The notes under the pieces: generated by a model
Database searches by the model: none
What the model was told of the DNA's origin: nothing
Seen by the model: only the letters and a program-made list of their open reading frames with translations
From: a virus
Taxonomy: Duplodnaviria; Caudoviricetes
Virus record (IMG/VR): IMGVR_UViG_3300026198_000001
Coordinates: 7,031-71,030 of that record
Strand: one strand, 5' to 3'
Length of the DNA stretch: 64,000 bases
Program-made: the position numbers and the translations under genes
In this document: positions 1-64,000 of the stretch, piece after piece
Position numbering within the stretch: position 1 is the first letter of the stretch
Layout: every line of letters begins with the position of its first letter

Positions 1-170
1 GCTATTTCAGGCTCAACAGGAGCAGGTTCAGTAACCCTGTCGTCCTCTACAAGCTTAAACTGCACCATCTTGTCGAGTACCTCTTTCGGGAAGTCTCCTA
101 CAGGCTGGTCTTTTGCAATACGGTACTCTTTGCCGTCATAGACGAAGACTCTCGATTCTTTTGCTATCAT
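1..170 (-). CDS. Partial hypothetical protein (neck/tail region), runs off the window start
   Basis: Manual translation from the ATG at 170 (upstream GAGG): MIAKESRVFVYDGKEYRIAKDQPVGDFPKEVLDKMVQFKLVEDDRVTEPAPVEPEI, open to the window edge. Confidence 0.6.
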   Translation of the reverse strand, partial: MIAKESRVFVYDGKEYRIAKDQPVGDFPKEVLDKMVQFKLVEDDRVTEPAPVEPEI

Positions 171-181
171 AGCTAACCTCC

Positions 182-556
182 TCAATACGCACGGACTGTC
201 CTGAAGTCTACCCTGCGAGTCAGAGCTTTTAGCTCATCATCATAGAAGTCTTCAGAACCACCCTCGTATTCCAGCGAAAACACCTGTCCATTTGCTGTGG
301 TCAAGTCTTTCCTCATCAGCAACTTTATGACTTTACCCTGCAAGGCATCCAGAACTGTATGGCTGGTTACATCACTATACAGCCATATCTGGAACGGTAT
401 TTCGAACCCATGCGTCATCTTAGTCGGAACATCCCCTCCACGCTTAACCACTGCATAAGGCTTTTGCGTAGCAGGTCCTGCCATACTTGGCTGGTAGACT
501 CTCTCGCCTACTTCGGGCAAGCCATCAATTAACTTATTCCTTATCGCATTCCTCAT
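182..556 (-). CDS. Putative tail completion/terminator protein
   Basis: 124 aa, follows the neck gene; pattern PYAVVK...FQIWLY...RRVDF typical of tail terminators. Confidence 0.6.
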   Translation of the reverse strand: MRNAIRNKLIDGLPEVGERVYQPSMAGPATQKPYAVVKRGGDVPTKMTHGFEIPFQIWLYSDVTSHTVLDALQGKVIKLLMRKDLTTANGQVFSLEYEGGSEDFYDDELKALTRRVDFRTVRAY

Positions 557-568
557 CTGTGCTCCTCC

Positions 569-922
569 TTAGACGCTCCGCAGGATTCTTGCTATCTCTG
601 TCTTATTTGCCTCAAGGGTTGGTACTAAGATTGCATACTTTCCTGAGTGGCATAGTTCCAGAAATATCCCATACGGTACACCGTGGTGCAATTGCACACT
701 TATGTCTGAACGAGACTCTATAACCTTTCCATGCAACCCTCTCCGTGCATTCCCCGTTCTATCTGTCCACGGTCTATTTTCCTTGGCATAATTGACTAAC
801 ATTGGAACAACTCTTGTTCTGCATGCTTCTGCAATCCTGCTTGGATGAGCTAAACCCCATCTGTTTAGCTCACGCATTACTTCATCCATTCCTGTAACTG
901 CAATTCTAACGTTGTTCGCCAT
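569..922 (-). CDS. HK97 gp10-like neck/tail-completion protein
   Basis: Motif WTDRTGNARRGL...HGVPYGIFLEL, plus synteny. Confidence 0.75.
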   Translation of the reverse strand: MANNVRIAVTGMDEVMRELNRWGLAHPSRIAEACRTRVVPMLVNYAKENRPWTDRTGNARRGLHGKVIESRSDISVQLHHGVPYGIFLELCHSGKYAILVPTLEANKTEIARILRSV

Positions 923-923
923 A

Positions 924-1310
924 CTACTTCACCAACTTCAGGTTCAACTGATACCCGTTCAGGTCAGTCGCAATCATAATCGGTCTGCCACTGACAATTT
1001 CAAACGTTCCTATATTCACTACAGTGAACTCATCAGTTACAAAAGCACCCCAACATACATCGGCAGTACTTGGAGCAAGTGCACCCCAATCAGACTCATC
1101 AGCCATACCTGAAACATCCGTGTTTCCTTTACCAATAGACGACATTCTTGCCGACTTTGGGTACAGCAGGATGGTCTGTTCCTTAACCTCGCTGACCTTT
1201 TCCTCACGAGCACCGTCCTTTTCGACAAGTTCTGTACGAACTATGCTAATACTGGTTGGGTTCAGCGATATTACAAGGTCTATTGCATTTTTCTGGGTCT
1301 GACTAATCAT
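924..1310 (-). CDS. Putative head-closure (stopper) protein
   Basis: 128 aa, beta-rich, lies between the adaptor and gp10-like genes. Confidence 0.55.
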   Translation of the reverse strand: MISQTQKNAIDLVISLNPTSISIVRTELVEKDGAREEKVSEVKEQTILLYPKSARMSSIGKGNTDVSGMADESDWGALAPSTADVCWGAFVTDEFTVVNIGTFEIVSGRPIMIATDLNGYQLNLKLVK

Positions 1311-1316
1311 AGCACT

Positions 1317-1586
1317 TTACTCCTTCGGGAACACTACCAACTCTATTCTCACAACAGGCAAGAAATCATCAGCTTCATCAATGGACATTGCTTTAACTGC
1401 TATGTCTACTGACTGGATACTTCCTAACGCTTGCCTTATCAACGCACTGTAGTTCACATCACTGTGCGTAAGTGTCATTGGGCTTATGTTTACCTGCATC
1501 CCCTCTTCGGGTTCCAGCTCAGGGTCAGGGAGGTGCATTCCCTTCGGTAATGGCTTGTCGAACATGAACTCTGTATCCTTACTCAT
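1317..1586 (-). CDS. Hypothetical protein
   Basis: 89 aa ORF tightly coupled to its neighbours. Confidence 0.5.
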   Translation of the reverse strand: MSKDTEFMFDKPLPKGMHLPDPELEPEEGMQVNISPMTLTHSDVNYSALIRQALGSIQSVDIAVKAMSIDEADDFLPVVRIELVVFPKE

Positions 1587-2281
1587 CCTATAATCACAGC
1601 TCCTCCCTGAGTGCCTACCTTAGCTAGAGCCTTACTCCGCAGAACATCTGACTCTGCCTGTAACATTTGAGCATTAAACGACACACTCCCTATCCCAATC
1701 GGTATTGACGTTATTCCACTGCCTATCGTAGTAGCGAATACTCTCAAGCTTTCTGCCAAAGCCAATTCCTGTGCTACAGTCCTCAGTTTCAGTGGCAGTC
1801 CACTCAGGGTACGCACACCTGACAATTTCACCAGCATCTTACCAGCCATCTTGGGCGCAGGTACTACAATAATCGTATTCCTATCTATATCGTATTCCCA
1901 GTCATAGCCATACAAATTCTCGAACTGCTCCCACTTCTGTGCATCAATTACTGCCATCGAGTGGCTATGAAACGAATACTCCACTTGGTCTATAGCACTA
2001 TCTCCTTCCAGACTATCCAAACCTTCTGGTAGAGCATAGCTTGGGAACACTACATCCAGTACACTGTACGTAGTGACTGGTACTGCATACTCTGCTTGAT
2101 TCGGTATCAGATTCACTTCAGCATAAGACACAAGCGGTATGAGGCGGGACAAATCGTCAAGGGCGGTATCAATAGCTGATTGCAGTACAGCAGAAGACAT
2201 GCTTACTCCCTGCGTTCCAAGCTGAGCCTTCAACAATTGTTCTAGTGCTGTTCTTGCTATGAGTTCTGGACTATCAGCCAT
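1583..2281 (-). CDS. Putative head-tail adaptor protein
   Basis: 232 aa downstream of the capsid genes; helical N-terminus, YAEVNLIPNQAEY beta segment and C-terminal SITSIPIGIGSVSF strand typical of adaptors. Confidence 0.6.
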   Translation of the reverse strand: MADSPELIARTALEQLLKAQLGTQGVSMSSAVLQSAIDTALDDLSRLIPLVSYAEVNLIPNQAEYAVPVTTYSVLDVVFPSYALPEGLDSLEGDSAIDQVEYSFHSHSMAVIDAQKWEQFENLYGYDWEYDIDRNTIIVVPAPKMAGKMLVKLSGVRTLSGLPLKLRTVAQELALAESLRVFATTIGSGITSIPIGIGSVSFNAQMLQAESDVLRSKALAKVGTQGGAVIIG

Positions 2282-2297
2282 TGTCTACACTCCTCTC

Positions 2298-2471
2298 TTA
2301 GCTTTCTTTAGCCTTCTTTCCATCAGGCACAGATTGCAAAAACGGAAAACGCATTGCCGTTTTCTCGTCCAGAATAATCGTACCGTTCGGGACGATTTCC
2401 CTTTTCGTGCCCCGCTCATCATACAGCACTTGCAGTAAATCTGACTTGTTTACATAACGTTTTCTTGCCAT
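2298..2471 (-). CDS. Small hypothetical protein (57 aa, not in the ORF track)
   Basis: Manual translation MARKRYVNKSDLLQVLYDERGTKREIVPNGTIILDEKTAMRFPFLQSVPDGKKAKES with an upstream GAGGAGG RBS. Confidence 0.6.
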   Translation of the reverse strand: MARKRYVNKSDLLQVLYDERGTKREIVPNGTIILDEKTAMRFPFLQSVPDGKKAKES

Positions 2472-2513
2472 CTTTTATTTCCTCCTCAATCTGTTCTGTT
2501 CACTCTACTGGTC

Positions 2514-3320
2514 TTATGATAGTGCGGCTTTCTTCCAGTTTGCATCGCTAATCGTATTGTCGGCAATCGCTACATATATATAGCCACTGTCAAAACGAAC
2601 ATCGCCTTTGTTAGCAAGAGTACCATCTTCACCTGAAGCTGTTACTCTATACAAGGTAATCGTGACAATTTCACCATCGTTGTCACCATTTTCGGCGGCA
2701 GTAATTACGACATCGTTATCACTCACAGCCGCATCCCAGCCATCTATTGCACCTAAGCAGGTAGCCAAGCCAGTGGCATCTGCAAATTCGCCTTTTTCTG
2801 CATCAGTGACTGCGGCTTTGACCAACTCTGTGTCAGCAAACTCGATGACATCCCCAACAGATACCTGAGCCAAACTTTCGGCGGCAATTGTTGCGGTAGA
2901 CTTTGCATTCTCTCCACCACTAGCAGTCGTAGCATCTACCATTGATACTGTTATAGCCTTGCCATTCTGTGCTTTCCCTTTAACAGCGGCAGTGACCGTA
3001 ACTTTACCACCAGACTCAACTGCATCCCAATTCGTAAGGGCATTTATCTTGGTTGCAAGACTAGCGGCATTCGTCCAGTTGTTTCCAGTTTCCGCAGAAC
3101 TAGCTTTTGTGAATGCAACACCATCAACAGCAATGATGTCGTCATTTGCCAGCAAAGCAATGACTGCCGCAGGAATCTCAAACTTTGCCGCTACTGCATT
3201 AACAGGAGTGTCTTCACTGATTTTGACATTACCATCTTTGTCAATGACTTCGATGTTGGTCACCCTATCGCCAACCATGATACTTTTCGTGATTATCTGG
3301 TCTCTATAAAACCTACCCAT
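2514..3320 (-). CDS. Putative head fibre/decoration protein
   Basis: Directly follows the major capsid gene; Ala/Thr-rich with two internal ~75-aa repeats; C-terminal GDVRFDSGYIYVA...NWKKAAL fibre-type motif. Confidence 0.6.
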   Translation of the reverse strand: MGRFYRDQIITKSIMVGDRVTNIEVIDKDGNVKISEDTPVNAVAAKFEIPAAVIALLANDDIIAVDGVAFTKASSAETGNNWTNAASLATKINALTNWDAVESGGKVTVTAAVKGKAQNGKAITVSMVDATTASGGENAKSTATIAAESLAQVSVGDVIEFADTELVKAAVTDAEKGEFADATGLATCLGAIDGWDAAVSDNDVVITAAENGDNDGEIVTITLYRVTASGEDGTLANKGDVRFDSGYIYVAIADNTISDANWKKAALS

Positions 3321-3409
3321 GATACCTCCTTATCTGGTGGACTCGGTAGAGCGTACCCCTGACTCTATTGCAATCCACCTTACATTTACTTGGGGTACTC
3401 GGCGTGTTC

Positions 3410-4765
3410 TTAGGTCAATGACACTGTGGCATACAGGTCAGTGATTATCGGTTTACGAGCATAACGACTCATAACAGAACGTCTGGGCTGAAGGTCATTT
3501 GGGTCCATGAAAACAGGGGTTACATACAGGGGCACATATGGTGCATATACATAACCAGTTTCGAACATGGACGCTCCCTTGTGACCAAGCAACATTCTGT
3601 TGGCAGGAGCCAGCGGGTCTTTGTAGACTTGGAACCGATTCTTGATGATACCAAACTTTTCAAGACCCATGCCAGCCTGACCAGCCCAATCCTGTTTAAC
3701 TTCGGCGAAGCCATCCAGTTTTTCAAGACGAGTACAGGTGTCAGGGTCTGCAACTATCCAAGTGGCATTGCGGAAACGCCGCTTGTAAATCAGGTTGTTC
3801 GCATCCAGAATGGCTTCCCACAGAGACATTCTGTACTCACGGTCACTGCCCTCATAGTCATCCGGGGCTGTTCTGGTCCAGTTTACGTTACCAGCAGAAG
3901 CAGAATTGTACAGGTCGTTGATAATCTGGCGGTCAATCTCTCTGCGGATTTCGTCACCCAGAATTGCCAACATTTCGGTTTCTGCATTCACACCATGATA
4001 TGCCACCAGGTCTTGCTGTGCTTCCAGAGTCCATCTTGCTTTCAGCTTTTTGGTCTCAGCGGTTACGGAATCACTCCGCATGTTAAAGTTCACTTCAGGA
4101 ATGTCATTGCCACCTTCACTCGGGGTTGCCAGCGTGTAGTCGGCAGTAACAACGGCATTCGGTGCAGGAGCTACTCCCAGAGTAAACGCACCTGTGGCGG
4201 CATCAGTCAGGGTTGCAGTAACGGCTATACCGTCAACATAAATGGTAGCAGAACCTGCCAGAATCGGGAGCTTATCGGTGTTCGAAGCATCCACAATGAA
4301 GTCCGTTTCAGTTCCGTCCCCAACATAACCATCGGTGTCAACATTTTTCAGAATCAAGCCACGCACCATACCACCTGCATAGTACGCATTGTACCCAGAT
4401 GCCAGATTCCCACCCATTGCAGTGTCAGCAGTTGTTCCCCGTACACTTGTTCCAAACAGGAAGTCGAGGTAGAAAATCATACCTGTGGGCATGCTCATGG
4501 GCTGAACTGATACCAGTTCGTTTGCAATCAGGTTCGGGAAAATCCGTCTGATTAGCGGAAAGGCGAAAGTCGTGAACCCTTGGACATTACCAGAGTTCGA
4601 GGTCTCATGCAGAACCCAGTTTTCAGTGTTCTGAAGCATGGTCTCGAGAGCTAGTCTCTTGTAGTCATCCAAACCCTCTGTCAGGTGTGCCCATCTCTCT
4701 TTCCGCTGTTTGTTCTCTACCAAGAACGAAGGCATCATCTGGTCTTCAGTAAGCTTATTCGGCAT
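3410..4765 (-). CDS. Major capsid protein, T4 gp23-like, with an inserted beta-sandwich domain
   Basis: gp23-like motifs: LIRRIFPNLIANELVSVQPMSMPTGMIFYL, KLKARWTLEAQQDL, EIRREIDRQII, GYVYAPYVPL. Confidence 0.92.
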   Translation of the reverse strand: MPNKLTEDQMMPSFLVENKQRKERWAHLTEGLDDYKRLALETMLQNTENWVLHETSNSGNVQGFTTFAFPLIRRIFPNLIANELVSVQPMSMPTGMIFYLDFLFGTSVRGTTADTAMGGNLASGYNAYYAGGMVRGLILKNVDTDGYVGDGTETDFIVDASNTDKLPILAGSATIYVDGIAVTATLTDAATGAFTLGVAPAPNAVVTADYTLATPSEGGNDIPEVNFNMRSDSVTAETKKLKARWTLEAQQDLVAYHGVNAETEMLAILGDEIRREIDRQIINDLYNSASAGNVNWTRTAPDDYEGSDREYRMSLWEAILDANNLIYKRRFRNATWIVADPDTCTRLEKLDGFAEVKQDWAGQAGMGLEKFGIIKNRFQVYKDPLAPANRMLLGHKGASMFETGYVYAPYVPLYVTPVFMDPNDLQPRRSVMSRYARKPIITDLYATVSLT

Positions 4766-4796
4766 TTACGTATCCTCCTTCTCATTCTTTCTTTTC

Positions 4797-5456
4797 TTAT
4801 TGAAGCCCTGCCAGCCTACGCTGTCTTTGCAGGTCTTCATCGAGGGCACTTTCGTCCTCTTGTGTAACTTTACCACTTCCGGCTGGGACTTTTACATCTT
4901 TGGTCAATGCTTCGATGAAGACAGATTCAGTCTTGAACTGCTCCTCTAACTCTTCAACGGTTTTGCATCCAGCAAGTCTGTCTTTCAGAACATCTCTGAA
5001 GCGATGACCTTCTACCATTTCTTCAAGCTTTGCACTGACCTGCTTGGCAGTTTCAGCTTCTTGAATGGCTTTTTCCTGCTGGGCTTTGGCTTCTTCGAGA
5101 ACCTTGATAGCGTCATTGGCTTTAGCAAGGTCAGCTTTCAAAGACTCGTTGGCTTGGCGCACTTCTGCATCCAGTTCTTCAGTGGTCTTTGCTTCGGGAA
5201 TGTACGGTTTCATTGCCTCTACAATCGCCGCAATAGTGCTCTTCAGCAAAGCCACTTCTTCGGATTCCATGACCTGCTTAGTTGCTTCGGTCATATATTC
5301 CTCTTTCTTTGCTTCAACCGCATCTGCTACTTTCTGGGCGAAGTCTTTCTCAAGGTCCTTTTTCACCTGTCCAACAGCTATTACGGTTGCCTCATCCATA
5401 AGCTGTTGAAACAACTCAGGACTCTGGGCTTTCAGTTCTTCCAGATTCTTGAACAT
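4797..5456 (-). CDS. Putative nested scaffolding protein (internal in-frame start, 219 aa)
   Basis: AAGGAGG (5470-5464), then 7 nt, then an in-frame ATG at 5456 at the protease/scaffold boundary. Confidence 0.65.
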   Translation of the reverse strand: MFKNLEELKAQSPELFQQLMDEATVIAVGQVKKDLEKDFAQKVADAVEAKKEEYMTEATKQVMESEEVALLKSTIAAIVEAMKPYIPEAKTTEELDAEVRQANESLKADLAKANDAIKVLEEAKAQQEKAIQEAETAKQVSAKLEEMVEGHRFRDVLKDRLAGCKTVEELEEQFKTESVFIEALTKDVKVPAGSGKVTQEDESALDEDLQRQRRLAGLQ

Positions 5457-6026
5457 GCTTTTTCCTCCTTCTTTAGATTCAAAGTTCGCAACCTTCCCAT
5501 ACTCGTTCGACTGCTCGAGAACACAGTCAATACCCTTGAGTTCATAGTCAGGCTGAACTTCCCATATGGTTCCGTCAGGCTCGTCTATGGGACGAACTGA
5601 ACCAAAACCCCTTGTCGATATACCTATACCTACCCCAGCGCGGAGCAACATTTCAAGGTGCTTGCCATCATCAGTAGCAAGAACATCCCCCTCAAATAGC
5701 ATGTTGTCCCCTTCCATCCACAACTTGGTGAACTTTACTGCGGTTCGGCTAAGAGACCCACTGTAATCAGGATGGTCTACCTCGCCCAGAAGCTTTCCTC
5801 TGCGTATCAGGTCTTGTGCAGATTCTGCCGCTTTATTCAAGACTGAAGTCGGATACAATCGCTTGTTCCCATTGACCACCCCACCCTTACTTGCAGTTCC
5901 TTTAATGGTCACAAGCTTATACGGATTAACTACGCCTTTCCCACTACCTGTGTCCTCTTTCAAAATCTCGATGTTCTCGAACAACGGCTGTTCAATTAGT
6001 TCGTTATCCCTTATCTTCTTTGTCAT
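4797..6026 (-). CDS. Prohead protease (T4 gp21-like) fused to a coiled-coil scaffolding domain
   Basis: NGNKRLYP, LLGEVDHP, GVGIGISTRGFGS motifs; acidic, Ala/Glu/Lys-rich coiled-coil C-terminal half. Confidence 0.88.
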   Translation of the reverse strand: MTKKIRDNELIEQPLFENIEILKEDTGSGKGVVNPYKLVTIKGTASKGGVVNGNKRLYPTSVLNKAAESAQDLIRRGKLLGEVDHPDYSGSLSRTAVKFTKLWMEGDNMLFEGDVLATDDGKHLEMLLRAGVGIGISTRGFGSVRPIDEPDGTIWEVQPDYELKGIDCVLEQSNEYGKVANFESKEGGKSMFKNLEELKAQSPELFQQLMDEATVIAVGQVKKDLEKDFAQKVADAVEAKKEEYMTEATKQVMESEEVALLKSTIAAIVEAMKPYIPEAKTTEELDAEVRQANESLKADLAKANDAIKVLEEAKAQQEKAIQEAETAKQVSAKLEEMVEGHRFRDVLKDRLAGCKTVEELEEQFKTESVFIEALTKDVKVPAGSGKVTQEDESALDEDLQRQRRLAGLQ

Positions 6027-6205
6027 ATCTCTAACTTCACCTCCTTCCCCTACAAATTAGTACCAGCCTTTTCAAGACATCTTAAACCTGTTCTATTATC
6101 TATAGCACTGTGCACTATCTGCTCTTGGCAGAACAGCACACTCAGCAAACTTAGAACACCATTATCCTATACATATCCCCTGCTTCTGCTACGTGCATGG
6201 CCATC

Positions 6206-7354
6206 CTACTCAACCTCTTTGCGTTTATCCAAAACTACCGTACCTATTGCATGCCATCTATAAACGTCTCGGCTGAATGGGTCCAGCCACTCTGGTAACT
6301 GCATACTTGCCTGTTCAAATTTGCTCAGTGCTATTCTTTCTTCACGGATGCGATATGCTGTTGGCTCTTGCTCAGAAAGCACCCGCAAAGTTGCTAAGGC
6401 TGACATCATGTCATCTAGCAGATTCCAGTTCAGGGTCCGTACAGATTCAAAGTCGTCTACCCCTACATCCCAACTTATTGCTTTGTTGACTTCACCCTTT
6501 GCCAGTGCTCTAGCCACAACTAACGGTACAACCTGAACTGCCAAGTCAACACTGTCTCTTTTCTCATACCGAATACGTAGACTGCACCCGCAGTGGCTGA
6601 GGCACATAGTTCCTCCTGCTCTTGGCGTAGTCGGTAACGTCTCTGGCGTGTACGGACTGTTCATGGCTAAGTCTATGCAATCACCACAGTTCTCTGCTGA
6701 TGACAATTCCCAGTAAATCAGTGTACCTTCATTCGGGTAGGCATCAACTCTTCCTGCATCAAACATAGAGTCTACGCTGTCAATGTACATACCAGCCCTT
6801 GCTGAATATGCCATGCTTCCTCGCTTAGCAACAATGTCATCGGCAAACTTGTCTAAGAACTTATACTCAGCACTCCTTGCCCGGGCTAACCATGCTAGGT
6901 CTTCTTTCGGTATTGCCACTGCTGACAACCCCGATGCATCTGTACCTAAACGGTATGCTTTTTCATATCCAGCTTTAAACAATGTACGTGACTTCTTCAT
7001 AAACTGAGCCTTGGTCAATTTTCTGCCCTCAAGCTGGGAAACAAGGTCTTTAAACTCGCTATCCATCTTGGCTTTATACGTAGCCCATGCCTTCTTTGCT
7101 TTATCATAAGCTGGCTTATCTGCCCCGGGCTTCAGTGCCTTCGTGTAAATTGCAAGTAGGTTCTTCTCATCTGAGTTCTTCCTTCTACTTCCTATACTCT
7201 TGGCATTGGGTCTCTTCGTGTTGACTGGGTCAAATCTCTTCGGATTGTCAAGAGCTTTCTTTACATAGTCAGGGTCTAGCGTATGTACTTTTGCTTCGTC
7301 AACAGACTCTAGCATTGCTATCTCATACCATGTTGCTCCTACTTTCATGTACAT
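6206..7354 (-). CDS. Head morphogenesis protein (MuF/SPP1 gp7-like)
   Basis: Follows the portal gene; Cys motif CGDC...TPRAGGTMCLSHCGC of MuF-type domains. Confidence 0.7.
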   Translation of the reverse strand: MYMKVGATWYEIAMLESVDEAKVHTLDPDYVKKALDNPKRFDPVNTKRPNAKSIGSRRKNSDEKNLLAIYTKALKPGADKPAYDKAKKAWATYKAKMDSEFKDLVSQLEGRKLTKAQFMKKSRTLFKAGYEKAYRLGTDASGLSAVAIPKEDLAWLARARSAEYKFLDKFADDIVAKRGSMAYSARAGMYIDSVDSMFDAGRVDAYPNEGTLIYWELSSAENCGDCIDLAMNSPYTPETLPTTPRAGGTMCLSHCGCSLRIRYEKRDSVDLAVQVVPLVVARALAKGEVNKAISWDVGVDDFESVRTLNWNLLDDMMSALATLRVLSEQEPTAYRIREERIALSKFEQASMQLPEWLDPFSRDVYRWHAIGTVVLDKRKEVE

Positions 7355-7357
7355 AAG

Positions 7358-9094
7358 CTATGCCCTCTTACGCCAAGGTCTTGTACTAACAGGCTTGCGT
7401 GTCAGTTTCCTACCAGTGGCTTCTTCAAACTCCCAATCCAGTAGCTCATACAGAGAGTCAAGCTGAGTCTCAAGGCTGTGCTTCATAAGCCGTATCTCTC
7501 TTGCAGATAACTTATGTTCTGATACCCCTGCACCTGCTACATCTTTAACAGGTACATCTTTGACTGGGTCAGTAGCTTTCTTAATTGCCTTCTTCCCAGA
7601 TGCCTCATCATCAGGTTCAGGTGCTGGATTCGCTACTATAACTTGAGGCTTGAGGGCATTGGCATAAGCAATATCCCTCTGTGCCCTGACATTGTCCAGA
7701 CTATCATCATTTTCAAGGCTGGTCTTTATCTCTGCAATATCCTCATCTGTCAAGTCAAGCATATTGCGATACACCCATTCAGTGCTTACCCCCAGCTCGT
7801 TCCTGTACTTCTTGGCGATTTCAGTCTTAACTGCTTCCATTTGCCATTCTCGCAACTCGTCTATGGCTGACATGATGGGCAGTCTAACTGTATACTCGTG
7901 GACAACTGGGTCAATACCTCTCGTAACTAAGACAAAATCAAAGAGCTTCCGTAATCCTGCTATCAATGCTTGCTGTACCCGTCTTTCTGTTTTTGCAAAC
8001 TGTACGTCAAGTTCAGTAATAACAGCTCTGGCATGGGTCTCACCTTCAAAGCCCATCCATGCTTTGGGTACTTTAAGTCCTGCAAACAGTTTCTTACTGA
8101 AATACTCAACATCGGCAAGTTGCCCAAGGTTCCCTGCCCCTTGCAGAATCTTTACGTCAGAACCAGAACCCTCTCGCTTAGCTAAGAATATGTCCTCCTC
8201 AGCAGACATCGGATTATAACGTAGGTCCATCTTACCCGTACTGGGGTCTATAGTCCGTTTCTTCTTCAGCTCTTTCTTGGTCTCCCTCAAATACTCCTGC
8301 GTAGGTTGTCCCGGCTCTATCCCAGTAACATCTATCATAAAGGCATAGCGTTGCTGTGCTCTAGTCAACCTTGCAATAACAACCCCGTCCTCCATCATGG
8401 ACAATTGCTTGAACACTTTCCTTATCGGGTACAGAACAGAACCATCTACACCATACTTGCTAGTCCTGTCTTTCTTGAGCAGGAAGTGCAGTATCTGCCA
8501 GTCCCTGAACTTGGCTTCTGTTTCCCCTGTGTCTGTGGTCTGCTCATACGGAAACTCTGGGTCAAGTCTACCCCACGTATCCTCAACTACCTTCATCCTA
8601 GCAGGGGCTAAGTGCTTAATACGGTGAACTTCAAGGTCATCATGCACTACTACCTCTTCGAAACAGTCACCATACTTAACCAACTCCCGTGCTATAGACC
8701 ACAGTTCTGAATCCAACTGGAGTCTCCTCTTTACTTCACCCAATACTTCAATCACAGTCTCAGACTCAGAAACGATTTCAATGGATTCGTTCTCTTCACG
8801 GTCACCACTGGTAGCATTGTCAGCATAAATGTCCAAAGCAGAAGCTATTTCAACTGCTTCTGTATCCATGCGTTCGTATTCTTTATACTTGTTCTTTCTC
8901 TTAGTCTCTAGCGTGGTTTCGTCTGCGTACCAGTCATAGGCCCCACCTCTGCTGGTATGCACCGAATCGCCAAACTCACGGCGTGTCTCAATAGCAGAGT
9001 CTACTTCAGGCGGGGCTTCATAAGCAGGATTGCGCCTAAACATGTCAGTCAATCTTTGCACTATATCTTCAACCAAAGGTACTTTCATAGCCAC
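7358..9094 (-). CDS. Portal protein, T4 gp20-like
   Basis: EIASALDIYADNAT, RELVKYGDCF, MMEDGVVIARLTRA, EEDIFL, DVEYFSKKLFAGLKVPK. Confidence 0.9.
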   Translation of the reverse strand: MAMKVPLVEDIVQRLTDMFRRNPAYEAPPEVDSAIETRREFGDSVHTSRGGAYDWYADETTLETKRKNKYKEYERMDTEAVEIASALDIYADNATSGDREENESIEIVSESETVIEVLGEVKRRLQLDSELWSIARELVKYGDCFEEVVVHDDLEVHRIKHLAPARMKVVEDTWGRLDPEFPYEQTTDTGETEAKFRDWQILHFLLKKDRTSKYGVDGSVLYPIRKVFKQLSMMEDGVVIARLTRAQQRYAFMIDVTGIEPGQPTQEYLRETKKELKKKRTIDPSTGKMDLRYNPMSAEEDIFLAKREGSGSDVKILQGAGNLGQLADVEYFSKKLFAGLKVPKAWMGFEGETHARAVITELDVQFAKTERRVQQALIAGLRKLFDFVLVTRGIDPVVHEYTVRLPIMSAIDELREWQMEAVKTEIAKKYRNELGVSTEWVYRNMLDLTDEDIAEIKTSLENDDSLDNVRAQRDIAYANALKPQVIVANPAPEPDDEASGKKAIKKATDPVKDVPVKDVAGAGVSEHKLSAREIRLMKHSLETQLDSLYELLDWEFEEATGRKLTRKPVSTRPWRKRA

Positions 9095-9109
9095 AGCCCT
9101 ACCCCCTTT

Positions 9110-9123
9110 CTACTATACTATGC
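9110..9123 (-). promoter_or_regulatory. Candidate late-promoter element GCATAGTATAGTAG upstream of the portal gene
   Basis: Intergenic 14-mer identical to the one at 13962-13975; core CATAGTATA fits the SigK-type -10 CATAnnnTA. Confidence 0.45.
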
Positions 9124-9144
9124 AAAACTTTCCATATCGACCAC

Positions 9145-11088
9145 CTACATCACAACTTCTGGTACTCTTACGTTATTACTCGTGCTTGCTGTGCCTGCCA
9201 TTTCACCAAAAGACGGAGGCGGCGTGGGTTCTTTAACTCCCTCAGATTCACAAGCATAACATACTCCAGCTACTGCATCAGCTACGTCCTTGGAGCCGTT
9301 GGCAGGATGGTCTACCTTATTCTTTTTCTCGTTTCTCTCAAGACGAATGGTCTCCTCGAACAGTGGGTCATAGTGATACGTAATCAACCTGTCTTCATAC
9401 AAAGCATTCTTGTACGCTTCATATACAGCTGGATTCGTGTCGGCTGAAACTGTACCTGAGTCTATACCCGCCTGCTTAAATTGTTGCTGACTGTCTTTAG
9501 ACTGGAACGAGTCGTAAGTCACTCGCCGTATCGGATAACCATAGGAACGCAATTCATAGACAAGACTACGCACATCGGCAAACTGTATCTCCCCACCTTT
9601 TGGAGGCTTGATGCGGAGCATAAATTCAATTACAATAATCGGTGCTTTCATCGTGTATTCTATACCTTCTTCATTCCTGCGGGTTACTGCCTTGTATCCC
9701 TGCACATAGCCCATTGCAAAGCCAGTACTATCACCAGAGTACGAAAGGTCGGCATGAACAAAACGTGGCTTGCTCTTCAAGAAGCTAAGCTCCCTCTCCA
9801 GTCTTTTCCTTTCTTCTCCTACTGCTGAATCTATCTGTTTCTTGAGTCGTGGTATCCGCAACTTATCCATCAAGAACACACCTTTATCCTGAAGCGTGCT
9901 CTCCTCCAGTGAAAACGGATGCTCAAGCCCTATCTCTGCTCCTTTACTCAGTGCCTCAACCACTTTACTTCTATAGCGTATGTACGGTCTGATGGTCAAG
10001 GTCGGTCTGCCAGCAAAGTCTCGTATCGCCGCATCAATGTCCCCTTCAAAGTCCTTCCTGAACTCCTCGGGTATCTCAAGCAATGGCAGGTTCTTCTCCT
10101 CTGCCTTAGCATATTCCTCTTCATTTTCTATGATGCGTGGTGCTTCTGTACCATCTCCTAACGAAATCCAAAACTTCTTCCCTGTCCACCTATCAGCAGG
10201 GAGCGTATCCCACTGAGCATATCTCCTCGTGAATATCGTTGGGTCATCTTCCGCATCCTTGAGCCGGCGTTCCGTATAATCCTCTGGGTATCGACTTGAC
10301 GAAATCTGGAGCAGTATCCCGGGCAATTTCCCTTTCTTCATAAACCTTGACTTCATACGCCTTATCAGTGACTTCTGTAGGCTATCCGCTTGGTCATACT
10401 TACCGTTGGTCGTAGTTCTGGCCTTACTGTTCTCTATCACGGACATGAAGTTCACTTCGTCCATGACTCCACCAAATACGTTGTAACCAATAACACCACT
10501 GTCTCCTGCTGTGGCTGGGAACAACCATACATTATTCGGGAACCTGAGTTCATTGTTCCAAGGACCATACGGGTACTTCTCGACAAAGTACGGACTGGCA
10601 TGAATCTTATTCTTTATGCCTTGGAACACAATCTTCTTGGCATTATCCCGTGTAACCCCAACATTGAGCAAAACAATGACAGACCCCTTCATCAAGCCAT
10701 AGACTTTCTGGGGGTCTCTCAAACAAGAAATCTCATACAACATCCGACAAGTCGCTATCTCAGCAAAGGTTGACTTACCCCAACCAATGGCTCCTGTCAA
10801 AACAGCCTCTACATAGTCACCGTCAAATAACTCTTCAAGGTCATCAAGCAAACGTGGGAACACTTGTCCTTCCAAGCCAAGGTACTGGGGACTTTCAATG
10901 AACTCCCTCGTCTTCACTGGAACATACTTATACGTATAGCCCATCAGATTTTGCAGAATCTCTACTTCATTACCTTCGTTGTCACGCAGAATCTGCATCA
11001 GCATTTCAATATCATTTCTCGTGAACCCCAACGTTAGCTCGTCAAGACTCTGGACTATACGTCTATCCTCCAGTGCCAATGAACTCAT
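9145..11088 (-). CDS. Terminase large subunit
   Basis: Walker A GAIGWGKST, Walker B GVMDEV, RNase H-like nuclease HADLS...HPANGSKDVADAVAG. Confidence 0.92.
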   Translation of the reverse strand: MSSLALEDRRIVQSLDELTLGFTRNDIEMLMQILRDNEGNEVEILQNLMGYTYKYVPVKTREFIESPQYLGLEGQVFPRLLDDLEELFDGDYVEAVLTGAIGWGKSTFAEIATCRMLYEISCLRDPQKVYGLMKGSVIVLLNVGVTRDNAKKIVFQGIKNKIHASPYFVEKYPYGPWNNELRFPNNVWLFPATAGDSGVIGYNVFGGVMDEVNFMSVIENSKARTTTNGKYDQADSLQKSLIRRMKSRFMKKGKLPGILLQISSSRYPEDYTERRLKDAEDDPTIFTRRYAQWDTLPADRWTGKKFWISLGDGTEAPRIIENEEEYAKAEEKNLPLLEIPEEFRKDFEGDIDAAIRDFAGRPTLTIRPYIRYRSKVVEALSKGAEIGLEHPFSLEESTLQDKGVFLMDKLRIPRLKKQIDSAVGEERKRLERELSFLKSKPRFVHADLSYSGDSTGFAMGYVQGYKAVTRRNEEGIEYTMKAPIIVIEFMLRIKPPKGGEIQFADVRSLVYELRSYGYPIRRVTYDSFQSKDSQQQFKQAGIDSGTVSADTNPAVYEAYKNALYEDRLITYHYDPLFEETIRLERNEKKNKVDHPANGSKDVADAVAGVCYACESEGVKEPTPPPSFGEMAGTASTSNNVRVPEVVM

Positions 11089-11091
11089 GTC

Positions 11092-11358
11092 CTATCCCTC
11101 CAACTTTAACGGCAATACTACTCTTAGCATATTCGAATCTTTGAAACTGGACAGTGGCAGAGCCTCTTCCATTGGCATATGCTCACCCGTTGCATTATCT
11201 GCCAGTACTACAAATGGCTGATACAAACGACTAAGGTCTATGCCAAGTGTACTCACCACAAAATCTGTGACCTTCTGTGGGTCTACACTATCCTCAACGT
11301 CTATTTCCATTCTGCCACCTAACGATACAATAACAGTTACTTTCTTCTCCTCAGCCAT
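11092..11358 (-). CDS. Small ubiquitin-like (beta-grasp) protein candidate, 88 aa, ends in Gly
   Basis: Start reassigned to the ATG at 11358 (AGGAG RBS); the sequence aligns by eye to the ubiquitin pattern (see findings). Confidence 0.55.
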   Translation of the reverse strand: MAEEKKVTVIVSLGGRMEIDVEDSVDPQKVTDFVVSTLGIDLSRLYQPFVVLADNATGEHMPMEEALPLSSFKDSNMLRVVLPLKLEG

Positions 11359-11368
11359 ATACATTCTC

Positions 11369-11569
11369 CTATCCCTGCAAGAGTGCAAGCAGTTCTTTTT
11401 TACTCGCTCGTCTGTTGAACGTAATCCCGGCTTTCTCAAGCTCAACTGTTATCTCGGCCTTAGTCAGCTTTTCAGGTGGAATCGGAGCAACAGGCTTCTT
11501 CACTTTAGCCTTAGCCTTCGCATCTGCTTTACGAGCTTTCCTCCATGCCTTCAAAATCTCCTCATGCAT
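11369..11569 (-). CDS. Small basic protein with HeH/LEM-like (Rho N-terminal-like) motif
   Basis: LTKAEITVELEKAGITFNRRASKKELLALL; start at 11569 overlaps the upstream stop codon. Confidence 0.6.
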   Translation of the reverse strand: MHEEILKAWRKARKADAKAKAKVKKPVAPIPPEKLTKAEITVELEKAGITFNRRASKKELLALLQG

Positions 11570-12251
11570 TGACGTTCTCCTCCTTTTTCTTTTTCTTTGC
11601 AACTATATCCCGCATCGTTTTCCAATAGCTGGGATACCACTGCACCTTAACATAATCCTCCAGCTTAATCGGAGTGGCTTCACCATAAGCAAGGACCAAC
11701 TCTGGCTCTATCACCTCAACCATTTTCTCAAACCCTGCGATGAACAATTCCCTGACCTCCTTCGGTCTGTTTGCCCCTACAGTCGAGATGGCTACTATGC
11801 TTCCCTTCTCTATCCCAGCAAAGCAGAACTCATAACTCCTCTCGTCTGCCCAAGTTACAGATGGCAGTACTTCTATGCCATTACTCTGCCAATAGCAACC
11901 AATCCACCTACTACGATACGTATTCCAAACCTGTAACACTTTCGGGTACTCAGCATACAGACTAAAATCTGGTGTCAATGCCCTACCTGTCTTCTTGACT
12001 AAGGACAAAGTCTGCACTGGCCTAGTCCATACGTGTTCAAAGTGATAATCGTCAACGAAGAAATGTACAGCACCCTTCTTCATATCTACATCCCCACTCA
12101 CACGTTGCTTGACAGGCAATAACCACTCTGGAACAAAGTAGTCTTTTCGTAAAGTCGGGATACCATAATCATTGTCAATGCCAAACAGGTTGAACGTATT
12201 CAGTGCATCAAAATTCCCGGGCAACCTTTTCCAACTATTCACTGTTCTCAT
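11562..12251 (-). CDS. DUF4417-family protein
   Basis: HFFVDDYHFE, LTPDFSLY, WNTYRSRWIGCYWQSNGIEVLPSVTW, AISTVG motifs. Confidence 0.8.
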   Translation of the reverse strand: MRTVNSWKRLPGNFDALNTFNLFGIDNDYGIPTLRKDYFVPEWLLPVKQRVSGDVDMKKGAVHFFVDDYHFEHVWTRPVQTLSLVKKTGRALTPDFSLYAEYPKVLQVWNTYRSRWIGCYWQSNGIEVLPSVTWADERSYEFCFAGIEKGSIVAISTVGANRPKEVRELFIAGFEKMVEVIEPELVLAYGEATPIKLEDYVKVQWYPSYWKTMRDIVAKKKKKEENVNA

Positions 12252-12483
12252 CTATCTTTATCCCTGCCAATCTCTGTTGCTCTTTCTTGGCATTATCACT
12301 GAGTACCAGAAACGGACATGCCTTGCCATCAAAGAATACAGAATCAGGTATCCCATTCGGGTACTTTTCACAACTAGCCTTGTCAGTGACTTTCATCCCT
12401 TTCAAAGACTTCTCGTGCACCTTTACACATTCATAACACTTTGGCGGTTTTCTAGTTACCATAGTCCTGTCCTCCTTATGCAT
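12235..12483 (-). CDS. Small Cys-rich protein (CxxC...CEKYPNGIP...C)
   Basis: Overlaps both neighbours; C.x(Y/F)PxGIP motif. Confidence 0.6.
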   Translation of the reverse strand: MHKEDRTMVTRKPPKCYECVKVHEKSLKGMKVTDKASCEKYPNGIPDSVFFDGKACPFLVLSDNAKKEQQRLAGIKIDENSE

Positions 12484-13192
12484 AATTCTTGGTCAGTACT
12501 CCCTGTACAAACGCATCGAATGTACCTGCCTCAACCTTTCCACCTGTAGCTATCTTAGCAAAGGACTCAGCCCACGCTTCATGATGGTCTGTCTTTGCAT
12601 ACTGCGAACTAAGCTTCGTACTCTTGAACGCTTTTTTCATATCTGCCTCTTTCATCTTGCCTGTTGCTATCAGATGGTCTCCTACGGTGTGACCATACTC
12701 ATGCGAAATCAACCCACTTACTCCACCCGTTGACATCCATCCTGTCTGCTTGCACTGCGTATACTCCCTAGTCAACTTCTTCAGATTGTAATCACTGTCG
12801 ATATTCAGCTTCCCATCCCCAAACACAGCGTAAGCACCATCATAATCCTTACCCCAAGCTACAACCAGATTCTTAACCCCAAACTCTTTCAACCTGGTCT
12901 CCCCTTCTACTGGGTACTTATCCATAAGCCCGGACAATACATCTGCACCAGCTCGAGCAAGCATCTCCTGCTCAGCCTTCTTCATATTCCTCGAACTGGT
13001 GTACACAATCCTCACCCCGGGCAGTGCTTTCTCAATATCTTTTGCAGTCGGGTACTTTGCTTTCAGGTAGGCTTCAAGTTCCTTGTACTCAGCATCACTC
13101 AGCCCGTCATCTGTGGCACTTCCACCACCACCTAGTAACTGTGCCGCACGTGATGCTCTAGCATGACCTTTGCTTGCTCCTCTACCTCCCAT
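12476..13192 (-). CDS. Zincin-like metallopeptidase with an MGGRG N-terminus
   Basis: HEYGH zinc motif followed by SQYA...EAWAESF. Confidence 0.7.
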   Translation of the reverse strand: MGGRGASKGHARASRAAQLLGGGGSATDDGLSDAEYKELEAYLKAKYPTAKDIEKALPGVRIVYTSSRNMKKAEQEMLARAGADVLSGLMDKYPVEGETRLKEFGVKNLVVAWGKDYDGAYAVFGDGKLNIDSDYNLKKLTREYTQCKQTGWMSTGGVSGLISHEYGHTVGDHLIATGKMKEADMKKAFKSTKLSSQYAKTDHHEAWAESFAKIATGGKVEAGTFDAFVQGVLTKNYA

Positions 13193-13279
13193 ACTAAAAC
13201 CCCCTCAAACTGCATAACTCTACAAAATACTGTATCTTTATGCTTTGTACCCCGTCATTTTTCGAGACCCTCTGCATAA

Positions 13280-13909
13280 CTATTCATCGGTATCCTCTGT
13301 ATCCCCCGCCGGTTCTACAATTACCTTAGACATCGCCTGAAGCATTTTTCCAGCCAGTAAGCCAAGTCTTGCTTTCGTACCTTCATCGGTAGTCTCATCC
13401 ATCAGTGTCGAACTAAAGTTCCCTGACACACTAAGCTGGTCAGGTACTTTACTCATAATCCCCAGCTCCATCTTCTTCTGCACCATGCTATTCAGCAAGT
13501 CCATAGCTATACGTATCTCATGCCCAGTACTGCCGAACAGCTTGTTAATCTTAGTCTCAGTCTCAGCATCAATACTGATACGCCGTAACTGGAACAGGTA
13601 CAGCTTTTCAAGTTCTTCTATTTCATTGATTCCTCGGTGCATCTTTTCAATAGCTCTTTGCAGATAGACAGGTGGGTCTCTCAACAGTTCAGCAGGTGGC
13701 AGGGAGCCTTTGTACCTGAACAGTTTCCTTACTAGACTATCACGCTTAATGGCGGTCTGTTGGAGCATATCTTCTTGTAACCATCTGGCTATCTCTTCAA
13801 TAGCTATCCCAGCCTTGACCTTCTTGTGGAACTCTTCATAACAGTGCATATCTTTCAAATCCTTGAAGGCATGGCTTTTCTTTGCCTTCTTCTGTGCCAT
13901 ACGTATCAC
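13280..13909 (-). CDS. Putative terminase small subunit
   Basis: 209 aa, all-helical with an HTH-like N-terminus, first gene of the packaging block. Confidence 0.5.
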   Translation of the reverse strand: MIRMAQKKAKKSHAFKDLKDMHCYEEFHKKVKAGIAIEEIARWLQEDMLQQTAIKRDSLVRKLFRYKGSLPPAELLRDPPVYLQRAIEKMHRGINEIEELEKLYLFQLRRISIDAETETKINKLFGSTGHEIRIAMDLLNSMVQKKMELGIMSKVPDQLSVSGNFSSTLMDETTDEGTKARLGLLAGKMLQAMSKVIVEPAGDTEDTDE

Positions 13910-13961
13910 CCCAAACTAATCATGTACTGTCTACTTCATTCTTCCTCAACATTTTCCTTTA

Positions 13962-13975
13962 CTACTATACTATGC
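13962..13975 (-). promoter_or_regulatory. Candidate late-promoter element GCATAGTATAGTAG upstream of the packaging block
   Basis: Identical to 9110-9123; intergenic. Confidence 0.45.
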
Positions 13976-14227
13976 CAATTTCTATGCTTACAATACAAGC
14001 ATATACCAACTTTTTCTAGCTGTCTATTCTTAACATGACAAAACGATAGCTTATGACAGGTTTCTTACCTTCTTCCCTGACAAAACTACCGCTTTCTCTC
14101 TTCTTGGTCGGTCTACTTTACCCTTTTCACATCTCTTACGCTTCAATTCGGTGACAATACATGACAATTACCATTAGCGTGTAGTCACACGGTTCAAAAC
14201 TACCATTTAACTTTCTCATCTGCTCAT

Positions 14228-14740
14228 CTAATAACCATTATCCTGCCGTTCGTGGTTCACCTTGTTCTTCTTCCAATATTCTATTTCAAGCTCGTCCGGC
14301 GTTACACCAAGGCACATACAGAAACCAAGGAACGTACCAAATGCATCCCACCAAGCATCTACCCAGTCTGCATGCATCTGCAAATCTGTCGGCTTGATTG
14401 CTAACAAAGATATACGTGCAAACAAGTCAAGTGCTATTACAACCAGCATGTCAGGCGTACCTACTGGAAACTTTAGGTTCTCCTTCGGCTGTACTTTGTT
14501 CGTTACTGCTATGGACAGCAGGAAGTGCAAACAGTCAGCCAACTCTTCCAGCAATCCCTCTCGTGGCTCTCGGTCCTTGCTCCAATGCTTAAAGAACCGT
14601 GCTTCGTTGCAAGCTTCTCCAAACTCTACTAAGAGTGCAAGTACCCTCCCTTCGTATGTACTCGCTGGAGTCAGTCCGTGCTCTTCACATACTCGGTCAT
14701 CCAATACCTTCTGTGCCTCAAACAGCTTCTTAATATCCAT
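14228..14740 (-). CDS. dut: Dimeric (all-alpha) dUTPase
   Basis: ALLVEFGEACNEARFFKHWS, LLEELADCLHFLLS, YWKKNKVNHERQDNGY. Confidence 0.88.
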   Translation of the reverse strand: MDIKKLFEAQKVLDDRVCEEHGLTPASTYEGRVLALLVEFGEACNEARFFKHWSKDREPREGLLEELADCLHFLLSIAVTNKVQPKENLKFPVGTPDMLVVIALDLFARISLLAIKPTDLQMHADWVDAWWDAFGTFLGFCMCLGVTPDELEIEYWKKNKVNHERQDNGY

Positions 14741-15014
14741 CCAACGCTCTGCTCCTTTCCATTATCCATATGCATAGCTTAGCCACCAGTAGCTGATGCC
14801 AGTTCAAACCTTCCTGCGGCATTATCTTTGCAGTGTATCCACGTGTCCTATACCAGTCATAGCAGAAAAACAAGAATCGTAACGTATTTTTCTCCCTTCT
14901 TCCATGTGCTGACAAGAAGACATCGAGACTGGCTACACATCCTTCTCCTTCTATGACTAACACTATCATCTTGTCTACCCTCATAGACAGTCTCTCTGTG
15001 TATTCTTGCATCAT
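14730..15014 (-). CDS. Hypothetical protein
   Basis: Start placed at the ATG at 15014 after an AGGAGG RBS. Confidence 0.45.
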   Translation of the reverse strand: MMQEYTERLSMRVDKMIVLVIEGEGCVASLDVFLSAHGRREKNTLRFLFFCYDWYRTRGYTAKIMPQEGLNWHQLLVAKLCIWIMERSRALDGY

Positions 15015-15021
15015 ACTCCTC

Positions 15022-15549
15022 CTAAACTGCCATATCCCGTTTACGTAAACCCCCTGCCCTCCGTGCTGACAGGGCCAATCTTCCTTCTGTACTTGCAATA
15101 AGCATAGCAAGAATCTCTTCGCCAACATTAACATAGTTGTTCACATCATCTATGTACTCGTCAGCTATTTCCGATATGTGCAAGAGCAGGGTTCTGGTCG
15201 TACCTTCTACTACGCACAACGCACCATAGGTCTTTACCACTACAACAGTGGCTAGGACTATGTCCCCTATCCGCTTGTCCAGACTTTCGTCTACACTAGT
15301 CAGTTCCTCTTCTTCTGCTATTTCTATGCCTGTGCTGTGTTCATCTACAGCGTCCTCACCAAGCTCACGCATGACCCGGGCTATCTCACATATCTGATGA
15401 TACACCATGCTGTCCTGCTTCCCGAACAAACCTGCTAGGCTCCAAGCCAGCCGTGTCTTTGGTATCTTGGTCGCTTCCACATACTTAATTCCTGCTACTA
15501 TAATGTCCTTCTCTTCTTTACTGAACTTAATCCGCTTAGCTCTCCCCAT
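15022..15549 (-). CDS. S1 RNA-binding domain protein with an N-terminal Myb-like helical domain
   Basis: VKTYGALC...LLHISEIADEYIDDVNNYVNVGEEI...GRLALSAR matches the S1 consensus. Confidence 0.8.
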   Translation of the reverse strand: MGRAKRIKFSKEEKDIIVAGIKYVEATKIPKTRLAWSLAGLFGKQDSMVYHQICEIARVMRELGEDAVDEHSTGIEIAEEEELTSVDESLDKRIGDIVLATVVVVKTYGALCVVEGTTRTLLLHISEIADEYIDDVNNYVNVGEEILAMLIASTEGRLALSARRAGGLRKRDMAV

Positions 15550-15632
15550 ATGCATATACCTCCTCTATGTTCTATGCTTTCATAGCTGTGTCCTGCTAAC
15601 TATCTACGTCTCATCATCCGCTTACCTCCTCT

Positions 15633-15935
15633 CTACTGCATGTCACTTACAAAGGTACGGTTCCTCCAGAAGCTCTCATAACCAATAACCATCTGACCTT
15701 CCGCACCGTTGGGCTTCTTATACTGGACGTTATACATGTGAATCCGTGAAGACAGTCTTGCAGGACTGCTATCTCTCTTGGACTCATCAGGATTGTACAT
15801 CAAGTCTCGATACTGGTCTGCTGTAATCCAGCCATACCCAAAAACATAGACTTCATTAATCCATAGGACTTCTCTGTCCAGATACATTACCTTTCCTGCC
15901 ATTCCGAATCCCTCCATTCTCACTTCACTCGCCAT
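15633..15935 (-). CDS. Hypothetical protein
   Basis: 100 aa ORF, coupled to the upstream gene. Confidence 0.45.
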   Translation of the reverse strand: MASEVRMEGFGMAGKVMYLDREVLWINEVYVFGYGWITADQYRDLMYNPDESKRDSSPARLSSRIHMYNVQYKKPNGAEGQMVIGYESFWRNRTFVSDMQ

Positions 15936-16297
15936 ATCTTATATGCACTTCTGTGGGAGCAATCCCAAGTGTCATACAAGACTCCATCTACTACCGATGC
16001 CAGATGACCTGCTACTGCTATTACGTATGTCCCTCTCCATTTGCATACATCTGCTATGGTATACCGCTTCTTCATCCCGTCTTCTCTGACATACATCACA
16101 CCTATCGTCTTGTACTTTTTCAAGTACCTTTCATAGACTTCTTTACTGTTTGGCAATGCAAACTGTTTTCTGCCTATCTCTACGAGTGCATCGAAAATCT
16201 CTAACCAACCCTTGCCCTCTACTTTAGCTATTGCTCTAACAACACAGTCACTTGTCTTTCTATTCCTTGGGTTCAAGTTCTCCTTCACAAAACCCAT
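15920..16297 (-). CDS. Conserved phage hypothetical protein (DCVVRAIA motif)
   Basis: DCVVRAIA...GHLASVVDGVLYDTWD; lies directly behind a promoter repeat. Confidence 0.65.
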   Translation of the reverse strand: MGFVKENLNPRNRKTSDCVVRAIAKVEGKGWLEIFDALVEIGRKQFALPNSKEVYERYLKKYKTIGVMYVREDGMKKRYTIADVCKWRGTYVIAVAGHLASVVDGVLYDTWDCSHRSAYKIWRVK

Positions 16298-16338
16298 TCT
16301 CCTCTGACCCTCCTCTGTGTTTTTTTTTGTTTTCTTTT

Positions 16339-16367
16339 ATCTTAACATATAATGATGTCTTTGTCAA
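16339..16367 (-). promoter_or_regulatory. sigmaA promoter repeat (TTGACA-17-TAAGAT, extended -10)
   Basis: TTGACA AAGACATCATTATATGT TAAGAT, followed by AAAAGAAAACAAAA. Confidence 0.85.
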
Positions 16368-16429
16368 GCATATTTCCAAAATTTGTTTTGGCAATCCGCA
16401 AGCTTCTTCTGGTAATCCCTTTAGTCTCC

Positions 16430-16517
16430 AAAAAGCAGGTCGTAGAATGCGTTGTGATGCACGAAAACGTCAGAGTTTGAATATTGGGTTGAGGGTTCGT
16501 TTTTTAATTCGTTAGAA
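16430..16517. repeat. Bipartite repeat copy 1 (44 bp + 34 bp spacer + 10 bp)
   Basis: Matches 34886-34973: 42/44 identity in the first block and the same spacing to TTCGTTAGAA. Confidence 0.85.
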
Positions 16518-16547
16518 TGCATCTTCTGTGAACCCCATAAAATGGGC

Positions 16548-16573
16548 AATGGAGGCTTTCTATTGCCTCCATT
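16548..16573 (-). terminator. Stem-loop closing the modification operon
   Basis: AATGGAGGC / GCCTCCATT 9-bp inverted repeat about 30 nt after the ParB stop; weak U-tract. Confidence 0.7.
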
Positions 16574-16602
16574 TATCTTTCCAATCTTTCTGGTGAGTCC
16601 AA

Positions 16603-17385
16603 TTAAGCATCCTCTTCTTCAAAAATGCTTCCTTCGTCAGGTAGTGGGTCAAGTTCAGCTAACACAGTATCTCCATACTCAGTAATCAATTTCGAGAAAA
16701 ACTGTGTCATGTCATAGTTCCCTGACTTCAATTCCTCAACCACACCATCAATCATTTTCTTCTTTAGCTTCTCGTCCATCATTATCCACAGGTGCGTTTT
16801 CCCTCCGTACTGGAAGACCATGAAGTTCTGCTTGAGCGTGTCACCATAGGTACTGAACATTTCGTTCAAGATTCGTGACAGGTCATCGACTGTCTTCATC
16901 TCTTTCTTGGCCTTGCCCAACTTGTCTTGCAGTTCCTTCGGCAGTTCCTTCTTTACATTTACATAGAGCTGGTCAAATGCCTTAGCATCCACAAGAGCCA
17001 TCATTTCTTTCGTCAGCTCTTTCCCATACTTATCAGCCATCTGGTCAAACAGCTTCGTGAACTTAACTGGGTCAAGCTTGCCTTTGAGCATATTCATCCG
17101 TACAGTCTGGAACTTTGCCGCATCCATATCGAACTCATCCATAACATAAGCAGGTACTTCTGCCATTCCCAATACTTTGCATGCTTCCCAGCGATGGTGT
17201 CCTGACACTATCAAATACGTGCCATCATCTTCAGGCTTAACCATAATTGGCTCGGTCATCCCTATCTCACGGATGTTCTCAGTCAAGGCATTGAACACTG
17301 ACTCACTCTGCGTGTTCGGGTTCCATTCATTAGGCTTTACACTGTTAATATCCAGATACACTATCTCTCTACGCATTTCCTCCAT
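16603..17385 (-). CDS. ParB/Srx-like nuclease-domain protein
   Basis: KPNEWNPN...IGMTEPIMV...IVSGHHRWEA. Confidence 0.85.
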   Translation of the reverse strand: MEEMRREIVYLDINSVKPNEWNPNTQSESVFNALTENIREIGMTEPIMVKPEDDGTYLIVSGHHRWEACKVLGMAEVPAYVMDEFDMDAAKFQTVRMNMLKGKLDPVKFTKLFDQMADKYGKELTKEMMALVDAKAFDQLYVNVKKELPKELQDKLGKAKKEMKTVDDLSRILNEMFSTYGDTLKQNFMVFQYGGKTHLWIMMDEKLKKKMIDGVVEELKSGNYDMTQFFSKLITEYGDTVLAELDPLPDEGSIFEEEDA

Positions 17386-18839
17386 TACCTTACTCTCCTT
17401 TCAAATACGGGCAACCCTTCTTTGTTCAGTATATCTTCATAGCCAAGCAACTGCATCATGCGTCTTACAGTATGACCATACATAGTGCTTTCAACGAAGA
17501 TGTTCGTATTCGTCTCCTCTTTGATTACCCTTGCCACATCTTCCATACTGTACCTTTCCCGTCTTAGCCTGCTCTCCATTGCTTTGTACAACCATTGGTC
17601 CTTCATACGCTGGTAGTCAATCTCCAGAACTTCAGCAAAACAATTACTGATGAACCTCTCCATCTTCTTTGCTACAGACATCTTACCAACATGCTCTGCC
17701 AGCCAGTCTTCCATGAAAGCTATGCGACTTTGAGCCTCTTCCAGATTATCTACCACCCACAGTAGCCTAGCAAAGACCTCTTCCTCAGTCTCGCAGATAA
17801 ACGGATACTCTTCAGGCAAAAGTCCTTTCTGCCAAGGCTTCTTTAAATAAATCCCCACCTGTCCTGCCTGCAACTGCTCAAAGAACGAAAGACCAAACGA
17901 CTCATTCTTGGACATACAAACAAACACATCAGCTCCTTCAAGCAACCTTTCGTACTGCTCACGTGGTGGATTCACATGCAGTTCTGTGTACTTAGACAAT
18001 TCCTTGTACGCCTTTTCTTTGAACTCTTCTACAATATACTGCCTTGCTATTTCTGCACGTCTAAACGGCAAAGAGGCAACCAGCTCAACAGGCTTGCCAA
18101 GCTTCAGCATTTTCTCGAACATCTTACCTATCTTGTCTGCCTGCTTCACAGCTGACAGTGTGGTCGCAAACATAATGCGTACTTTCTCTGGATTCTTTCT
18201 TGGCTTAAACTTGATGCGGTCTACTGCTATACTATGTGGAACCACTACATTTTTCGTACCCATACTTCTGAGCAGAGTTGGACTCAGGTACTTTCTTGCC
18301 GCTACTTCCAACAGGTCTTTCTGGTACTCTGTCAGAAACATCGTGGGCATACTTGCTTGGGCAATGGTCTCAAGCAGATGGGCGTGTGGTCTGCTGAGCA
18401 ACTCATAGACTAAGAATGCAGGACGTACTATACTACATACTGTTATCGGAGCTGGCAAGAAGAACTTGTTCGTGTAATTCCCTGCCATTGCATAATTGTC
18501 CATCTGTACTGCAATCTTTCCATTGAACTCCAACATCACATCATAAAACGTGTCCCCACTACCTACATTGAAGTGCTTCCACCAGTCCTCCGTAGCAAAG
18601 TGCGTTGTGAACTTACGCATATACTCTACTTCTATTACTTGGTCTATGCCCTCCAGACTTGCATCCGTGTACTGCCACAAGTGTCTATCTTTCGGAACTG
18701 GCATAATAACATGAACATTTGGTAGCATAGACAAAGCTTTAGCTGTATCTATTGCACTCAAGCTGATACTGTGTCCTACAACATTACCTGTCCAGTAGGT
18801 CGGGTTCACTACCACCCTCATGTTCCTTACCCTCTCCAA
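17385..18839 (-). CDS. GT-B (GT4-like) glycosyltransferase 1 with a C-terminal extension
   Basis: ADVFVCMSKNESFGLSFFE (EX7E motif). Confidence 0.82.
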   Translation of the reverse strand: MERVRNMRVVVNPTYWTGNVVGHSISLSAIDTAKALSMLPNVHVIMPVPKDRHLWQYTDASLEGIDQVIEVEYMRKFTTHFATEDWWKHFNVGSGDTFYDVMLEFNGKIAVQMDNYAMAGNYTNKFFLPAPITVCSIVRPAFLVYELLSRPHAHLLETIAQASMPTMFLTEYQKDLLEVAARKYLSPTLLRSMGTKNVVVPHSIAVDRIKFKPRKNPEKVRIMFATTLSAVKQADKIGKMFEKMLKLGKPVELVASLPFRRAEIARQYIVEEFKEKAYKELSKYTELHVNPPREQYERLLEGADVFVCMSKNESFGLSFFEQLQAGQVGIYLKKPWQKGLLPEEYPFICETEEEVFARLLWVVDNLEEAQSRIAFMEDWLAEHVGKMSVAKKMERFISNCFAEVLEIDYQRMKDQWLYKAMESRLRRERYSMEDVARVIKEETNTNIFVESTMYGHTVRRMMQLLGYEDILNKEGLPVFERRVR

Positions 18840-19660
18840 AAGTCTAACACCTCGCTATCCTGCTGTATTCCAGTCACCTCTACAGAACTACCAAGCCAAT
18901 TCTTGAGCCGACTTATATCTGCAACACTGTGAAATGTATCTGTCCGTGCAGACTCACTCTCAATGACATACCGCAAAGTCGGATTCACAAGCTTAGCCAG
19001 CTCTATCAATTCCATAACACTGCGACCTACCCCTGTTCCTACATTTATGAGCCTTTCATTTGGTGGCGACTCAACAGCCTTGCAGATGATGTCCACTACC
19101 CTATCTACATGAATAAAGTCCCTCATCATTACGCCTTTGTTGAATGCGTAGAACGTCTCCTCTCTCCTCATACACTCGTCAAGAACATTTATCACGCCAT
19201 CACCACCACTGCCATAGACATTGAACAAACGGAGCATGGTAACAGGCAAACCACTATGGTGCAGGAGCATCTCTGCTCTATACTTACTCGCCCCATACGG
19301 CGTTGTTGTTCTTGGAAACGCAGACTCATCCTGCTGTGGACTACCATACACTGCCGCCGTGGATGCAAACACTATCCTACTTTGCAACCCTGCCCTTTTG
19401 ACTGCCTCAATCAGGTAACCTGTTGCCACTGTATTTGTCCAGCGCATTTCATCCACATCACCATACTTCTTTGCGGCAAGATGCACAATCACACTTGGCT
19501 TCACTATAGCTACCTCTAACTCTAACCTGCGAGAATCCCTAATGTCCACAGCTTGGTTCCCTCTGAAGTCCACTACTGACACGGTGTGCCCTAGCTTTTC
19601 CAGCTGTTTAACAAGGTGCTTTCCTATGAACCCTCTCCCTCCTGTTACCATTACTCTCAT
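18827..19660 (-). CDS. NAD-dependent NDP-sugar epimerase/dehydratase
   Basis: TGGRGFIG, HLAA, STAAVYG, YGASK, RLFNVYG, RDFIHV. Confidence 0.9.
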   Translation of the reverse strand: MRVMVTGGRGFIGKHLVKQLEKLGHTVSVVDFRGNQAVDIRDSRRLELEVAIVKPSVIVHLAAKKYGDVDEMRWTNTVATGYLIEAVKRAGLQSRIVFASTAAVYGSPQQDESAFPRTTTPYGASKYRAEMLLHHSGLPVTMLRLFNVYGSGGDGVINVLDECMRREETFYAFNKGVMMRDFIHVDRVVDIICKAVESPPNERLINVGTGVGRSVMELIELAKLVNPTLRYVIESESARTDTFHSVADISRLKNWLGSSVEVTGIQQDSEVLDFWRG

Positions 19661-19680
19661 CTGTACCCCTCCTCAATAAA

Positions 19681-21132
19681 CTACCTACTCCAACTCTTCC
19701 AATCTGGTACTACTAGCCGTGGCATTGGAGTCTGGAACGTGTCTACGTAGCCAATACCCAGCATCATCTTATACAGTTCATAGTCTTTCGGCATATTTGC
19801 ATTCGACAGCCTATCCTTATTCTTAACAGGAAAACTCCTGCCAATCTGGTTCAGCACAGTCAGCATCCGTTGCAACGTAATTGTCTCACCCGGCTCGAAC
19901 AATTCGGTAGCCTGCTTTATCATGCCTGCAACTCCACTGTACCTTGTGCAACTGATATTCACTTCAGCATCCATGCGAAGCAGAACCTGCTCCATCTGAC
20001 TATAAATTCTGCCAGCACTGAAGTTCTGGCGAATGTATTCCTTCATTCTCTCCATATCCTTGGAAACCTCGTCATAGTGGTCATAAATGTACATCAGCAT
20101 CCCATATGCTTCTTGCTTTGACTTGAACACCCACGGATACCAGTCTGGCAACTGGGACACAGCCCACTCTTCATTATGGAACAAGACAGGCATACCCATG
20201 TACATCTGCTCCCAGAAACCTACTGGAAACCCTTCAGACGTTGACCAACAAATCGCTACATGACTTCTTGAAGCAATCTCCATGTACTTATCTCTTGGGC
20301 AACTGAACGTGATGTCCAACACATCCTTTACCTTGTCATAAGCCTTGCTACCAGACTCATACGTAGAGAACTTCAGCTCATCCGTGTTGGTCGTAATCTT
20401 TATCTGTGCGTCCTTTCCAGAAGCAATGAACTTAGCATACAGGTCAAATATCAGCTCAGGCTGTTTGACATGATTCAACCTTGCCCCAAAGAACAGGGTG
20501 AACTTATCAAACTTCTCTGTCCCTTGCATTATCGTGTCTACCTTTTCTATAGGCACACCCACCGAGAGCATCAATGCTTGCTTCTCTATCCTCTTCACTT
20601 CAGTGGGAGCTAAGAACTTCCGAGCATTTCTGAGTGATACCACCTTCTGATGCTCAGTCAAGAATACTGGTACAGAGTAGGCATTTCCCAGTGCTTGCAG
20701 AGCATAAAACATCCTCGTATGACTCCTATTCTCCTGCATTTCGTAAACTGCTGGGTACAGAATCATACAAGGCACATCCGACTTGTGGACGATGTCCGAC
20801 AGAGTCAACTGGTAAATCGGAACCTGCGCTCCCATGTCTGTAACAATACAGTCTACAAAGTACTTGCCGGACACCCTCGAGAAACTATCAGCCAGTTCCT
20901 TTAAATCAACCATGCCAACTTCTGTATAAAAATCATACCCTTCATGGGACTTATACACATACATAAGCCCTGTCATTCGCGTTACCTGTGACTGTGCATA
21001 CTCTGGTACTATCATGTAGCAGAAATGCCCATTCTTAATCAGGGACTCTGCCAAATCCAGTGAAGCCAGATACCTACTATCCGTGTGGATATTCCTTAAC
21101 CCTATCTGTGGTACAATCAGTATCCGCATCAC
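19681..21132 (-). CDS. GT-B (GT4-like) glycosyltransferase 2 with a C-terminal extension
   Basis: SHVAICWSTSEGFPVGFWE (EX7E motif); paralog of GT1. Confidence 0.82.
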   Translation of the reverse strand: MMRILIVPQIGLRNIHTDSRYLASLDLAESLIKNGHFCYMIVPEYAQSQVTRMTGLMYVYKSHEGYDFYTEVGMVDLKELADSFSRVSGKYFVDCIVTDMGAQVPIYQLTLSDIVHKSDVPCMILYPAVYEMQENRSHTRMFYALQALGNAYSVPVFLTEHQKVVSLRNARKFLAPTEVKRIEKQALMLSVGVPIEKVDTIMQGTEKFDKFTLFFGARLNHVKQPELIFDLYAKFIASGKDAQIKITTNTDELKFSTYESGSKAYDKVKDVLDITFSCPRDKYMEIASRSHVAICWSTSEGFPVGFWEQMYMGMPVLFHNEEWAVSQLPDWYPWVFKSKQEAYGMLMYIYDHYDEVSKDMERMKEYIRQNFSAGRIYSQMEQVLLRMDAEVNISCTRYSGVAGMIKQATELFEPGETITLQRMLTVLNQIGRSFPVKNKDRLSNANMPKDYELYKMMLGIGYVDTFQTPMPRLVVPDWKSWSR

Positions 21133-21818
21133 TGGACCCCCTTCAACACTGCTATCAGCTCTTCTGGCGTGCAGTACATCAGAGCATCAAGAACAGACAG
21201 ATTCGGGACAAATCCACCCTTCATCTTTCTATACTCTGGGCACTGCCATTTCTGAACCCTAACTTCTATATTTGCCTGCTCAAACGAAAGCAAGTCTAAA
21301 TATGCATCATATGCTGGCTGTCCACACAGGTACACATCAGCATTGTGTTCTTCAGCCAGCATCAGCATCCAATCCGATGGCTTTTCTATACAATCAGGGC
21401 GTAGCCCTGCTTCAAGCAACTTTCCCTTCCACGCTACTCTCTCCATGACAACTCGTGCAAGAGTAATACCCAGACTCGCCATAGACCACTTAAACCGCTC
21501 TGCATTGAGGAACACCTCTACTACTAGCTCCATCACTTCTTTGTACATAGGTGCTTTGCCATACAACCGCTCCAGCTCAACAGCATGCTTGTGCGTCCAG
21601 CGTGAGGCATAGTCTGGTATCGCATCAAGCAGAGCCTGCCTGTTTCCACCACATACAGGTACAGTGAGTCTCCGTCCGTCTAACTCAGCCCTGCATTGTC
21701 CCGACCTGCGTGAAATCTGTGCCCCTGCTAAGCTAACAAAGACATCAGATTCGTACATCCTCGCAAAGTAATGCAGTCTCTGGAAGTACCCGGGCTGAGA
21801 TACACATACTGTTACCAT
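21129..21818 (-). CDS. WbqC-family protein
   Basis: QPGYF...SDVFV...Q...LTVPV...YGKAP...YLCG...PNLSVLDALM; start placed at MVTV (21818). Confidence 0.8.
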   Translation of the reverse strand: MVTVCVSQPGYFQRLHYFARMYESDVFVSLAGAQISRRSGQCRAELDGRRLTVPVCGGNRQALLDAIPDYASRWTHKHAVELERLYGKAPMYKEVMELVVEVFLNAERFKWSMASLGITLARVVMERVAWKGKLLEAGLRPDCIEKPSDWMLMLAEEHNADVYLCGQPAYDAYLDLLSFEQANIEVRVQKWQCPEYRKMKGGFVPNLSVLDALMYCTPEELIAVLKGVQ

Positions 21819-21819
21819 T

Positions 21820-23079
21820 CTATCCCCACCTTTCCTGTATCTGCTCAAACAGCTTCTGTTTCTTTATATCAGCACCTATATCAATACGATAGAGCATATC
21901 TTCAAAGGACACCCTCTTGATTGCCCAATCCGCAGACAACCGTGCATCTCGCAGAGTCTCACCTCTACCAACTGCAACCATGTGCCTACCTCCCTGTGTC
22001 CTCAATGCACTCAACGAGCCTTCCACCCCTATTGGTATCAGATTCTTCATGCCGCCCTTAATCTTTATGGGCATACCCTGCTTCACCATATCTGGATACG
22101 GATAACCTCCTCCTGCTAGAACAACACCAACTCCATACAATGCTCTATCAAAGTCACAGCCTCCTGCAAGACCACAACTCCATGCATGCAGGTACAAAGC
22201 CAAGTCTGCATCCAGCGTGTGCAACAGAACCTCTGTAGTCGGCGTACCCCATCTCGCTGTCCACTCAATGGCATACAGCTTGCCTGTATCCTGCTCGTAC
22301 ATGCAGTCAAGCCCAACCCTGCCAAAGTACTGCTTGCTAACTAAATAGTCACTCAAGGGTGCTATCATGGTCTCCACTATACCATTTGGTACGCAGTTCC
22401 ACACGACTGCACCCATTGCTCCGCAGAACGGCCCAAGGTTCCCACAGTACGTCCTCTTATAATCTGTCTGCAAACAGATGGGCACTGGCCCTCGCTCAGT
22501 TTGCATCCAAACAATATTCACAGGCGTGCCTTCAATCTTCTTCTGGAGCATAGCTACTCCATCTTGTGCAACAATGAGGCGTGCCTTCTTTCGAATCCCT
22601 GCTTTGTCTGCTGGGTCAAAAACTGTCACCCCTCTGCCGCCTGCAAAACCAAGCTGTTTTACCACACAATAGCCTGCCATACTCATCACATAGTCTATCT
22701 CACTGTCATTTCTTACTGTACAGAAAGGTGCTACAGGTACTCCTGCTTTGCTGACAACACTCAAGCCAAACTCTTTATCTGCTTCCAATGCTACTCCACT
22801 CTTTGACGCACCAAATACTGTATAGCCACGCTCTCTCAGCATATCTACAGTACCTGCGTAGCTAGGCTCCCAGCTGACAGGAACTATCAAGTCCGGCCTG
22901 AACCTCTCAACAAATGCGTTCATATACCAGTCATCGAGCAATGTGTCCCTGCAAACCGTTTCAAACATTGAATCCATGTACTCCCTACCACCTATAACAG
23001 CTAACGTGTGCTTATGCTTCTTCATATTCTTTGCCATTGCGTAGACACGCCCATCATTACCAATCAGCAAAACTCTCAT
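21820..23079 (-). CDS. PurD (glycinamide ribonucleotide synthetase)-like ATP-grasp ligase, divergent
   Basis: VFGASK...LEADKEF, VVKQLGFAGGRGV, DYKR...GP..GAMGA, EWTARWGTP; full N/A/B/C domain length. Confidence 0.8.
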   Translation of the reverse strand: MRVLLIGNDGRVYAMAKNMKKHKHTLAVIGGREYMDSMFETVCRDTLLDDWYMNAFVERFRPDLIVPVSWEPSYAGTVDMLRERGYTVFGASKSGVALEADKEFGLSVVSKAGVPVAPFCTVRNDSEIDYVMSMAGYCVVKQLGFAGGRGVTVFDPADKAGIRKKARLIVAQDGVAMLQKKIEGTPVNIVWMQTERGPVPICLQTDYKRTYCGNLGPFCGAMGAVVWNCVPNGIVETMIAPLSDYLVSKQYFGRVGLDCMYEQDTGKLYAIEWTARWGTPTTEVLLHTLDADLALYLHAWSCGLAGGCDFDRALYGVGVVLAGGGYPYPDMVKQGMPIKIKGGMKNLIPIGVEGSLSALRTQGGRHMVAVGRGETLRDARLSADWAIKRVSFEDMLYRIDIGADIKKQKLFEQIQERWG

Positions 23080-23093
23080 CCACTACCCTCCTC

Positions 23094-23774
23094 TTAAAAC
23101 AACTCTTCCCTACTCAGCACAAATGTAAAATTCGCTTTAGTCATCTGCGTGATGCTTACATTCTGTGTGACTCCTCGACATATCTCATAAACCTTCAGTG
23201 GGTCAAAGTACAGACGGTTCGGGTGGATGTGCGGAGCCTGCTCGTCCTTCAGGTCAAAGATTACAATTCCTTTTGTGCAAGCCCACAGCTTCCTGACACT
23301 CATATCTATGAAACCATACTGGTCCTCACTGAATATCGTATTCATGCACTGTGATGCTATGACAACATCAGCCATCTTAACAGTGGTGTCTTCAGCAAAG
23401 AAATCCTCCAACCTAAAATCAGTCTTTATCCTGTACTTATCCGCTCTTTCTAGTGCTATAGCCAAAAATTTCTCGACAATGTCATAACCAGTGTACTCGA
23501 CTACCCTGTGCAACATCTTTGCTTCTGCTAAATAGTCCAGTAGCATTGCCGTCCCACAGCCAACATCTATGATACTGACTGCACCAAACTTGACCTCTGC
23601 CAGAGCAACTATCTCCTTGACAATCCTGTCCATGAGGACTGTCTGTGTTCTACTATTCATGTGCATTAACGTAATCTCATCCTGTGCATCCTTCCACTTC
23701 TCACCATTCGTAAAGAACTCAGCTATCTTTTCTGCGTCATAAAGCTTACCCATCCCGCACAACCTACCTTTCAC
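23094..23774 (-). CDS. Class I SAM-dependent methyltransferase
   Basis: IIDVGCGTA motif I, YTGYDI motif II, DVVIAS motif IV. Confidence 0.82.
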   Translation of the reverse strand: MKGRLCGMGKLYDAEKIAEFFTNGEKWKDAQDEITLMHMNSRTQTVLMDRIVKEIVALAEVKFGAVSIIDVGCGTAMLLDYLAEAKMLHRVVEYTGYDIVEKFLAIALERADKYRIKTDFRLEDFFAEDTTVKMADVVIASQCMNTIFSEDQYGFIDMSVRKLWACTKGIVIFDLKDEQAPHIHPNRLYFDPLKVYEICRGVTQNVSITQMTKANFTFVLSREELF

Positions 23775-24863
23775 TTACTGAACCTCGTCTACCCACTCGT
23801 TGAACAATCTCAGGTACTCTTCTGGCACTTCTAACCCTTCCAACTCTGCTTGGTCTCTCGGGTCCAACCGTCCATTCTTCTGTGCCATCAGCACACCATT
23901 GTAAAACCCCTGCGGTGTCCCGGGGAACCTTCTGTCTGGCATAGCATACAATTTCTTATTGCTGGCATGCAATCCATCATACGCCCATGCTGGCAGTTCA
24001 ATTGACTCTGCATCTTGCAGTCTTTCATAAGCTATTTCCATAAACTTCTCTGCAAGACTTCTATACTGCTCTGCATTACGTATGGCGGTCTCCATCGTAG
24101 GCAAATCAGGCGTACTGCCCATGCAAGCCATAAACCTGAGCACCAACTGCCAGTTCCCATCTGCAAATCCAGTCTTTCTGTTCAGGACATAGCTTGCGGC
24201 TTTTCCTGCCCGGGCCAACCCGCCATCACCTAATCGCAATCCTTTCTTAACACACATATCTGTCAACCATTCATGATAATCATGCGGGTCGTGCTTCAGT
24301 TCTCTTAGCCTACGGAGCACGGCACTACTTTTCTTAGCATTCTCGAACCCACCCTCATCGACTAGCATGTCCATCTTAGCCATCAATTCTGGGATACTTT
24401 CAGACGTTGGCGTTGGCACTTTCTTTGATGTCAAGAACAATAGATTCTTTCTCCTACCATGCTCACAGTTCCACCAGTTCGCACCTTGGCATATCATAAC
24501 TGCCCCTAGCAGTACATCTACCTCAGTCGTTTTCTTATTTGGCTTCTGGTACAGCTTAACCATGTACTCAATGACGTTCTGGTCTACCCCATCTTCACAG
24601 GCATCTATCAACAGTCTACGCTTGACATAAAACGTATCCTGTCCACCTGCCATGAGCAACGCACCGTAGAACAGGGCGTGCTTCATTTTCTGCATACGAA
24701 GTGCTTTTATCATGGCAGACATTATCCCCGCTCTGTTTTTCGTAACAAAAGCTTTGCCACTTTCGTACGCCCATGCCTTCTTTTGCAGTTCAGGGCTTGT
24801 TTCACTGCGTAGCTCAAGCAATAGGTCCATCAAGGTCAGCTGTTTCGGCATCTCATTTTCCAT
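23775..24863 (-). CDS. Uncharacterised 362-aa protein with an MgsA/RarA lid-like helical motif
   Basis: KRRLLIDACEDG resembles MgsA RRLxxxASEDIG; no Walker A seen. Confidence 0.45.
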   Translation of the reverse strand: MENEMPKQLTLMDLLLELRSETSPELQKKAWAYESGKAFVTKNRAGIMSAMIKALRMQKMKHALFYGALLMAGGQDTFYVKRRLLIDACEDGVDQNVIEYMVKLYQKPNKKTTEVDVLLGAVMICQGANWWNCEHGRRKNLLFLTSKKVPTPTSESIPELMAKMDMLVDEGGFENAKKSSAVLRRLRELKHDPHDYHEWLTDMCVKKGLRLGDGGLARAGKAASYVLNRKTGFADGNWQLVLRFMACMGSTPDLPTMETAIRNAEQYRSLAEKFMEIAYERLQDAESIELPAWAYDGLHASNKKLYAMPDRRFPGTPQGFYNGVLMAQKNGRLDPRDQAELEGLEVPEEYLRLFNEWVDEVQ

Positions 24864-24904
24864 TTAGTCACCTTCTAATCTAAAATTTGTTAGTTGTTAC
24901 TTTA

Positions 24905-24933
24905 ATCTTAGCATATAACTAAGCTTTTGTCAA
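24905..24933 (-). promoter_or_regulatory. sigmaA promoter of the modification operon
   Basis: TTGACA AAAGCTTAGTTATATGC TAAGAT (17-bp spacer, TG extension). Confidence 0.8.
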
Positions 24934-24939
24934 TGCTGA

Positions 24940-25620
24940 CTAAACAACCATGCGTAATGCTTTGAAGGCTTCTGCATAAGGCAATCCAACCTCTACTCCA
25001 CGCCTTTCTGCCCACATTCGAATCGTCTGTGGCGAAATCAGGTGACTTGCTTCTCTAATCTGTGACTTATGGCATTCCATTGCACGTATCTTATCGTCAA
25101 TCACATCAGTTATGTCCAAGTGGAAACTTGAGCCACCCAGCTCTCCTACATGCCAGACTACAAACGGATACTCATACATAGCTACCAACTTTACATGAGA
25201 CGTATTCGGTGTGGGCCTCAGTGCCGCAAAGCTTGCGTCAAACACTGTCTTATGGTCTTGATGGAAAGACGGATACGGAAGGAACACTGCGGTAGGCTTG
25301 AACTTACGCACACGCTGGTCAAACTCCGTGACAAGGTCTACAATTGGCATTGTATGCAATCTCTGCTCAGAGTGTCTGTACAAAATCTCACCACTATCTG
25401 CATTCAACTCAAACAAAGCATTGTAGAACTCATTCTCCCTCGTGTCAGCTGTTACCAATGCATTACTATGGTAGAACTTCACATCCCCTACAGTAGCTAC
25501 TACTACGTGCACTTCGCCACCTTCATTCTTGACTTTCTTCATCAGACCACCACAACCAAGAATGTCATCGTCACTATGCGGAGCAATTATCAGCACCCTA
25601 TCCAACAACTTATCAAACAT
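24940..25620 (-). CDS. PIG-L/LmbE-family N-acetyl-aminosugar deacetylase
   Basis: IIAPHSDDDILGCGG, RENE, HQDH, AMECHKSQ. Confidence 0.88.
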   Translation of the reverse strand: MFDKLLDRVLIIAPHSDDDILGCGGLMKKVKNEGGEVHVVVATVGDVKFYHSNALVTADTRENEFYNALFELNADSGEILYRHSEQRLHTMPIVDLVTEFDQRVRKFKPTAVFLPYPSFHQDHKTVFDASFAALRPTPNTSHVKLVAMYEYPFVVWHVGELGGSSFHLDITDVIDDKIRAMECHKSQIREASHLISPQTIRMWAERRGVEVGLPYAEAFKALRMVV

Positions 25621-25639
25621 ATACCCATCCCCGCTTCCT

Positions 25640-25930
25640 CTACATACTCTCCAACTGCAAGAAGAACACGATAATCGTTATCTCTTTCTGGAGCACCTCG
25701 TCAAATCGTGTGTCAAATCCCATCTTGATACGGAGTTCCTTAGCTTCATAGGCTAAGAACGACTGAGCAACAATAATGCTCTTCACAGCGGTGTTCACTG
25801 CTGTCTCTCCCATTGCAGTCAAGTGAACCACAGGAACTTCCTTCATGTACTTTGCTATGGCCCCACCAAGCTTATTCGGATGCGTCTTGTTAGCTACCTT
25901 CAACTCTACTATCTGGTCGTTATTCCCCAT
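25640..25930 (-). CDS. spoVS: Stage V sporulation protein S homolog
   Basis: LKVANKTHPNKLGGAIA...AMGETAVNTAVKSIIVAQSF aligns to SpoVS LKVSAKSSPNSVAGALA...AIGAGALNQAVKAVAIARGF. Confidence 0.8.
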   Translation of the reverse strand: MGNNDQIVELKVANKTHPNKLGGAIAKYMKEVPVVHLTAMGETAVNTAVKSIIVAQSFLAYEAKELRIKMGFDTRFDEVLQKEITIIVFFLQLESM

Positions 25931-25956
25931 TCATACTACCACCCCTACTTCAATTC

Positions 25957-26490
25957 TTATGCAGACAGGAGTGGCTCCAAATCCCAGCCACTCTCTGCTA
26001 CTCCCTTATCGTTCTTCATCCGAACCCGACTGCACTCTATACCATACTGAAGGAACCAGTCATACGAAAGGCTTGCTTTCCCTTCGGCTAATGCTTCCTC
26101 CTTTGCTGTGACATAATCCTCAACCAGAACCGCAAAGCACCTGTTCGTCCCTTTAGCGATGTCTTTTCGTGGTGACTTCTTCGTGAATCTGAAGTTCACC
26201 AGCAGGAAGCCCATGCCTCCTGCTCCGACCAACATGTAGTCAAACGGCGTGTCTCCAGTAAACCTCTGCTGATGCCCTATCGCTTTACTTACAATCATCT
26301 TCTTAACAAGGCCATGCTTCTCAAAGTCGAGCAACCCTTCTATCTGGTGCTCCTGTACTTTATCAAAGGACAAACGTGGCTCCTGTGTCTTCTTGCACTC
26401 AATGGCTATCGAAGGCAGGTTCCCACCATACTTATTCTGTAGCCATACTAAGCTACGCTTGACTTCTGGTTCAAATACACTATCAGCCAT
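25957..26490 (-). CDS. RecU-like Holliday junction resolvase
   Basis: IAIECKKTQEPRLSFDKVQEHQIEGL...PFDY. Confidence 0.65.
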   Translation of the reverse strand: MADSVFEPEVKRSLVWLQNKYGGNLPSIAIECKKTQEPRLSFDKVQEHQIEGLLDFEKHGLVKKMIVSKAIGHQQRFTGDTPFDYMLVGAGGMGFLLVNFRFTKKSPRKDIAKGTNRCFAVLVEDYVTAKEEALAEGKASLSYDWFLQYGIECSRVRMKNDKGVAESGWDLEPLLSA

Positions 26491-27075
26491 TTACATATCC
26501 CCCTCAGACGACCACTCTTTCGTCAGCTGTTCTTTTCCATGAGCAACTATCCCATCCATGTCAATGTCATCCTCTATCGGAGGCTTTGCCCCATCCAACC
26601 CTCTGCGTGACAACTCTCTGGACAGTGCCTGATAGTACTTCGAGTACACATTCAGCAAAGCAGCAAGCAATGTGTACCGTGCTTTGGCTATTTCATAGTC
26701 TGCTCTAATCTGAGCATTGTCTACGTAAATCACAGCTTTCCGTTGTTCATCACTCATGCCACCTTCAGCCACCATCTTTACATACTGCTTCTTGCGTTCG
26801 AACTCATACTTGTTACCTTTGGCAGTCTTCGTGATGTCTGCCCGGGCTACCTCGAACTGTGCATATGCCATAACAGTAGACCAGACTCCTAACAGCTCAC
26901 CCAGCTGGTCACTCGTCAGCATGGACAGGTCGTTTGGGAACTCTAAATTCTCTATGTCCCCACCTGACCAGTTCTTGGGTAGAGGAAATTTCCTCCCTAT
27001 GACAAAACTCATCGCTTCACGTAACGCCCTTGTCTCTTCCTCAACTTGTGCATCTTTGTTCTCTTCTTTTGCCAT
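26491..27075 (-). CDS. Hypothetical helical protein (possibly a UvsY-like recombination mediator)
   Basis: Long amphipathic helices; recombination gene context. Confidence 0.4.
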   Translation of the reverse strand: MAKEENKDAQVEEETRALREAMSFVIGRKFPLPKNWSGGDIENLEFPNDLSMLTSDQLGELLGVWSTVMAYAQFEVARADITKTAKGNKYEFERKKQYVKMVAEGGMSDEQRKAVIYVDNAQIRADYEIAKARYTLLAALLNVYSKYYQALSRELSRRGLDGAKPPIEDDIDMDGIVAHGKEQLTKEWSSEGDM

Positions 27076-27078
27076 TCG

Positions 27079-28044
27079 TTATACCTCCTCAAAGCATGCG
27101 TCTCTTGCAAAGCACTTCTTCGCTCTTGAGCAACCTTTGGTCGTACAGTGCTTGAGCCTATCAGGTGTCACACCTTGCCTGTACCAGTCCAGTGTCTGCT
27201 GTAGCATGGCTCTCTTGTCTGCAATCATGTCATCTTCATCATCTACATCCATGTGCGTAACAGTAATCCCCGCCGGCATCTTAAACGGTGTGCTTGCGTC
27301 AAGCCAGTATTCCTTCATTGCCTGCGTATCCTTATTCATATACAGAATCGTTGCACCTTCATACGGCATCCTAACAAACTGCAACAGGCCATGTACGTCA
27401 GAACCTTCTTCTTGCATTGCCAGCAACTCCTGCTCAAACACTATGTCCTGCCTCCTCAGCGTGTCCAAGTACAACAATACCTGTTCCTTATGCACATCAA
27501 GTGGCTCAACTAGGCTGTCAAACGTTCTACTGTTTGCAGTCTTGAACTCGAACACAGTCTTTCCACGGTCAAGCCACAGGATACCATCTGTCTTACCATG
27601 CAAACATAGCTCGTCATCTGTAACAGCAAACTCCGCATATTCAAACTTTGCTTTATGCGGTGTATTCATCGGACATATCTGTTCAGCATTCGGCTTGAAT
27701 CCGTAGAACATACAACGTCCTTCCATGCACCATCTTTTACACTTCCACATACCCATGAGCCTGCCTGTCTCACTCAAGCGTTCCTGTACCAGCGTATGCA
27801 GTGCAGAACCTACGTCAAACCGCCACTTTGTCTGAACATTGGGAGCACCATTCAAATACAGACTTTTGTCGTGCATGCCAAATATCCATGCCCTCGGGCA
27901 GAAGTCACCACAAACCTCGGACGGATGGAAACAATCTCGTCTTCTCTTCATTGAGTCCAGTTTACTTGCCAATATCACTGCCTCATTCAATACTGGGATT
28001 ACATAGCCACCACGTTCCTTGTTCTTAATCAAGTCTTTTAGCAT
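27079..28044 (-). CDS. Cas4-like PD-(D/E)XK exonuclease
   Basis: FHPSEVC...CPR, GKTDG, FEFKT, QxxxY and C-terminal CxxxxCxxxxxC cluster. Confidence 0.75.
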   Translation of the reverse strand: MLKDLIKNKERGGYVIPVLNEAVILASKLDSMKRRRDCFHPSEVCGDFCPRAWIFGMHDKSLYLNGAPNVQTKWRFDVGSALHTLVQERLSETGRLMGMWKCKRWCMEGRCMFYGFKPNAEQICPMNTPHKAKFEYAEFAVTDDELCLHGKTDGILWLDRGKTVFEFKTANSRTFDSLVEPLDVHKEQVLLYLDTLRRQDIVFEQELLAMQEEGSDVHGLLQFVRMPYEGATILYMNKDTQAMKEYWLDASTPFKMPAGITVTHMDVDDEDDMIADKRAMLQQTLDWYRQGVTPDRLKHCTTKGCSRAKKCFARDACFEEV

Positions 28045-28049
28045 TCAAT

Positions 28050-28646
28050 CTACTCCATTTCCCTCAAAACTTCCTTCAGCTTGCATACTGCGTTCAGTGA
28101 GAGCCGACTTACATAACTTTGAGAAAGCCCTAACTTTTCTGCTATCTCACCACAGGTCAACCCACCAATCCTTAGCATCAAGCACTCACCCTCCAGCCTA
28201 GTAACCTCATTCAAAGTCCCACATGACATTTCTATAAGCATTGCTACCTCTACTAGGTCGTCTGTACTCGAACTGTTGTCAGCAAGCATACCTATCACAT
28301 CTATAAAGCCATTTTCCAGTTCAATGACGGCCCCAACATATTCAATCTTAAACTCTTTCTTCTCTTGTCTTAGGTACATTCGTATCTGGTTATCCACTGC
28401 CCGGGCAAGGTACGACTTGAACTTACCCTTCGTTTCGTCAAAGTTACCTCTGACGCACTTCATCAAGGCAAGGTCTGCTTCCCCTATTGCGTCATCTGCT
28501 GAAATCACGCCTCTCCTGACCCATTCGTAAGCAATGCTGTATGCTAGGCGTGAGTACTGCTTTACCAACTGCTCTATACTCTGTGCATCCCCAGCTCTCG
28601 CTTTTTCAAAAACCCCTCCTGTCAATCCAACACACCACCCCCGCAT
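28050..28646 (-). CDS. RNA polymerase sigma factor, SigE/SigK-like
   Basis: FDETKGKFKSYLARAVDNQIRMYLR (region 2) and EIAEKLGLSQSYVSRL (region 4.2). Confidence 0.85.
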   Translation of the reverse strand: MRGWCVGLTGGVFEKARAGDAQSIEQLVKQYSRLAYSIAYEWVRRGVISADDAIGEADLALMKCVRGNFDETKGKFKSYLARAVDNQIRMYLRQEKKEFKIEYVGAVIELENGFIDVIGMLADNSSSTDDLVEVAMLIEMSCGTLNEVTRLEGECLMLRIGGLTCGEIAEKLGLSQSYVSRLSLNAVCKLKEVLREME

Positions 28647-28658
28647 TTAATAGCATCT

Positions 28659-28676
28659 TGGGTGGCATGCCACCCA
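28659..28676. promoter_or_regulatory. Perfect 18-bp palindrome upstream of the sigma gene
   Basis: TGGGTGGCATGCCACCCA is its own reverse complement. Confidence 0.5.
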
Positions 28677-28699
28677 GTTCGAATATTCATGCAAATCTA

Positions 28700-28733
28700 A
28701 CAAAGCGAGGTGCACTTTCTGGTGCACCCCGCC
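28700..28733 (-). terminator. Rho-independent terminator
   Basis: GCGGGGTGCAC-CAGAAA-GTGCACCTCGC followed by TTTGTT on the minus strand. Confidence 0.75.
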
Positions 28734-28740
28734 TTTATCC

Positions 28741-29850
28741 CTAAGCCGCATGTAACATGAGCTTACGGACCAACTCCCCTGCATACTTTTCAAACTGGTA
28801 CTGTCTTGTGACTGAAAACTTCTGAGCGACTTCAGTGATAGCCCCTGCTATTCCCCAAGCGTTGGTGTCCCATCTTTCCTCCATAACATCGAAAATCTCA
28901 CTGACAGTTTCTTCTCCGACACCCAAACTGGTTTTCAACTGTGTACGCAGTCTTACTTGCTCATCAACCTGTAGCCTTCTCAACCGTGCTTGTTCCATAT
29001 CTTTTCTGGCTTCTGCGACATACGCTGGGAACTGTTCTATGGTTGCGGCAATCTGTCTCGTGAAGTCTTCTTTATCTATGCTGAAGTGCTTACGTCTGTA
29101 AACAACCCCTCTGTCTTCAGAGACAATCAGTCCGTTCGTACAAGCGAACGTGTAAATCATAAACTCCACAGAAGCTACGGATAATCCTGTTTGTCCATTT
29201 CTGTACAGCATCCCTGCGGTAGACAGGTCTCTTCCCTGACTTGCATCGTGGAGCACGACCTTTTCAGTGTCCACAAGGCGCAAACTTAGCGTGTCTACTG
29301 TCAACGAATGTGCTTCAATCTGATACTGTCCACTTGAACCAAGAGCTTTATTCAAGCAGTCAAGGGCATCGCCGTGGTCAAAAACTCCATACTTATCAGA
29401 AAGAACAGCTATAACGGTATCCCCACAGACCCGAACCAGTATTTTCTTGTCTCCCTGTAAGCCAAGCCATCTGTTCAGGTTCTCAGATACCAGCGAAGCA
29501 ATATGGTAAGACTGTGCTAAGCATTTCTTCATATACGAAGTCACACCCATACCACTTTTCTCACAAAGCTGGCTAAATGCCGTATTCGTTAGCCAGTATC
29601 CTACACCCCTAACGATGAGCTGTGGCGAGAACATACTGTTCACACTCTCAGCGTCTGAGACATACACATACAAGCTATCCGCTGGCACATACATATCTAC
29701 AATGGCATCCTGCATTGCCTGTGCCTGCTGATACAGGTCGGTCCCTCTAATTGTCTTGATTGCTGTCGTGTTCAACGGCAATCTTGTCAGTCTTCTTGCA
29801 TCCTCGTCTGTCCCTAAACGATATGCAGATAAATCAAGTACTTGTGTCAT
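28741..29850 (-). CDS. DUF932-like protein
   Basis: LTNTAFSQLC, AVLSDKYGVFDH, NGQTG..ASVEFMIYTFACTNGL; start placed at MTQV (29850). Confidence 0.7.
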   Translation of the reverse strand: MTQVLDLSAYRLGTDEDARRLTRLPLNTTAIKTIRGTDLYQQAQAMQDAIVDMYVPADSLYVYVSDAESVNSMFSPQLIVRGVGYWLTNTAFSQLCEKSGMGVTSYMKKCLAQSYHIASLVSENLNRWLGLQGDKKILVRVCGDTVIAVLSDKYGVFDHGDALDCLNKALGSSGQYQIEAHSLTVDTLSLRLVDTEKVVLHDASQGRDLSTAGMLYRNGQTGLSVASVEFMIYTFACTNGLIVSEDRGVVYRRKHFSIDKEDFTRQIAATIEQFPAYVAEARKDMEQARLRRLQVDEQVRLRTQLKTSLGVGEETVSEIFDVMEERWDTNAWGIAGAITEVAQKFSVTRQYQFEKYAGELVRKLMLHAA

Positions 29851-29869
29851 TACACTTCTCCTTTCACAT

Positions 29870-30097
29870 CTAAACCAGTACCACCTCAACCTTTCGGTCA
29901 ACCAGTGCACTTAAATCCTTCTCAACCTCTGCTACAGACAGGCTAAGTCTATTTACGTCTTTTTCTCGCAGTTCAATAATTACAACATATCTTCCAACGT
30001 CTACCTTCTGCGGAATCACGTTAAACATATAAATCACCCTGTCTCGAATCTTCTGCTGTTTCAACGCAATTTCCATAATTTTCTCACCTCTGTTCAA
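29870..30097 (-). CDS. Hypothetical protein
   Basis: 75 aa ORF. Confidence 0.4.
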   Translation of the reverse strand: MNRGEKIMEIALKQQKIRDRVIYMFNVIPQKVDVGRYVVIIELREKDVNRLSLSVAEVEKDLSALVDRKVEVVLV

Positions 30098-30129
30098 ACC
30101 ATACCATATACTGCGTTCTTTGTCCAGAA

Positions 30130-30558
30130 CTATTCATTATCTTCTAGTTCAAAGTACTCCCGCAACTTCTCTAACGGAATCATCGCCCACTGCTTCGACC
30201 CAAAGGACATGGTTTCGAACTCAATGACTAATACAGGTTCTCTCCCTGCTTCGAAAGCTTGCTTCTCCAGTTTATCCAACCAAGCTTCTGTAATCTTGAT
30301 ACTTTTCGCCTGTGTACTTTTCTTCTCAATCAAGCGTTTGTACCCTCGTTCTCTTACCCTCCCTTCTCGGCTGAATCCATGTAATACGTCACCCTTCGTC
30401 CTACCTTTTCCTGACCCGGGCGTAAGCGTACCACCTAGAACTCGGCTCGTCCGTCTTTCACCTTTCTTGCCAATTTCATTGGCTGTATATGAACCCAACA
30501 CAGGCTCAGGCTTGCCATCACGTTTCTTCTTAACTGCCATGACTACTTCCAAGAACAC
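30130..30558 (-). CDS. Hjc-like Holliday junction resolvase/endonuclease
   Basis: GKKGE...TPGSG...KGD...IEKKST. Confidence 0.7.
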   Translation of the reverse strand: MFLEVVMAVKKKRDGKPEPVLGSYTANEIGKKGERRTSRVLGGTLTPGSGKGRTKGDVLHGFSREGRVRERGYKRLIEKKSTQAKSIKITEAWLDKLEKQAFEAGREPVLVIEFETMSFGSKQWAMIPLEKLREYFELEDNE

Positions 30559-31672
30559 ACTGCATTACCTTCTGTGCTATACTGTCGGCTATATCTGGTC
30601 GTGTGTCTAAAGCTTGAACAAACTTCTCTTCGCCTTGTACTTTCAACTCTTCACCGTCTTCTGTAACGTAGCTGTACCATGAACCCTGCTTCTGTGCTAC
30701 TCCGTAGCGAACTCCATACTTGACAATGCTTAGCTGATTGTCAATCTTGCATTTCTTTACGCCATACTCTTCTGAATCATCGGTATACAACGTGAACATG
30801 CCCTGCCTGTGCGGTGGGAACGTCTTGTTCTTCTCCACATTAAACCTTACTTGCTGACCTACTGGCTTCTTGTCACCTATGCTCTCATAGATTCTTTCAG
30901 CAGGTCTTGCAAAGAACTTGAGTGTAATGCTCGAAGCGAACGACTGCCCTCTGCCACCGGGCATTGTATCTGGTGACCCGTACATAACACCTACTTTCTC
31001 TCGAATCTGATTTATCAACAGGACTGTGGGCTTTCTTGGGTTCTCCATTCCAAGACTGTTGAACCCTGACTGTATTGCCCTCATCATCCTATTAATCAAC
31101 TTAGCGTGGACTCCCACTATCTGGTCCTCGGCAGACTTCTCAATCTCTACTGCTGGACTCATCATTGCTATGGAGTCTACAACAAGAATGTCTACCTCAC
31201 CTGTTCGTATCACGGCTTCTATTACGTCTACTGCCTGTTCAGAGAACTCTGGCTGGAACAGGTACAAGTCTGCATTATCACCACCCAGTGCTTCAAACCA
31301 TACTGGGTCAAACGTCCCTTCAATGTCACAATAGAACGCCATCATTGCCTTACCAGCCTCACCACAATTCAGACAAATCAAAGGACTGCTATTGCCATGC
31401 CTGAACATCATACTTCCACATTCTCGGCAGGTATGCTGAGCCGTGGCAACAACTTTCTGGGCTACAGTGGTCTTCCCTGTGCTTTCATTCCCAGTCATTA
31501 TCAAAATACGGCCTCTCGGTATCCCTCCACCCACCTCAACGTCAAGGCTGAAAATCCCACTTGAGAATCGTGGCAAAATCGGATACTCGTTCCCTCTTAT
31601 AACTGTGCCCTTACCATACTTCTTATCAATCTGCTTCAATACAATGTCCAGTCTATTATCTGACACTGGCAT
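30530..31672 (-). CDS. RecA/UvsX-like recombinase with a Cys4 insertion
   Basis: GGGIPRGRI..GNESTGKTT, VVDSIA, INQIREKVGVMYGSPDTMPGGRG, GSWY. Confidence 0.92.
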   Translation of the reverse strand: MPVSDNRLDIVLKQIDKKYGKGTVIRGNEYPILPRFSSGIFSLDVEVGGGIPRGRILIMTGNESTGKTTVAQKVVATAQHTCRECGSMMFRHGNSSPLICLNCGEAGKAMMAFYCDIEGTFDPVWFEALGGDNADLYLFQPEFSEQAVDVIEAVIRTGEVDILVVDSIAMMSPAVEIEKSAEDQIVGVHAKLINRMMRAIQSGFNSLGMENPRKPTVLLINQIREKVGVMYGSPDTMPGGRGQSFASSITLKFFARPAERIYESIGDKKPVGQQVRFNVEKNKTFPPHRQGMFTLYTDDSEEYGVKKCKIDNQLSIVKYGVRYGVAQKQGSWYSYVTEDGEELKVQGEEKFVQALDTRPDIADSIAQKVMQCVLGSSHGS

Positions 31673-31682
31673 CCCTCCTTAG

Positions 31683-32024
31683 CTAGTTCATCCTTTCGAA
31701 GAACTGCTCGTTCAAAAAGTACTGTGCTCGATGCGGCTTGATATGCAGGACTGAACCTTTCTTCTGCATATCTTGCAAACTGCATCGTAGTATGACTTTA
31801 CCTACTTTAATCAATAGCCATGTGACTCCACGTTCACACAAGCCATCACAGACATCACAGTCTAAACCCCACGCAGACACACCATCTCTTCTTGCTTCTT
31901 CGACTGTCGCTCTGCCAAACCTGAACAGATGCTTTGCTACATCCCTACGACAAACAAGCGTATCACCTTCTAGTCTACCTATCCTACGGCAAGTACCATC
32001 CGCATACGTAATCTCCACAAACAT
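31683..32024 (-). CDS. Hypothetical protein
   Basis: 113 aa, coupled to its neighbours. Confidence 0.5.
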   Translation of the reverse strand: MFVEITYADGTCRRIGRLEGDTLVCRRDVAKHLFRFGRATVEEARRDGVSAWGLDCDVCDGLCERGVTWLLIKVGKVILRCSLQDMQKKGSVLHIKPHRAQYFLNEQFFERMN

Positions 32025-32578
32025 TACTTACCCCCTACTGACAAAACAGTTACCTCCAAATCCTGCCGACCCCACTGCAATGCTTCTTCTCTGGTATCCA
32101 TTACTACATCAATCATAATCTTATTGGAATTGCGGAGCATGCTACCTGTGTCCTCAACCCGGGCTTCACCATAGTTTGGTATGTACAGGACTGTCCCGGC
32201 AGGAATCCTACGAAAATCAGCCGCACATAGCCCCCTACTTACCCGTACTCCCGTTGCTGTAACACTCGGGTCTCCACTGTAGTCAAAGCCGTCTACTGAC
32301 TTGGGGTCCAGTGGAGCATAACTTGCTACACAAGCAGGAATAGTCCTTAACTCCGCATTCTCAGCCTTGAGCCATGCTATCTCAGCCTTGAGCCATGCTA
32401 TCTCAGCATCTTGCATTTCAAATGCCCTTTCTACTGACTCACACTGCATCTGTACCAGTTCATCCAAAGCTTTAAGCTCGGCATATACAAACCAAAGCAC
32501 ATAGAGCAACATCAATACCAGAGCTACCTTTGCGAGTACCTTATGCGAACACTGCAATACATCAACCTCCTCTTGCAT
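32024..32578 (-). CDS. Membrane-anchored 3D-domain protein (putative lytic transglycosylase)
   Basis: N-terminal TM helix, coiled coil, TATG...AADFRRIPAGTVLYIPNYG...EDTG...IDV. Confidence 0.8.
   Translation of the reverse strand: MQEEVDVLQCSHKVLAKVALVLMLLYVLWFVYAELKALDELVQMQCESVERAFEMQDAEIAWLKAEIAWLKAENAELRTIPACVASYAPLDPKSVDGFDYSGDPSVTATGVRVSRGLCAADFRRIPAGTVLYIPNYGEARVEDTGSMLRNSNKIMIDVVMDTREEALQWGRQDLEVTVLSVGGK
32360..32407. repeat. Perfect 21-bp tandem repeat (2.3 copies), duplicated heptad AEIAWLK
   Basis: ctcagccttgagccatgctat twice, then ctcagc. Confidence 0.9.
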
Positions 32579-32593
32579 ACGCTGTAAACCCCT

Positions 32594-32899
32594 CTACAGC
32601 GTGCCCTTCACTTCTCGTACTTTGTCAAACAGCAATTTCTCTGCCAGCTTGAATGCAAACTCCTGTGCTTCTGGGACTTCTTCCTTGTAGCAAGGTATCC
32701 GCACACCTGAGTCTACCCTGAGCGATTCATAATTTCCAAGGTTAATCGTCAAACCAAGCTTCGTCTCAACCTCAGCCGGTGTGGTCGCAAACGTATCTAC
32801 ATAAATCATGCTTTCTTCTTTGCTTTCCTCACCTACAGCTTTGCCCAACTTCGTATACTGGGAACTTACAAACACCTGACCATTCCGTTTCTCTTCCAT
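32594..32899 (-). CDS. Hypothetical protein
   Basis: 101 aa, LGLTINLGNYESLRVD motif. Confidence 0.55.
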   Translation of the reverse strand: MEEKRNGQVFVSSQYTKLGKAVGEESKEESMIYVDTFATTPAEVETKLGLTINLGNYESLRVDSGVRIPCYKEEVPEAQEFAFKLAEKLLFDKVREVKGTL

Positions 32900-32945
32900 C
32901 TCGACTCCTCACTTTCCATTCTTATGCTTTTATTCTATAGCAAAG

Positions 32946-33851
32946 CTATTTCAGCTCTGTTACAGTCACCTTGTCAACCCACCTTCCACATCGCTGGCAG
33001 GTAGCTCTTACTGCGTGCTCATCAACTGCTTCTAGCTCATCATACAAAGCCTCTCCACAGTTCTTGCATGTACCCGCTACAAGGAACCTCTTCTGCTCCT
33101 GCCTGCCATGCACATCCAATGGACTCATGCAACAAAAACAGCTTACTGTTACCCATCTACCTTCTACTAAGTGCTGAAGGGACGGAGTTCTGTGGCAAAA
33201 GGGGCACGGTGCAGGGTCAAACCTCCAGCTGTCTCGATACATAGGCTCAATCCCATCAGGTTGTAGTGCTTCCAACCCTTCATTAACTAGCATGAAGAAT
33301 GGATGCGCACTAAAATCCTGAACCTCGAAACTAAGCCAATGCCTATTCTCAACAAACAACCGCATCTGGTCTTCTGTGAACACTCTGTAGTTCTGCCCAC
33401 TTCTGTGCATCACATCAGCAAGGTAACCACGCAAAAACCACAACCTCAACGTCTGAGTACTCCTTCGTACCACCTCAGCTACCTTTCTCGAGTAGAACAC
33501 AGGCACTTCATACGTACAAGGATACCGAAGGTCTAACTCATTCTGAATCGTCAATGAGAGCATCGTATCTGGTATCAGCTCCAGCTCTTCATAGTCAGCT
33601 TTGTTCAAACCAATGCTCTTTGCTCTTCGTTGCTTCAGCCAGTAATACCGCTTTGCCTCCAACTTCTTCTGCTTCCGATACTCTTCGTCTTCGCCATACT
33701 TGGTCTTCCTGCGTTCAGATACCTTATCCTTGTTCTCGGCATACCATTTCTTGAATGAAAAACCTTCTTCTAGCTCCTCGCTTGCCTGCTCGCACTTGAC
33801 ACACACATGATTCTCCTTTGCGTCTTCTCCGCAGTACATGCACTTCGTCAT
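32946..33851 (-). CDS. Zn-finger + MerR-type HTH protein (putative regulator)
   Basis: Multiple CxxC pairs; KVAEVVRRSTQTLRLW...NYRVFTEDQM. Confidence 0.6.
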   Translation of the reverse strand: MTKCMYCGEDAKENHVCVKCEQASEELEEGFSFKKWYAENKDKVSERRKTKYGEDEEYRKQKKLEAKRYYWLKQRRAKSIGLNKADYEELELIPDTMLSLTIQNELDLRYPCTYEVPVFYSRKVAEVVRRSTQTLRLWFLRGYLADVMHRSGQNYRVFTEDQMRLFVENRHWLSFEVQDFSAHPFFMLVNEGLEALQPDGIEPMYRDSWRFDPAPCPFCHRTPSLQHLVEGRWVTVSCFCCMSPLDVHGRQEQKRFLVAGTCKNCGEALYDELEAVDEHAVRATCQRCGRWVDKVTVTELK

Positions 33852-33860
33852 CCTAATCCC

Positions 33861-34496
33861 TCATTTCTTTTTCGCTTTAACCTCTTTGACTGCGTACTGG
33901 ATACCAACATCCATGACTTTCGCCACGTCACTGGTCTCAATCTTCTCCAGTGCTACAAGAGCCTCAACCCTTGCTTCTGTAACAACTTGAGTCACTTCAA
34001 ACAAGGCTTTCATTTCTGCCAAGTCCTGTTCTACAACCTTCTTGCTATCCAGCGTATGAAACAATTTCTTGTAAACTGTGTCAATTAACTCAAGCACTTT
34101 TGCAGGGTCTGTACAGGTAACACGCTGTTCACTACCCAAAGCCAACAAATCCTTCTCTTTGAGCAATTCCTCTGCCTTTTCAGCATTAAACTTAGCATAA
34201 ACCCTCTTCTCTGCCTTCAGTGCATCGCCTTCAACACCAGCCAAGTACAAGTGACCTTTCTCATCTGCCCTCCCTTCAGACAGGAACCTTCCCTTCATCG
34301 TAGCATTGTCCACCAGCTCCTTCTTAGCCGCATCAGTGAACGTTTCGATTCTCTTAACAAAGGTGTTCGCCAATCTAAACCCAGTAACTAAATCCGGCGT
34401 GGGCATGGTCGGGATATGCTCTACTAGAGCTTCGAGCATATCCACATCTCTTCTGGTCTTCAGTACGTGTTCTACAATTGCCAATTCTTTGCTCAT
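33861..34496 (-). CDS. Hypothetical helical protein
   Basis: 211 aa ORF. Confidence 0.5.
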   Translation of the reverse strand: MSKELAIVEHVLKTRRDVDMLEALVEHIPTMPTPDLVTGFRLANTFVKRIETFTDAAKKELVDNATMKGRFLSEGRADEKGHLYLAGVEGDALKAEKRVYAKFNAEKAEELLKEKDLLALGSEQRVTCTDPAKVLELIDTVYKKLFHTLDSKKVVEQDLAEMKALFEVTQVVTEARVEALVALEKIETSDVAKVMDVGIQYAVKEVKAKKK

Positions 34497-34777
34497 CTGT
34501 TTTCCTCCTCTTTTTCAAATAATTCAAGTTCAGCAAGCAGGTAAGTATTCCCGCTTAACCATTCAATGTACTGCATCCTTTCATCCATACTGGTCTCATC
34601 AGCATACATCCGTAACAGGCATTGCATATTGCTTGCCACAAACGCTTTCAGTTCAGCTATAGTCGGGTCTTCTTTTGCATCTGTGTCTTCGTAGTCACTA
34701 ACCAGTTCTCTCAACTGCTTGGGTACGTCATCCCATCCGTATCTTTTTTCTACTTTCCCTACTGTACTTTTACTCAT
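34493..34777 (-). CDS. Hypothetical protein
   Basis: 94 aa, directly behind a promoter repeat. Confidence 0.5.
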   Translation of the reverse strand: MSKSTVGKVEKRYGWDDVPKQLRELVSDYEDTDAKEDPTIAELKAFVASNMQCLLRMYADETSMDERMQYIEWLSGNTYLLAELELFEKEEENR

Positions 34778-34816
34778 CTTTTGCCCATCTCCTTCTGTGT
34801 TTTTTTGTTTTCTTTT

Positions 34817-34845
34817 ATCTTAACATATAGTGGGGTCTTTGTCAA
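34817..34845 (-). promoter_or_regulatory. sigmaA promoter repeat
   Basis: TTGACA AAGACCCCACTATATGT TAAGAT, followed by AAAAGAAAACAAAA. Confidence 0.85.
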
Positions 34846-34885
34846 GCAAATGAGCAAAATTTTACAGATATACCAAGTGGCTTCT

Positions 34886-34973
34886 AAAAAGCAGGTCGTA
34901 AAATGCGTTGTGGTGCACGAAAACGTCAGGGGTAATGGTTTTGGTTGTGGGCTTTTCAATTATTTCGTTAGAA
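34886..34973. repeat. Bipartite repeat copy 2
   Basis: Matches 16430-16517. Confidence 0.85.
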
Positions 34974-36356
34974 ACTGCACCCCATTTCTTTATACTGGCG
35001 TGCACGTTTCATTGCCAAGCGTTCACACAGAACGACTCCCTTATCAAGGATGTCCAAAACAATCGGCGGTCTCTTACTACTACACTTCCGCAGAATCCGA
35101 CCTACGGCTTGTACAATGTCACCCTTCGGTGTTGCCAAGAACAGTGTGTCTAAGTCAGGAATATCCAAACCTTCCTGAGCCATCTGAAATGTTGCCAATA
35201 TTACAGACCTCGTGGACGAAATACGTAAATCTTGCTCATCCATACCACCTACGTAGAAGCCATATGGAATCCGCATCTTACGTTCTGCTGTGTATGCTTC
35301 AAAACCGACTGCCAACGTGTTCAAGTGGTCTCTTCTGGACGATAGTAACAAAACCTTTCGTCCAGCCTTGACTGCTTCGGTCAGCAGTTGGATTATCTGC
35401 AAATTACGTGTCTCACTGTCTACGATGTACTGTGTAACCTTATTCATATCATACAGCCCTCGATAGTTCAGCATATTCCGCTTCATGTAATCCGTAACTA
35501 TCATATTAGCATTAACATACTTAACCTTTGCTGTCAGCGTACTCTTTGTCCCCACATGGGCTATCTCACCTATGTGCATGAAGAACGCGTTCTCCAGCCC
35601 ATCCTTCCGCTTCGGTGTAGCTGTCACCCCAATGCGATACTTAGCAGGGAACATCGTAATCGCTCGTCTGAACTCAACGGCTCCAAATCGGTGTACCTCA
35701 TCCACAACTACTGTTCCAAAGTACGAATACAGGTCTTCTGGGTACTCCCGTGACGAGAGCAAGGACTGAGCCATAATCAGCACAATCTTCTTCCCTCTGA
35801 AGTCACATATGTCCTGCTGTACCACCCCAATCTCCTCTGGCTTAATGTCCAACGATTCCTGTAACCGTTCTATCCACTGATTCATCAGAAACGACTTGTG
35901 GACTAAAACGGCTGTTGTCCTCCCCAACTCAGCAATGACCGCAGAAGCACAGACAGTTTTCCCATATCCCGGGCTTGCCTGCCCAATCGCTCCACCTGTT
36001 TCCTTCACGGCCTTCACCAGAGACGCAACAAAATCCTTCTGGTCTTCTTCCCTCTCTGGTGTCGGACCAAGCTCAACTGTCAGTCTTAACTTTACTTCTT
36101 TACCATCTACTCTACAATCCTCGACTTCTTTGCCTTTTCCATACTTTGTCACAAGCCCTCTTGGGACTCGTAGCACAGGCACTCCTGCTACCATAGCTTC
36201 TTCATAAAGTGGGTCAAACCTATGCAACCCTGCTGTACTGAAGCCCTGCTCTACAGCAGATACGTATTCTGGATTCGGGACTTCCAACCGTGCTTTCAGG
36301 GCTTCAAAGCTTAAACCATCGGTTGGCTCCAGCTCAAGCCAGCTACCTATTCTCAT
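34968..36356 (-). CDS. SF2 DNA helicase (UvsW/Rad25-like)
   Basis: ASPGYGKT, DEVH, TATP, EGLDIP, QAVGRILR. Confidence 0.9.
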   Translation of the reverse strand: MRIGSWLELEPTDGLSFEALKARLEVPNPEYVSAVEQGFSTAGLHRFDPLYEEAMVAGVPVLRVPRGLVTKYGKGKEVEDCRVDGKEVKLRLTVELGPTPEREEDQKDFVASLVKAVKETGGAIGQASPGYGKTVCASAVIAELGRTTAVLVHKSFLMNQWIERLQESLDIKPEEIGVVQQDICDFRGKKIVLIMAQSLLSSREYPEDLYSYFGTVVVDEVHRFGAVEFRRAITMFPAKYRIGVTATPKRKDGLENAFFMHIGEIAHVGTKSTLTAKVKYVNANMIVTDYMKRNMLNYRGLYDMNKVTQYIVDSETRNLQIIQLLTEAVKAGRKVLLLSSRRDHLNTLAVGFEAYTAERKMRIPYGFYVGGMDEQDLRISSTRSVILATFQMAQEGLDIPDLDTLFLATPKGDIVQAVGRILRKCSSKRPPIVLDILDKGVVLCERLAMKRARQYKEMGCSF

Positions 36357-36603
36357 CTTTTAAACCCTCCCACGTATTCGCTCCCCAAAGGCACACTGCG
36401 TGTACCAGCCCATCTTTATCGTCAGGGTCTTCGTAGAACTTGGCTGAGTAACCAATGGGTCTTCCACATATTCTGCAAACCTTACTCGCCATTTTTCTCG
36501 TCAGAGCACAATCCGTATGCTCACATGAGTCCTCACATGGTCCATACTCTGTCCCCGGCGAGGGCAATATACTCCAAGCCATTCTATTAACCTCCTTATG
36601 CAA
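36343..36603 (-). CDS. Small Cys/His-rich hypothetical protein
   Basis: CEDSCEHTDC, CRIC, HAVC. Confidence 0.5.
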   Translation of the reverse strand: MHKEVNRMAWSILPSPGTEYGPCEDSCEHTDCALTRKMASKVCRICGRPIGYSAKFYEDPDDKDGLVHAVCLWGANTWEGLKDENR

Positions 36604-36910
36604 GTGTCCCTATTCTACTAAAAGGCTCCAGATACAGGCTGTTCTCACCATGTATCCAGTTAGCGTATTTGTCTTCTTTGAACTGCTTACTCCAAACATT
36701 CTTAACTGTTACTTCAAGTGCTCTTACGTAAACCCGCTGTTCACGCAGGTAAGCCATTACATAGAAGAACGTATCCTGAAAGCTTTCTTCTGGAAACGAC
36801 ATTTCCTTGTAATCCCACTCGTTCATGTAAACCTCGACATCATATTGCTTCAGCATTTTGTTCATAAGCTCGGTTCTTGTGTTCGTTTGGATTATCAGCT
36901 TTCTTCTCAT
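36596..36910 (-). CDS. Hypothetical protein
   Basis: 104 aa, behind a promoter repeat. Confidence 0.5.
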   Translation of the reverse strand: MRRKLIIQTNTRTELMNKMLKQYDVEVYMNEWDYKEMSFPEESFQDTFFYVMAYLREQRVYVRALEVTVKNVWSKQFKEDKYANWIHGENSLYLEPFSRIGTLA

Positions 36911-36948
36911 CTTTTGCCCATCTCCTTCAGTTTTTTTTGTTTTCTTTT

Positions 36949-36977
36949 AGCTTAACATATAATGGGGTCTTTGTCAA
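36949..36977 (-). promoter_or_regulatory. sigmaA promoter repeat
   Basis: TTGACA AAGACCCCATTATATGT TAAGCT; the leader GAAGGAGATGGGCAAAAGATGAG is shared with the 34817 copy. Confidence 0.85.
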
Positions 36978-37003
36978 GCAAATGAGCAAAAATATCCAAA
37001 ATT

Positions 37004-38848
37004 TTACTTACAGTCACTCCATCTGTAGCCTACCTCTGTATCAGCAATGATTGGAACATTCAACTTCACAGCACTCTCTAACTCCTGCTTAATGAGCTGG
37101 CTGGCATATTCAGTCACATCATTGTCCACTTCGTAGATAACTTCATCGTGTACCTGCAATACAAGGCGTACCTTCTCCAACAAACCTTCTTCTATAAGTC
37201 TATAACGAATGTTCCTCATCCCAATGAACAGGATGTCTGCCGCCGAACCTTGCACTGGCGTATTACTTGACTGACGTAGTGCAGAACTCTTCAGCTCCTT
37301 ACTCCTCGGGTCTTTACCCTTCAGTTTAGCATTAGGCAAGTGTCTTCGCCTGCCTATCAGCGTAGTTACGTAGCCCTGTGCCTCGGCCTTGCTGTGCATC
37401 GTGTCTATGTAGTTCTCTATTCCACGAAACCGTGCCATGTACTTATCACGCAGTTCCTTTGCCCGGGCTTCATTAACCTTGGCACTTGAAGCCAATCTTT
37501 TCACCCCTGCTTCATATACCATAGCAAAATTGAACGTCTTGCCTATGCTCCTCTCTACGGCATGATTCTCCTTTATCTCCTTCAATGTCCCTTCCAAGTC
37601 AAACAGAACCTGTGCCGCATACGAATGCAAGTCCTCCCCATCCATAAACGCTCGAATGAACACAGGGTCTCTGCTGATGTGCGCCAGCACCCTCAATTCA
37701 ATCTGCGAATAGTCTGCTACCACCAACTGTGTCCCTTTCTTAGCGATAAACATATCTCGCAGACCAAACTGGTCCTTATCCTTCTTCGGGATATTCTGCA
37801 AGTTTGGTTCACTCGAACTAAGCCTTCCAGTGGTCAGTATCGGATTGAACCTCGTCCGTACCCGCCCATCTGGACCTACCCGTTTCTTCAGCCCCTCAAG
37901 ATACGTACCCAACAAGCGTGATACTGCCTTGTACTCCAGAATTGCACCCACCAGCGGATACTTTCCTTCCCACTGCTCCATGCATTCCTTGTCTGTACTA
38001 TACATCCCTGACTTTCCCGGCTCTCCTATTGGTTTAATCTTTAGCTCACCAAACAGAATCTCATTCAACTGCTTCGGCGAGTTCGCATTAAACTGCTTCT
38101 TGTTCGGTCTGAGTGCATACATGCGCTGTTCTATCTCAGCCAACACTTTCGGAGCTTCCTGCAATCTTTGCTCTAACATTTCTATATCAAGCTGGATACC
38201 TTCTATCTCTACGTCCATCAAAATGAACTGCTTAGGCATCTCCAACTCACTGAACACCTTCAGCAATCCATCATCAACGAGCCGTGGCAAGAATACATCC
38301 ATCAGGGCTATCGGTTTCGTGGCATCACTTACGGCGTACCTGCCCATTACATCTATCGGAGTCATGTCTGTTCTGTACACTACGCCACCATGAACTGGGT
38401 GCTTCTCTTTCGGGCAAAACTCACTTAGCTCGGTCATAGTCTGATTCAAATACCGCTTAGACAGTGCCTTCAACCCGTGTTCATTCTCTGTGTCTAACAA
38501 CCATGACGCAACCATTGTGCAAAATATCATCGGCCCAAATTCAATGCCACCATTTAGCTTTAGCACCTTCATATCATACTTAGCATTGTGGAACACCACC
38601 AGCTTTTCTTGACTCGTAGCAACGAACCTTCTGAACCTCTCCATTACAAGGTCTTTAGGCAACTGCAACCCGTCCCTATGCCCTACAGGAATGTATGCTC
38701 CTTCGGTAAGACTCCACCCAACAGAGATACCAGTCAAACTTATATCAAGGTCACCACGGTCTACTGTCTCTGTGTCCAAACAGTACCTCTGTACCTTCTC
38801 CAGCTTACCTAGTACGAAGTCTAACTCCGCTTCAGTTCTTACAATCAT
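37004..38848 (-). CDS. DNA polymerase, family A (3'-5' exonuclease + polymerase)
   Basis: DTET, HNAKYD, TGRLSSSEPNLQNIP, DYSQIELR, KTFNF, QGSAAD, VHDE. Confidence 0.95.
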   Translation of the reverse strand: MIVRTEAELDFVLGKLEKVQRYCLDTETVDRGDLDISLTGISVGWSLTEGAYIPVGHRDGLQLPKDLVMERFRRFVATSQEKLVVFHNAKYDMKVLKLNGGIEFGPMIFCTMVASWLLDTENEHGLKALSKRYLNQTMTELSEFCPKEKHPVHGGVVYRTDMTPIDVMGRYAVSDATKPIALMDVFLPRLVDDGLLKVFSELEMPKQFILMDVEIEGIQLDIEMLEQRLQEAPKVLAEIEQRMYALRPNKKQFNANSPKQLNEILFGELKIKPIGEPGKSGMYSTDKECMEQWEGKYPLVGAILEYKAVSRLLGTYLEGLKKRVGPDGRVRTRFNPILTTGRLSSSEPNLQNIPKKDKDQFGLRDMFIAKKGTQLVVADYSQIELRVLAHISRDPVFIRAFMDGEDLHSYAAQVLFDLEGTLKEIKENHAVERSIGKTFNFAMVYEAGVKRLASSAKVNEARAKELRDKYMARFRGIENYIDTMHSKAEAQGYVTTLIGRRRHLPNAKLKGKDPRSKELKSSALRQSSNTPVQGSAADILFIGMRNIRYRLIEEGLLEKVRLVLQVHDEVIYEVDNDVTEYASQLIKQELESAVKLNVPIIADTEVGYRWSDCK

Positions 38849-38872
38849 ACTCGTACCTCCAAAAACAAGTAT

Positions 38873-38895
38873 GGCTCCAGCATTACACTGGAGCC
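38873..38895 (-). terminator. Stem-loop between the SSB and polymerase genes
   Basis: GGCTCCAG / CTGGAGCC inverted repeat with a T-rich run shortly after on the minus strand. Confidence 0.6.
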
Positions 38896-38909
38896 TTTAC
38901 TCAACAACT

Positions 38910-39554
38910 CTACCAATCTATTCTTTCGTTGTGCTCCTCATGGCTCCGGCTTGCTATGTTCTTCAGCAATGCCATCAGGTCGGCAACATTCTTAGGCTTT
39001 AGAATCTCACTGTAGTCAAACGACTTTGCTTCAGGGTTGAACGCAAGAATCTCATCCTTGCTCATCTTGTGTTCGTAGTCAAACACATCACCTGTATTCG
39101 GCGCATCCGATGAACTACGGTACACCTCAAACATAGCCCCAGCTAAACTTTCCCGCTTTGCAGACAGTCTCTTCAGCACTTGCAGGGTCTTAAACTTCGC
39201 AGGAAACAGCTTCAGCTCATACTGGTGCTTCTTCCCTTTACTATCCTCCCACTCGGTCATGTCCATCACCGTGTAGAACCCTACTGTGTACGGCTTGTCA
39301 CCTGCTTCACACAAGGGGCAGGTTTCACCCAGCATGCGTAAGCAGGTATACCAGTTTCTCCAGTCACCATTAATCTTTAGCTGGTGCTCTTCAATAATCG
39401 GAGGGTTATCGTCCAAAAATACGATGTGCGTGCTCTTGTCTGAGGGTAACCAGAAGCGACTCACATAGTTCTTCTGTCTCCCCTCTACTTCCTTCTCCTT
39501 CTCTGTGAAAGCGTCATAACCTCTGTTCTGATTCAGCATGTCTTTGAAATCCAT
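38910..39554 (-). CDS. Single-stranded DNA-binding protein, T4 gp32-like
   Basis: RFWLP...EEHQ...TCLRMLGETCPLCE. Confidence 0.7.
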   Translation of the reverse strand: MDFKDMLNQNRGYDAFTEKEKEVEGRQKNYVSRFWLPSDKSTHIVFLDDNPPIIEEHQLKINGDWRNWYTCLRMLGETCPLCEAGDKPYTVGFYTVMDMTEWEDSKGKKHQYELKLFPAKFKTLQVLKRLSAKRESLAGAMFEVYRSSSDAPNTGDVFDYEHKMSKDEILAFNPEAKSFDYSEILKPKNVADLMALLKNIASRSHEEHNERIDW

Positions 39555-39620
39555 TTTCGTTTCTCCTTTCGACCACTTTGGGTCCTCATAATCGGGTACT
39601 TAAAAGTTACCCCTAAGTTC

Positions 39621-39649
39621 ATTGTATCAGATATTACCTTCTGTGTCAA
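39621..39649 (-). promoter_or_regulatory. sigmaA promoter upstream of the SSB gene
   Basis: TTGACA CAGAAGGTAATATCTGA TACAAT (17 bp, TG extension). Confidence 0.75.
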
Positions 39650-40344
39650 TTGCCATTCATGGCAGTCAGCGGGGTTGCCATTGCTTCTTCATCATTATCT
39701 TCCTCCTCGTACCCCTCATATGGGTCATATCCGAAGTGTTCGATTACGAAGTCTCTGTAGCCATCAGAGTCAATAGAAACCTCATCGACCTGCTCACCAC
39801 CTGCAAACGTTACTAAACCCGCAAAGGCACAACCTACTTCCTCGAACTTTATCGTGAACTCCAGCTCAACCCAGTCCTTCGCAACTTTTTCAAGCCACTC
39901 AACAGGTGGTCCCCACGGCGAGTCGAAGTTGTACAAAAGCTCATCGGTTCCTTCTTCGTTACCGTAAACACTGATGTCACCAACGTCCCACTTCACGCCC
40001 CAGTGACTAATGCACCAGCTGTAGCCATCCACCCACCTGTCTGGGTTATGCAAGTCCAGCAGTACCTGCTCCAATGGTCTTGAGTCTCTCGGTGCAGAAT
40101 AGCCGATAGCCAGCACTTCAGCTGGAATCGGGTACAGGGCATCATAGCTGTAGCCCAGCTCCTTCGTTGCATACTCTTCTTCATATTCTTTCTCAAGCTG
40201 AGCTATTTGCTCGGGGGTCTTGTTGTACTTATCAAAGTCACTGAGTCCCCACTTTGCTCCCTTCCCCTTGAACGCCTTGTCAAATGCCAGCAGTACTTCA
40301 CTGGGTCCTTTGACGGTCAATTCATTGTTACACCAATTAGGCAT
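39646..40344 (-). CDS. DUF1281/YubB ferredoxin-like protein
   Basis: MPNWCNNEL...WGVKW...FDSPWGPP. Confidence 0.7.
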   Translation of the reverse strand: MPNWCNNELTVKGPSEVLLAFDKAFKGKGAKWGLSDFDKYNKTPEQIAQLEKEYEEEYATKELGYSYDALYPIPAEVLAIGYSAPRDSRPLEQVLLDLHNPDRWVDGYSWCISHWGVKWDVGDISVYGNEEGTDELLYNFDSPWGPPVEWLEKVAKDWVELEFTIKFEEVGCAFAGLVTFAGGEQVDEVSIDSDGYRDFVIEHFGYDPYEGYEEEDNDEEAMATPLTAMNGN

Positions 40345-40376
40345 GTCTTTTCCTCCTCTTTTTCACTTCTTATCTA

Positions 40377-40715
40377 CTATGCTACTTCTTCATACTCGCC
40401 AGACAGTTCCATTCCCAACTGACCTGCTAACTGCTCTGCATAACGTTGTGCCTGCTCCATCGCCAAGGCTTCTGCGGTAGCTTCCGCTTTCTTGCCCTTC
40501 CTGCTGACCTCTACAAGCATAACCTTAAACCCTGAAAACAGTCTCGTGGACTCACAGCGGCATCCGTTACTGTCTGACCGTTCTACAGGCTTTACATACA
40601 AATAGTACCCTCGTTTATTCACAGCCCCACTAAAGTAGCTCATCCCGCCAAGTTCATAACCTGTGCTCACCTTGATTTCCGTCTTACTATCCTTCACCTT
40701 ATAATACTGTTTCAC
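40377..40715 (-). CDS. Hypothetical protein
   Basis: 112 aa ORF with RBS. Confidence 0.55.
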   Translation of the reverse strand: MKQYYKVKDSKTEIKVSTGYELGGMSYFSGAVNKRGYYLYVKPVERSDSNGCRCESTRLFSGFKVMLVEVSRKGKKAEATAEALAMEQAQRYAEQLAGQLGMELSGEYEEVA

Positions 40716-40730
40716 GTCTTATCCCCTCCT

Positions 40731-41048
40731 TCAACACGCCGCTAAGCCATAGAACAGAAACACATGCTTCTTCAGCCCTTTCTTTCTCGGACCAAGGTCA
40801 ATATACCATGCTTCCCACTTCTGACCATAATCGTCCTTCTCGACCATTGCGTAAGCCTTGTCAATGTTCTCCTGCGTTGCAATGTCGAACTTTCCCCGAC
40901 AACGAGTCAAGTCACACGTGCTAATCGTTCCGTTGTACGGGTCGTGTCCATGATTGTACCGAGCTTCCTTAACCAGTCTGTTATACCCTTCTTGTGCTGT
41001 TCTTGCTTCAACCATGTTCGTAAATCCGATTGCTCCCATCTTGTGCAC
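40731..41048 (-). CDS. Hypothetical protein
   Basis: 105 aa, behind a promoter repeat. Confidence 0.55.
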   Translation of the reverse strand: MHKMGAIGFTNMVEARTAQEGYNRLVKEARYNHGHDPYNGTISTCDLTRCRGKFDIATQENIDKAYAMVEKDDYGQKWEAWYIDLGPRKKGLKKHVFLFYGLAAC

Positions 41049-41083
41049 CTTCTTTCCACATCTGAATTTTTGTTTTTTCTTTT

Positions 41084-41112
41084 ATCTTATCATATAATAG
41101 GTTCTGTGTCAA
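41084..41112 (-). promoter_or_regulatory. sigmaA promoter repeat
   Basis: TTGACA CAGAACCTATTATATGA TAAGAT, followed by AAAAGAAAA. Confidence 0.85.
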
Positions 41113-41275
41113 TATCGGATTTTCGGGGGGTCGAGAGGCAGGACTACTAATCCCGCCCGCCTTGTCCTGTCGCAAGCAAGTACACCAGAAAGACGATGCA
41201 AACAACTACAACGATTCTTGCCAGCCATGCAAAAGCAACCAAACAATCCATAACGAACCCCCCTTTCTACTAAAC

Positions 41276-42043
41276 TTAGTAACTCGTGCCCATGTACACA
41301 CCCTTGCTTGCACAAGTCCTTAGCCAGTGAATCGCTTCTAACAAGTTTCTTTTTCTCCAGTGCGGTTCTTTCTCATATTCTTCTTTGGTCAGTGCTTCGT
41401 AACCCATTGCCTTATTCCAGGTCGAAGCGTTAAACTCTGCTAAGTAGTCCTTGTAGCTATCCTTCTCTAAGCATGGCTCACCTTCCAGTGCAACCAGCTC
41501 CTCTTCCAGCCTGTCCGCATACTCCAGCATTTCCTCGGGGTCGTGTTCTTCGTATGCCTCGTCACGCAAGCTGGACTCCAACACCTCATCAGCACTTATC
41601 TTCTTCCCACGGAAGTCACAAGATGCTACTGTGATTCCAATGAACATACTCCCAGACGATGTTGCATCCTTCAATTCCTCCAGCAACGGGCAAGTATCAC
41701 AGAACCACTTGTCCCCGTCCTGCTCCATGTACTGTTCGATTGTCATTCCCAGCCAATGGTTGACATAGTTCATGTTTGCCTTGTCACCTTTGCTCTCCAA
41801 TTCCTTACGTGCATCTTCCTGTCTATACTTCAGATGCTCTTCCAGCCTTTCCTTGAAGTCAGGCAGCTCCCTCATGCGTTTTGCCCCGACAATCGTGCAA
41901 GGCTTCATACCCTCGGGGGCTTCTGTGTCCATCAGGTCCTGAAGCGATGCCCCTTCTTCCAGTTCCTTTGCATAATACCTTCTGATATATTCCTCTTTGT
42001 ACTCGTCTGTTGCAGGAATCCTGCTGTGCCAATCTAAACCCAT
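41276..42043 (-). CDS. Hypothetical acidic protein
   Basis: 255 aa, MGLD N-terminus. Confidence 0.55.
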   Translation of the reverse strand: MGLDWHSRIPATDEYKEEYIRRYYAKELEEGASLQDLMDTEAPEGMKPCTIVGAKRMRELPDFKERLEEHLKYRQEDARKELESKGDKANMNYVNHWLGMTIEQYMEQDGDKWFCDTCPLLEELKDATSSGSMFIGITVASCDFRGKKISADEVLESSLRDEAYEEHDPEEMLEYADRLEEELVALEGEPCLEKDSYKDYLAEFNASTWNKAMGYEALTKEEYEKEPHWRKRNLLEAIHWLRTCASKGVYMGTSY

Positions 42044-42070
42044 CTTCTTATTCTCCTTTCATACATAAAG

Positions 42071-42244
42071 CTACTTGTTCAACTCTTTGCGTATATCTTC
42101 CCAGCCATCGGGGTCGTTTTCATAGATTTCACGCTCAGATACTTCGTCACCGTATTCAAAATGCCGTCTCATGTACTCCACACAAGTAGCACACCAATAA
42201 CAACTGTTTGCGAGTTTCCCATCTCAAGATGTCACCCATAGCAC
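42071..42244 (-). pseudogene. Small Cys-motif ORF interrupted by an in-frame TGA
   Basis: GTG start: MLWVTS*DGKLANSCYWCATCVEYMRRHFEYGDEVSEREIYENDPDGWEDIRKELNK; TGA at 42224-42226. Confidence 0.4.
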
Positions 42245-42263
42245 ACGTGCACCCCCTCTCCTT

Positions 42264-43082
42264 TTACATATCTGAGAACAAGTCTGCAAACTCTGCCCCA
42301 GCCTGCCCAATCATATCTTCTTTTGCACTGTCTCCGTAGAAACCACAACACGAATCAACGTGTTCTTCAGAAACTGTACCACAGCAGGCACAAGTTTCCT
42401 TCTTTTTAATAACATATCCGTAAACTCTCCCAGTCAAGTAGTCATCGTAGGTCTTAACCTCGCCCTTTAGCATTTCCTCTGCTCTGTTGCTCATGACCTC
42501 TGCAATTTCCTCAAGGCTGGCTGATACTACATTCTCCGCTCTCTTAAAAGATGGTATCTTGTTGTAATCAAAGTCTACGAGAAACTTACCATCGGCTATT
42601 CCTATAACCTGACCCCAGCCGTCTGTTCCGTGAAGCAGATACCCTTTTACTTTTACATGCTCCTTCAACTTTGGAACTCTGTGCTTGTCTGAACTGAACA
42701 GTTCCTCTTCCATGTAGCCAGTCTCGTCACGGAACTTCTGCTTTGTTGCATAAATCCAGCCAACTTGCCCGCTGTCCCAAGGACATCCAAAGCCTGTCGT
42801 ATTCATCGTAATCCCACTGTGGTCATACAGATACAAAGGCAAATACACGACTGCATCTTCGCCGCCATTCGGTTTCAAGATTTCCTCTTCCAACTGCTCT
42901 TCCCAACTGCTGTACTGGTCATACTGGTCTGCCTTTTCGTCACCAAGGCTGTACCGCTTGTGAGCACAAGCCATCGTACCAATATTCGACCACTCTCTCG
43001 GGCTTTCTGGGTCTTCGTCTTGGAACACTGTCAGTTTGTACGTCTCATTCTCCTTCGTGTACACATCGTTACTCATCTTCAT
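42264..43082 (-). CDS. Hypothetical protein (YLYDHSG...WDSGQVG family of Bacillota mobile elements)
   Basis: PLYLYDHSGITMNT...PWDSGQVG...DSCCGFYG. Confidence 0.6.
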   Translation of the reverse strand: MKMSNDVYTKENETYKLTVFQDEDPESPREWSNIGTMACAHKRYSLGDEKADQYDQYSSWEEQLEEEILKPNGGEDAVVYLPLYLYDHSGITMNTTGFGCPWDSGQVGWIYATKQKFRDETGYMEEELFSSDKHRVPKLKEHVKVKGYLLHGTDGWGQVIGIADGKFLVDFDYNKIPSFKRAENVVSASLEEIAEVMSNRAEEMLKGEVKTYDDYLTGRVYGYVIKKKETCACCGTVSEEHVDSCCGFYGDSAKEDMIGQAGAEFADLFSDM

Positions 43083-43246
43083 CCTCCTCTAACAAATACT
43101 TAGCTTCAACCTGTACCTGTTCGCTAGCCTCCTCCCAACTTACCTTACCCCGTTCAGCATCGTACAGTGTGTCGTTGACCAGTGCATGGAACTCGTACAT
43201 CTTACTCTTGTAATCAGTCATTCAGTACACCCCCGACCTCTTTCGG

Positions 43247-43441
43247 TTAGCGACTGCCCTTCCAGTATCGCGGGCGTAGCGAGTACAAATCTGTAGCCTT
43301 CTGGCGTTCCTGTCGTTCTTTTGCCTTCAATTCGTCATACTCCTTTCGCCATGCTATGTACTCAGCACAATGACTATGGCAACTAACTGCTCCTGTGCTC
43401 CTCTTTGGTGGCACGCATTCCTTGCATGGGTTCAATAGCAT
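43247..43441 (-). CDS. Small Cys/His-rich protein
   Basis: PCKEC...CHSHCAEY. Confidence 0.5.
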   Translation of the reverse strand: MLLNPCKECVPPKRSTGAVSCHSHCAEYIAWRKEYDELKAKERQERQKATDLYSLRPRYWKGSR

Positions 43442-43453
43442 CCTGCACCTCCT

Positions 43454-43645
43454 CTAAGACCCATTCGAGACAATTACCAAGTATAGATTATCGTTTTCGC
43501 TGGGGGGATTTGTGCCAATGTATGCAGCTAAATTTTTTTGCGCTTTCTTGATTTCGGCCTCAAATCGCCGTTTGTTTGTATCCCATATTGTGGTCATTAT
43601 ATCGCCGTTTATGTGTCTGATTTGTGCTTGATATTTGTATTTCAT
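43454..43645 (-). CDS. Hypothetical protein
   Basis: 63 aa with GAAGG RBS. Confidence 0.45.
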   Translation of the reverse strand: MKYKYQAQIRHINGDIMTTIWDTNKRRFEAEIKKAQKNLAAYIGTNPPSENDNLYLVIVSNGS

Positions 43646-43681
43646 ATTATTTCCCTTCCTTCCTCCCCGCTGCCGGGGCTA

Positions 43682-43954
43682 TCAGCCTGCGTTATCTTCT
43701 AAGACCCATTCCAGCATATCTTCTCTTGTCTGAAGCACACTCAAAAAGTCGTCACAGTCTTTTTCTGATACGTTCCCACATTTGACTTCATGATACAGAC
43801 GGTCAATCTTTGTGCTAATCTCTGCTAAACGCTCCCGTATTTCCTGCTCAGTTTTCATGGCTACTTCTCCTTTTCTTCTCCCATAATGCAAGAAGGCTGG
43901 CTGACGGTCTAACGTCAACCAGCTCTCCCTTCGCCTTTCTCTTCTCGTACTCAT
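43682..43954 (-). CDS. Hypothetical protein (probable start at MKTEQ)
   Basis: Coiled-coil-like ORF. Confidence 0.4.
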   Translation of the reverse strand: MSTRRERRRESWLTLDRQPAFLHYGRRKGEVAMKTEQEIRERLAEISTKIDRLYHEVKCGNVSEKDCDDFLSVLQTREDMLEWVLEDNAG

Positions 43955-44240
43955 CTCTCAACTCGCCATATTCTGTGTACTCTTCAAGGTACTCTTCATC
44001 ACTCATACTCATCAGAGAATCGACATCTTGCTCGGCATAGTAGCTTGCCATGTCTCCTTGCAGTGAGGACAAGAAGCCAACTGCCTGCACCTCAGTACCT
44101 TCCCGCATAGCCTTGACGTTTCTCTCCAGCGATTTCATACTGTTGTACACGTGGCTGTCGGTCATATCCGCTATCTTAATCGTTTTGCCGTCTCGCATCG
44201 TCCATGTACCGCTCATAGCCTTAACCTCTGCACTTGTCAA
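43848..44240 (-). CDS. Hypothetical protein
   Basis: WTMRDGKTIKIADMTDSHVYN motif; ORF boundaries uncertain. Confidence 0.45.
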   Translation of the reverse strand: MTSAEVKAMSGTWTMRDGKTIKIADMTDSHVYNSMKSLERNVKAMREGTEVQAVGFLSSLQGDMASYYAEQDVDSLMSMSDEEYLEEYTEYGELRDEYEKRKAKGELVDVRPSASLLALWEKKRRSSHEN

Positions 44241-44544
44241 GGTCGAGCGTGCACAGTGGAACTATCACGAACCCAGACACCTTCCGTCCAATGACCTCTT
44301 TCACGATGCCAGCGTCAGCAAGAGCTTCAAGCATGCCTTCATTCTCACTATAGTCCTTGATGTACGCTTGGTCTTTCGGGAGCTTGTCACCCATGTTGAC
44401 CGTAGCTGTAGCAACTGGTCCTTCTTCGTCCCACAACTCAAGTGCCGTATTTCCATTGAGATACTTGGTCACAGTAACATTGCAATCCCAGCTCATGAAC
44501 TTAACCTTACTCATCTTATTCTCCTTTCTCGCAAATCTTTTCAA
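44221..44544 (-). CDS. DUF4313-like protein
   Basis: YLNGNTALEL...ATATVN...AYIKDYSENEGMLEAL...SGFV. Confidence 0.65.
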   Translation of the reverse strand: MKRFARKENKMSKVKFMSWDCNVTVTKYLNGNTALELWDEEGPVATATVNMGDKLPKDQAYIKDYSENEGMLEALADAGIVKEVIGRKVSGFVIVPLCTLDLDKCRG

Positions 44545-44779
44545 TTAACGGATGGCAACTGAGAGTCGCTTCCACGTACTCCGACCAAGGCAGTTCCATT
44601 TTCTGTGCAATGAACTCGGACAGCACCAACACTTGGTCCGTGTTCAGCTTCTTCAGCCAGCCTTTGTCTTCCAGCACGCAAATCACATCTTCCATACAGA
44701 GGCTGTAAACTGTCTCGTTTGTCTGAATACCTCTCTTATCCAGTTCATTGCTCAGCTCTTCATAAGTCATCTTGTACAC
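44516..44779 (-). CDS. Hypothetical protein
   Basis: 87 aa, behind a promoter repeat. Confidence 0.5.
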   Translation of the reverse strand: MYKMTYEELSNELDKRGIQTNETVYSLCMEDVICVLEDKGWLKKLNTDQVLVLSEFIAQKMELPWSEYVEATLSCHPLIEKICEKGE

Positions 44780-44815
44780 GTCCTTTCCACTTCTGGTTTT
44801 TTGTTGCTTTCTTTT

Positions 44816-44844
44816 ATCTTATCATATAATAGGTTCTGTGTCAA
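44816..44844 (-). promoter_or_regulatory. sigmaA promoter repeat
   Basis: TTGACA CAGAACCTATTATATGA TAAGAT, identical to the 41084 copy. Confidence 0.85.
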
Positions 44845-44963
44845 GAGGCTGGTTCCGTTTTTGTTTCCGCAATATCCTTTTTGCAGTAGGGGCATACCCA
44901 CTGCCCCTCTGCACAACTGCTGTAACTCTTTCCCCCGCAATGCGGACATACTTTCATGACCAT

Positions 44964-45173
44964 TTACGCTTCCTCACCTTTCCAATACTTCATGGGCAAC
45001 TCGATAGCACAGAAATCAAAACTCGGTCCGTATGCCAGTCGATACTCGTCTATCAAGTACTTTTTCTCATTCCTATCTTTAGCATAGTCGCAGTGTTCCC
45101 ACTCCCTACCCTGACGGCAAAGAATCTGGTATCTGTAGCCATACTCTGGGTCATATGCTTTTGGCTTGCTCAT
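44964..45173 (-). CDS. Hypothetical protein
   Basis: Start placed at MSKPKAYDPEYGYRYQILCR. Confidence 0.55.
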   Translation of the reverse strand: MSKPKAYDPEYGYRYQILCRQGREWEHCDYAKDRNEKKYLIDEYRLAYGPSFDFCAIELPMKYWKGEEA

Positions 45174-45184
45174 CTTGCAACCCC

Positions 45185-46114
45185 CTAATCCACGTCCCCG
45201 CCAGCACTCCAGCTCTGCCCCTGCACAGACTCGTAGGCACAGTACCAACAGCGTTCCTTCGAGCCTTCTTCGTACAACTTCACTTGACGATGCTCTTTGC
45301 GTGCGTGGCGAATGATGCCACGAACTACTTGAATCTCCTCATTCATAATCTTCGCTATCCCACCTTCTGTAGCGTAATGAGCAGGGTCACGGTCAATGTG
45401 GTGCACAAGCTGGTAGTTCTTAACAACAGTATCCTTGCTTGGCTGAATCAACTCGTCTTTTACAAAGAACCACTCGCCTTGTCTTAACACAGGCACACCT
45501 TGAGACTCAACCTTCTTAACAATGTCGGGCTTGAGTAGTTCATAAGCATCATCCATGCTGGCTGGCTCCCCATACTTCTCCATCTGCCCCTTATCAAGCT
45601 GGGTCAAGAAGAACCTTCCTCTATTCCCTGCCCCTGTCGGGTCCATCCCGCAGATGTACACGTTCCCATTCCATCTGAATACACTACCACCCATGACATG
45701 GTCATACAACTTCTCACCCGTCACCTTGCTGACTCTACCTGTGTCAAGGTATCTGTCTGTCTCCCAGTCTATAACATCAATCTCTTTGGCAAGGGATGCA
45801 GACGCATTATATCCACGCAAGTTTGCCATCGCTGTCAGAGCAGAGAACGGAAGCTCCAACCTCTGACTATTCGGTATCAGTCTAAACAATGGTGACTGAT
45901 GCTTTGAACTGGTCGTTGCACTGTATCGGTCTGCATTTACAATGTAGTACCCATCTTTCCTCACGGCAAGTGGGAAGTGCGGTCCGTAGCTGTACAGGAC
46001 ATCCCTGTCAAAGTACAGGTGTCCACTCGGTGTATACCCCTCTTCATCCCAACCTCTCAAATAAACTCTAATCAGTTCTTCATTATTCGCAAATCTTTTT
46101 CCCATCTTGAACAC
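45185..46114 (-). CDS. Hypothetical protein
   Basis: 309 aa; LYSYGPHF...YSATTSSKHQ, RQGEWFFV motifs. Confidence 0.6.
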   Translation of the reverse strand: MFKMGKRFANNEELIRVYLRGWDEEGYTPSGHLYFDRDVLYSYGPHFPLAVRKDGYYIVNADRYSATTSSKHQSPLFRLIPNSQRLELPFSALTAMANLRGYNASASLAKEIDVIDWETDRYLDTGRVSKVTGEKLYDHVMGGSVFRWNGNVYICGMDPTGAGNRGRFFLTQLDKGQMEKYGEPASMDDAYELLKPDIVKKVESQGVPVLRQGEWFFVKDELIQPSKDTVVKNYQLVHHIDRDPAHYATEGGIAKIMNEEIQVVRGIIRHARKEHRQVKLYEEGSKERCWYCAYESVQGQSWSAGGDVD

Positions 46115-46193
46115 TCCTTTTCATCAATCTTCTCATTTTCTTTCGGTTACCCCGCTTCATTCTTCAGCTTCTCGTACACAGTCTGTCCTTCTT

Positions 46194-46475
46194 TCATATT
46201 CTGTAATGCGTGCTACCATAACCATTTCTGGCGGCATTGTCTTCGGCTCTATTCAGCATCTCAACGAGCTTTTCAATGGTCTTCGGGTTCATGTTAATTT
46301 TCTTGTTCCCTTTCTCATGTTCCCAGCTTTTACCTTTCTGTAGCGTGTAGCTGGACTGCTTAATCAACTCTTCCAATGTCCCTGTTATCTCCCACTCCTT
46401 GTCCATTCTTGAAACAATAACTTTATAAACAGTACTCTTCTTATTCATATCTCTTCCTCCTCTTTCCTTTAGCAA
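46194..46475 (-). CDS. Hypothetical protein
   Basis: GTLEELIKQSSYTLQKGKSWEHEKGNKKIN motif. Confidence 0.5.
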   Translation of the reverse strand: MLKERGGRDMNKKSTVYKVIVSRMDKEWEITGTLEELIKQSSYTLQKGKSWEHEKGNKKINMNPKTIEKLVEMLNRAEDNAARNGYGSTHYRI

Positions 46476-46683
46476 TATGCAACGATTCTATAAAAGTTAT
46501 CTTTCATAATCAGTTTGTCTACGAACTTCTCCATGCTCTTCTCACTTCTAAATATCTTCTGCTTGAGTATTACCTGATTAGCCTTATTGAACTCTTGCCA
46601 TCTTACTCCATATTCCTTGTCTCCTACATAACCATTTTCCATATTCTCAAACCCCTTCCGTTTTTTTTGTTTTGTTTTCTTTT

Positions 46684-46712
46684 ATCTTAACATATAATGA
46701 AATCTTTGTCAA
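46684..46712 (-). promoter_or_regulatory. sigmaA promoter repeat
   Basis: TTGACA AAGATTTCATTATATGT TAAGAT, followed by AAAAGAAAACAAAA. Confidence 0.85.
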
Positions 46713-46734
46713 GCAAATCCCCAAAAAAAGTTTG

Positions 46735-47769
46735 CTAATCCACCTTCTGCAAATACCTACTTAGCACCTTACTCAAACGATGCTCTAGGACAGTTACTCT
46801 ATTTCTTATCATTTCAATAGCATATTCCCCTGCTTGGTCTGGGTCTTTGTGCTCGTCCTTCCATAATACAACTGATACTACTACATGTGACTCAAGCCCA
46901 TCTATCAGCTTCTTCTTTCCAAGCATCCCGCTTGGGTCGTTATCCAGCATGCAAATCACTTCATCTGCATATTCCTTGAGCAGACTAAGCTGTAACTTAT
47001 TCGGGTCTGCACCCATCAAGGCTACTGCAAAGAACTCATCTGCTAATCCTGCTTCACTCAACCGCTCGTTCAACACTATGCAATCTATTGGTCCTTCTAC
47101 TACTATCAGCTTACGTTGCTCCTCTATCAACCAACCTCCATACAAATGTCGTGTCTTCTGGAAGCTGGGTGGTGCATTCTTATACTTGGGTTCTTCTCCG
47201 TCAACGGTTCTACCAACAATACCCTTCAACTCCAGCCGTGTTCCTTGCTTCTCATAGACTGGGAACAGTACTCGACTTTTCATCTCGCTCATGGTACGCT
47301 CATCAAAGAATCGGTCAATATACCCAAGTCCCCACTTCTCTACCATACCTTCTGTGATACCTCTCGAAGCAAAGTACTCGTGTGGTTTGTTCAAACACTG
47401 TCTAAGTGGCTCAGCTATAATCACTTCGGTCACCTTGTTCACATGACTTTCTACTGTGTCTTCCATCTCAGCAAACAGTACAAAGTCCGTCATCTGCTGA
47501 ACTGTTTCCTCAGTCCACAACCCATCACGGACAGCATAACCACCATATTCTTTGACCAGCTTTAACATGCCACCCTGAAGACCACAACTGAAGCAGTGCA
47601 CTCCAGAAATCCCTACACTTTCTCTAATGCCAAAGGACGGATGCCTGTCTATACCACTGGCATGTGTCCATTTAGCCAAAGGGCAAGTGGTCATTATCCA
47701 CTCGCCCGTTCTTCTTGTTTCCGTTATCCCCATCTGCTGGAGAACATACTCTATACTACGTCTGTTCAT
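46735..47769 (-). CDS. DNA primase (Zn finger + TOPRIM)
   Basis: CPLAKWTH...HCFSC, YFASRGI, VVEGPID, MLDNDPSG. Confidence 0.88.
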   Translation of the reverse strand: MNRRSIEYVLQQMGITETRRTGEWIMTTCPLAKWTHASGIDRHPSFGIRESVGISGVHCFSCGLQGGMLKLVKEYGGYAVRDGLWTEETVQQMTDFVLFAEMEDTVESHVNKVTEVIIAEPLRQCLNKPHEYFASRGITEGMVEKWGLGYIDRFFDERTMSEMKSRVLFPVYEKQGTRLELKGIVGRTVDGEEPKYKNAPPSFQKTRHLYGGWLIEEQRKLIVVEGPIDCIVLNERLSEAGLADEFFAVALMGADPNKLQLSLLKEYADEVICMLDNDPSGMLGKKKLIDGLESHVVVSVVLWKDEHKDPDQAGEYAIEMIRNRVTVLEHRLSKVLSRYLQKVD

Positions 47770-47781
47770 GCATTAACCCCC

Positions 47782-48096
47782 CTATACAGTCACTGCCAAT
47801 TTACCATTCGAAATCTTCGTGAGCTGGCCAGCATACTTTAAAATCTTCTTCCGTGCATAGAACATCTGCTTCTCAGACAAACTACCTCTTTTCTGTATCT
47901 GCTCGGCAAGGGACGAAAGAAACTTAGCGTCAACTCCACTGAAGCCCACGCCGTTGTGCTCTATTGTTACTTCAGCACTGCGTTCTTCAGCGGTCTGGAG
48001 TGAGTAAATCACAACTAAACCTCTCATTACAGCCTTGTCACTCTTCATCAGTAACTCCTTAATCTCTTCCTTCTTCCAGACTTTCTTCTCTTCCAT
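47782..48096 (-). CDS. Hypothetical protein
   Basis: NGVGFSGVDAKFLSSLA...LSEKQ. Confidence 0.55.
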   Translation of the reverse strand: MEEKKVWKKEEIKELLMKSDKAVMRGLVVIYSLQTAEERSAEVTIEHNGVGFSGVDAKFLSSLAEQIQKRGSLSEKQMFYARKKILKYAGQLTKISNGKLAVTV

Positions 48097-48196
48097 TCCT
48101 ACGACCTCCTCTTATACTCATCTTATTCACATCTTTTACCAAGCAGTGGCTTCATCGGCATTTCTTGACCCTCCTTTGTGTTTTTTGTTTTCTTTT

Positions 48197-48225
48197 ATCT
48201 TAACATATAATGATGTCTTTGTCAA
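48197..48225 (-). promoter_or_regulatory. sigmaA promoter repeat
   Basis: TTGACA AAGACATCATTATATGT TAAGAT, identical to the 16339 copy. Confidence 0.85.
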
Positions 48226-48306
48226 TAACTGAGAACCAGAAAGTCCAGATTTTACCAAGAAATTAGAGCAAAAAACAAGGCATGCCTTTCAGTGCTATGC
48301 CATTAC

Positions 48307-49566
48307 TTAAAACCGCAGGATTTTATCCTCAATGTCTTCTGGCAGGAACGAATCATCATCTGAGGTTACCAGTACCCCAAACTCCATTCTCCGCAAATCC
48401 CAGTGAAGTGTGAAGTCCTTCGGCTCACCCTCCCTTATCTTGAGCATCCGTACCCGCATTTCGTTGTTCATTTCCATATCCCTTGTCCTGAACAAACCAA
48501 GTACCACATCTGCATCCTGACCTATGCTGTCGCTGAAACCAAGGTTCGATAACGTTACTTTATCCATCTTGACCTCGTCTGCGGCTCGATTGAACTGTGT
48601 CGTTGCAATAACAGGTATCTTCTTGCTCTGGGCCAACTTCTTGAGTCCTCTACTTATATTCGAGATACTCTCCCAGCGGCTTGTGCTTCTTCCATCGTCA
48701 GACAGCAGGTACATACCGTCTATCAATACTATGTCTGGCCTATATAGGTCTATCTTATTTGCTACGGACAGTATTCCTTTGACATCCTGTGTCACATCCA
48801 TCTGCACTTCACTCTTCATCTTTGCGAGTCCTTCAAAGTACCTCTTCTCCAGTGCGTCTGGTAGCAACCCTGCTCTCAGTTCTTTGTATGGCAACTTAAA
48901 GTGCACTGCATCAAACCTCTGCATAATCTGCCCATTTGACATTTCATTACTTACGAATAATACCTTCAACTTTGCTGAACATAGATACTCTGCCAATATT
49001 GTCAACATGAACGTCTTGCCTACGCCCGGGCGTGATACTATTGCTACGAAGTCTCCTGCGTGCAATCCCATCGTTGCCTCATTCAAAACTCCCCACGGAG
49101 TCGGGTGTCCATCCATACCTCCTACGTTCTTTAACCTCAGATACCTTTCCTTCCTTACGTCTATTGTTCCCGCTATCGAGTCGTCTCTCGTGGGTACTAC
49201 ATCTACTGTCAGGTCTGCTATACCTGCTTGCAACTCTGCCAATCCTTCCAGTGGCTTCATTACAAGTATCTTTGCCCCATTCATCAAGAGCCGTGCTCCC
49301 TGTGCTCGTACATAATTCTCAGTCATCTTATCTAAGTAGTACTCAGCCGGCTCCTTTGCATATGACAACTTCAATTCTGGAAACGCTTCCTCTACAATCT
49401 CAAGAGACGGTACTTTCGTATACTTAGCGTAGAAATCCACAATATATCGAAAACACCGTCTGCATTCTGCGTCCTGAAACAAGTCCTCCGTTACCTTCCT
49501 ATCCATGACCGTATTCCAGTCATCGCTGAACAGTACACGTGCCAATATTGCTTTTTCTGGTATCAC
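48307..49566 (-). CDS. Replicative DnaB-like helicase
   Basis: SRPGVGKT, SNEM, LIDGMYL, TTQFNR, SDSIGQDAD, KIREG. Confidence 0.9.
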   Translation of the reverse strand: MIPEKAILARVLFSDDWNTVMDRKVTEDLFQDAECRRCFRYIVDFYAKYTKVPSLEIVEEAFPELKLSYAKEPAEYYLDKMTENYVRAQGARLLMNGAKILVMKPLEGLAELQAGIADLTVDVVPTRDDSIAGTIDVRKERYLRLKNVGGMDGHPTPWGVLNEATMGLHAGDFVAIVSRPGVGKTFMLTILAEYLCSAKLKVLFVSNEMSNGQIMQRFDAVHFKLPYKELRAGLLPDALEKRYFEGLAKMKSEVQMDVTQDVKGILSVANKIDLYRPDIVLIDGMYLLSDDGRSTSRWESISNISRGLKKLAQSKKIPVIATTQFNRAADEVKMDKVTLSNLGFSDSIGQDADVVLGLFRTRDMEMNNEMRVRMLKIREGEPKDFTLHWDLRRMEFGVLVTSDDDSFLPEDIEDKILRF

Positions 49567-49581
49567 TAACCATTACCCCCT

Positions 49582-50205
49582 CTATAGCATCTTCTGTAAT
49601 TGCTTTGCCCTCTCTTCCCTAAAGTCAAAACCTGTTACATTAATCGGTATCATACTTTCCTTCAGCAAGGCAGAGAAATCCTCGCTATACAACTTTTGCA
49701 GGTCTCTCGGATGTACATTACCAGTCAGTATCGTTGTACGTACTTTCTGAACCCTGCTCCGCATCATAGACTCAATCGTATTCTCTGCATACCCACTGCT
49801 TGTTCGATATTCTTTACCAATATCATCAAGTACCATCAGGTCAACCATTTCAAGCCTTGCTTCTATGCTTGTACCCTCCTCAAAAACTTCCTTATTTAAT
49901 AGTCGTGTTTTGAGCCGCCCAGACTCCTCAAAGAAAACTGTGTACCCATAACGTAACGCTTCTTTTACTATAATAGCAGTCAAGCTTGTCTTTCCTGTGC
50001 CATTTTCAAGAGACCACAAGTACAAGCCTACCCCTTTCTCGAGCATATCTGGCAGATTCTCCAAGTACTTAGAAATCCGCCCCTTGTACGCAAGCTCATC
50101 TGGCACTGCACCCATAGAGGCATCCCAGTAACGCTCAGGCAGGTTTGCCCGTCTTACGTCACCCATAGTCAATTTCCTCTTCTCATTACCAATTATACGC
50201 CCCAT
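49582..50205 (-). CDS. DnaC/IstB-like helicase loader
   Basis: NGTGKT Walker A, MVLDDIG Walker B; lies between initiator and helicase. Confidence 0.85.
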   Translation of the reverse strand: MGRIIGNEKRKLTMGDVRRANLPERYWDASMGAVPDELAYKGRISKYLENLPDMLEKGVGLYLWSLENGTGKTSLTAIIVKEALRYGYTVFFEESGRLKTRLLNKEVFEEGTSIEARLEMVDLMVLDDIGKEYRTSSGYAENTIESMMRSRVQKVRTTILTGNVHPRDLQKLYSEDFSALLKESMIPINVTGFDFREERAKQLQKML

Positions 50206-51173
50206 TCGTTGTCTACAACCCCTTTACTATTTACTTCAGCGGTTGTGCTAAGCTGTTCCTGCAAGTAACCACGGAAACCAAACAGCATTCCTACCGTTGG
50301 CACTCCTATCAGGTTGCATTCTCTTCGAAACTTAGCCCAATTTCTAAATGTCCAGTCTATACCAATCTTTACATTATCATAGCCATAATGGTCGATAAGC
50401 TTTTTCATTAAGTTCCTGTCCTTAGCCAAGTCAAGTGGTGCTGTACCCCCAAACGTACTCTGAAACTCCTGTGCAAAGTACTTAACCAGTGTATTCGAGT
50501 TCTGTGCTACTTTGCGTGGTTTTCCCTCTTTCTTTTCCCTAACTGCTTTACTTCGTTCTGCGGTCTTCTTTACCAAGGCATTAATGTCGGTTTTACCAGT
50601 AGGAGTCCCTACAAACTTACTCTCTTTACTCAGTGCCTGTGCTTTATCTACCTGTGCTGTGGTAGTTGATGAGCGAAGCGAATCATATGTAGTCTCCTGC
50701 GTAATTTCTGTTGTAATCTCTGTAATAGATTCAACATTTTGTTGAATGTTGATTTCACTATTTGTCGAATATAGATTCGACATTTGGTGCATAGGGTCAT
50801 TTTGACTTATCAGTTTATCTGTTTCGTGCATTGCTTCTTTAGCTTGATGCTCTTGCCATAGCTTCTCCAATGCATCAAAATTTACTCGGTAATGCAGAGT
50901 CCGTGGTATCCGTGCATACTTCTCTTCAAGTACACCTAACTCCTTCAGTATCTTACGTGCTCCTTCCTGTTCTCGTCTAGTCAGACCTGTTTCCAGTTCC
51001 ATATCTTCAGCAGACTTGTAAACCCATCGGTTTTTCTTATCTTGTTGCTTCCCTTCCCAGTAACATAGTTGACTTAAAAACAACGTAGCTTTTGTGCTGT
51101 TCGTAATCTTGGTCAAGTTCGGGTAGTACGCATTTGCTCGCCCTATACTTGTCATCAGGTCTCCAAGTTTCAT
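50193..51173 (-). CDS. Replication initiator protein
   Basis: LFLSQLCYW...WVYKSAEDMELETGLTRREQEGARKIL wHTH; low-complexity linker; context. Confidence 0.75.
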   Translation of the reverse strand: MKLGDLMTSIGRANAYYPNLTKITNSTKATLFLSQLCYWEGKQQDKKNRWVYKSAEDMELETGLTRREQEGARKILKELGVLEEKYARIPRTLHYRVNFDALEKLWQEHQAKEAMHETDKLISQNDPMHQMSNLYSTNSEINIQQNVESITEITTEITQETTYDSLRSSTTTAQVDKAQALSKESKFVGTPTGKTDINALVKKTAERSKAVREKKEGKPRKVAQNSNTLVKYFAQEFQSTFGGTAPLDLAKDRNLMKKLIDHYGYDNVKIGIDWTFRNWAKFRRECNLIGVPTVGMLFGFRGYLQEQLSTTAEVNSKGVVDNEWGV

Positions 51174-51511
51174 ATGAGACCACCTCCAAGCGAAAACAGG
51201 CGTGCTTTATCAAAGGTGTTATCTGTATCTACTACTCTTACATAATCATTTTTGACAAGTAGTCGTATCAACCTTCCTATTGTACTTGTGCTAAGGAACG
51301 GCATTTCGTCATGTATCTGATTAACAGTCAGTCTTGCCCAACGTATTCCGTACTCATCTACTACACCATCTCGCTTTATCAATCCTGCTACAACAGTCAG
51401 CAGTACTGCTTGCTTTAAACCAACCTGCTCAGCTAACTTCGAATTGACCACAATGGGAGGCTCGTCCAGTATCTCTCTATGGTTCAACCGCAAACACCCC
51501 CTCTTCAACAT
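51170..51511 (-). CDS. Winged-helix protein
   Basis: AEQVGLKQAVLL...WARLT...MPFLSTSTIGRLI. Confidence 0.6.
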   Translation of the reverse strand: MLKRGCLRLNHREILDEPPIVVNSKLAEQVGLKQAVLLTVVAGLIKRDGVVDEYGIRWARLTVNQIHDEMPFLSTSTIGRLIRLLVKNDYVRVVDTDNTFDKARLFSLGGGLI

Positions 51512-51716
51512 AGGACTCAGGTGTTACAGTCTGAATAACCAACCCACTCTTTGATAACTCCTCTTTCAACAAACCACGTCTCTTCAAAATCCTGTTCAGC
51601 TCAAACTTTATCAAGCTAGAACTACTTCGACTTTCCAACCGTGCCAGCATTTCCAAAGCTTGTTTCTCTTCTTCTGAAACGTATGCGAACACCATCGGAA
51701 GTTCTTTTTTCCGCAT
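51477..51716 (-). CDS. Small ribbon-helix-helix-like regulator
   Basis: VFAYVSEEEKQALEMLARLESRSSSSLI. Confidence 0.55.
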   Translation of the reverse strand: MRKKELPMVFAYVSEEEKQALEMLARLESRSSSSLIKFELNRILKRRGLLKEELSKSGLVIQTVTPESYVEEGVFAVEP

Positions 51717-51755
51717 ATGCAGTTACCCCCTTGAATTTTTTGGTTGTATACTTTT

Positions 51756-51785
51756 ATTCTATCAAGGGGGCATTGCATATGTCAA
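51756..51785 (-). promoter_or_regulatory. sigmaA-like promoter of the replication operon
   Basis: TTGACA-18-TAGAAT with TG extension. Confidence 0.6.
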
Positions 51786-51805
51786 GCAATGTACTAGTGT
51801 AGTAC

Positions 51806-52192
51806 TTACACGTATCTATGTTCAATAGTCCAGAGCAATGCTATAGCAATGGTCTCTTCTCTAATCTTACCTGCGTAGCACACCTCTTCTATGCGTATCT
51901 CATACAACCAGCTATCGCCCGTAATCGCCTTGCTTGCTGTTAGCCTATAATCCAAGCCGTGCTCTTCTATTGTGGCTAACAATTGGTCAGCACGAGGAAT
52001 CCAGATACAGTTTTCTGGTTCGCTTTTAACTATTCTTGTGTCACAAGCAAGCACCGATGCATTAAAGGTACGATAATTCCCTCTCCAGTAGTAACGGTCG
52101 CCCTCTTCTGGTTTCCACACAAGCCCTGCTTCCTTGAGTTCTCTTGCCAGTTCTACACTAATCATTTTTGTTCCCCCTATCTGTTGGTTCAT
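51806..52192 (-). CDS. Hypothetical protein
   Basis: MISVELARELKEAGLVWKPEEGD...WIPRADQL. Confidence 0.55.
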   Translation of the reverse strand: MNQQIGGTKMISVELARELKEAGLVWKPEEGDRYYWRGNYRTFNASVLACDTRIVKSEPENCIWIPRADQLLATIEEHGLDYRLTASKAITGDSWLYEIRIEEVCYAGKIREETIAIALLWTIEHRYV

Positions 52193-52412
52193 AGCTTACT
52201 GATAGTTGGTATCCATCAGAGTCATACTCTACAACCTGAAACCAGCGTGGTTTTTCTTTCTTTATTGTCTTTACGTCCATACCCATGCCCTGCTCCAAAA
52301 ATATAAAAACCTCTTCCCCTTCAATATTTGTCCCCTCGTACACAGAACTCTGGTTTTCACAGATAAACTTCTTGATATTTTCTCTATTGCTAAAGTCTAT
52401 TACTAATCCCAC
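52158..52412 (-). CDS. Hypothetical protein
   Basis: 84 aa ORF. Confidence 0.5.
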   Translation of the reverse strand: MGLVIDFSNRENIKKFICENQSSVYEGTNIEGEEVFIFLEQGMGMDVKTIKKEKPRWFQVVEYDSDGYQLSVSYEPTDRGNKND

Positions 52413-52575
52413 TGTGATACACCAACCTTCTTCATAAGCTAATCAATCCCTTCCAAAATCGGTTTCCAACAGCCACATCAAAGCAGGAAACCAGATGAAC
52501 GATGTAACAATTACGACTGTAACAATCTTTGGTAGCAGGGGTCCACTCTGCCATGCCTGTACTATAAGTTCCATT

Positions 52576-52960
52576 TTGTCCTCCTTTCTTAATCACGACT
52601 GATTCGTATGTAGCCTACCAAAACCAAGCTTTAGAACTTCGCTTTCTAGTCCAGTCTAATCCGCTGATAACATCTTATACGTTTGCCTTTCCACCTCTCC
52701 CCACCTCCTAAACTCGTATGCTTGATACAGTGCTCATTCTCAAGCGGGAACATGCAGTCAAACGGTGTCTTCGCCGCTGTTTCTCCCTCGTGGTAGAACA
52801 CAAATGCACCATCTTCTACAACACGCTTTACCTTACCAATCGCACATCTACTACCGTTCTTATACACAACCAACTGACCTTCTCTAAACTTACTCATCTT
52901 TGTCCTCCTTACTTAATCATGACTTATTCGTATGTAGTCTACCAAAACCCAGCTTCTGAA
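52576..52960. repeat. Pair of 61-bp imperfect direct repeats (52576-52636 and 52900-52960) flanking one small gene
   Basis: ttgtcctcctt-cttaatca-gact-attcgtatgtag-ctaccaaaacc-agctt--gaa in both copies. Confidence 0.85.
52646..52897 (-). CDS. Hypothetical protein
   Basis: MSKFREGQLVVY...IGKVKR; AGGAGG RBS lies inside the repeat. Confidence 0.55.
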   Translation of the reverse strand: MSKFREGQLVVYKNGSRCAIGKVKRVVEDGAFVFYHEGETAAKTPFDCMFPLENEHCIKHTSLGGGERWKGKRIRCYQRIRLD

Positions 52961-53011
52961 TCCTTATTCTTACACCTACTTTCATAAAGTTCATAGACTG
53001 TTGGGCAATCA

Positions 53012-53695
53012 CTAATTTGCTTGTCTCCTCCTCCCTTTTAACCGAAGCATCCGTGATGGGGCTGTCCGTCTAATCCTCTTCAACACTGACAGTACAAGCC
53101 ATTTCTGTGCGTCATCCGTCATATGTTTGAACTCACTGTTTTTCTTCTTCCGAATGCATCTTACTTTATCGGTATCAATATACAAGATAACTCCTATGTC
53201 TTCGGGTATCTTCTCCTTGACCTTCTCGTACAAATCCTTCGGCATTACGTAGTAGTTCAGGTTCCCGACAAAGTTATGCCCATTCTTACTATTAAAGTCA
53301 GCTACTGAGACTTTAATCTCAAAACACGTTAGTAGTATCTTGGCTACTCCAATACACCTAGGCGCACTCCACCTGCAACTAGGTTCATCACAGTACTTAG
53401 GAGTCTGTTCTTTCTCGTACCCTTTAGGACAATTCAGCTGAAAGTTCGTGTGGTACGTGTGTGCTATGCATACCTTGCGTATCTCTACATCACCAAAGTA
53501 CTCACTAACCTTTACACAGTCAATTATTCCGCAGGCGGTAGTTCCGTTCTCAACAGGGACTTCAAAAGCCGTAGACCGTCCTCTTAACTTATTTATCTTA
53601 ATACCGCTCATTTCTGCTGGGTCATATAAGCGCAGGCATTTTTCTATCTCTTTGGTCAAGTCTGTTTTTGCCAAGGTTTCCCCTCCTCTATTCAA
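53012..53695 (-). CDS. PD-(D/E)XK-fold protein (MmcB-like)
   Basis: FEV...IDCV...CFEIKVSVADF...NYYVMP. Confidence 0.6.
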   Translation of the reverse strand: MNRGGETLAKTDLTKEIEKCLRLYDPAEMSGIKINKLRGRSTAFEVPVENGTTACGIIDCVKVSEYFGDVEIRKVCIAHTYHTNFQLNCPKGYEKEQTPKYCDEPSCRWSAPRCIGVAKILLTCFEIKVSVADFNSKNGHNFVGNLNYYVMPKDLYEKVKEKIPEDIGVILYIDTDKVRCIRKKKNSEFKHMTDDAQKWLVLSVLKRIRRTAPSRMLRLKGRRRQAN

Positions 53696-53698
53696 TCT

Positions 53699-55405
53699 TT
53701 AAAACAGGTCGGCAAGGTCAAAGCCTATCACTACCGTTGCTTGACTATGCTCGAGCGTGTTATCTGCAAAACCATACAGCAGGTGCGCCAGTTCATGCGC
53801 AAGGGTCTGATGCACACGCAGGAGGGCTTGGTAGTCATGGGCTGTTACTGTTGGGTAATCAGGTGCTTGTGCTCTATACTTGTTGAACTTAACTATCCGT
53901 CTATCTAGGTAAATCACACCCTCCGTCATCTTACATAATCCTTTTACTGCGTTCTCTTTTCGACTCAGGAGCTGGCCCGTGGTCGTGAGGTACATGTCTT
54001 GACGAAGTGTGGCTAAGCGGATGCTTCCTTCTGCTAATCCATAGTGCTTTTCAACTCGTTTCATCAGTGCCAGAAACCGTTCTTCTTTCTTGCTGAGTGG
54101 TCCTTCTTTATCAGTGACTGTAACAGTGTCCACAATGTCTGCCAGCTGACCTATCCCAGCCACTCCGTAGTAGTCAAAGGCATAATTGTACAGGCGGTTC
54201 TTTGCATACACAACAGTGAACCCAAGATACTCGGCTTTCCGTATCTCCGCTTCATAAATCGCGGCTTCTCCCGCTGGTACATAAACGAGCTTCCGTACTG
54301 TCTTGACTAGTTGCTGTAGCAATCCTACGTCCCTCAAAACACGCAAGTGAGGAACCCTGCCAGCATCTTCTATAGCATGGTGCGAGGGTGACCCCACATC
54401 TACTGGTGTACCCTCTAACGGAAGCAACTGAACCCACTTCGGGATAGTCACTTCCCCTTCCTGTTTCTCTTCTTCATCTTCATTTCCTGCAAATAGCTCA
54501 CGTGATACTCCCAAGTATTGGGCGTACTCCTCTACATTGAGGTATTGACGGATACCTTCTTCATACTGGTCGATTTCGTCATCGGTCGCTGTAACAATGA
54601 ACTCTCTGTACAACTGTTTTCCTGCTTCATCAACTGCCTTGTTCAGGCGAGACCGCTTTGCATCATAGATGAACTCTTTACGGTCAGGGGCTTTGAGTGT
54701 AACCATACCCTTCTTTATCAGGACTCTTCCAGTCATTCCTGTAACATAGTCGCTCCTTACAGGGCGGTCTTCATAAAAGTACTCAACTGTACTGTAGCCG
54801 TTCTTTGGCCTGAGTACCGCTGAGAACACTTCTGTTTCTATGAGCTTCTCACAATCCTGCTCCACAACTTCAAGCAGTGGCATACTCTTAACCAGCATAT
54901 CATTGAGCGTAACACACATAGGCAAGATAGCACCCAAGGCTTCAGCTTCTGAACGCAATGAGTAACCATCACTTGCAATCTTTTCACCTACCAGCTCAAC
55001 AACCATTCCGTCTATCATGTCAAGCCCATCCATTACTTCTATAGCCATATCCTTCGTCTCAATCATCTTGAGCACATCTACAACCAGTGACCAGTCGGCA
55101 CTTCTGACTCGGACTTCGTCTGCAATCAGGAATACACTGAAGAACCCTTCACCAAACGCCTCATCCTCATTGCCCCATGCTGACGTATTCTTTTCAAAGA
55201 GAGCCTGTGGGTCTGAACAACCAACTCCATTGTCTTTTATCACCAACCTGCCGTCTCTGCACACAATATCAATTTTCGTAGCTTTTGCTCTTTGGCAGTT
55301 CTGCAAGAGTTCATCAACTACAGTAGCTGAGTCCTTGTACACAACACCTCTTCTGATGTTCATAATATCCCCGGCTATGTTACTCCGCACCTCGACTGTT
55401 CTCAT
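53699..55405 (-). CDS. GHKL (Hsp90/MutL-type) ATPase with a C-terminal HExxH motif
   Basis: ELLQN, DNGVG, FGEGFFS; LAHELAH near the C-terminus; start placed at MRTV (55405). Confidence 0.75.
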   Translation of the reverse strand: MRTVEVRSNIAGDIMNIRRGVVYKDSATVVDELLQNCQRAKATKIDIVCRDGRLVIKDNGVGCSDPQALFEKNTSAWGNEDEAFGEGFFSVFLIADEVRVRSADWSLVVDVLKMIETKDMAIEVMDGLDMIDGMVVELVGEKIASDGYSLRSEAEALGAILPMCVTLNDMLVKSMPLLEVVEQDCEKLIETEVFSAVLRPKNGYSTVEYFYEDRPVRSDYVTGMTGRVLIKKGMVTLKAPDRKEFIYDAKRSRLNKAVDEAGKQLYREFIVTATDDEIDQYEEGIRQYLNVEEYAQYLGVSRELFAGNEDEEEKQEGEVTIPKWVQLLPLEGTPVDVGSPSHHAIEDAGRVPHLRVLRDVGLLQQLVKTVRKLVYVPAGEAAIYEAEIRKAEYLGFTVVYAKNRLYNYAFDYYGVAGIGQLADIVDTVTVTDKEGPLSKKEERFLALMKRVEKHYGLAEGSIRLATLRQDMYLTTTGQLLSRKENAVKGLCKMTEGVIYLDRRIVKFNKYRAQAPDYPTVTAHDYQALLRVHQTLAHELAHLLYGFADNTLEHSQATVVIGFDLADLF

Positions 55406-55427
55406 CTTATACCCTCCTATCTTAGTA

Positions 55428-55625
55428 CTATGCAAGGTCATCAAAGCCATTCCAAACATCTTCAGCTATAACTGTCAGATTCTCGTCAACTATCAGGCTG
55501 GCGGCTGAGTCACCATACAATTCGTGCTCGAGCAAATGCACTGTACCATGCTCCTTATCCACCTTCGTTGCTATAACATACCATGTCCCCGTGTACCCTG
55601 CTATCCGTAAACCCTCCATCTTCAT
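55428..55625 (-). CDS. Small hypothetical protein
   Basis: GTWYVI...LLEHELYGDSAA. Confidence 0.55.
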   Translation of the reverse strand: MKMEGLRIAGYTGTWYVIATKVDKEHGTVHLLEHELYGDSAASLIVDENLTVIAEDVWNGFDDLA

Positions 55626-55648
55626 CTTTTATAACCTCCCTACCATAC

Positions 55649-56074
55649 TTAATCGTTAAACCACCGAACAAGCTCTCTTGCTGTTCTGCAAGTGAACAGT
55701 GGCAGTGTGAACGCATTGCTTCTTCCATATACAGCCCAGTACACACCTTCCTCTTCATGCGGTGACTTATACGTCACGGTAAACTCTACGTTGTGAGTTT
55801 CCATATCACAGATTCTGAAGTCATCATACAGTCTACCTTGCAGTGGGCAATTGTTCTTGAAGAACACATACATACTATCAAGACTGAGTTTCGAGCTATC
55901 CTGCAACTGGATAACCACACCACCTAACCTCTTCGTTTTCTTGGCAAGTGCTGAGTCCTTGCAAAACCAGTCATACCACCCTGCCTTAATCTGTGTCTGT
56001 ACGTCATGCGAATCAAACTCACCTCTCAAGAACCGTATTCTGAACTCCCTCAGTGACATATTCTGCTCTTCCAT
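55649..56074 (-). CDS. Hypothetical protein, first gene of the early region
   Basis: GWYDWFCKD...FKNNCP...YDDFRI. Confidence 0.6.
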   Translation of the reverse strand: MEEQNMSLREFRIRFLRGEFDSHDVQTQIKAGWYDWFCKDSALAKKTKRLGGVVIQLQDSSKLSLDSMYVFFKNNCPLQGRLYDDFRICDMETHNVEFTVTYKSPHEEEGVYWAVYGRSNAFTLPLFTCRTARELVRWFND

Positions 56075-56113
56075 TTTTATGGCATCTCCTTCCGATTTTT
56101 AATGTTTTCTTTT

Positions 56114-56142
56114 ATCTTATCGTATAATGTGTTCTTTGTCAA
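56114..56142 (-). promoter_or_regulatory. sigmaA promoter repeat
   Basis: TTGACA AAGAACACATTATACGA TAAGAT, followed by AAAAGAAAAC. Confidence 0.8.
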
Positions 56143-56394
56143 GCATAATATTACTGATGAGCAAGGTTTTTTATTTGCTTAGTTCTTCTGAAAAGGGTAG
56201 GTGTAATAGGTATAGGGACAGTCAAAAGATTCATTAGAGAGCAAAATAGAAGGCGGTCTTTAGTCAAGAAGTAGTGGGCAGTATAGCCATTTTGCCATCC
56301 GAAGTTCAACTATTTTGAGCTTACGGACTTCTTATGAGCTTCTGGGACATGCTTTTTTATCAAAGTAGCTCGTATTTTACAGTATAAAGCATGG

Positions 56395-56432
56395 AAATAA
56401 AAAGCCCTGTCAGGCATAACTAACAGGGCTTT
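56395..56432 (-). terminator. Rho-independent terminator after the lysis cassette
   Basis: AAAGCCCTGT...ACAGGGCTTT followed by TTATTT on the minus strand. Confidence 0.8.
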
Positions 56433-56475
56433 CGCAGAAACCTACCTATTATATTCGGCGTTGTGATGGCTCAGG

Positions 56476-56859
56476 TCATTCCTCAAAGTCAAACTCTACA
56501 GCCTCACTCCATGCTTCTCCAAACTCAACCTTCAAGGCTTTAACACTGGCTTCAATCATACTACGTAATTCATCAGCAGTTACAGTCATTCCTTTTTCCA
56601 TCATCCAAGTCGATGCGGTTTCCAGAGCAATCGAGTACTTCTGTTCCCCATCATACTTTTCGTAGACCTGCTGGACAAACAGTACGACAACGTCTACTAT
56701 GGCTTGCTTGTTCGTTAGCTCAGCGTTTAACTTCTTCATGGTCTCTACGCCAAGCATCTTCTTAACATAGGCTATTACAAACGTTATGAGGACGATTCCA
56801 ACGACTATCAGTAGGTCCATCAGTGCGTTCAATAACATTGCAGTCAGTTCTTGACTCAT
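56476..56859 (-). CDS. Holin, LL-H-like
   Basis: N-terminal TM helix; VVLFVQQ...GEQKY..A...IEASVK. Confidence 0.75.
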   Translation of the reverse strand: MSQELTAMLLNALMDLLIVVGIVLITFVIAYVKKMLGVETMKKLNAELTNKQAIVDVVVLFVQQVYEKYDGEQKYSIALETASTWMMEKGMTVTADELRSMIEASVKALKVEFGEAWSEAVEFDFEE

Positions 56860-57104
56860 ACGTCATCCCTCTCTTTCGCTACGACATCTCCCAGACTAAC
56901 AACCGACTTGTGCTTTATCTTAGTCCTCTTAATCTTACCCAGTGCCCAAAGCTCACCTGTCGTGAAAGCAAACCATGCGGCAACTGTTGCTGTTGGCTCC
57001 TGTGACGTTTTGTAGAACAACCACAAAACTATACCTACAAATGGTACGTTCATCAGGATAACTAGCCATACGATTTTCTTTGAAAACTGCTCCATAGAAC
57101 TCAC
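56856..57104 (-). CDS. Small two-TM membrane protein (lysis accessory)
   Basis: Hydrophobic helices; basic C-terminus. Confidence 0.55.
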   Translation of the reverse strand: MSSMEQFSKKIVWLVILMNVPFVGIVLWLFYKTSQEPTATVAAWFAFTTGELWALGKIKRTKIKHKSVVSLGDVVAKERDDV

Positions 57105-57108
57105 CCTC

Positions 57109-57867
57109 TTACTCTGTTGGTATAACTAGTTTCTGACCAACAAATATCAGATTCGCATTCTTGATACCATTTACTTCTGCAATCTTCTTCCATGTGACTC
57201 CCTTGTACTTTTTAGCAATCGCACTCAAGGTGTCACCTCTCTGGACTGTATATACAATGCGTTCAGCAGGCACTACTGGCTGTGCTGGCATAACTACTTC
57301 AGGCTTCTTGGCTAAGCCAGCCTTAACATCAGCCCTCAGTGTATCCATACTTTTGCCATGACGGTAGAACCAGTGGTGCACATCTGCATGGTTACTACCA
57401 AGCCCCAACCTACTTGCTTCATAATGGTCGATTATCATTTTCTCGTCAAAGCCATACTCCTTACATAGCATGATACAGACTTCAACTATGTTTGCATATA
57501 CTTTATCAAAATAAGGTTTCATCTTTACTACATCATACCCGACCATCGTTGCCCCGCCACTATACCTAAAACCGGCAGGCTCACACATTTCTATACCAAT
57601 ATATCGGTTGTTTCCTTCTCCTCCGCAATGCCAACCTCGGTGATTCCACGGCAAGTACTGCCATAACTCTCTATCATCTACAAATGCATGTACGCAGACC
57701 TGTCTATTCGTCTCACCTTTGCGAAATGACTTGTTCCAACGGTCGAACCAAGAAGCCGCCATTACACCGGGCGTTGCAGTGCTATGAACCATGATACCTT
57801 TTGGAACAATCTTACGATTCGCAGTATAACAGTCATTCCTTGTCATGTACCTTACATGAACTTCCAT
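57109..57867 (-). CDS. Endolysin: N-acetylmuramoyl-L-alanine amidase (amidase_2) + LysM
   Basis: IMVHSTA, HAFVD, GWHCG, IGIEMCE, HADV; [16 protein letters not shown] LysM. Confidence 0.92.
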
Positions 57868-57882
57868 GCTACAACCTCCTCC

Positions 57883-58350
57883 CTAACCATACGGTTTACC
57901 AAACATGTTCAGGCGTTCACTGACACGAATAGCTTCCATATATGCTTTGTGTATAATATCACTATTCTCCTTAGCGGTGCATTCTGTTCTGTTGCACTGC
58001 TCTATCAGCATATTCAGTGCCGTGGCTATTTGCTCATCATTCTTATACCTTGCTTCCATAATGATGTTGTTTCTTTCAATCACCTCATTCCCACGCTTCT
58101 GTGCTTCGACACCTTGCTGTGCTACTGTAATGATAATCTGCATCTGTTCATCATACTGTGCTTGCCTTTTTTCGTAGTACTCCTGCTGTCGTTTTTCAAA
58201 TGCCTGATTATGTGCTATGTACCCTTTTATCGAATCAGGCAGGATATTACTCACTCTCCAGATGATGTACAGTGTGCCACCTGCAATTACCAGTGGCAAC
58301 CCAATGTCGGCAACCATTGTCAGCAATGCTGATACGTCCTTTACAGCCAT
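57883..58350 (-). CDS. Holin-like protein (single TM + coiled coil)
   Basis: DIGLPLVIAGGTLYIIWR; precedes the endolysin. Confidence 0.55.
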   Translation of the reverse strand: MAVKDVSALLTMVADIGLPLVIAGGTLYIIWRVSNILPDSIKGYIAHNQAFEKRQQEYYEKRQAQYDEQMQIIITVAQQGVEAQKRGNEVIERNNIIMEARYKNDEQIATALNMLIEQCNRTECTAKENSDIIHKAYMEAIRVSERLNMFGKPYG

Positions 58351-58420
58351 CGGCCAACCCCCTAACCTAACAGTTTCATATCAACCACCCCTTGCATAGT
58401 CATACCTGTTCTGTCAACCC

Positions 58421-60043
58421 CTATACAGCTCTTAGAATGTAGTAGTCAAAACCAACATCAGCAGTTTCAATCTGCGTACTTGTAACTGTGAACGAGCCTT
58501 GCCCTGCAACAACTGACCAAACACCTAACGAAGCCCCACTCGTCACATTGACAATAACTAAACTATCTGGCGTACAGAATATCTCTGAAACAACCTGTGT
58601 TGTCCCATCTGCTGTCCCTACAAACGTGGACGCACCTTTCCTTGTGTACGTGTTCGCATTTGCCACTGGCGGGGGGTCTCCATCATAATAAGCGAGTGCT
58701 CTTGACCCACCAATGTCAATCTTCCCAATGTAGTCTGTCAACCTACCACTCCCAAGTCTGCCACCACTGTCCACCGTAAAGTCAGTATACATTCCTGCCT
58801 TCCCAAATCGGTGTGACACCTCCGTTATCAGACCAAGACTTACATGCGAAGTGCCATCTTCTTCAACTATTGTTGCTCCGTCTCCTGTTAACAGGTATGG
58901 TCTGAACGGGCCAGTGAACTTTTCAATCTTACCCATGCTTTCCATGCGTTCAGCCAGATTCTCAGCATACAAAGTAGCATCCTCACTAGACATACCCTCT
59001 GGTATCTGGACGAACAGAGTCTTCTTGCTTTTAACGTCCCACCCAATATATGCGGCAACCTCCTTGAACACACAAATCTTAAAATCAGAGTCGTGGACAC
59101 ATACTTGACTGCATACATACTGGTCATCCATTGCGATTTCTCGACTGAATATATCATGCCCTCGATGGAACGTGTACATTGAGTTCTGTACGAAACCAGC
59201 ATAGTTACTTGCCCCTACTACAATTTTCCCGTCTACACGTTCACCTATCTGCCAGTCAATCGACAGCTTGATGACTTCCTGTATCGCAGACAGTATATCT
59301 GTATCTGGCTTGAATCTAAACGAGTTCTCCTTGACTGATGTCTGAATCAAAAAGTCATTCGATGCCAAACCAGCATGCTCAAACAACTCCGCTAAGTTCA
59401 ACAACATATTCTTCTTGGTCAGGGACAGCTTCATATTCATGGTCTGGTCTTTCAGTACCTTGCCTATCCTGTTCCTTCCCTCAACTGCGGCTGTGAGTTC
59501 CCCAACTTTGAAACTTGACCTGTCTACATAGAAAACACCCATATCATACGGGAACGAATCACCTGAGCGAAATCTGAACACAACTTTTGACCCGGGCTTC
59601 ATCAAGGTCTCCAGCTCGCCAACCACAGCATAGTCATATCGCTCCCAAGCATCCTTCGGGTTCTCCAGTGTCAGTGTAAACGAGCTGACTGGCGTATCCA
59701 TTGTATGCATTATCTTGCCCTCACTCAGAAACTCATCAAGGCTATACTGGAACTCATACAATATCATCTTCTGCTTGTTCCCTGTGACATAACTGCCAAA
59801 TGCACCCCATGCCGACAATGAATCAATCTTAAACATGGTCATACCATCATCAGGACCAACAAGAATTACATCCCCAAGGGTACGGTCAACCCAGTCACCA
59901 TTAGGCGTGCTAGTGGTCTTAGCATAGAGCTTACCATCTAATGGGTCAATATACAGAAGCTGAGCCTCATTGTCCCAATAATGCAGTACATCAGGGCACT
60001 TCCCTGTGCCTAATGCTTCCACTTCATAGAACGTAAACTGCAT
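58421..60043 (-). CDS. Tail/baseplate hub-like protein
   Basis: MGVFYVDRSSF..G...VEGRN; FTGPFRPYLLTGD...GLITEVSHRFG. Confidence 0.65.
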   Translation of the reverse strand: MQFTFYEVEALGTGKCPDVLHYWDNEAQLLYIDPLDGKLYAKTTSTPNGDWVDRTLGDVILVGPDDGMTMFKIDSLSAWGAFGSYVTGNKQKMILYEFQYSLDEFLSEGKIMHTMDTPVSSFTLTLENPKDAWERYDYAVVGELETLMKPGSKVVFRFRSGDSFPYDMGVFYVDRSSFKVGELTAAVEGRNRIGKVLKDQTMNMKLSLTKKNMLLNLAELFEHAGLASNDFLIQTSVKENSFRFKPDTDILSAIQEVIKLSIDWQIGERVDGKIVVGASNYAGFVQNSMYTFHRGHDIFSREIAMDDQYVCSQVCVHDSDFKICVFKEVAAYIGWDVKSKKTLFVQIPEGMSSEDATLYAENLAERMESMGKIEKFTGPFRPYLLTGDGATIVEEDGTSHVSLGLITEVSHRFGKAGMYTDFTVDSGGRLGSGRLTDYIGKIDIGGSRALAYYDGDPPPVANANTYTRKGASTFVGTADGTTQVVSEIFCTPDSLVIVNVTSGASLGVWSVVAGQGSFTVTSTQIETADVGFDYYILRAV

Positions 60044-60059
60044 GCTACTACCCCCTTAG

Positions 60060-60224
60060 CTAACCTTCCTCTGGTTCTTCAATAGGCTCTTCTGGTACTT
60101 CCTCTTTTTCAGGGAATCCAGTCACGTCATGTACCTTTTTGCAGTCAATACAGGCTACAGTATCCCGAGCAGTCTCGAAACTAAAATACTTCCCACACAT
60201 ACAAACAATAGACCCTACTTTCAT
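60060..60224 (-). CDS. Small Zn-ribbon protein (tail assembly chaperone-like)
   Basis: CMCG...CIDC with an acidic tail; start placed at MKVG. Confidence 0.5.
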   Translation of the reverse strand: MKVGSIVCMCGKYFSFETARDTVACIDCKKVHDVTGFPEKEEVPEEPIEEPEEG

Positions 60225-60225
60225 C

Positions 60226-61746
60226 TTACACACCCTCCCCAAATAATATCGTAAACGTAACATCTAAGACATAATTCTCGTTCTTCGGTATATAATCCAC
60301 CGTGTAGTCAGCCGTAATCGCCACTCCATTATCAGGTGGTGTATCGAACGTAATACAAGGGGATACCTCTACAGCACTTGATGGTATAACCCTAAAAATA
60401 TATCCAGTATAACCGTAATTACCACTAATAGTATCTATCTTTAGATAGGGATAGTGCGTAAGGAACGTACATACGCGAACCGTGGAAGAAATACCCGCAC
60501 TATAATGCACCTGCGTCCAGTTAACTCCGTCAGCCGAACCAGATATACGTAAAGTTGGCTGTTCACCAGTTGAGGAATATCCTGCTTCTATCTTGTATCC
60601 TGTTAAATCTGCAACATTAACCTTAAAAACACTACTTGACGTACCCATACTAACCTCATATAGAGAACTAGCCTTGTTAGTACCCAATATACCGTGTAAG
60701 AGTAGTCCTGCATCAGCACCCAGTATGGTTCCATCATATGAGAAATCTATAATCTCACCGAGACCAAGATACCCAGAGTCAGCTCTAGCAAACTTAGTCG
60801 TAAGGTCTGTTGTGACTACATCATTAACTTTAACAGTCAACCCACTTACATCAACATTTGGGAAAGCAAACTTAGTCTTTACACCGTCTCCTGTACCAAT
60901 AACAACACCCGTAAAAGACTTACTTGTGAACACTGCTGTCTCTGGCAAGACTACACGAGCCATCTGCCATAATGCCACCTCACGTATGCCATACGGATTA
61001 TTGCACTCAGCGGTGGCAATACGTTTCGTATAGCTACGTGTCTTTGCACCATCATTATACACAGCTGTAATAGCAGTGGTTCTGAACTGTGTGGCTAAAC
61101 AACACCCAAAGGGCTGTACAAGAGGGCTTTGTCCTAAACTAATGTAACCTGTGTATGAACTCCCAGCTACTAAGTATTCAATTAAACTATTTCGTTCAAC
61201 AGGTGGTCTAGCCCACGTAAAGCGGGTGCTTGTGTCAACCAGCTCTATATAAACCGTAGCGTAAATAATCACCAAGTCATACTGTAACTTGAGTATCGAA
61301 ATCTCATGCCCTTCGGCATCTGTGAGTACTGCATGCGTATTAACATAGCTACTTGCAGGATTTGTACTAGAGGTCTCACTTATCCCAACTTCCGTAATGT
61401 TCGCACCCACAAATTCTTCTGGTAGCAGTTCAATCCTCTTAGTCACACTACTTGTTGGAAATGCCCGCACAATCGTATCTGCTATAGCATCTTTATAGCC
61501 AATGGTCTGTGTATTCGCCGCATTCCTAATTTCAGCGAACAGCGTAGTCCTTGCTGGGTCCAACGTGCCAATACCATTGCCAAAGTGAATCTTCGTAAAA
61601 TACGTAGCAAACTGTGTAATCCTTGTATACATACGGTCAAGAATGATATTCTCAGCCTGTGCTCTTTGCCTGACCTCTCCAGTTCTAACATCAATGACTT
61701 CTATGTCAAATCTGTTATGAAACTTAACTCTTCCTTCATAGTTCAT
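60226..61746 (-). CDS. Tail fibre/baseplate protein
   Basis: Fibre-anchor N-terminus (GTLDPARTTLF...EVG); GTGDG...PPDNGVAITADY beta-sandwich with an insert. Confidence 0.65.
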   Translation of the reverse strand: MNYEGRVKFHNRFDIEVIDVRTGEVRQRAQAENIILDRMYTRITQFATYFTKIHFGNGIGTLDPARTTLFAEIRNAANTQTIGYKDAIADTIVRAFPTSSVTKRIELLPEEFVGANITEVGISETSSTNPASSYVNTHAVLTDAEGHEISILKLQYDLVIIYATVYIELVDTSTRFTWARPPVERNSLIEYLVAGSSYTGYISLGQSPLVQPFGCCLATQFRTTAITAVYNDGAKTRSYTKRIATAECNNPYGIREVALWQMARVVLPETAVFTSKSFTGVVIGTGDGVKTKFAFPNVDVSGLTVKVNDVVTTDLTTKFARADSGYLGLGEIIDFSYDGTILGADAGLLLHGILGTNKASSLYEVSMGTSSSVFKVNVADLTGYKIEAGYSSTGEQPTLRISGSADGVNWTQVHYSAGISSTVRVCTFLTHYPYLKIDTISGNYGYTGYIFRVIPSSAVEVSPCITFDTPPDNGVAITADYTVDYIPKNENYVLDVTFTILFGEGV

Positions 61747-61772
61747 ACAACTACCTCCTTCTCAGTCTTGCT

Positions 61773-63128
61773 CTACGGTGCAGACGGGTTTATCTTTTCA
61801 AAGTTCACAACTAAGTACATCTCTGCTGTAATCGTTTCTTCCTCATACATTCTGGTATACCAGATTGCTAAAAAGTCCAATGCAACATCTATCTCTGCAA
61901 CAATGTCAATGTTGTGCCCCACATCAGGTCGTGGTGACAGACCATCTGGTGTAACCACCTGACTGAAGCTTGCAACAGGACCACCTAATCCTCTCAGATT
62001 TCCTTTGGTCGCATCATATGCAACTGTCAAGGTATCCTCAACATCATTAAAGCGGTCATACGGGTCTATATCTATTACTAGCCCTTTCATCGGGTCAAGT
62101 ACATCCACTAATTTCAAGCTGATTACTACTGGCACTACAGCAGGCGTTGTTGCTGTAAGTGTAACCTGTACCCACAAGTAGTACCCTGTCAAGTCCCCTG
62201 CTGGTAAATCTGCTACAGGGTCTCCACTGTCATGTGCCGTAAAGACTGTTGGAACAATCAGCTCCTGTGTTACTGGGTCACGTTCATTTGAAATCGCTGT
62301 CTTTACCTCGACTGTTGTGCCCTCTGGGTCAATAGCTGTGTACTTCAACCCATAACCTCTTTCTAAGAGGAACTCTTTCCTACTCTGCCACGTAGCTAGA
62401 CTAATCGGGTGAGTCAGATACCTTCCTACGAGCAGAGTTGCAGGGTCTTCTATTACTAAAGAACCATCTTGCACAACTGCATTCGTGAAAGTTCCAACAC
62501 TAAAGTCGTCATCCAAATACACACTTGGCATAGACCGCTGTGACACACCAATTGCATCATAAGTCACATCTAGTAAAGGACCATCAGGGACATACTTACG
62601 TTGCTGTCCTGAGACAATAAACGCCTCTTCATTTCCAACTGGAGTCGCTTCCCAGATGCTTAACGTATAGGGTCTTGTGTACGAACTGCTGTTTCTACTT
62701 GTAAAAGTCAATCTTATGTATCTACAAGTACGTGGTATACCGAACGTATCACTGTACGTGGCAGTCATTGTCCCACTTACGTAGGTCTCCCATGTGTCAC
62801 CGTCAAGCGAACCTTCTATCGTGTAGTTCTTACCAAAGTACGAAGTGTGCTGTATACAGGTGAAGCCATATACCAATCTACTCTGTCCTAAGTCCAGCGT
62901 AGCAATAAATGGAAGTGCATTACTTGTTATAGCCCAATACGTAGTATCATTACCATCTACTAAGCGTTCAGGATACGTCCCTACGTTTACTGTAACAGCA
63001 CACCCACGAGCATAATCAGTTGTACCTGTCTTGTAGCCACCACGTGGAACTGGGGTCAGTCCAGTAACATCACCAACTAATTTTTCGGTAAAATACAAAG
63101 CTACCTTTGTTCCAAAGTCTTTACTCAT
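61773..63128 (-). CDS. Tail protein with an F5/8 type C (discoidin) carbohydrate-binding domain
   Basis: RLVDGNDTTYW...LDLG...IEGSLDGDTW...CRYIRLTF. Confidence 0.75.
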   Translation of the reverse strand: MSKDFGTKVALYFTEKLVGDVTGLTPVPRGGYKTGTTDYARGCAVTVNVGTYPERLVDGNDTTYWAITSNALPFIATLDLGQSRLVYGFTCIQHTSYFGKNYTIEGSLDGDTWETYVSGTMTATYSDTFGIPRTCRYIRLTFTSRNSSSYTRPYTLSIWEATPVGNEEAFIVSGQQRKYVPDGPLLDVTYDAIGVSQRSMPSVYLDDDFSVGTFTNAVVQDGSLVIEDPATLLVGRYLTHPISLATWQSRKEFLLERGYGLKYTAIDPEGTTVEVKTAISNERDPVTQELIVPTVFTAHDSGDPVADLPAGDLTGYYLWVQVTLTATTPAVVPVVISLKLVDVLDPMKGLVIDIDPYDRFNDVEDTLTVAYDATKGNLRGLGGPVASFSQVVTPDGLSPRPDVGHNIDIVAEIDVALDFLAIWYTRMYEEETITAEMYLVVNFEKINPSAP

Positions 63129-63143
63129 GCTGGACTCATCTCC

Positions 63144-63995
63144 TTACTCATTCCAACCATCCACAGGGGTCGGTGGGTCTATTGGAACAGGGTCTAAACC
63201 AGTCGGCGTAAATGAGTTTATACCATTCAATGTCGTAATTGCGTATCCTGCATCATTCGTTGTAACAGTTCGTGTGTACACTATTCGCATATCACCATAA
63301 GCGTTGTTGAAATCACTTACATAAAACAGGACGTGGTCACCGTTGTTAATCAGATTCTCTACAACGTATCCAGTGTCCCATTCGTCCATAAACATAACTT
63401 CAGACAACGACAGATTATTTAATTGCTGGTCAATATCCATTCTAATAACAAGACCATAGTCACCATTGCCATCATCTATATTAGCTAAGCTTGTTACTTC
63501 AACATAAGGCTGACCCCACAAATATGCCAAGTCACAAGAAACTTCAGGTGTAATCGTTTCGCCTTCGTACATTCTTGTTGTCTTTATCTCAACGAAGTCT
63601 ATGCTGGCAGAAAGCATAGCCAAAATCGTATCAGACTCAATAGCCATGCCACCCCAGCATCTAGTCGTTATGTACCAGTACATGGCTCCTGTACTGTCTT
63701 CAATGGCAAAGCCCAGTCGGTAATCATTGGTCAGGAACAGGTTCACACTTACTGCACTGCCAGTAAAGTCGGTCACCTCCCGAGCTACCTCCCATACTGT
63801 CGTGCCATCACTTTGCCGACAATAGCCGCTGTACCAAACTGTGCCATCAGTCTTTATGTAGGCAACTACTATACCTTGGTCATCTGTAGGAATAACAGTA
63901 CTCTTCCATCCACGCAAAGCTACACACTTAACTACGTCTGCACTCGCTATCTGGACTAGACTTGTAGCATCATGCCAAATCTGTGCCTTTAACAT
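63144..63995 (-). CDS. Tail/baseplate structural protein
   Basis: DQGIVVAYIKTDGTVWY...W; beta-rich; tail gene context. Confidence 0.55.
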   Translation of the reverse strand: MLKAQIWHDATSLVQIASADVVKCVALRGWKSTVIPTDDQGIVVAYIKTDGTVWYSGYCRQSDGTTVWEVAREVTDFTGSAVSVNLFLTNDYRLGFAIEDSTGAMYWYITTRCWGGMAIESDTILAMLSASIDFVEIKTTRMYEGETITPEVSCDLAYLWGQPYVEVTSLANIDDGNGDYGLVIRMDIDQQLNNLSLSEVMFMDEWDTGYVVENLINNGDHVLFYVSDFNNAYGDMRIVYTRTVTTNDAGYAITTLNGINSFTPTGLDPVPIDPPTPVDGWNE

Positions 63996-64000
63996 CCCAG

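Follow-up and report, generated by a model that had tools for sequence, protein, structure and literature searches.

What is a small ubiquitin-like protein doing between the packaging genes of a tailed phage? The question is raised by an 88-residue protein, hereafter Ubl, encoded in the 64 kb stretch of DNA that we analysed (the window), which covers most of a complete virus record (71,030 bp, direct terminal repeats) and holds almost all of its long ORFs on the minus strand. The Ubl gene lies on that strand at 11092..11358 (stop included), running from the ATG at 11358 to the TAG at 11094-11092, and its delineation is based on the ORF and its translation, the homologs and an AlphaFold2 model. 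Its Shine-Dalgarno sequence, GGAGA (11365..11369, minus strand; read directly in the sequence), is spaced 6 nt from the ATG and overlaps the stop codon of a small upstream ORF (11369..11569, minus strand), which codes for 66 residues from the ATG at 11569 or for 77 residues from a TTG at 11602. The C-terminal part of this small ORF matches phrog_1539 ('Arc-like repressor', E 6e-9); it has no BLAST match in the related loci and is missing in the two loci where Ubl is contiguous with the gene for the conserved 209-residue protein described below (L026 and L030).

Immediately downstream, the large terminase gene (TerL; 647 residues, 9145..11088, minus strand; phrog_2 terminase large subunit, E 1.9e-9) starts with an ATG at 11088, leaving a gap of 3 nt after the Ubl stop. 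Its Shine-Dalgarno sequence, GGAGGGA (11095..11101, minus strand), is embedded in the last Ubl codons, TTG GAG GGA (Leu-Glu-Gly), which implies that the two genes are translationally coupled. It shares 39% identity with the TerL proteins annotated in Vibrio phage LV6 and in SIO-2-like phages, and PF27249 is found on identical copies of it. The next gene codes for a T4-type portal (7358..9094, minus strand; PF07230 Portal_T4, E 4e-63). On the other side of Ubl lies the gene for a conserved helical protein of 209 residues, p209 (13280..13909, minus strand), whose start is ambiguous (GTG at 13909, or possibly ATG at 13900) and which, by position and architecture, is the probable small terminase (TerS). 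It is separated from Ubl by a lineage-specific insert (11562..13192, minus strand) with a DUF4417 gene (E 4.6e-61), an 82-residue Cys-rich ORF and a 238-residue protein; only DUF4417 recurs elsewhere, in L021/L022. No promoter- or terminator-like signal rises above background between p209 and TerL. The identical Ubl protein is present on at least 24 metagenomic contigs, always in the same context.

The AlphaFold2 model of Ubl, computed on the family alignment, is a confident one (pLDDT 89.2, pTM 0.73). Its fold matches point to the beta-grasp, which we define as a mixed beta-sheet grasping a single helix with the topology beta-beta-alpha-beta-beta-beta. A Foldseek search of the PDB with this model returned ubiquitin or Ubl domains in nearly all the top positions, the best E-value being 0.08 and none being at or below 0.001, while a search of the viral structures in BFVD gave no match at E <= 0.001. 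We then considered the VIA structural searches, one all-against-all and one in which the Foldseek list was re-examined: among the best 50 matches of each, 100 of 100 are beta-grasp or Ubl domains (Z 4.8-6.2), including RA, FERM-F1, USP UBL, PB1, SUMO, ISG15 and ubiquitin, with 62-79 of the 88 residues aligned. Against ubiquitin itself, the model gives a Z of 5.0 with an rmsd of 2.8 A over 64-66 residues at 20-23% identity. The beta-grasp assignment is made because these matches are unanimous, the Z values on their own being middling by the calibration of the tool. Clusters labelled 'ubiquitin-like domain', YukD/EsaB and DUF2604 are likewise among the ESM Atlas neighbours of Ubl. A beta-grasp fold had been anticipated in the first-pass annotation of this DNA, and both the model and its top fold matches agree with that expectation.

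At the sequence level, a profile built from 30 Ubl homologs and run against all PDB sequences matched only ubiquitin, polyubiquitin and engineered ubiquitin variants, plus one entry for protein G B1. Its positions 8-44 align with ubiquitin 5-42 (DVEDSVD against EVEPSDT), which is exactly the register that had been proposed earlier from the single protein. The score against a single ubiquitin domain is about 12 bits (E ~1.3), so that by itself the sequence match to ubiquitin is suggestive rather than significant; the low E-value for polyubiquitin (1e-15) arises because the scores of the repeats are summed. As modelled, Ubl is a protein with a ubiquitin-like beta-grasp fold.

Exhaustive phmmer searches recovered nine small homologs, which a profile search expanded to about 30; together with copies read directly from the loci, the family comprises 35 members, all metagenomic, which have 63-99 residues and are 20-37% identical to the query. 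The family is matched by none of the models in Pfam, PHROGs and NCBIfam (the Pfam scan covered 30 members); tblastn against 50,697 phage records and megablast of the Ubl region likewise gave no match. Fused or longer versions of the protein were looked for and none turned up, which is weak evidence. One candidate of the representative search, a repeat protein of 1063 residues (P0007), was discarded because its match was spurious and due to low complexity. Across the 35 homologs F49, R79, P83 and L84 are invariant, and V11, G15, T26, V50, V51 and V81 nearly so; the conserved positions make up two motifs, PFVV and LRVVLPLK, situated on two strands. Apart from one truncated sequence, the members are acidic, with a pI of 4.3-6.

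One member is encoded in a bacterial chromosome: a Bacillota MAG (GCA_040756655.1; locus L009, 6001-6273) has an intact 90-residue copy flanked by a two-component system on one side and asd/whiA on the other, with neither phage genes nor a terminase in its vicinity, and the same context is seen in L010 and L011. This copy is the only one among 210 genomes of its class, indicating that Ubl is not a widespread cellular family; the orphan could be a domesticated or relic phage gene.

The ubiquitin-like fold brings up the matter of conjugation. The window protein does have the free C-terminal Gly that was originally pointed out, as part of a Leu-Glu-Gly rather than a Gly-Gly ending. When its conservation was checked across the family, it did not hold up: a terminal Gly is found in 3 of the 35 homologs and a Gly-Gly in none, whereas 21 end in Glu or Asp (the last residue is E in 17, S in 7, D in 4, G in 3, A in 2 and L and K in one each), and the tails beyond the conserved Pro-Leu of the LRVVLPL strand are anywhere between 1 and 19 residues long. 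The end of the Ubl reading frame extends into the ribosome-binding site of the gene that follows it in the window, L006, L014 and L017 (GGAGGGA, AAGGA, AAAGGG and GAGTAGGAG), and the frequent Lys-Glu, Lys-Asp and Glu-Gly endings arise because of this overlap. Hence, the caveat raised earlier, that the Gly might be incidental as its GAG GGA codons double as the TerL Shine-Dalgarno, was well placed: these codons lie inside GGAGGGA and the residue is not conserved.

The potential partners of a conjugated Ubl were also sought. The first-pass annotation had seen no E1, E2 or JAB gene in the window, and this extends to the complete 71,030-bp phage genome: a six-frame HMM search at E <= 1 with models for E1, E2 and peptidase components (PF00899, PF14464, PF01398, PF00179, PF14457 and PF20137) and for Multi_ubiq detected no ThiF, Prok-JAB, JAB, UQ_con, Prok-E2_A, DUF6527 or Multi_ubiq domain. 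The whole phage genome, which was the scope of the search, has no E1, E2, JAB or Bub gene, although the host may encode such an enzyme. Judged by its sequence and by the gene complement of the phage, Ubl is not a conjugated modifier, and the terminal Gly of the window copy is incidental.

We next examined the gene order in loci fetched via Ubl and, independently, via TerL, by scanning them with profiles of Ubl, TerL and p209. Wherever the TerL is at least 52% identical to that of the window and the upstream DNA is readable, the order p209, Ubl, TerL is found in every sampled locus; about 13 distinct lineages are represented, among them every one that was reached solely via TerL. In L026 and L030 the three genes directly follow one another, whereas in the other loci unrelated genes (DUF4417, HNH, PAPS reductase, the 238-residue protein and small ORFs) occur on either side of Ubl. 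The TerS-TerL junction is an insertion hot spot, as seen at 11562-13192 of the window and in L006, L012, L014, L017 and L021/L022, with the non-Ubl inserts being sporadic among the loci of the clade. More distant TerL relatives (35-43% identity) often keep a p209 homolog; in these phages it abuts or overlaps TerL (L051, L052, L056, L058 and Agrobacterium phage JP1, where it is JP1_008), and Ubl is undetectable even at E <= 1. Arthrobacter phage Kitkat carries its p209 homolog as gene 1, upstream of TerL and at the end of the genome; the intervening genes 2 and 3 were considered as potential Ubl relatives and proved to be unrelated to the family. The p209 family is widely conserved and unannotated, being also gene 1 of Arthrobacter phage KellEzio, and matches phrog_35167, a family of unknown function.

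The AlphaFold2 model of p209 is of low confidence (pLDDT 63) and all-helical, with an N-terminal helical domain followed by long helices. Its Atlas neighbours include the Mu Gp27, Terminase_5 and DUF2280 clusters; its BFVD matches are uncharacterised proteins, its VIA matches are generic coiled coils only, and sequence searches gave neither a solved relative nor a direct family match. Because no family or structure match confirms it, the assignment of p209 as the probable small terminase rests on its position and predicted architecture. If p209 is indeed TerS, Ubl would have entered between TerS and TerL in this one clade and stayed there ever since.

The TerL genes of this clade are themselves subject to insertions. 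Intein-like in-frame inserts occur in the TerL of several relatives, around position 105 (L006, L026 and L032-L036), around 598 (L017) and at 206-212 (L028/L029); one of them interrupts the Walker A motif, with GWGK before it and STFAEI after it, and has His-Asn as its last residues, directly ahead of the Ser. The JGI annotation marks Intein_splicing and LAGLIDADG domains on some of the insert-bearing versions, and the window TerL has no insert. In L021 TerL is split into two frames (5348-5650 and 6516-8168) by about 860 nt, which may represent an intron or a homing-endonuclease insertion.

Comparison of the same phage pairs revealed that Ubl evolves faster than the genes around it: amino acid identities are 54-78% for TerL, 45-75% for p209 and 47-62% for the portal, as against 22-50% for Ubl, and its dN (0.42-0.95) is 2-4 times higher than that of TerL and p209 (0.16-0.46). 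Its dN/dS in close pairs is 0.12-0.62, which points to purifying selection weaker than that on the neighbouring genes. The identities of Ubl and TerL are weakly correlated (rho 0.29, p 0.09), and the window copy is especially divergent.

Taking these observations together, we favour the reading that Ubl is a non-conjugated ubiquitin-fold accessory of the packaging machinery, with both its binding partner and its role in packaging being inferred; we hold it tentatively, as somewhat short of an even bet. Under this proposal, the gene would have been inserted between p209 and TerL at the base of one clade of tailed phages with T4-type portals, and every sampled descendant would have kept it there, reading in the direction of the terminase genes and coupled in translation to the gene that follows. 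Within the packaging machinery, the protein would most likely act as an adaptor between proteins or as an assembly factor, with the PFVV and LRVVLPLK strands binding a conserved partner, such as TerL, the small terminase or the portal. We infer that these strands form an exposed binding face comparable to the Ile44 patch of ubiquitin. An adaptor fits best because of the universal retention at one position in the packaging operon, the coupling, and the conserved two-strand motif on an otherwise fast-changing scaffold. Against a role in packaging stands the fact that related phages package their DNA without Ubl; further, as the junction is an insertion hot spot, position is here weaker evidence of function than usual.

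The insertion-prone junction, the fast evolution and the cellular orphan copy together keep alive a role in host interaction, and rapid divergence with weak co-divergence with TerL is also typical of host-conflict proteins. Ubl could then be a late-made ubiquitin-fold mimic that, itself unconjugated, blocks a host factor, for instance the E1 or E2 of a Bil/Bub/CBASS-II-type defence targeting virion assembly. Such a mimic would account for the ubiquitin-like fold and sequence pattern, for a rate of evolution exceeding that of the neighbouring core genes, and for a small and acidic protein (pI 4.3-6 in nearly all members) at a junction that accepts accessory genes. While virions are being assembled, Bil attaches its Ubl to the tail proteins of phages (PMC11601603), which makes a blocker expressed late in infection conceivable. 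However, the family has no conserved C-terminal Gly or tail, which is the feature recognised by E1 enzymes; no link to any defence system was found; and, unlike typical anti-defence genes, Ubl occurs in all sampled clade members at a single position. The strict placement between the putative TerS and TerL fits a packaging-motor adaptor, the other suggestion of the first-pass annotation, better than a decoy for Bil or CBASS. We regard a host-interaction or anti-defence role as unlikely, and its more specific version, a mimic of ubiquitin that is produced along with the virion-assembly genes and jams Bil-, Bub- or type II CBASS-like E1/E2 enzymes while staying unconjugated, as quite improbable; if true, the latter would be the first phage inhibitor to act by imitating the Ubl itself. 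The first-pass proposal of a decoy or inhibitor of ubiquitin-like defence such as Bil or CBASS had been founded on the terminal Gly, and with that residue present in 3 of 35 homologs and no other link to defence, it has lost its footing. That Ubl is a genuine modifier, relying on an E1-like enzyme of the host for its activation and becoming linked to proteins of the phage or the host, would agree with its ubiquitin fold and with the Gly of the window copy at about the length of the ubiquitin tail; yet the Leu-Glu-Gly ending, the rarity of a terminal Gly, the highly variable tails, the lack of E1, E2 or JAB in the phage and the explanation of the terminal codons by the TerL ribosome-binding site leave it very improbable.

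It is also conceivable that Ubl is a passenger of the hot spot, persisting for a reason outside of packaging and defence, such as superinfection exclusion, some other late function or service as an upstream frame for translational coupling. The many unrelated genes that have landed at the same junction, the tight stop/start coupling with the downstream gene, the low sequence conservation and the existence of a cellular orphan are all in line with this. Nevertheless, the conserved fold, the invariant residues and the purifying selection argue for a constrained function; Ubl is retained in every sampled lineage while the other inserts come and go; and coupling to TerL cannot be its general role, because several phages have Ubl and TerL apart from each other. 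We therefore consider a mere passenger improbable. Some small terminases, such as T7 gp18, are shorter than 100 residues, and Ubl of the window phage is immediately upstream of TerL and translationally coupled to it, both of which would suit Ubl itself being the small terminase, i.e., the DNA-recognition subunit. Its acidic character and its beta-grasp model, with neither a helix-turn-helix nor a coiled-coil oligomerisation core, count against such an identity; p209, which is predicted to have such an architecture, is conserved upstream and abuts TerL in relatives without Ubl, and is the better candidate, making a TerS function for Ubl highly unlikely.

Several known systems provide a context for the packaging-accessory reading. 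With ubiquitin, BilA, BubA, ThiS and MoaD, Ubl shares the beta-grasp and a TLxGK-strand-helix segment ending in GI, in register with ubiquitin 5-42; additionally, its last strand, LRVVLPLK, parallels LHLVLRLR of ubiquitin. It differs from these proteins and from SAMP in that the family has no conserved terminal Gly or Gly-Gly and no match to Multi_ubiq, and that the genome is devoid of E1, E2, JAB and DUF6527. Another comparison is with YukD/EsaB (PF08817), which, like Ubl, is a beta-grasp protein that is small and stands alone, has neither a Gly-Gly tail nor E1/E2 partners, and is encoded inside the operon of a large ATP-driven translocation machine. A YukD-type cluster is an Atlas feature-space neighbour of Ubl at 0.90, while none of 30 Ubl members matches PF08817 at E <= 10. 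YukD, a Ubl that is not conjugated, holds the T7SSb translocase complex together as a structural assembly factor (PMC12637312). The machines differ, that of YukD/EsaB being the type VII secretion system with its FtsK-type ATPase EssC/YukB, in contrast to the terminase, portal and other phage genes that neighbour Ubl. YukD is the closest working analogy for Ubl as a putative packaging adaptor.

Among phage proteins, the tail assembly protein I (TAPI) of lambda and T1 has a Ubl domain encoded in the virion morphogenesis operon and is absent from the mature particle (PMC1779556). Its C-terminal Gly is conserved, and it possesses a second domain as well as a JAB/NlpC partner (gpK) and belongs to the tail module (Iyer, Burroughs and Aravind 2006, PMC1779556). 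Thus, Ubl resembles TAPI in being a phage-encoded Ubl domain in a virion morphogenesis operon and differs from it in being single-domain, in the lack of a JAB in the genome and in its location in the packaging module. A purely functional likeness may be drawn to lambda gpFI and herpesvirus pUL33, small terminase-associated proteins that assist the assembly or docking of the packaging motor and not its catalysis.

Tailed-phage terminases are usually described as two-subunit enzymes, and no description of a protein with a beta-grasp or ubiquitin-like fold in a terminase module was found in the searchable literature. Classic surveys place phage Ubls only in tail assembly, as TAPI (PMC1779556). 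What is new here is a non-conjugated Ubl in a new machine, the terminase module. A warning also follows from this family: where the last codons of a small beta-grasp protein double as the ribosome-binding site of the next gene, its free terminal Gly is no evidence of conjugation. Being fixed between the terminase genes of a whole clade, Ubl would represent either an undescribed third component of the packaging machinery, recruited much as YukD was to serve a secretion ATPase, or a novel way in which the ubiquitin fold is employed in the conflict between phages and their hosts.

Follow-up and report, generated by a model that had tools for sequence, protein, structure and literature searches.

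A candidate glyco-hypermodification cassette built around a conserved GT4-ParB gene pair in a tailed phage

The window, a 64,000-nucleotide stretch of a 71,030-bp tailed phage genome, carries on its minus strand eight tightly packed genes (24863-16603), preceded by a sigma-70-type promoter and followed by a hairpin terminator. A PIG-L deacetylase gene just upstream of the promoter on the same strand brings the cassette to nine genes (Table 1). Taking the eight operon genes in order, the successive junctions are abutting, a 14-nt gap, a 29-nt overlap, a 4-nt overlap, a 20-nt gap, a 13-nt overlap and a 1-nt overlap, the last being that of the ParB start with the stop of the preceding glycosyltransferase (GT) gene. 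The terminator lies 30 nt past the ParB stop and, read on the minus strand, is followed by a T-rich tail; a second, identical copy of the operon promoter is present at 16367-16339. One flank of the cassette encodes a RecU-like resolvase, Cas4-like exonuclease, sigma factor, RecA/UvsX, helicase, PolA, primase and DnaB, and the other a dUTPase, TerL (9145-11088), portal and capsid. An earlier note made from the sequence had described the eight-gene operon with its upstream PIG-L gene, the promoter, the terminator and the placement between replication and packaging genes, and each was located as described. The families it named were reproduced with Pfam, with PHROGs assignments concordant, although its title had omitted the conserved 362-aa first gene. 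All nine locus genes have an assigned fold or family, and none is dioxygenase- or ThyA-like. The location between recombination/replication and packaging genes was counted in favor of a DNA substrate, as was the strict linkage of GT and ParB.

Table 1 Features of the cassette, in order of transcription
Feature	Coordinates	Strand	Basis
PIG-L/LmbE-type de-N-acetylase, 226 aa	24940..25620	-	Pfam PF02585 67 bits
Promoter, sigma-70-type, TTGACA-17-TAAGAT, extended-10 TG	24905..24933	-	sequence read
All-helical protein, 362 aa, two tandem MgsA/RarA C-terminal-like domains	23775..24863	-	AF2, Foldseek
Class I SAM-dependent methyltransferase, 226 aa	23094..23774	-	Pfam Methyltransf_31, _12, _25, _11
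PurD-like ATP-grasp ligase, 419 aa, altered acceptor-site motifs	21820..23079	-	GARS_N, GARS_A, GARS_C
WbqC-family protein, 239 aa	21129..21848	-	PF08889 108 bits
Core GT4 glycosyltransferase, 483 aa	19681..21132	-	PF00534 33.5 bits
Short NAD-dependent sugar-nucleotide epimerase/dehydratase-family SDR, 277 aa	18827..19660	-	PF01370 131 bits
Second GT4 paralogue, 484 aa	17385..18839	-	PF00534 26.1 bits, just under 26.4 cut-off
Short acidic ParB/Srx-fold protein, 260 aa	16603..17385	-	PF02195 46.5 bits; phrog_26387 2e-69
Hairpin terminator, downstream of ParB	16548..16573	-	sequence read

At the core of the conserved set stands one ~480-aa MshA/BshA-like GT4, followed by a short acidic ParB-like protein. 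Matches to the core GT were found in 20 isolated-phage records, representing 17 phages of six host genera (Arthrobacter, Stenotrophomonas, Rhodobacter, Rhizobium, Agrobacterium and Vibrio), and a ParB homologue lies directly downstream in all 20. The same adjacency is seen in metagenomic relatives L006, L007, L010, L011, L012, L021, L022, L025 and L027, and in all relatives the GT partnered with ParB is the orthologue of the core GT4. GT and ParB reading frames overlap in the window, L011, DanielleIgnace and V-YDF132, and in other phages the module usually sits directly before the terminase (TerL). The pair constitutes the minimal unit because L012 has just those two genes; RcKickapoo is likewise minimal and lacks tailoring genes. 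Synteny of the gene set is retained across relatives whose ParB identity ranges from 78% down to 30%, and given this synteny the set is far from a chance assembly. The earlier note had named a failure of homologous genes to co-occur in other phages as the outcome that would undo its reading; the homologues do co-occur, decisively so.

The core GT4 adopts a GT-B fold (AF2 pLDDT 90) with tll1591, MshA, BshA and PimA as its closest structures and SdgB among the further fold matches. Its full-length matches are phage GTs only, its EX7E motif (E300...E308) is invariant in the alignment, and it ends in a ~110-aa phage-specific C-terminal extension to which no DNA-binding fold could be assigned. The N-terminal domain of the ParB-like protein aligns to Noc and Spo0J structures and keeps the G-x-H-R box; matches to SerK, SbnI and free serine kinase structures are weak, and Noc, Spo0J and ParB score better. 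The protein is acidic (computed pI 4.8) with no recognizable HTH, and neither GT is basic. These last properties, together with the missing fold match for the GT extension, were counted against a DNA substrate. The second GT4 is 23% identical to the core GT (blastp E 1e-27) and, with the epimerase/SDR, which carries GxxGxxG and YxxxK motifs, is restricted among compared relatives to the window and L006.

Most of the remaining genes encode candidate tailoring functions. PIG-L has BshB1 and BshB2 as its best NCBIfam matches, both below cut-off, and retains the metal-site motifs H-S-D-D and H-Q-D-H; it is kept in L006, L007, L010, L011, V-YDF132, DanielleIgnace and DLP3, and among 50,697 phage records its homologues occur in just 12, nine of them within such modules. 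The methyltransferase slot is occupied by a GNAT acetyltransferase in L007 and L010. The PurD-like ligase resembles PurD (glycinamide ribonucleotide synthetase) in its three GARS domains, in full-length alignment to PurD structures (E 5e-29 to 5vev) and in the retained ATP-grasp lysines and Mg-binding glutamate, but it has no purine-pathway context and scores 154 bits against the TIGR00877 equivalog cut-off of 288. The alignment shows altered, subfamily-specific motifs: GGREHA becomes (D)GR(V/A/S)Y(A/S), GPNTGGMG becomes GPFCGAMG or GPMTAEMG, and E-F-N-x-R-F-G-D-P-E becomes E-(W/F)-T-A-R-(W/F)-G-(T/D)-P-T, the first and last of these changes being seen in both phage subgroups. Homologues of at least 54% identity are few and metagenomic, the one examined sitting on a phage contig; the next matches are ~30% identical, and the one whose context was examined is a genuine bacterial PurD. 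WbqC, whose Atlas neighbors are all WbqC, is paired with PurD-like genes in L006, L007, L010 and L027 (two of each in L027) and occurs without one in L011. The earlier note held that WbqC proteins had been proposed to glycylate aminosugars, but the family is described as uncharacterised (PMC5532660). The 362-aa protein is modeled as all-helical (AF2 pLDDT 93.5), not a jelly roll, with two clamp-loader collar-like domains (residues 41-130 and 155-250; VIA Z about 10 to 3bge and 3pvs; Foldseek prob 1.00 to 3ctd and 3bge) followed by a conserved C-terminal region. It has just 38 clusters in 1.8 billion representatives, 13 invariant residues, and syntenic homologues in L006, L007, L010, V-YDF132 and L027; structure prediction and fold searches gave it no recognizable enzyme identity. 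Its sharing of the fold of the replication-associated MgsA/RarA C-terminal domain was counted toward DNA. Both WbqC and the 362-aa protein are missing from many carriers (DLP3, Kitkat, RcKickapoo).

TET/JBP, ThyA and ThyX are absent from the whole 71,030-bp genome, which extends what the earlier note had reported of TET/JBP for the window, and no base-modifying families turned up among the genome's remaining ORFs. Retaining GT4 enzymes normally require an O-nucleophile, and canonical DNA has one only at its ends. Profile searches with Tet_JBP and Thymidylat_synt found nothing in any of 10 carrier genomes or contigs, this genome included. With no TET/JBP, ThyA-type or ThyX enzyme, the acceptor would be a canonical DNA position or end, or a handle made by an unrecognized enzyme; the absent hydroxyl-handle enzyme was counted against DNA.

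The explanation we favor, at roughly even odds, is that the cassette is a phage glyco-hypermodification system whose likeliest substrate is the phage's own DNA, modified after replication and before packaging. DNA is placed first among targets because activation of phage DNA dioxygenases by ParB-like proteins has been demonstrated. Judging from families and synteny, HexNAc from host UDP-HexNAc would be transferred to a hydroxyl-bearing acceptor by the core MshA/BshA-like retaining GT4, aided by the translationally coupled ParB-like protein and perhaps the MgsA_C-like 362-aa protein, by analogy with ParB176, which activates its thymine dioxygenase on double-stranded DNA. PIG-L would then take off the N-acetyl group, the PurD-like ATP-grasp ligase and WbqC would join glycine or some other small carboxylate to the amine thus exposed on the sugar, and the methyltransferase, or GNAT in relatives, would cap the new amine. 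The epimerase may provide a second nucleotide sugar that the paralogous GT would add to form a disaccharide. The sequence of HexNAc transfer, de-N-acetylation, ATP-grasp acylation and methylation put forward in the earlier note is consistent with the families and with the exchange of methyltransferase for GNAT in L007 and L010. The link it drew from ParB to phage DNA modification is published: experiments show that ParB-like proteins activate the thymine dioxygenases of phage DNA on dsDNA, and GTs, epimerases and terminases are found alongside them (PMC13229309); ParBc is also found alongside the phage DNA carboxymethyltransferase CmoX (PMC12783734).

The earlier note did not recognize the modification from described phage pathways, but phage DNA-modification neighborhoods in which GT, epimerase, ParB and terminase occur together have already been published (Pyle et al.; O'Toole et al.), so the locus is not wholly unlike such pathways. 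The ParB-dependent 5mYOX clade C1 clusters (O'Toole et al., PNAS 2026, PMC13229309) similarly place beside the modifying enzyme a short ParB-like protein that has a nucleotide-binding domain at its N terminus but lacks an obvious DNA-binding one; they also have GT, epimerase, O-MTase and terminase neighbors, and appear post-replicative by context. They differ in that the TET/JBP dioxygenase is absent here and from nine other carriers, ParB is coupled to a GT4, and tailoring would fall on the sugar, not the base. The 5hmC-glycosylating clusters of Pyle et al. (bioRxiv 2023 / Cell Rep 2024; 10.1101/2023.12.21.572611) share two successive GTs (subclass I) and the pairing of an epimerase with a GT (subclass II); their products include mono- and disaccharides of HexNAc, and ParB and terminase are among their noted neighbors. 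Those clusters, however, need a C5-MTase plus 5mYOX, or ThyA homologues, none of which is found here, and PIG-L, PurD-like, WbqC and MgsA_C-like genes go unmentioned there.

By analogy, the cassette chemistry would copy mycothiol synthesis, running from GT4 through PIG-L and an ATP-dependent ligase to an amine cap. Both the logic of the steps and two of the enzyme folds are common to the cassette and the mycothiol and bacillithiol pathways (MshA-MshB-MshC-MshD; BshA-BshB-BshC): a retaining GT4 GlcNAc transferase (the core GT fold matches 3c4q, 3mbo, 6n1x and 5d00), a PIG-L deacetylase, ATP-dependent ligation of an amino acid to the amine of the sugar, and capping of the new amine, by GNAT in L007 and L010. 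In contrast, the ligase is a PurD-type ATP-grasp enzyme with WbqC instead of the aaRS-like MshC or BshC, capping falls to a methyltransferase, addition of a second sugar is implied, the ParB and MgsA_C-like partners have no counterpart, and the acceptor is probably macromolecular. In mycobacteriophage virion glycosylation of capsids and tail tubes, phage GTs and methyltransferases put a variable glycan on a phage macromolecule; the genes for this sit within the structural block and are not known to have a ParB or MgsA_C-like partner.

The earlier note had also suggested anti-restriction armor, which fits badly with extreme site avoidance in this genome: GATC is observed 0 times against 136 expected, CTGCAG 0 against 23 and GGTACC 0 against 16. 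Such avoidance speaks for DNA that type II enzymes can still attack, and the modification is probably partial or site-specific, not a global shield. DNA of Stenotrophomonas phage DLP3, a carrier, was reported uncut by SmaI, ClaI and EcoRI (PMC7326821), for which its genome has 68, 18 and 7 sites, respectively, an observation counted for DNA. Nine of the 15 enzymes reported as non-cutting have zero sites, which, like site avoidance, was counted against. The restriction resistance of DLP3 is thus largely explained by absent sites, and ordinary methylation could account for the remainder.

Three other explanations were weighed. It is rather unlikely that the target is not DNA but a protein or cell-envelope polymer (a virion protein, a phage protein bound to DNA or a polymer of the host wall), ParB being a partner subunit or having an unrelated packaging role. 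Among GT4 enzymes are protein O-GlcNAc transferases that depend on a partner without catalytic activity, SdgB being among the fold matches, and the missing acceptor-forming enzyme and the unshielded DNA that site avoidance indicates point the same way. The DLP3 epimerase gp97 was detected by mass spectrometry in a virion preparation, and LPS modification was suggested by the DLP3 authors (PMC7326821). Yet such a target hardly explains strict ParB_N and MgsA_C-like pairing across Gram-positive and Gram-negative hosts with unrelated envelopes; the operon has no signal peptide, membrane GT or flippase, its products include no known structural protein, and the genes lie beside early/middle replication and recombination genes, outside the structural block.

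That DNA is the target but first receives a conventional handle (5hmU, 5hoC) from an unrecognized enzyme, be it WbqC or some other phage or host protein that lacks an assignment, is quite unlikely; it would make the cassette a conventional 5-hydroxy(methyl)pyrimidine glycosylation system. Several genome ORFs do lack assignment, and thousands of contigs have phage-specific 5mYOX profile matches without Pfam TET/JBP annotation (O'Toole et al., PMC13229309), but minimal modules consist of GT and ParB only, WbqC and the all-helical 362-aa protein are dispensed with in many carriers, and the locus, though fully assigned, includes nothing dioxygenase- or ThyA-like. Very unlikely is a soluble mycothiol- or bacillithiol-like product (an acyl-aminoacyl-glucosaminide), for which the ParB/Srx-fold protein would be a kinase like SerK or SbnI, supplying or activating the acceptor. 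Steps match MshA, MshB, MshC and MshD one to one, most clearly in L007 and L010 with their GT4, PIG-L, ATP-dependent ligase and GNAT, and the acidic, HTH-less ParB has its weak kinase matches. Against this, ParB scores higher with Noc, Spo0J and ParB than with SerK, L012 and RcKickapoo do without tailoring genes, variable tailoring and GT number are usual for glycan decoration but not for a cofactor, and neither the fixed pre-terminase position nor the MgsA_C-like partner would have a role.

Around the conserved GT4-ParB core, which under the favored reading would act on phage DNA, GT number varies from one to three between relatives and sugar-nucleotide tailoring genes vary too. Tailoring genes differ even between close relatives whose ParB proteins are 67-78% identical, which suggests that they are swapped between lineages, a signature of an arms race.

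The window covers bases 7031-71030 of a 71,030-bp virus record bounded by 127-bp direct terminal repeats, and its genes all lie on the minus strand. Eight of them, from 24863 to 16603, abut or overlap with no gap larger than 20 nt and are followed by a 9-bp hairpin and T-rich tail 3′ of the last gene. A ninth gene, encoding a PIG-L deacetylase, stops 7 nt short of the promoter (TTGACA-17-(TG)TAAGAT, 24933-24905, minus strand). Families were assigned with Pfam, PHROGs, and NCBIfam, and the ORF coordinates, families, promoter, and terminator described in the earlier note were all reproduced. The flanking gene families likewise bear out its placement of the locus between replication and packaging genes: a RecU-like resolvase, Cas4-like exonuclease, sigma factor, RecA/UvsX, helicase, PolA, primase, and DnaB lie upstream, and a dimeric dUTPase (PF08761; 14228-14740, minus strand), large terminase, portal, protease, and major capsid protein lie downstream. 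The operon downstream of the locus is preceded by a promoter (16339-16367, minus strand) with the same hexamers and spacing (TTGACA, 17 nt with TG, TAAGAT). Directly upstream of the PIG-L gene is a SpoVS homologue (25640-25930, minus strand), which is kept there in five metagenomic relatives (L006, L007, L010, L021, and L027). Taken together, the SpoVS homologue, sigma factor, RecU-like resolvase, and LysM amidase make a spore-forming Bacillota the probable host.

Genes of the modification locus and the family matches of their products
Product	Position	Strand	Family evidence
PIG-L deacetylase	24940-25620	-	67 bits (Pfam); best NCBIfam match BshB1
362-aa protein	23775-24863	-	weak MgsA_C match only
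Class I methyltransferase (MTase)	23094-23774	-	several Methyltransf families (Pfam)
PurD-like protein	21820-23079	-	three GARS domains; 154 bits vs. 288-bit equivalog cut-off
WbqC	21129-21848	-	108 bits (Pfam)
GT4 glycosyltransferase (core GT)	19681-21132	-	33.5 bits (Pfam)
Short SDR epimerase	18827-19660	-	131 bits (Pfam)
Second GT4	17385-18839	-	26.1 bits, marginal (Pfam)
ParB_N protein	16603-17385	-	46.5 bits (Pfam); phrog_26387, 2e-69

The conserved core of the locus is the GT-ParB pair. The core GT was matched by tblastn in 20 of 50,697 phage records, corresponding to 17 phages of Arthrobacter, Stenotrophomonas, Rhodobacter, Rhizobium, Agrobacterium, and Vibrio, and in all 20 the best ParB homologue is located immediately downstream (in RcZahn, across the record ends). 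Most of these phages share the order GT, small ORF, ParB, ~200-aa ORF, and large terminase. In a local comparison, the core GT was the orthologue common to all relatives, and the second GT was a 23%-identical paralogue present, with the epimerase, only in the window and L006. The latter contains all nine genes in the same order, with GT and ParB 75% and 78% identical to those of the window. L007 and L010 retain PIG-L, the 362-aa protein, the PurD-like protein, WbqC, GT, and ParB, with a GNAT acetyltransferase in place of the MTase, epimerase, and second GT. A prophage in a Thermodesulfobacteriota MAG (L011) contains PIG-L, WbqC, two MTases, GT, ParB, TerL, and portal genes; L012 has a GT and an intein-bearing ParB and nothing else of the module; and further contexts add aminotransferases, extra GTs, or other ATP-grasp ligases. 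L027, which was reached via a homologue with 26% identity to the 362-aa protein, contains this homologue, two WbqC, two PurD-like proteins, GT, and ParB; the two copies of each suggest that WbqC may work pairwise with the PurD-like protein. In this distant lineage (3802-14993), one PurD-like gene carries a LAGLIDADG intein, and the GT and ParB are 535 and 362 aa long. Inteins were also found in ParB (L012, 11482-13557), the portal protein (L011, 16010-19654), and the terminase (L022, 11008-14151, and L006).

Further searches returned little. The locus DNA had no megablast match among the 50,697 phage records, and neither the PurD-like protein nor the GT, used as a single-sequence query against IMG/VR, gave a match. 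An alignment-based scan of IMG/VR gave three loci only, and no locus was found in 185,579 species genomes. PIG-L homologues in cultured phages are nearly limited to GT-ParB modules (9 of 12 records). One outside them, in Escherichia phage EP_H11 (OP688485), lies ~4 kb from an unusually long, 357-aa 'thymidylate synthase' among hypothetical genes (6989-7600 and 11548-12621), a region that may represent a distinct pre-replicative cluster for amino-sugar modification of DNA.

PIG-L, the epimerase, and both GTs retain their catalytic motifs. PIG-L scores 67.1 bits against a cut-off of 28.2 and has the metal-binding motifs H-S-D-D (around residue 15) and H-Q-D-H (around residue 120), and the epimerase contains GxxGxxG and YxxxK. 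The AF2 model of the core GT (pLDDT 90) has a GT-B two-Rossmann fold closest to tll1591, MshA, BshA, and PimA (Foldseek E 1e-10 to 3e-13), and E300 and E308 of its EX7E motif are invariant in 29 sequences, including the second GT. Against the Glycos_transf_1 gathering score of 26.4, the core GT lies above and the second GT just under. Matches spanning the full core GT, including a ~110-aa C-terminal extension (about residues 372-483), were phage GTs only (e.g., Kitkat and BeatusComedenti), and the extension had no match in the Atlas. The WbqC protein covers positions 1-216 of the 218-position PF08889 profile with residues 18-231, and its Atlas neighbors are all WbqC, a family described as uncharacterized (PMC5532660).

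Solved PurD structures align with the PurD-like protein over its full length (E 5e-29), and the protein matches GARS_N, GARS_A, and GARS_C and keeps the ATP-grasp core (K141, K208, E272, and R276 invariant). However, the GGREHA and NxRFGDPE motifs are altered in six of six phage sequences and retained in all six of the remoter PurD-family sequences aligned, and GGREHA, GPNTGGMG, and E-F-N-x-R-F-G-D-P-E are changed alike in both phage subgroups. Homologues at 54% identity or above are few and metagenomic, and the one examined sits on a phage contig; the next matches have ~30% identity, and the one examined is a genuine bacterial PurD beside purH. A true PurD (GAR synthetase, TIGR00877) was rejected on the basis of its score and both altered signature motifs, and the protein is predicted to be PurD-type in action, yet not PurD.

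Two further proteins of the locus resemble accessory partners. The ParB-like protein matches PF02195 over residues 8-90 and no HTH family in Pfam or NCBIfam, and its gene overlaps a GT stop codon. It has the features of ParBs in clusters with 5mYOX, the TET/JBP-type phage thymine dioxygenase class of O'Toole et al.: it is short, with an N-terminal NBD and no HTH, and adjoins a modifying enzyme. The site of the CTP box (canonically GERRxR) reads G-H-H-R in the window ParB and G-E/H-H-R across its family, alignment to Noc and Spo0J stops near residue 130-156, and the protein is acidic (pI 4.8), with an acidic tail. A canonical chromosome-segregation ParB was rejected, as the GERRxR box is altered, no central HTH parS-binding domain was matched, and the C-terminal part is acidic rather than basic. 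In the phrog_940 'nuclease' profile, the locus ParB covers the N-terminal third, and a separate 229-aa protein encoded ~4 kb away (11562-12251, minus strand) covers the C-terminal remainder, two thirds of the profile (E 1e-77); ParB_N would therefore be fused to that domain in other phages. The family of the 362-aa protein is rare, with 38 clusters in a set of 1.8 billion representatives, and has 13 invariant residues. The AlphaFold2 model of the protein (pLDDT 93.5) is all-helical and contains two tandem MgsA/RarA C-terminal domains; residues 41-130 and 155-250 reach Z ~10 against 3bge, 3pvs, and 2r9g, and Z 5-7.5 against clamp-loader collar domains. Foldseek matched 3ctd and 3bge (probability 1.00) and nothing beyond MgsA_C. 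An MgsA/RarA AAA+ ATPase was rejected since only the C-terminal domain is present, with no P-loop/Walker A domain in the model, and the missing base oxidase was likewise rejected, given the all-helical fold and the lack of an ATPase domain. As modeled, the protein looks like a second non-catalytic partner derived from a DNA-replication protein.

The gene content suggests an order of steps. The GT4 would add GlcNAc onto a hydroxyl, PIG-L would then liberate the amine, an ATP-dependent ligase would acylate it, and a cap would be set on the new amine; the epimerase and second GT would lengthen the glycan, paralleling the epimerase-dependent and two-GT subclasses among the clusters of Pyle et al. 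(10.1101/2023.12.21.572611). The MTase of the window and L006 alternates with the GNAT of L007 and L010 at the same position, which supports an added acyl group that carries a free amine, consistent with glycine or another amino acid. The same four-step order is shared with mycothiol and bacillithiol synthesis, a likeness in logic only: those pathways use an MshC/BshC-type cysteine ligase and an inositol-phosphate or malate acceptor, whereas the locus ligase is PurD-type, and no MshC or BshC family was matched in the locus by NCBIfam.

To our knowledge, every characterized phage DNA glycosylation begins at a hydroxyl that a ThyA homologue or TET/JBP dioxygenase has introduced. The earlier note saw no TET/JBP enzyme in the window, and this absence extends to the whole 71-kb genome, in which PF12851 had no match at E≤10. 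Tet_JBP and ThyA-type enzymes were found neither in the window genome nor in nine further carriers of the GT-ParB pair, seven of which are complete isolates or at least 90% complete. ThyX is also absent from the window genome, a weak ThyX-like match occurs in Stenotrophomonas phage DLP3, and the remaining ORFs of the window genome include no other base-modifying candidate. The locus thus differs from the 5mYOX/ParB clusters, which encode a TET/JBP-type Fe(II)/2OG dioxygenase. The arabinosyl-5-hydroxycytosine pathway was rejected as a parallel because it belongs to another phage (Acinetobacter DLP3) and requires a ThyA homologue (PMC13326640).

The proposal that the modification serves as anti-restriction armor is weakened by the restriction-site counts. 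As compared to a second-order Markov model of the whole 71-kb genome, GATC occurs 0 times vs. 136 expected, CGCG 6 vs. 43, GGCC 31 vs. 128, and GCGC 21 vs. 72, and ten 6-bp palindromes are found at most once, among them CTGCAG (0 vs. 23), GGTACC (0 vs. 16), and CCATGG (0 vs. 15). Such extreme site avoidance is unexpected for a globally shielded genome. For DNA of Stenotrophomonas phage DLP3, resistance to each of 15 restriction enzymes has been reported (PMC7326821). Nine of these (BamHI, HindIII, KpnI, SphI, PstI, SacI, SalI, ApaI, and XhoI) have no site in its genome, where each would be expected 6 to 42 times, so the published resistance is a weaker hint than it reads and was rejected as proof of modification; the missing sites are strong site avoidance. 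Information comes only from SmaI (68 sites), ClaI (18), EcoRI (7), NdeI (4), and XbaI (1), and some of these could be blocked by methylation.

Weighing these arguments, we consider the case for DNA as the target to be evenly balanced. ParB-like proteins with an NBD, a helical C-terminal part, and no HTH activate phage thymine dioxygenases on dsDNA, and the commonest neighbors in those surveys are GTs, ParBs, terminases, epimerases, and O-MTases (PMC13229309); ParBc proteins are found alongside the phage DNA carboxymethyltransferase CmoX as well (PMC12783734). By analogy, the dioxygenase-activator architecture of the locus ParB and the CmoX pairing would favor DNA, as would the predicted MgsA_C fold of the second partner, the quick turnover of tailoring genes between close relatives, and the near confinement of cultured-phage PIG-L homologues to GT-ParB modules. 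The position of the cassette between replication/recombination and packaging genes also favors DNA. Against it stand the apparent lack of Tet_JBP/ThyA-type enzymes in ten carriers, the acidity of the ParB, the extreme avoidance of restriction sites, and the weakened hint from DLP3 resistance. No modified-nucleoside report was found in the literature for any carrier phage, and the published descriptions of RcDurkin, VH2_2019, and V-YDF132 contain no DNA-modification data. If DNA is the target, the modification is expected to be partial or site-specific and not an armor.

One possible, though doubtful, reading is that an MshA-like GT4 with ParB-fold and MgsA_C-fold partners glycosylates phage DNA without a 5-hydroxymethyl or 5-hydroxy pyrimidine handle, the sugar then being rebuilt on DNA. 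The sugar would be attached to a canonical base atom, to the backbone, or at the ends of the genome; mycothiol-like chemistry on DNA would yield an N-methyl-aminoacyl-hexosamine disaccharide; and the function might be, for example, packaging or marking of the phage's own DNA rather than blanket anti-restriction. A conventional handle-forming enzyme that is hidden seems improbable. A protein or envelope glycan is a rather unlikely target; it would agree with GT4 biology and with the lack of an acceptor enzyme but would leave unexplained why ParB and MgsA_C-like partners recur across hosts with unrelated envelopes. We consider it improbable that the product is a soluble mycothiol-like compound, with the ParB/Srx protein acting as a SerK-like kinase; such a product would suit the order of steps and the ParB's weak matches to SerK and SbnI, but not the minimal GT+ParB modules, variable GT number, or terminase linkage.

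The GT/epimerase/ParB/terminase neighborhood type is already in print. In the papers examined, no description was found of a GT-ParB module without any 5mYOX or ThyA homologue, of the MgsA_C-like partner, or of a PIG-L/PurD-like/WbqC aminoacyl-aminosugar tail. Stenotrophomonas, Vibrio, Arthrobacter, Rhodobacter, and Rhizobium phages that are in culture and tractable carry this widespread module, which is free of ThyA homologues and TET/JBP enzymes. Even if its target is not DNA, the module's strict coupling to ParB would still have to be explained. If DNA is the target, the module would represent a new entry point to DNA hypermodification, a second client enzyme class for ParB-fold proteins, a first function for the WbqC family and for the PurD offshoot, and an on-polymer aminoacyl-aminosugar chemistry (PIG-L, PurD-like, and WbqC) of a kind not described for nucleic acids. 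Should glycosylation prove to proceed without a hydroxylated pyrimidine handle, it would constitute a new acceptor-chemistry class for DNA glycosylation.
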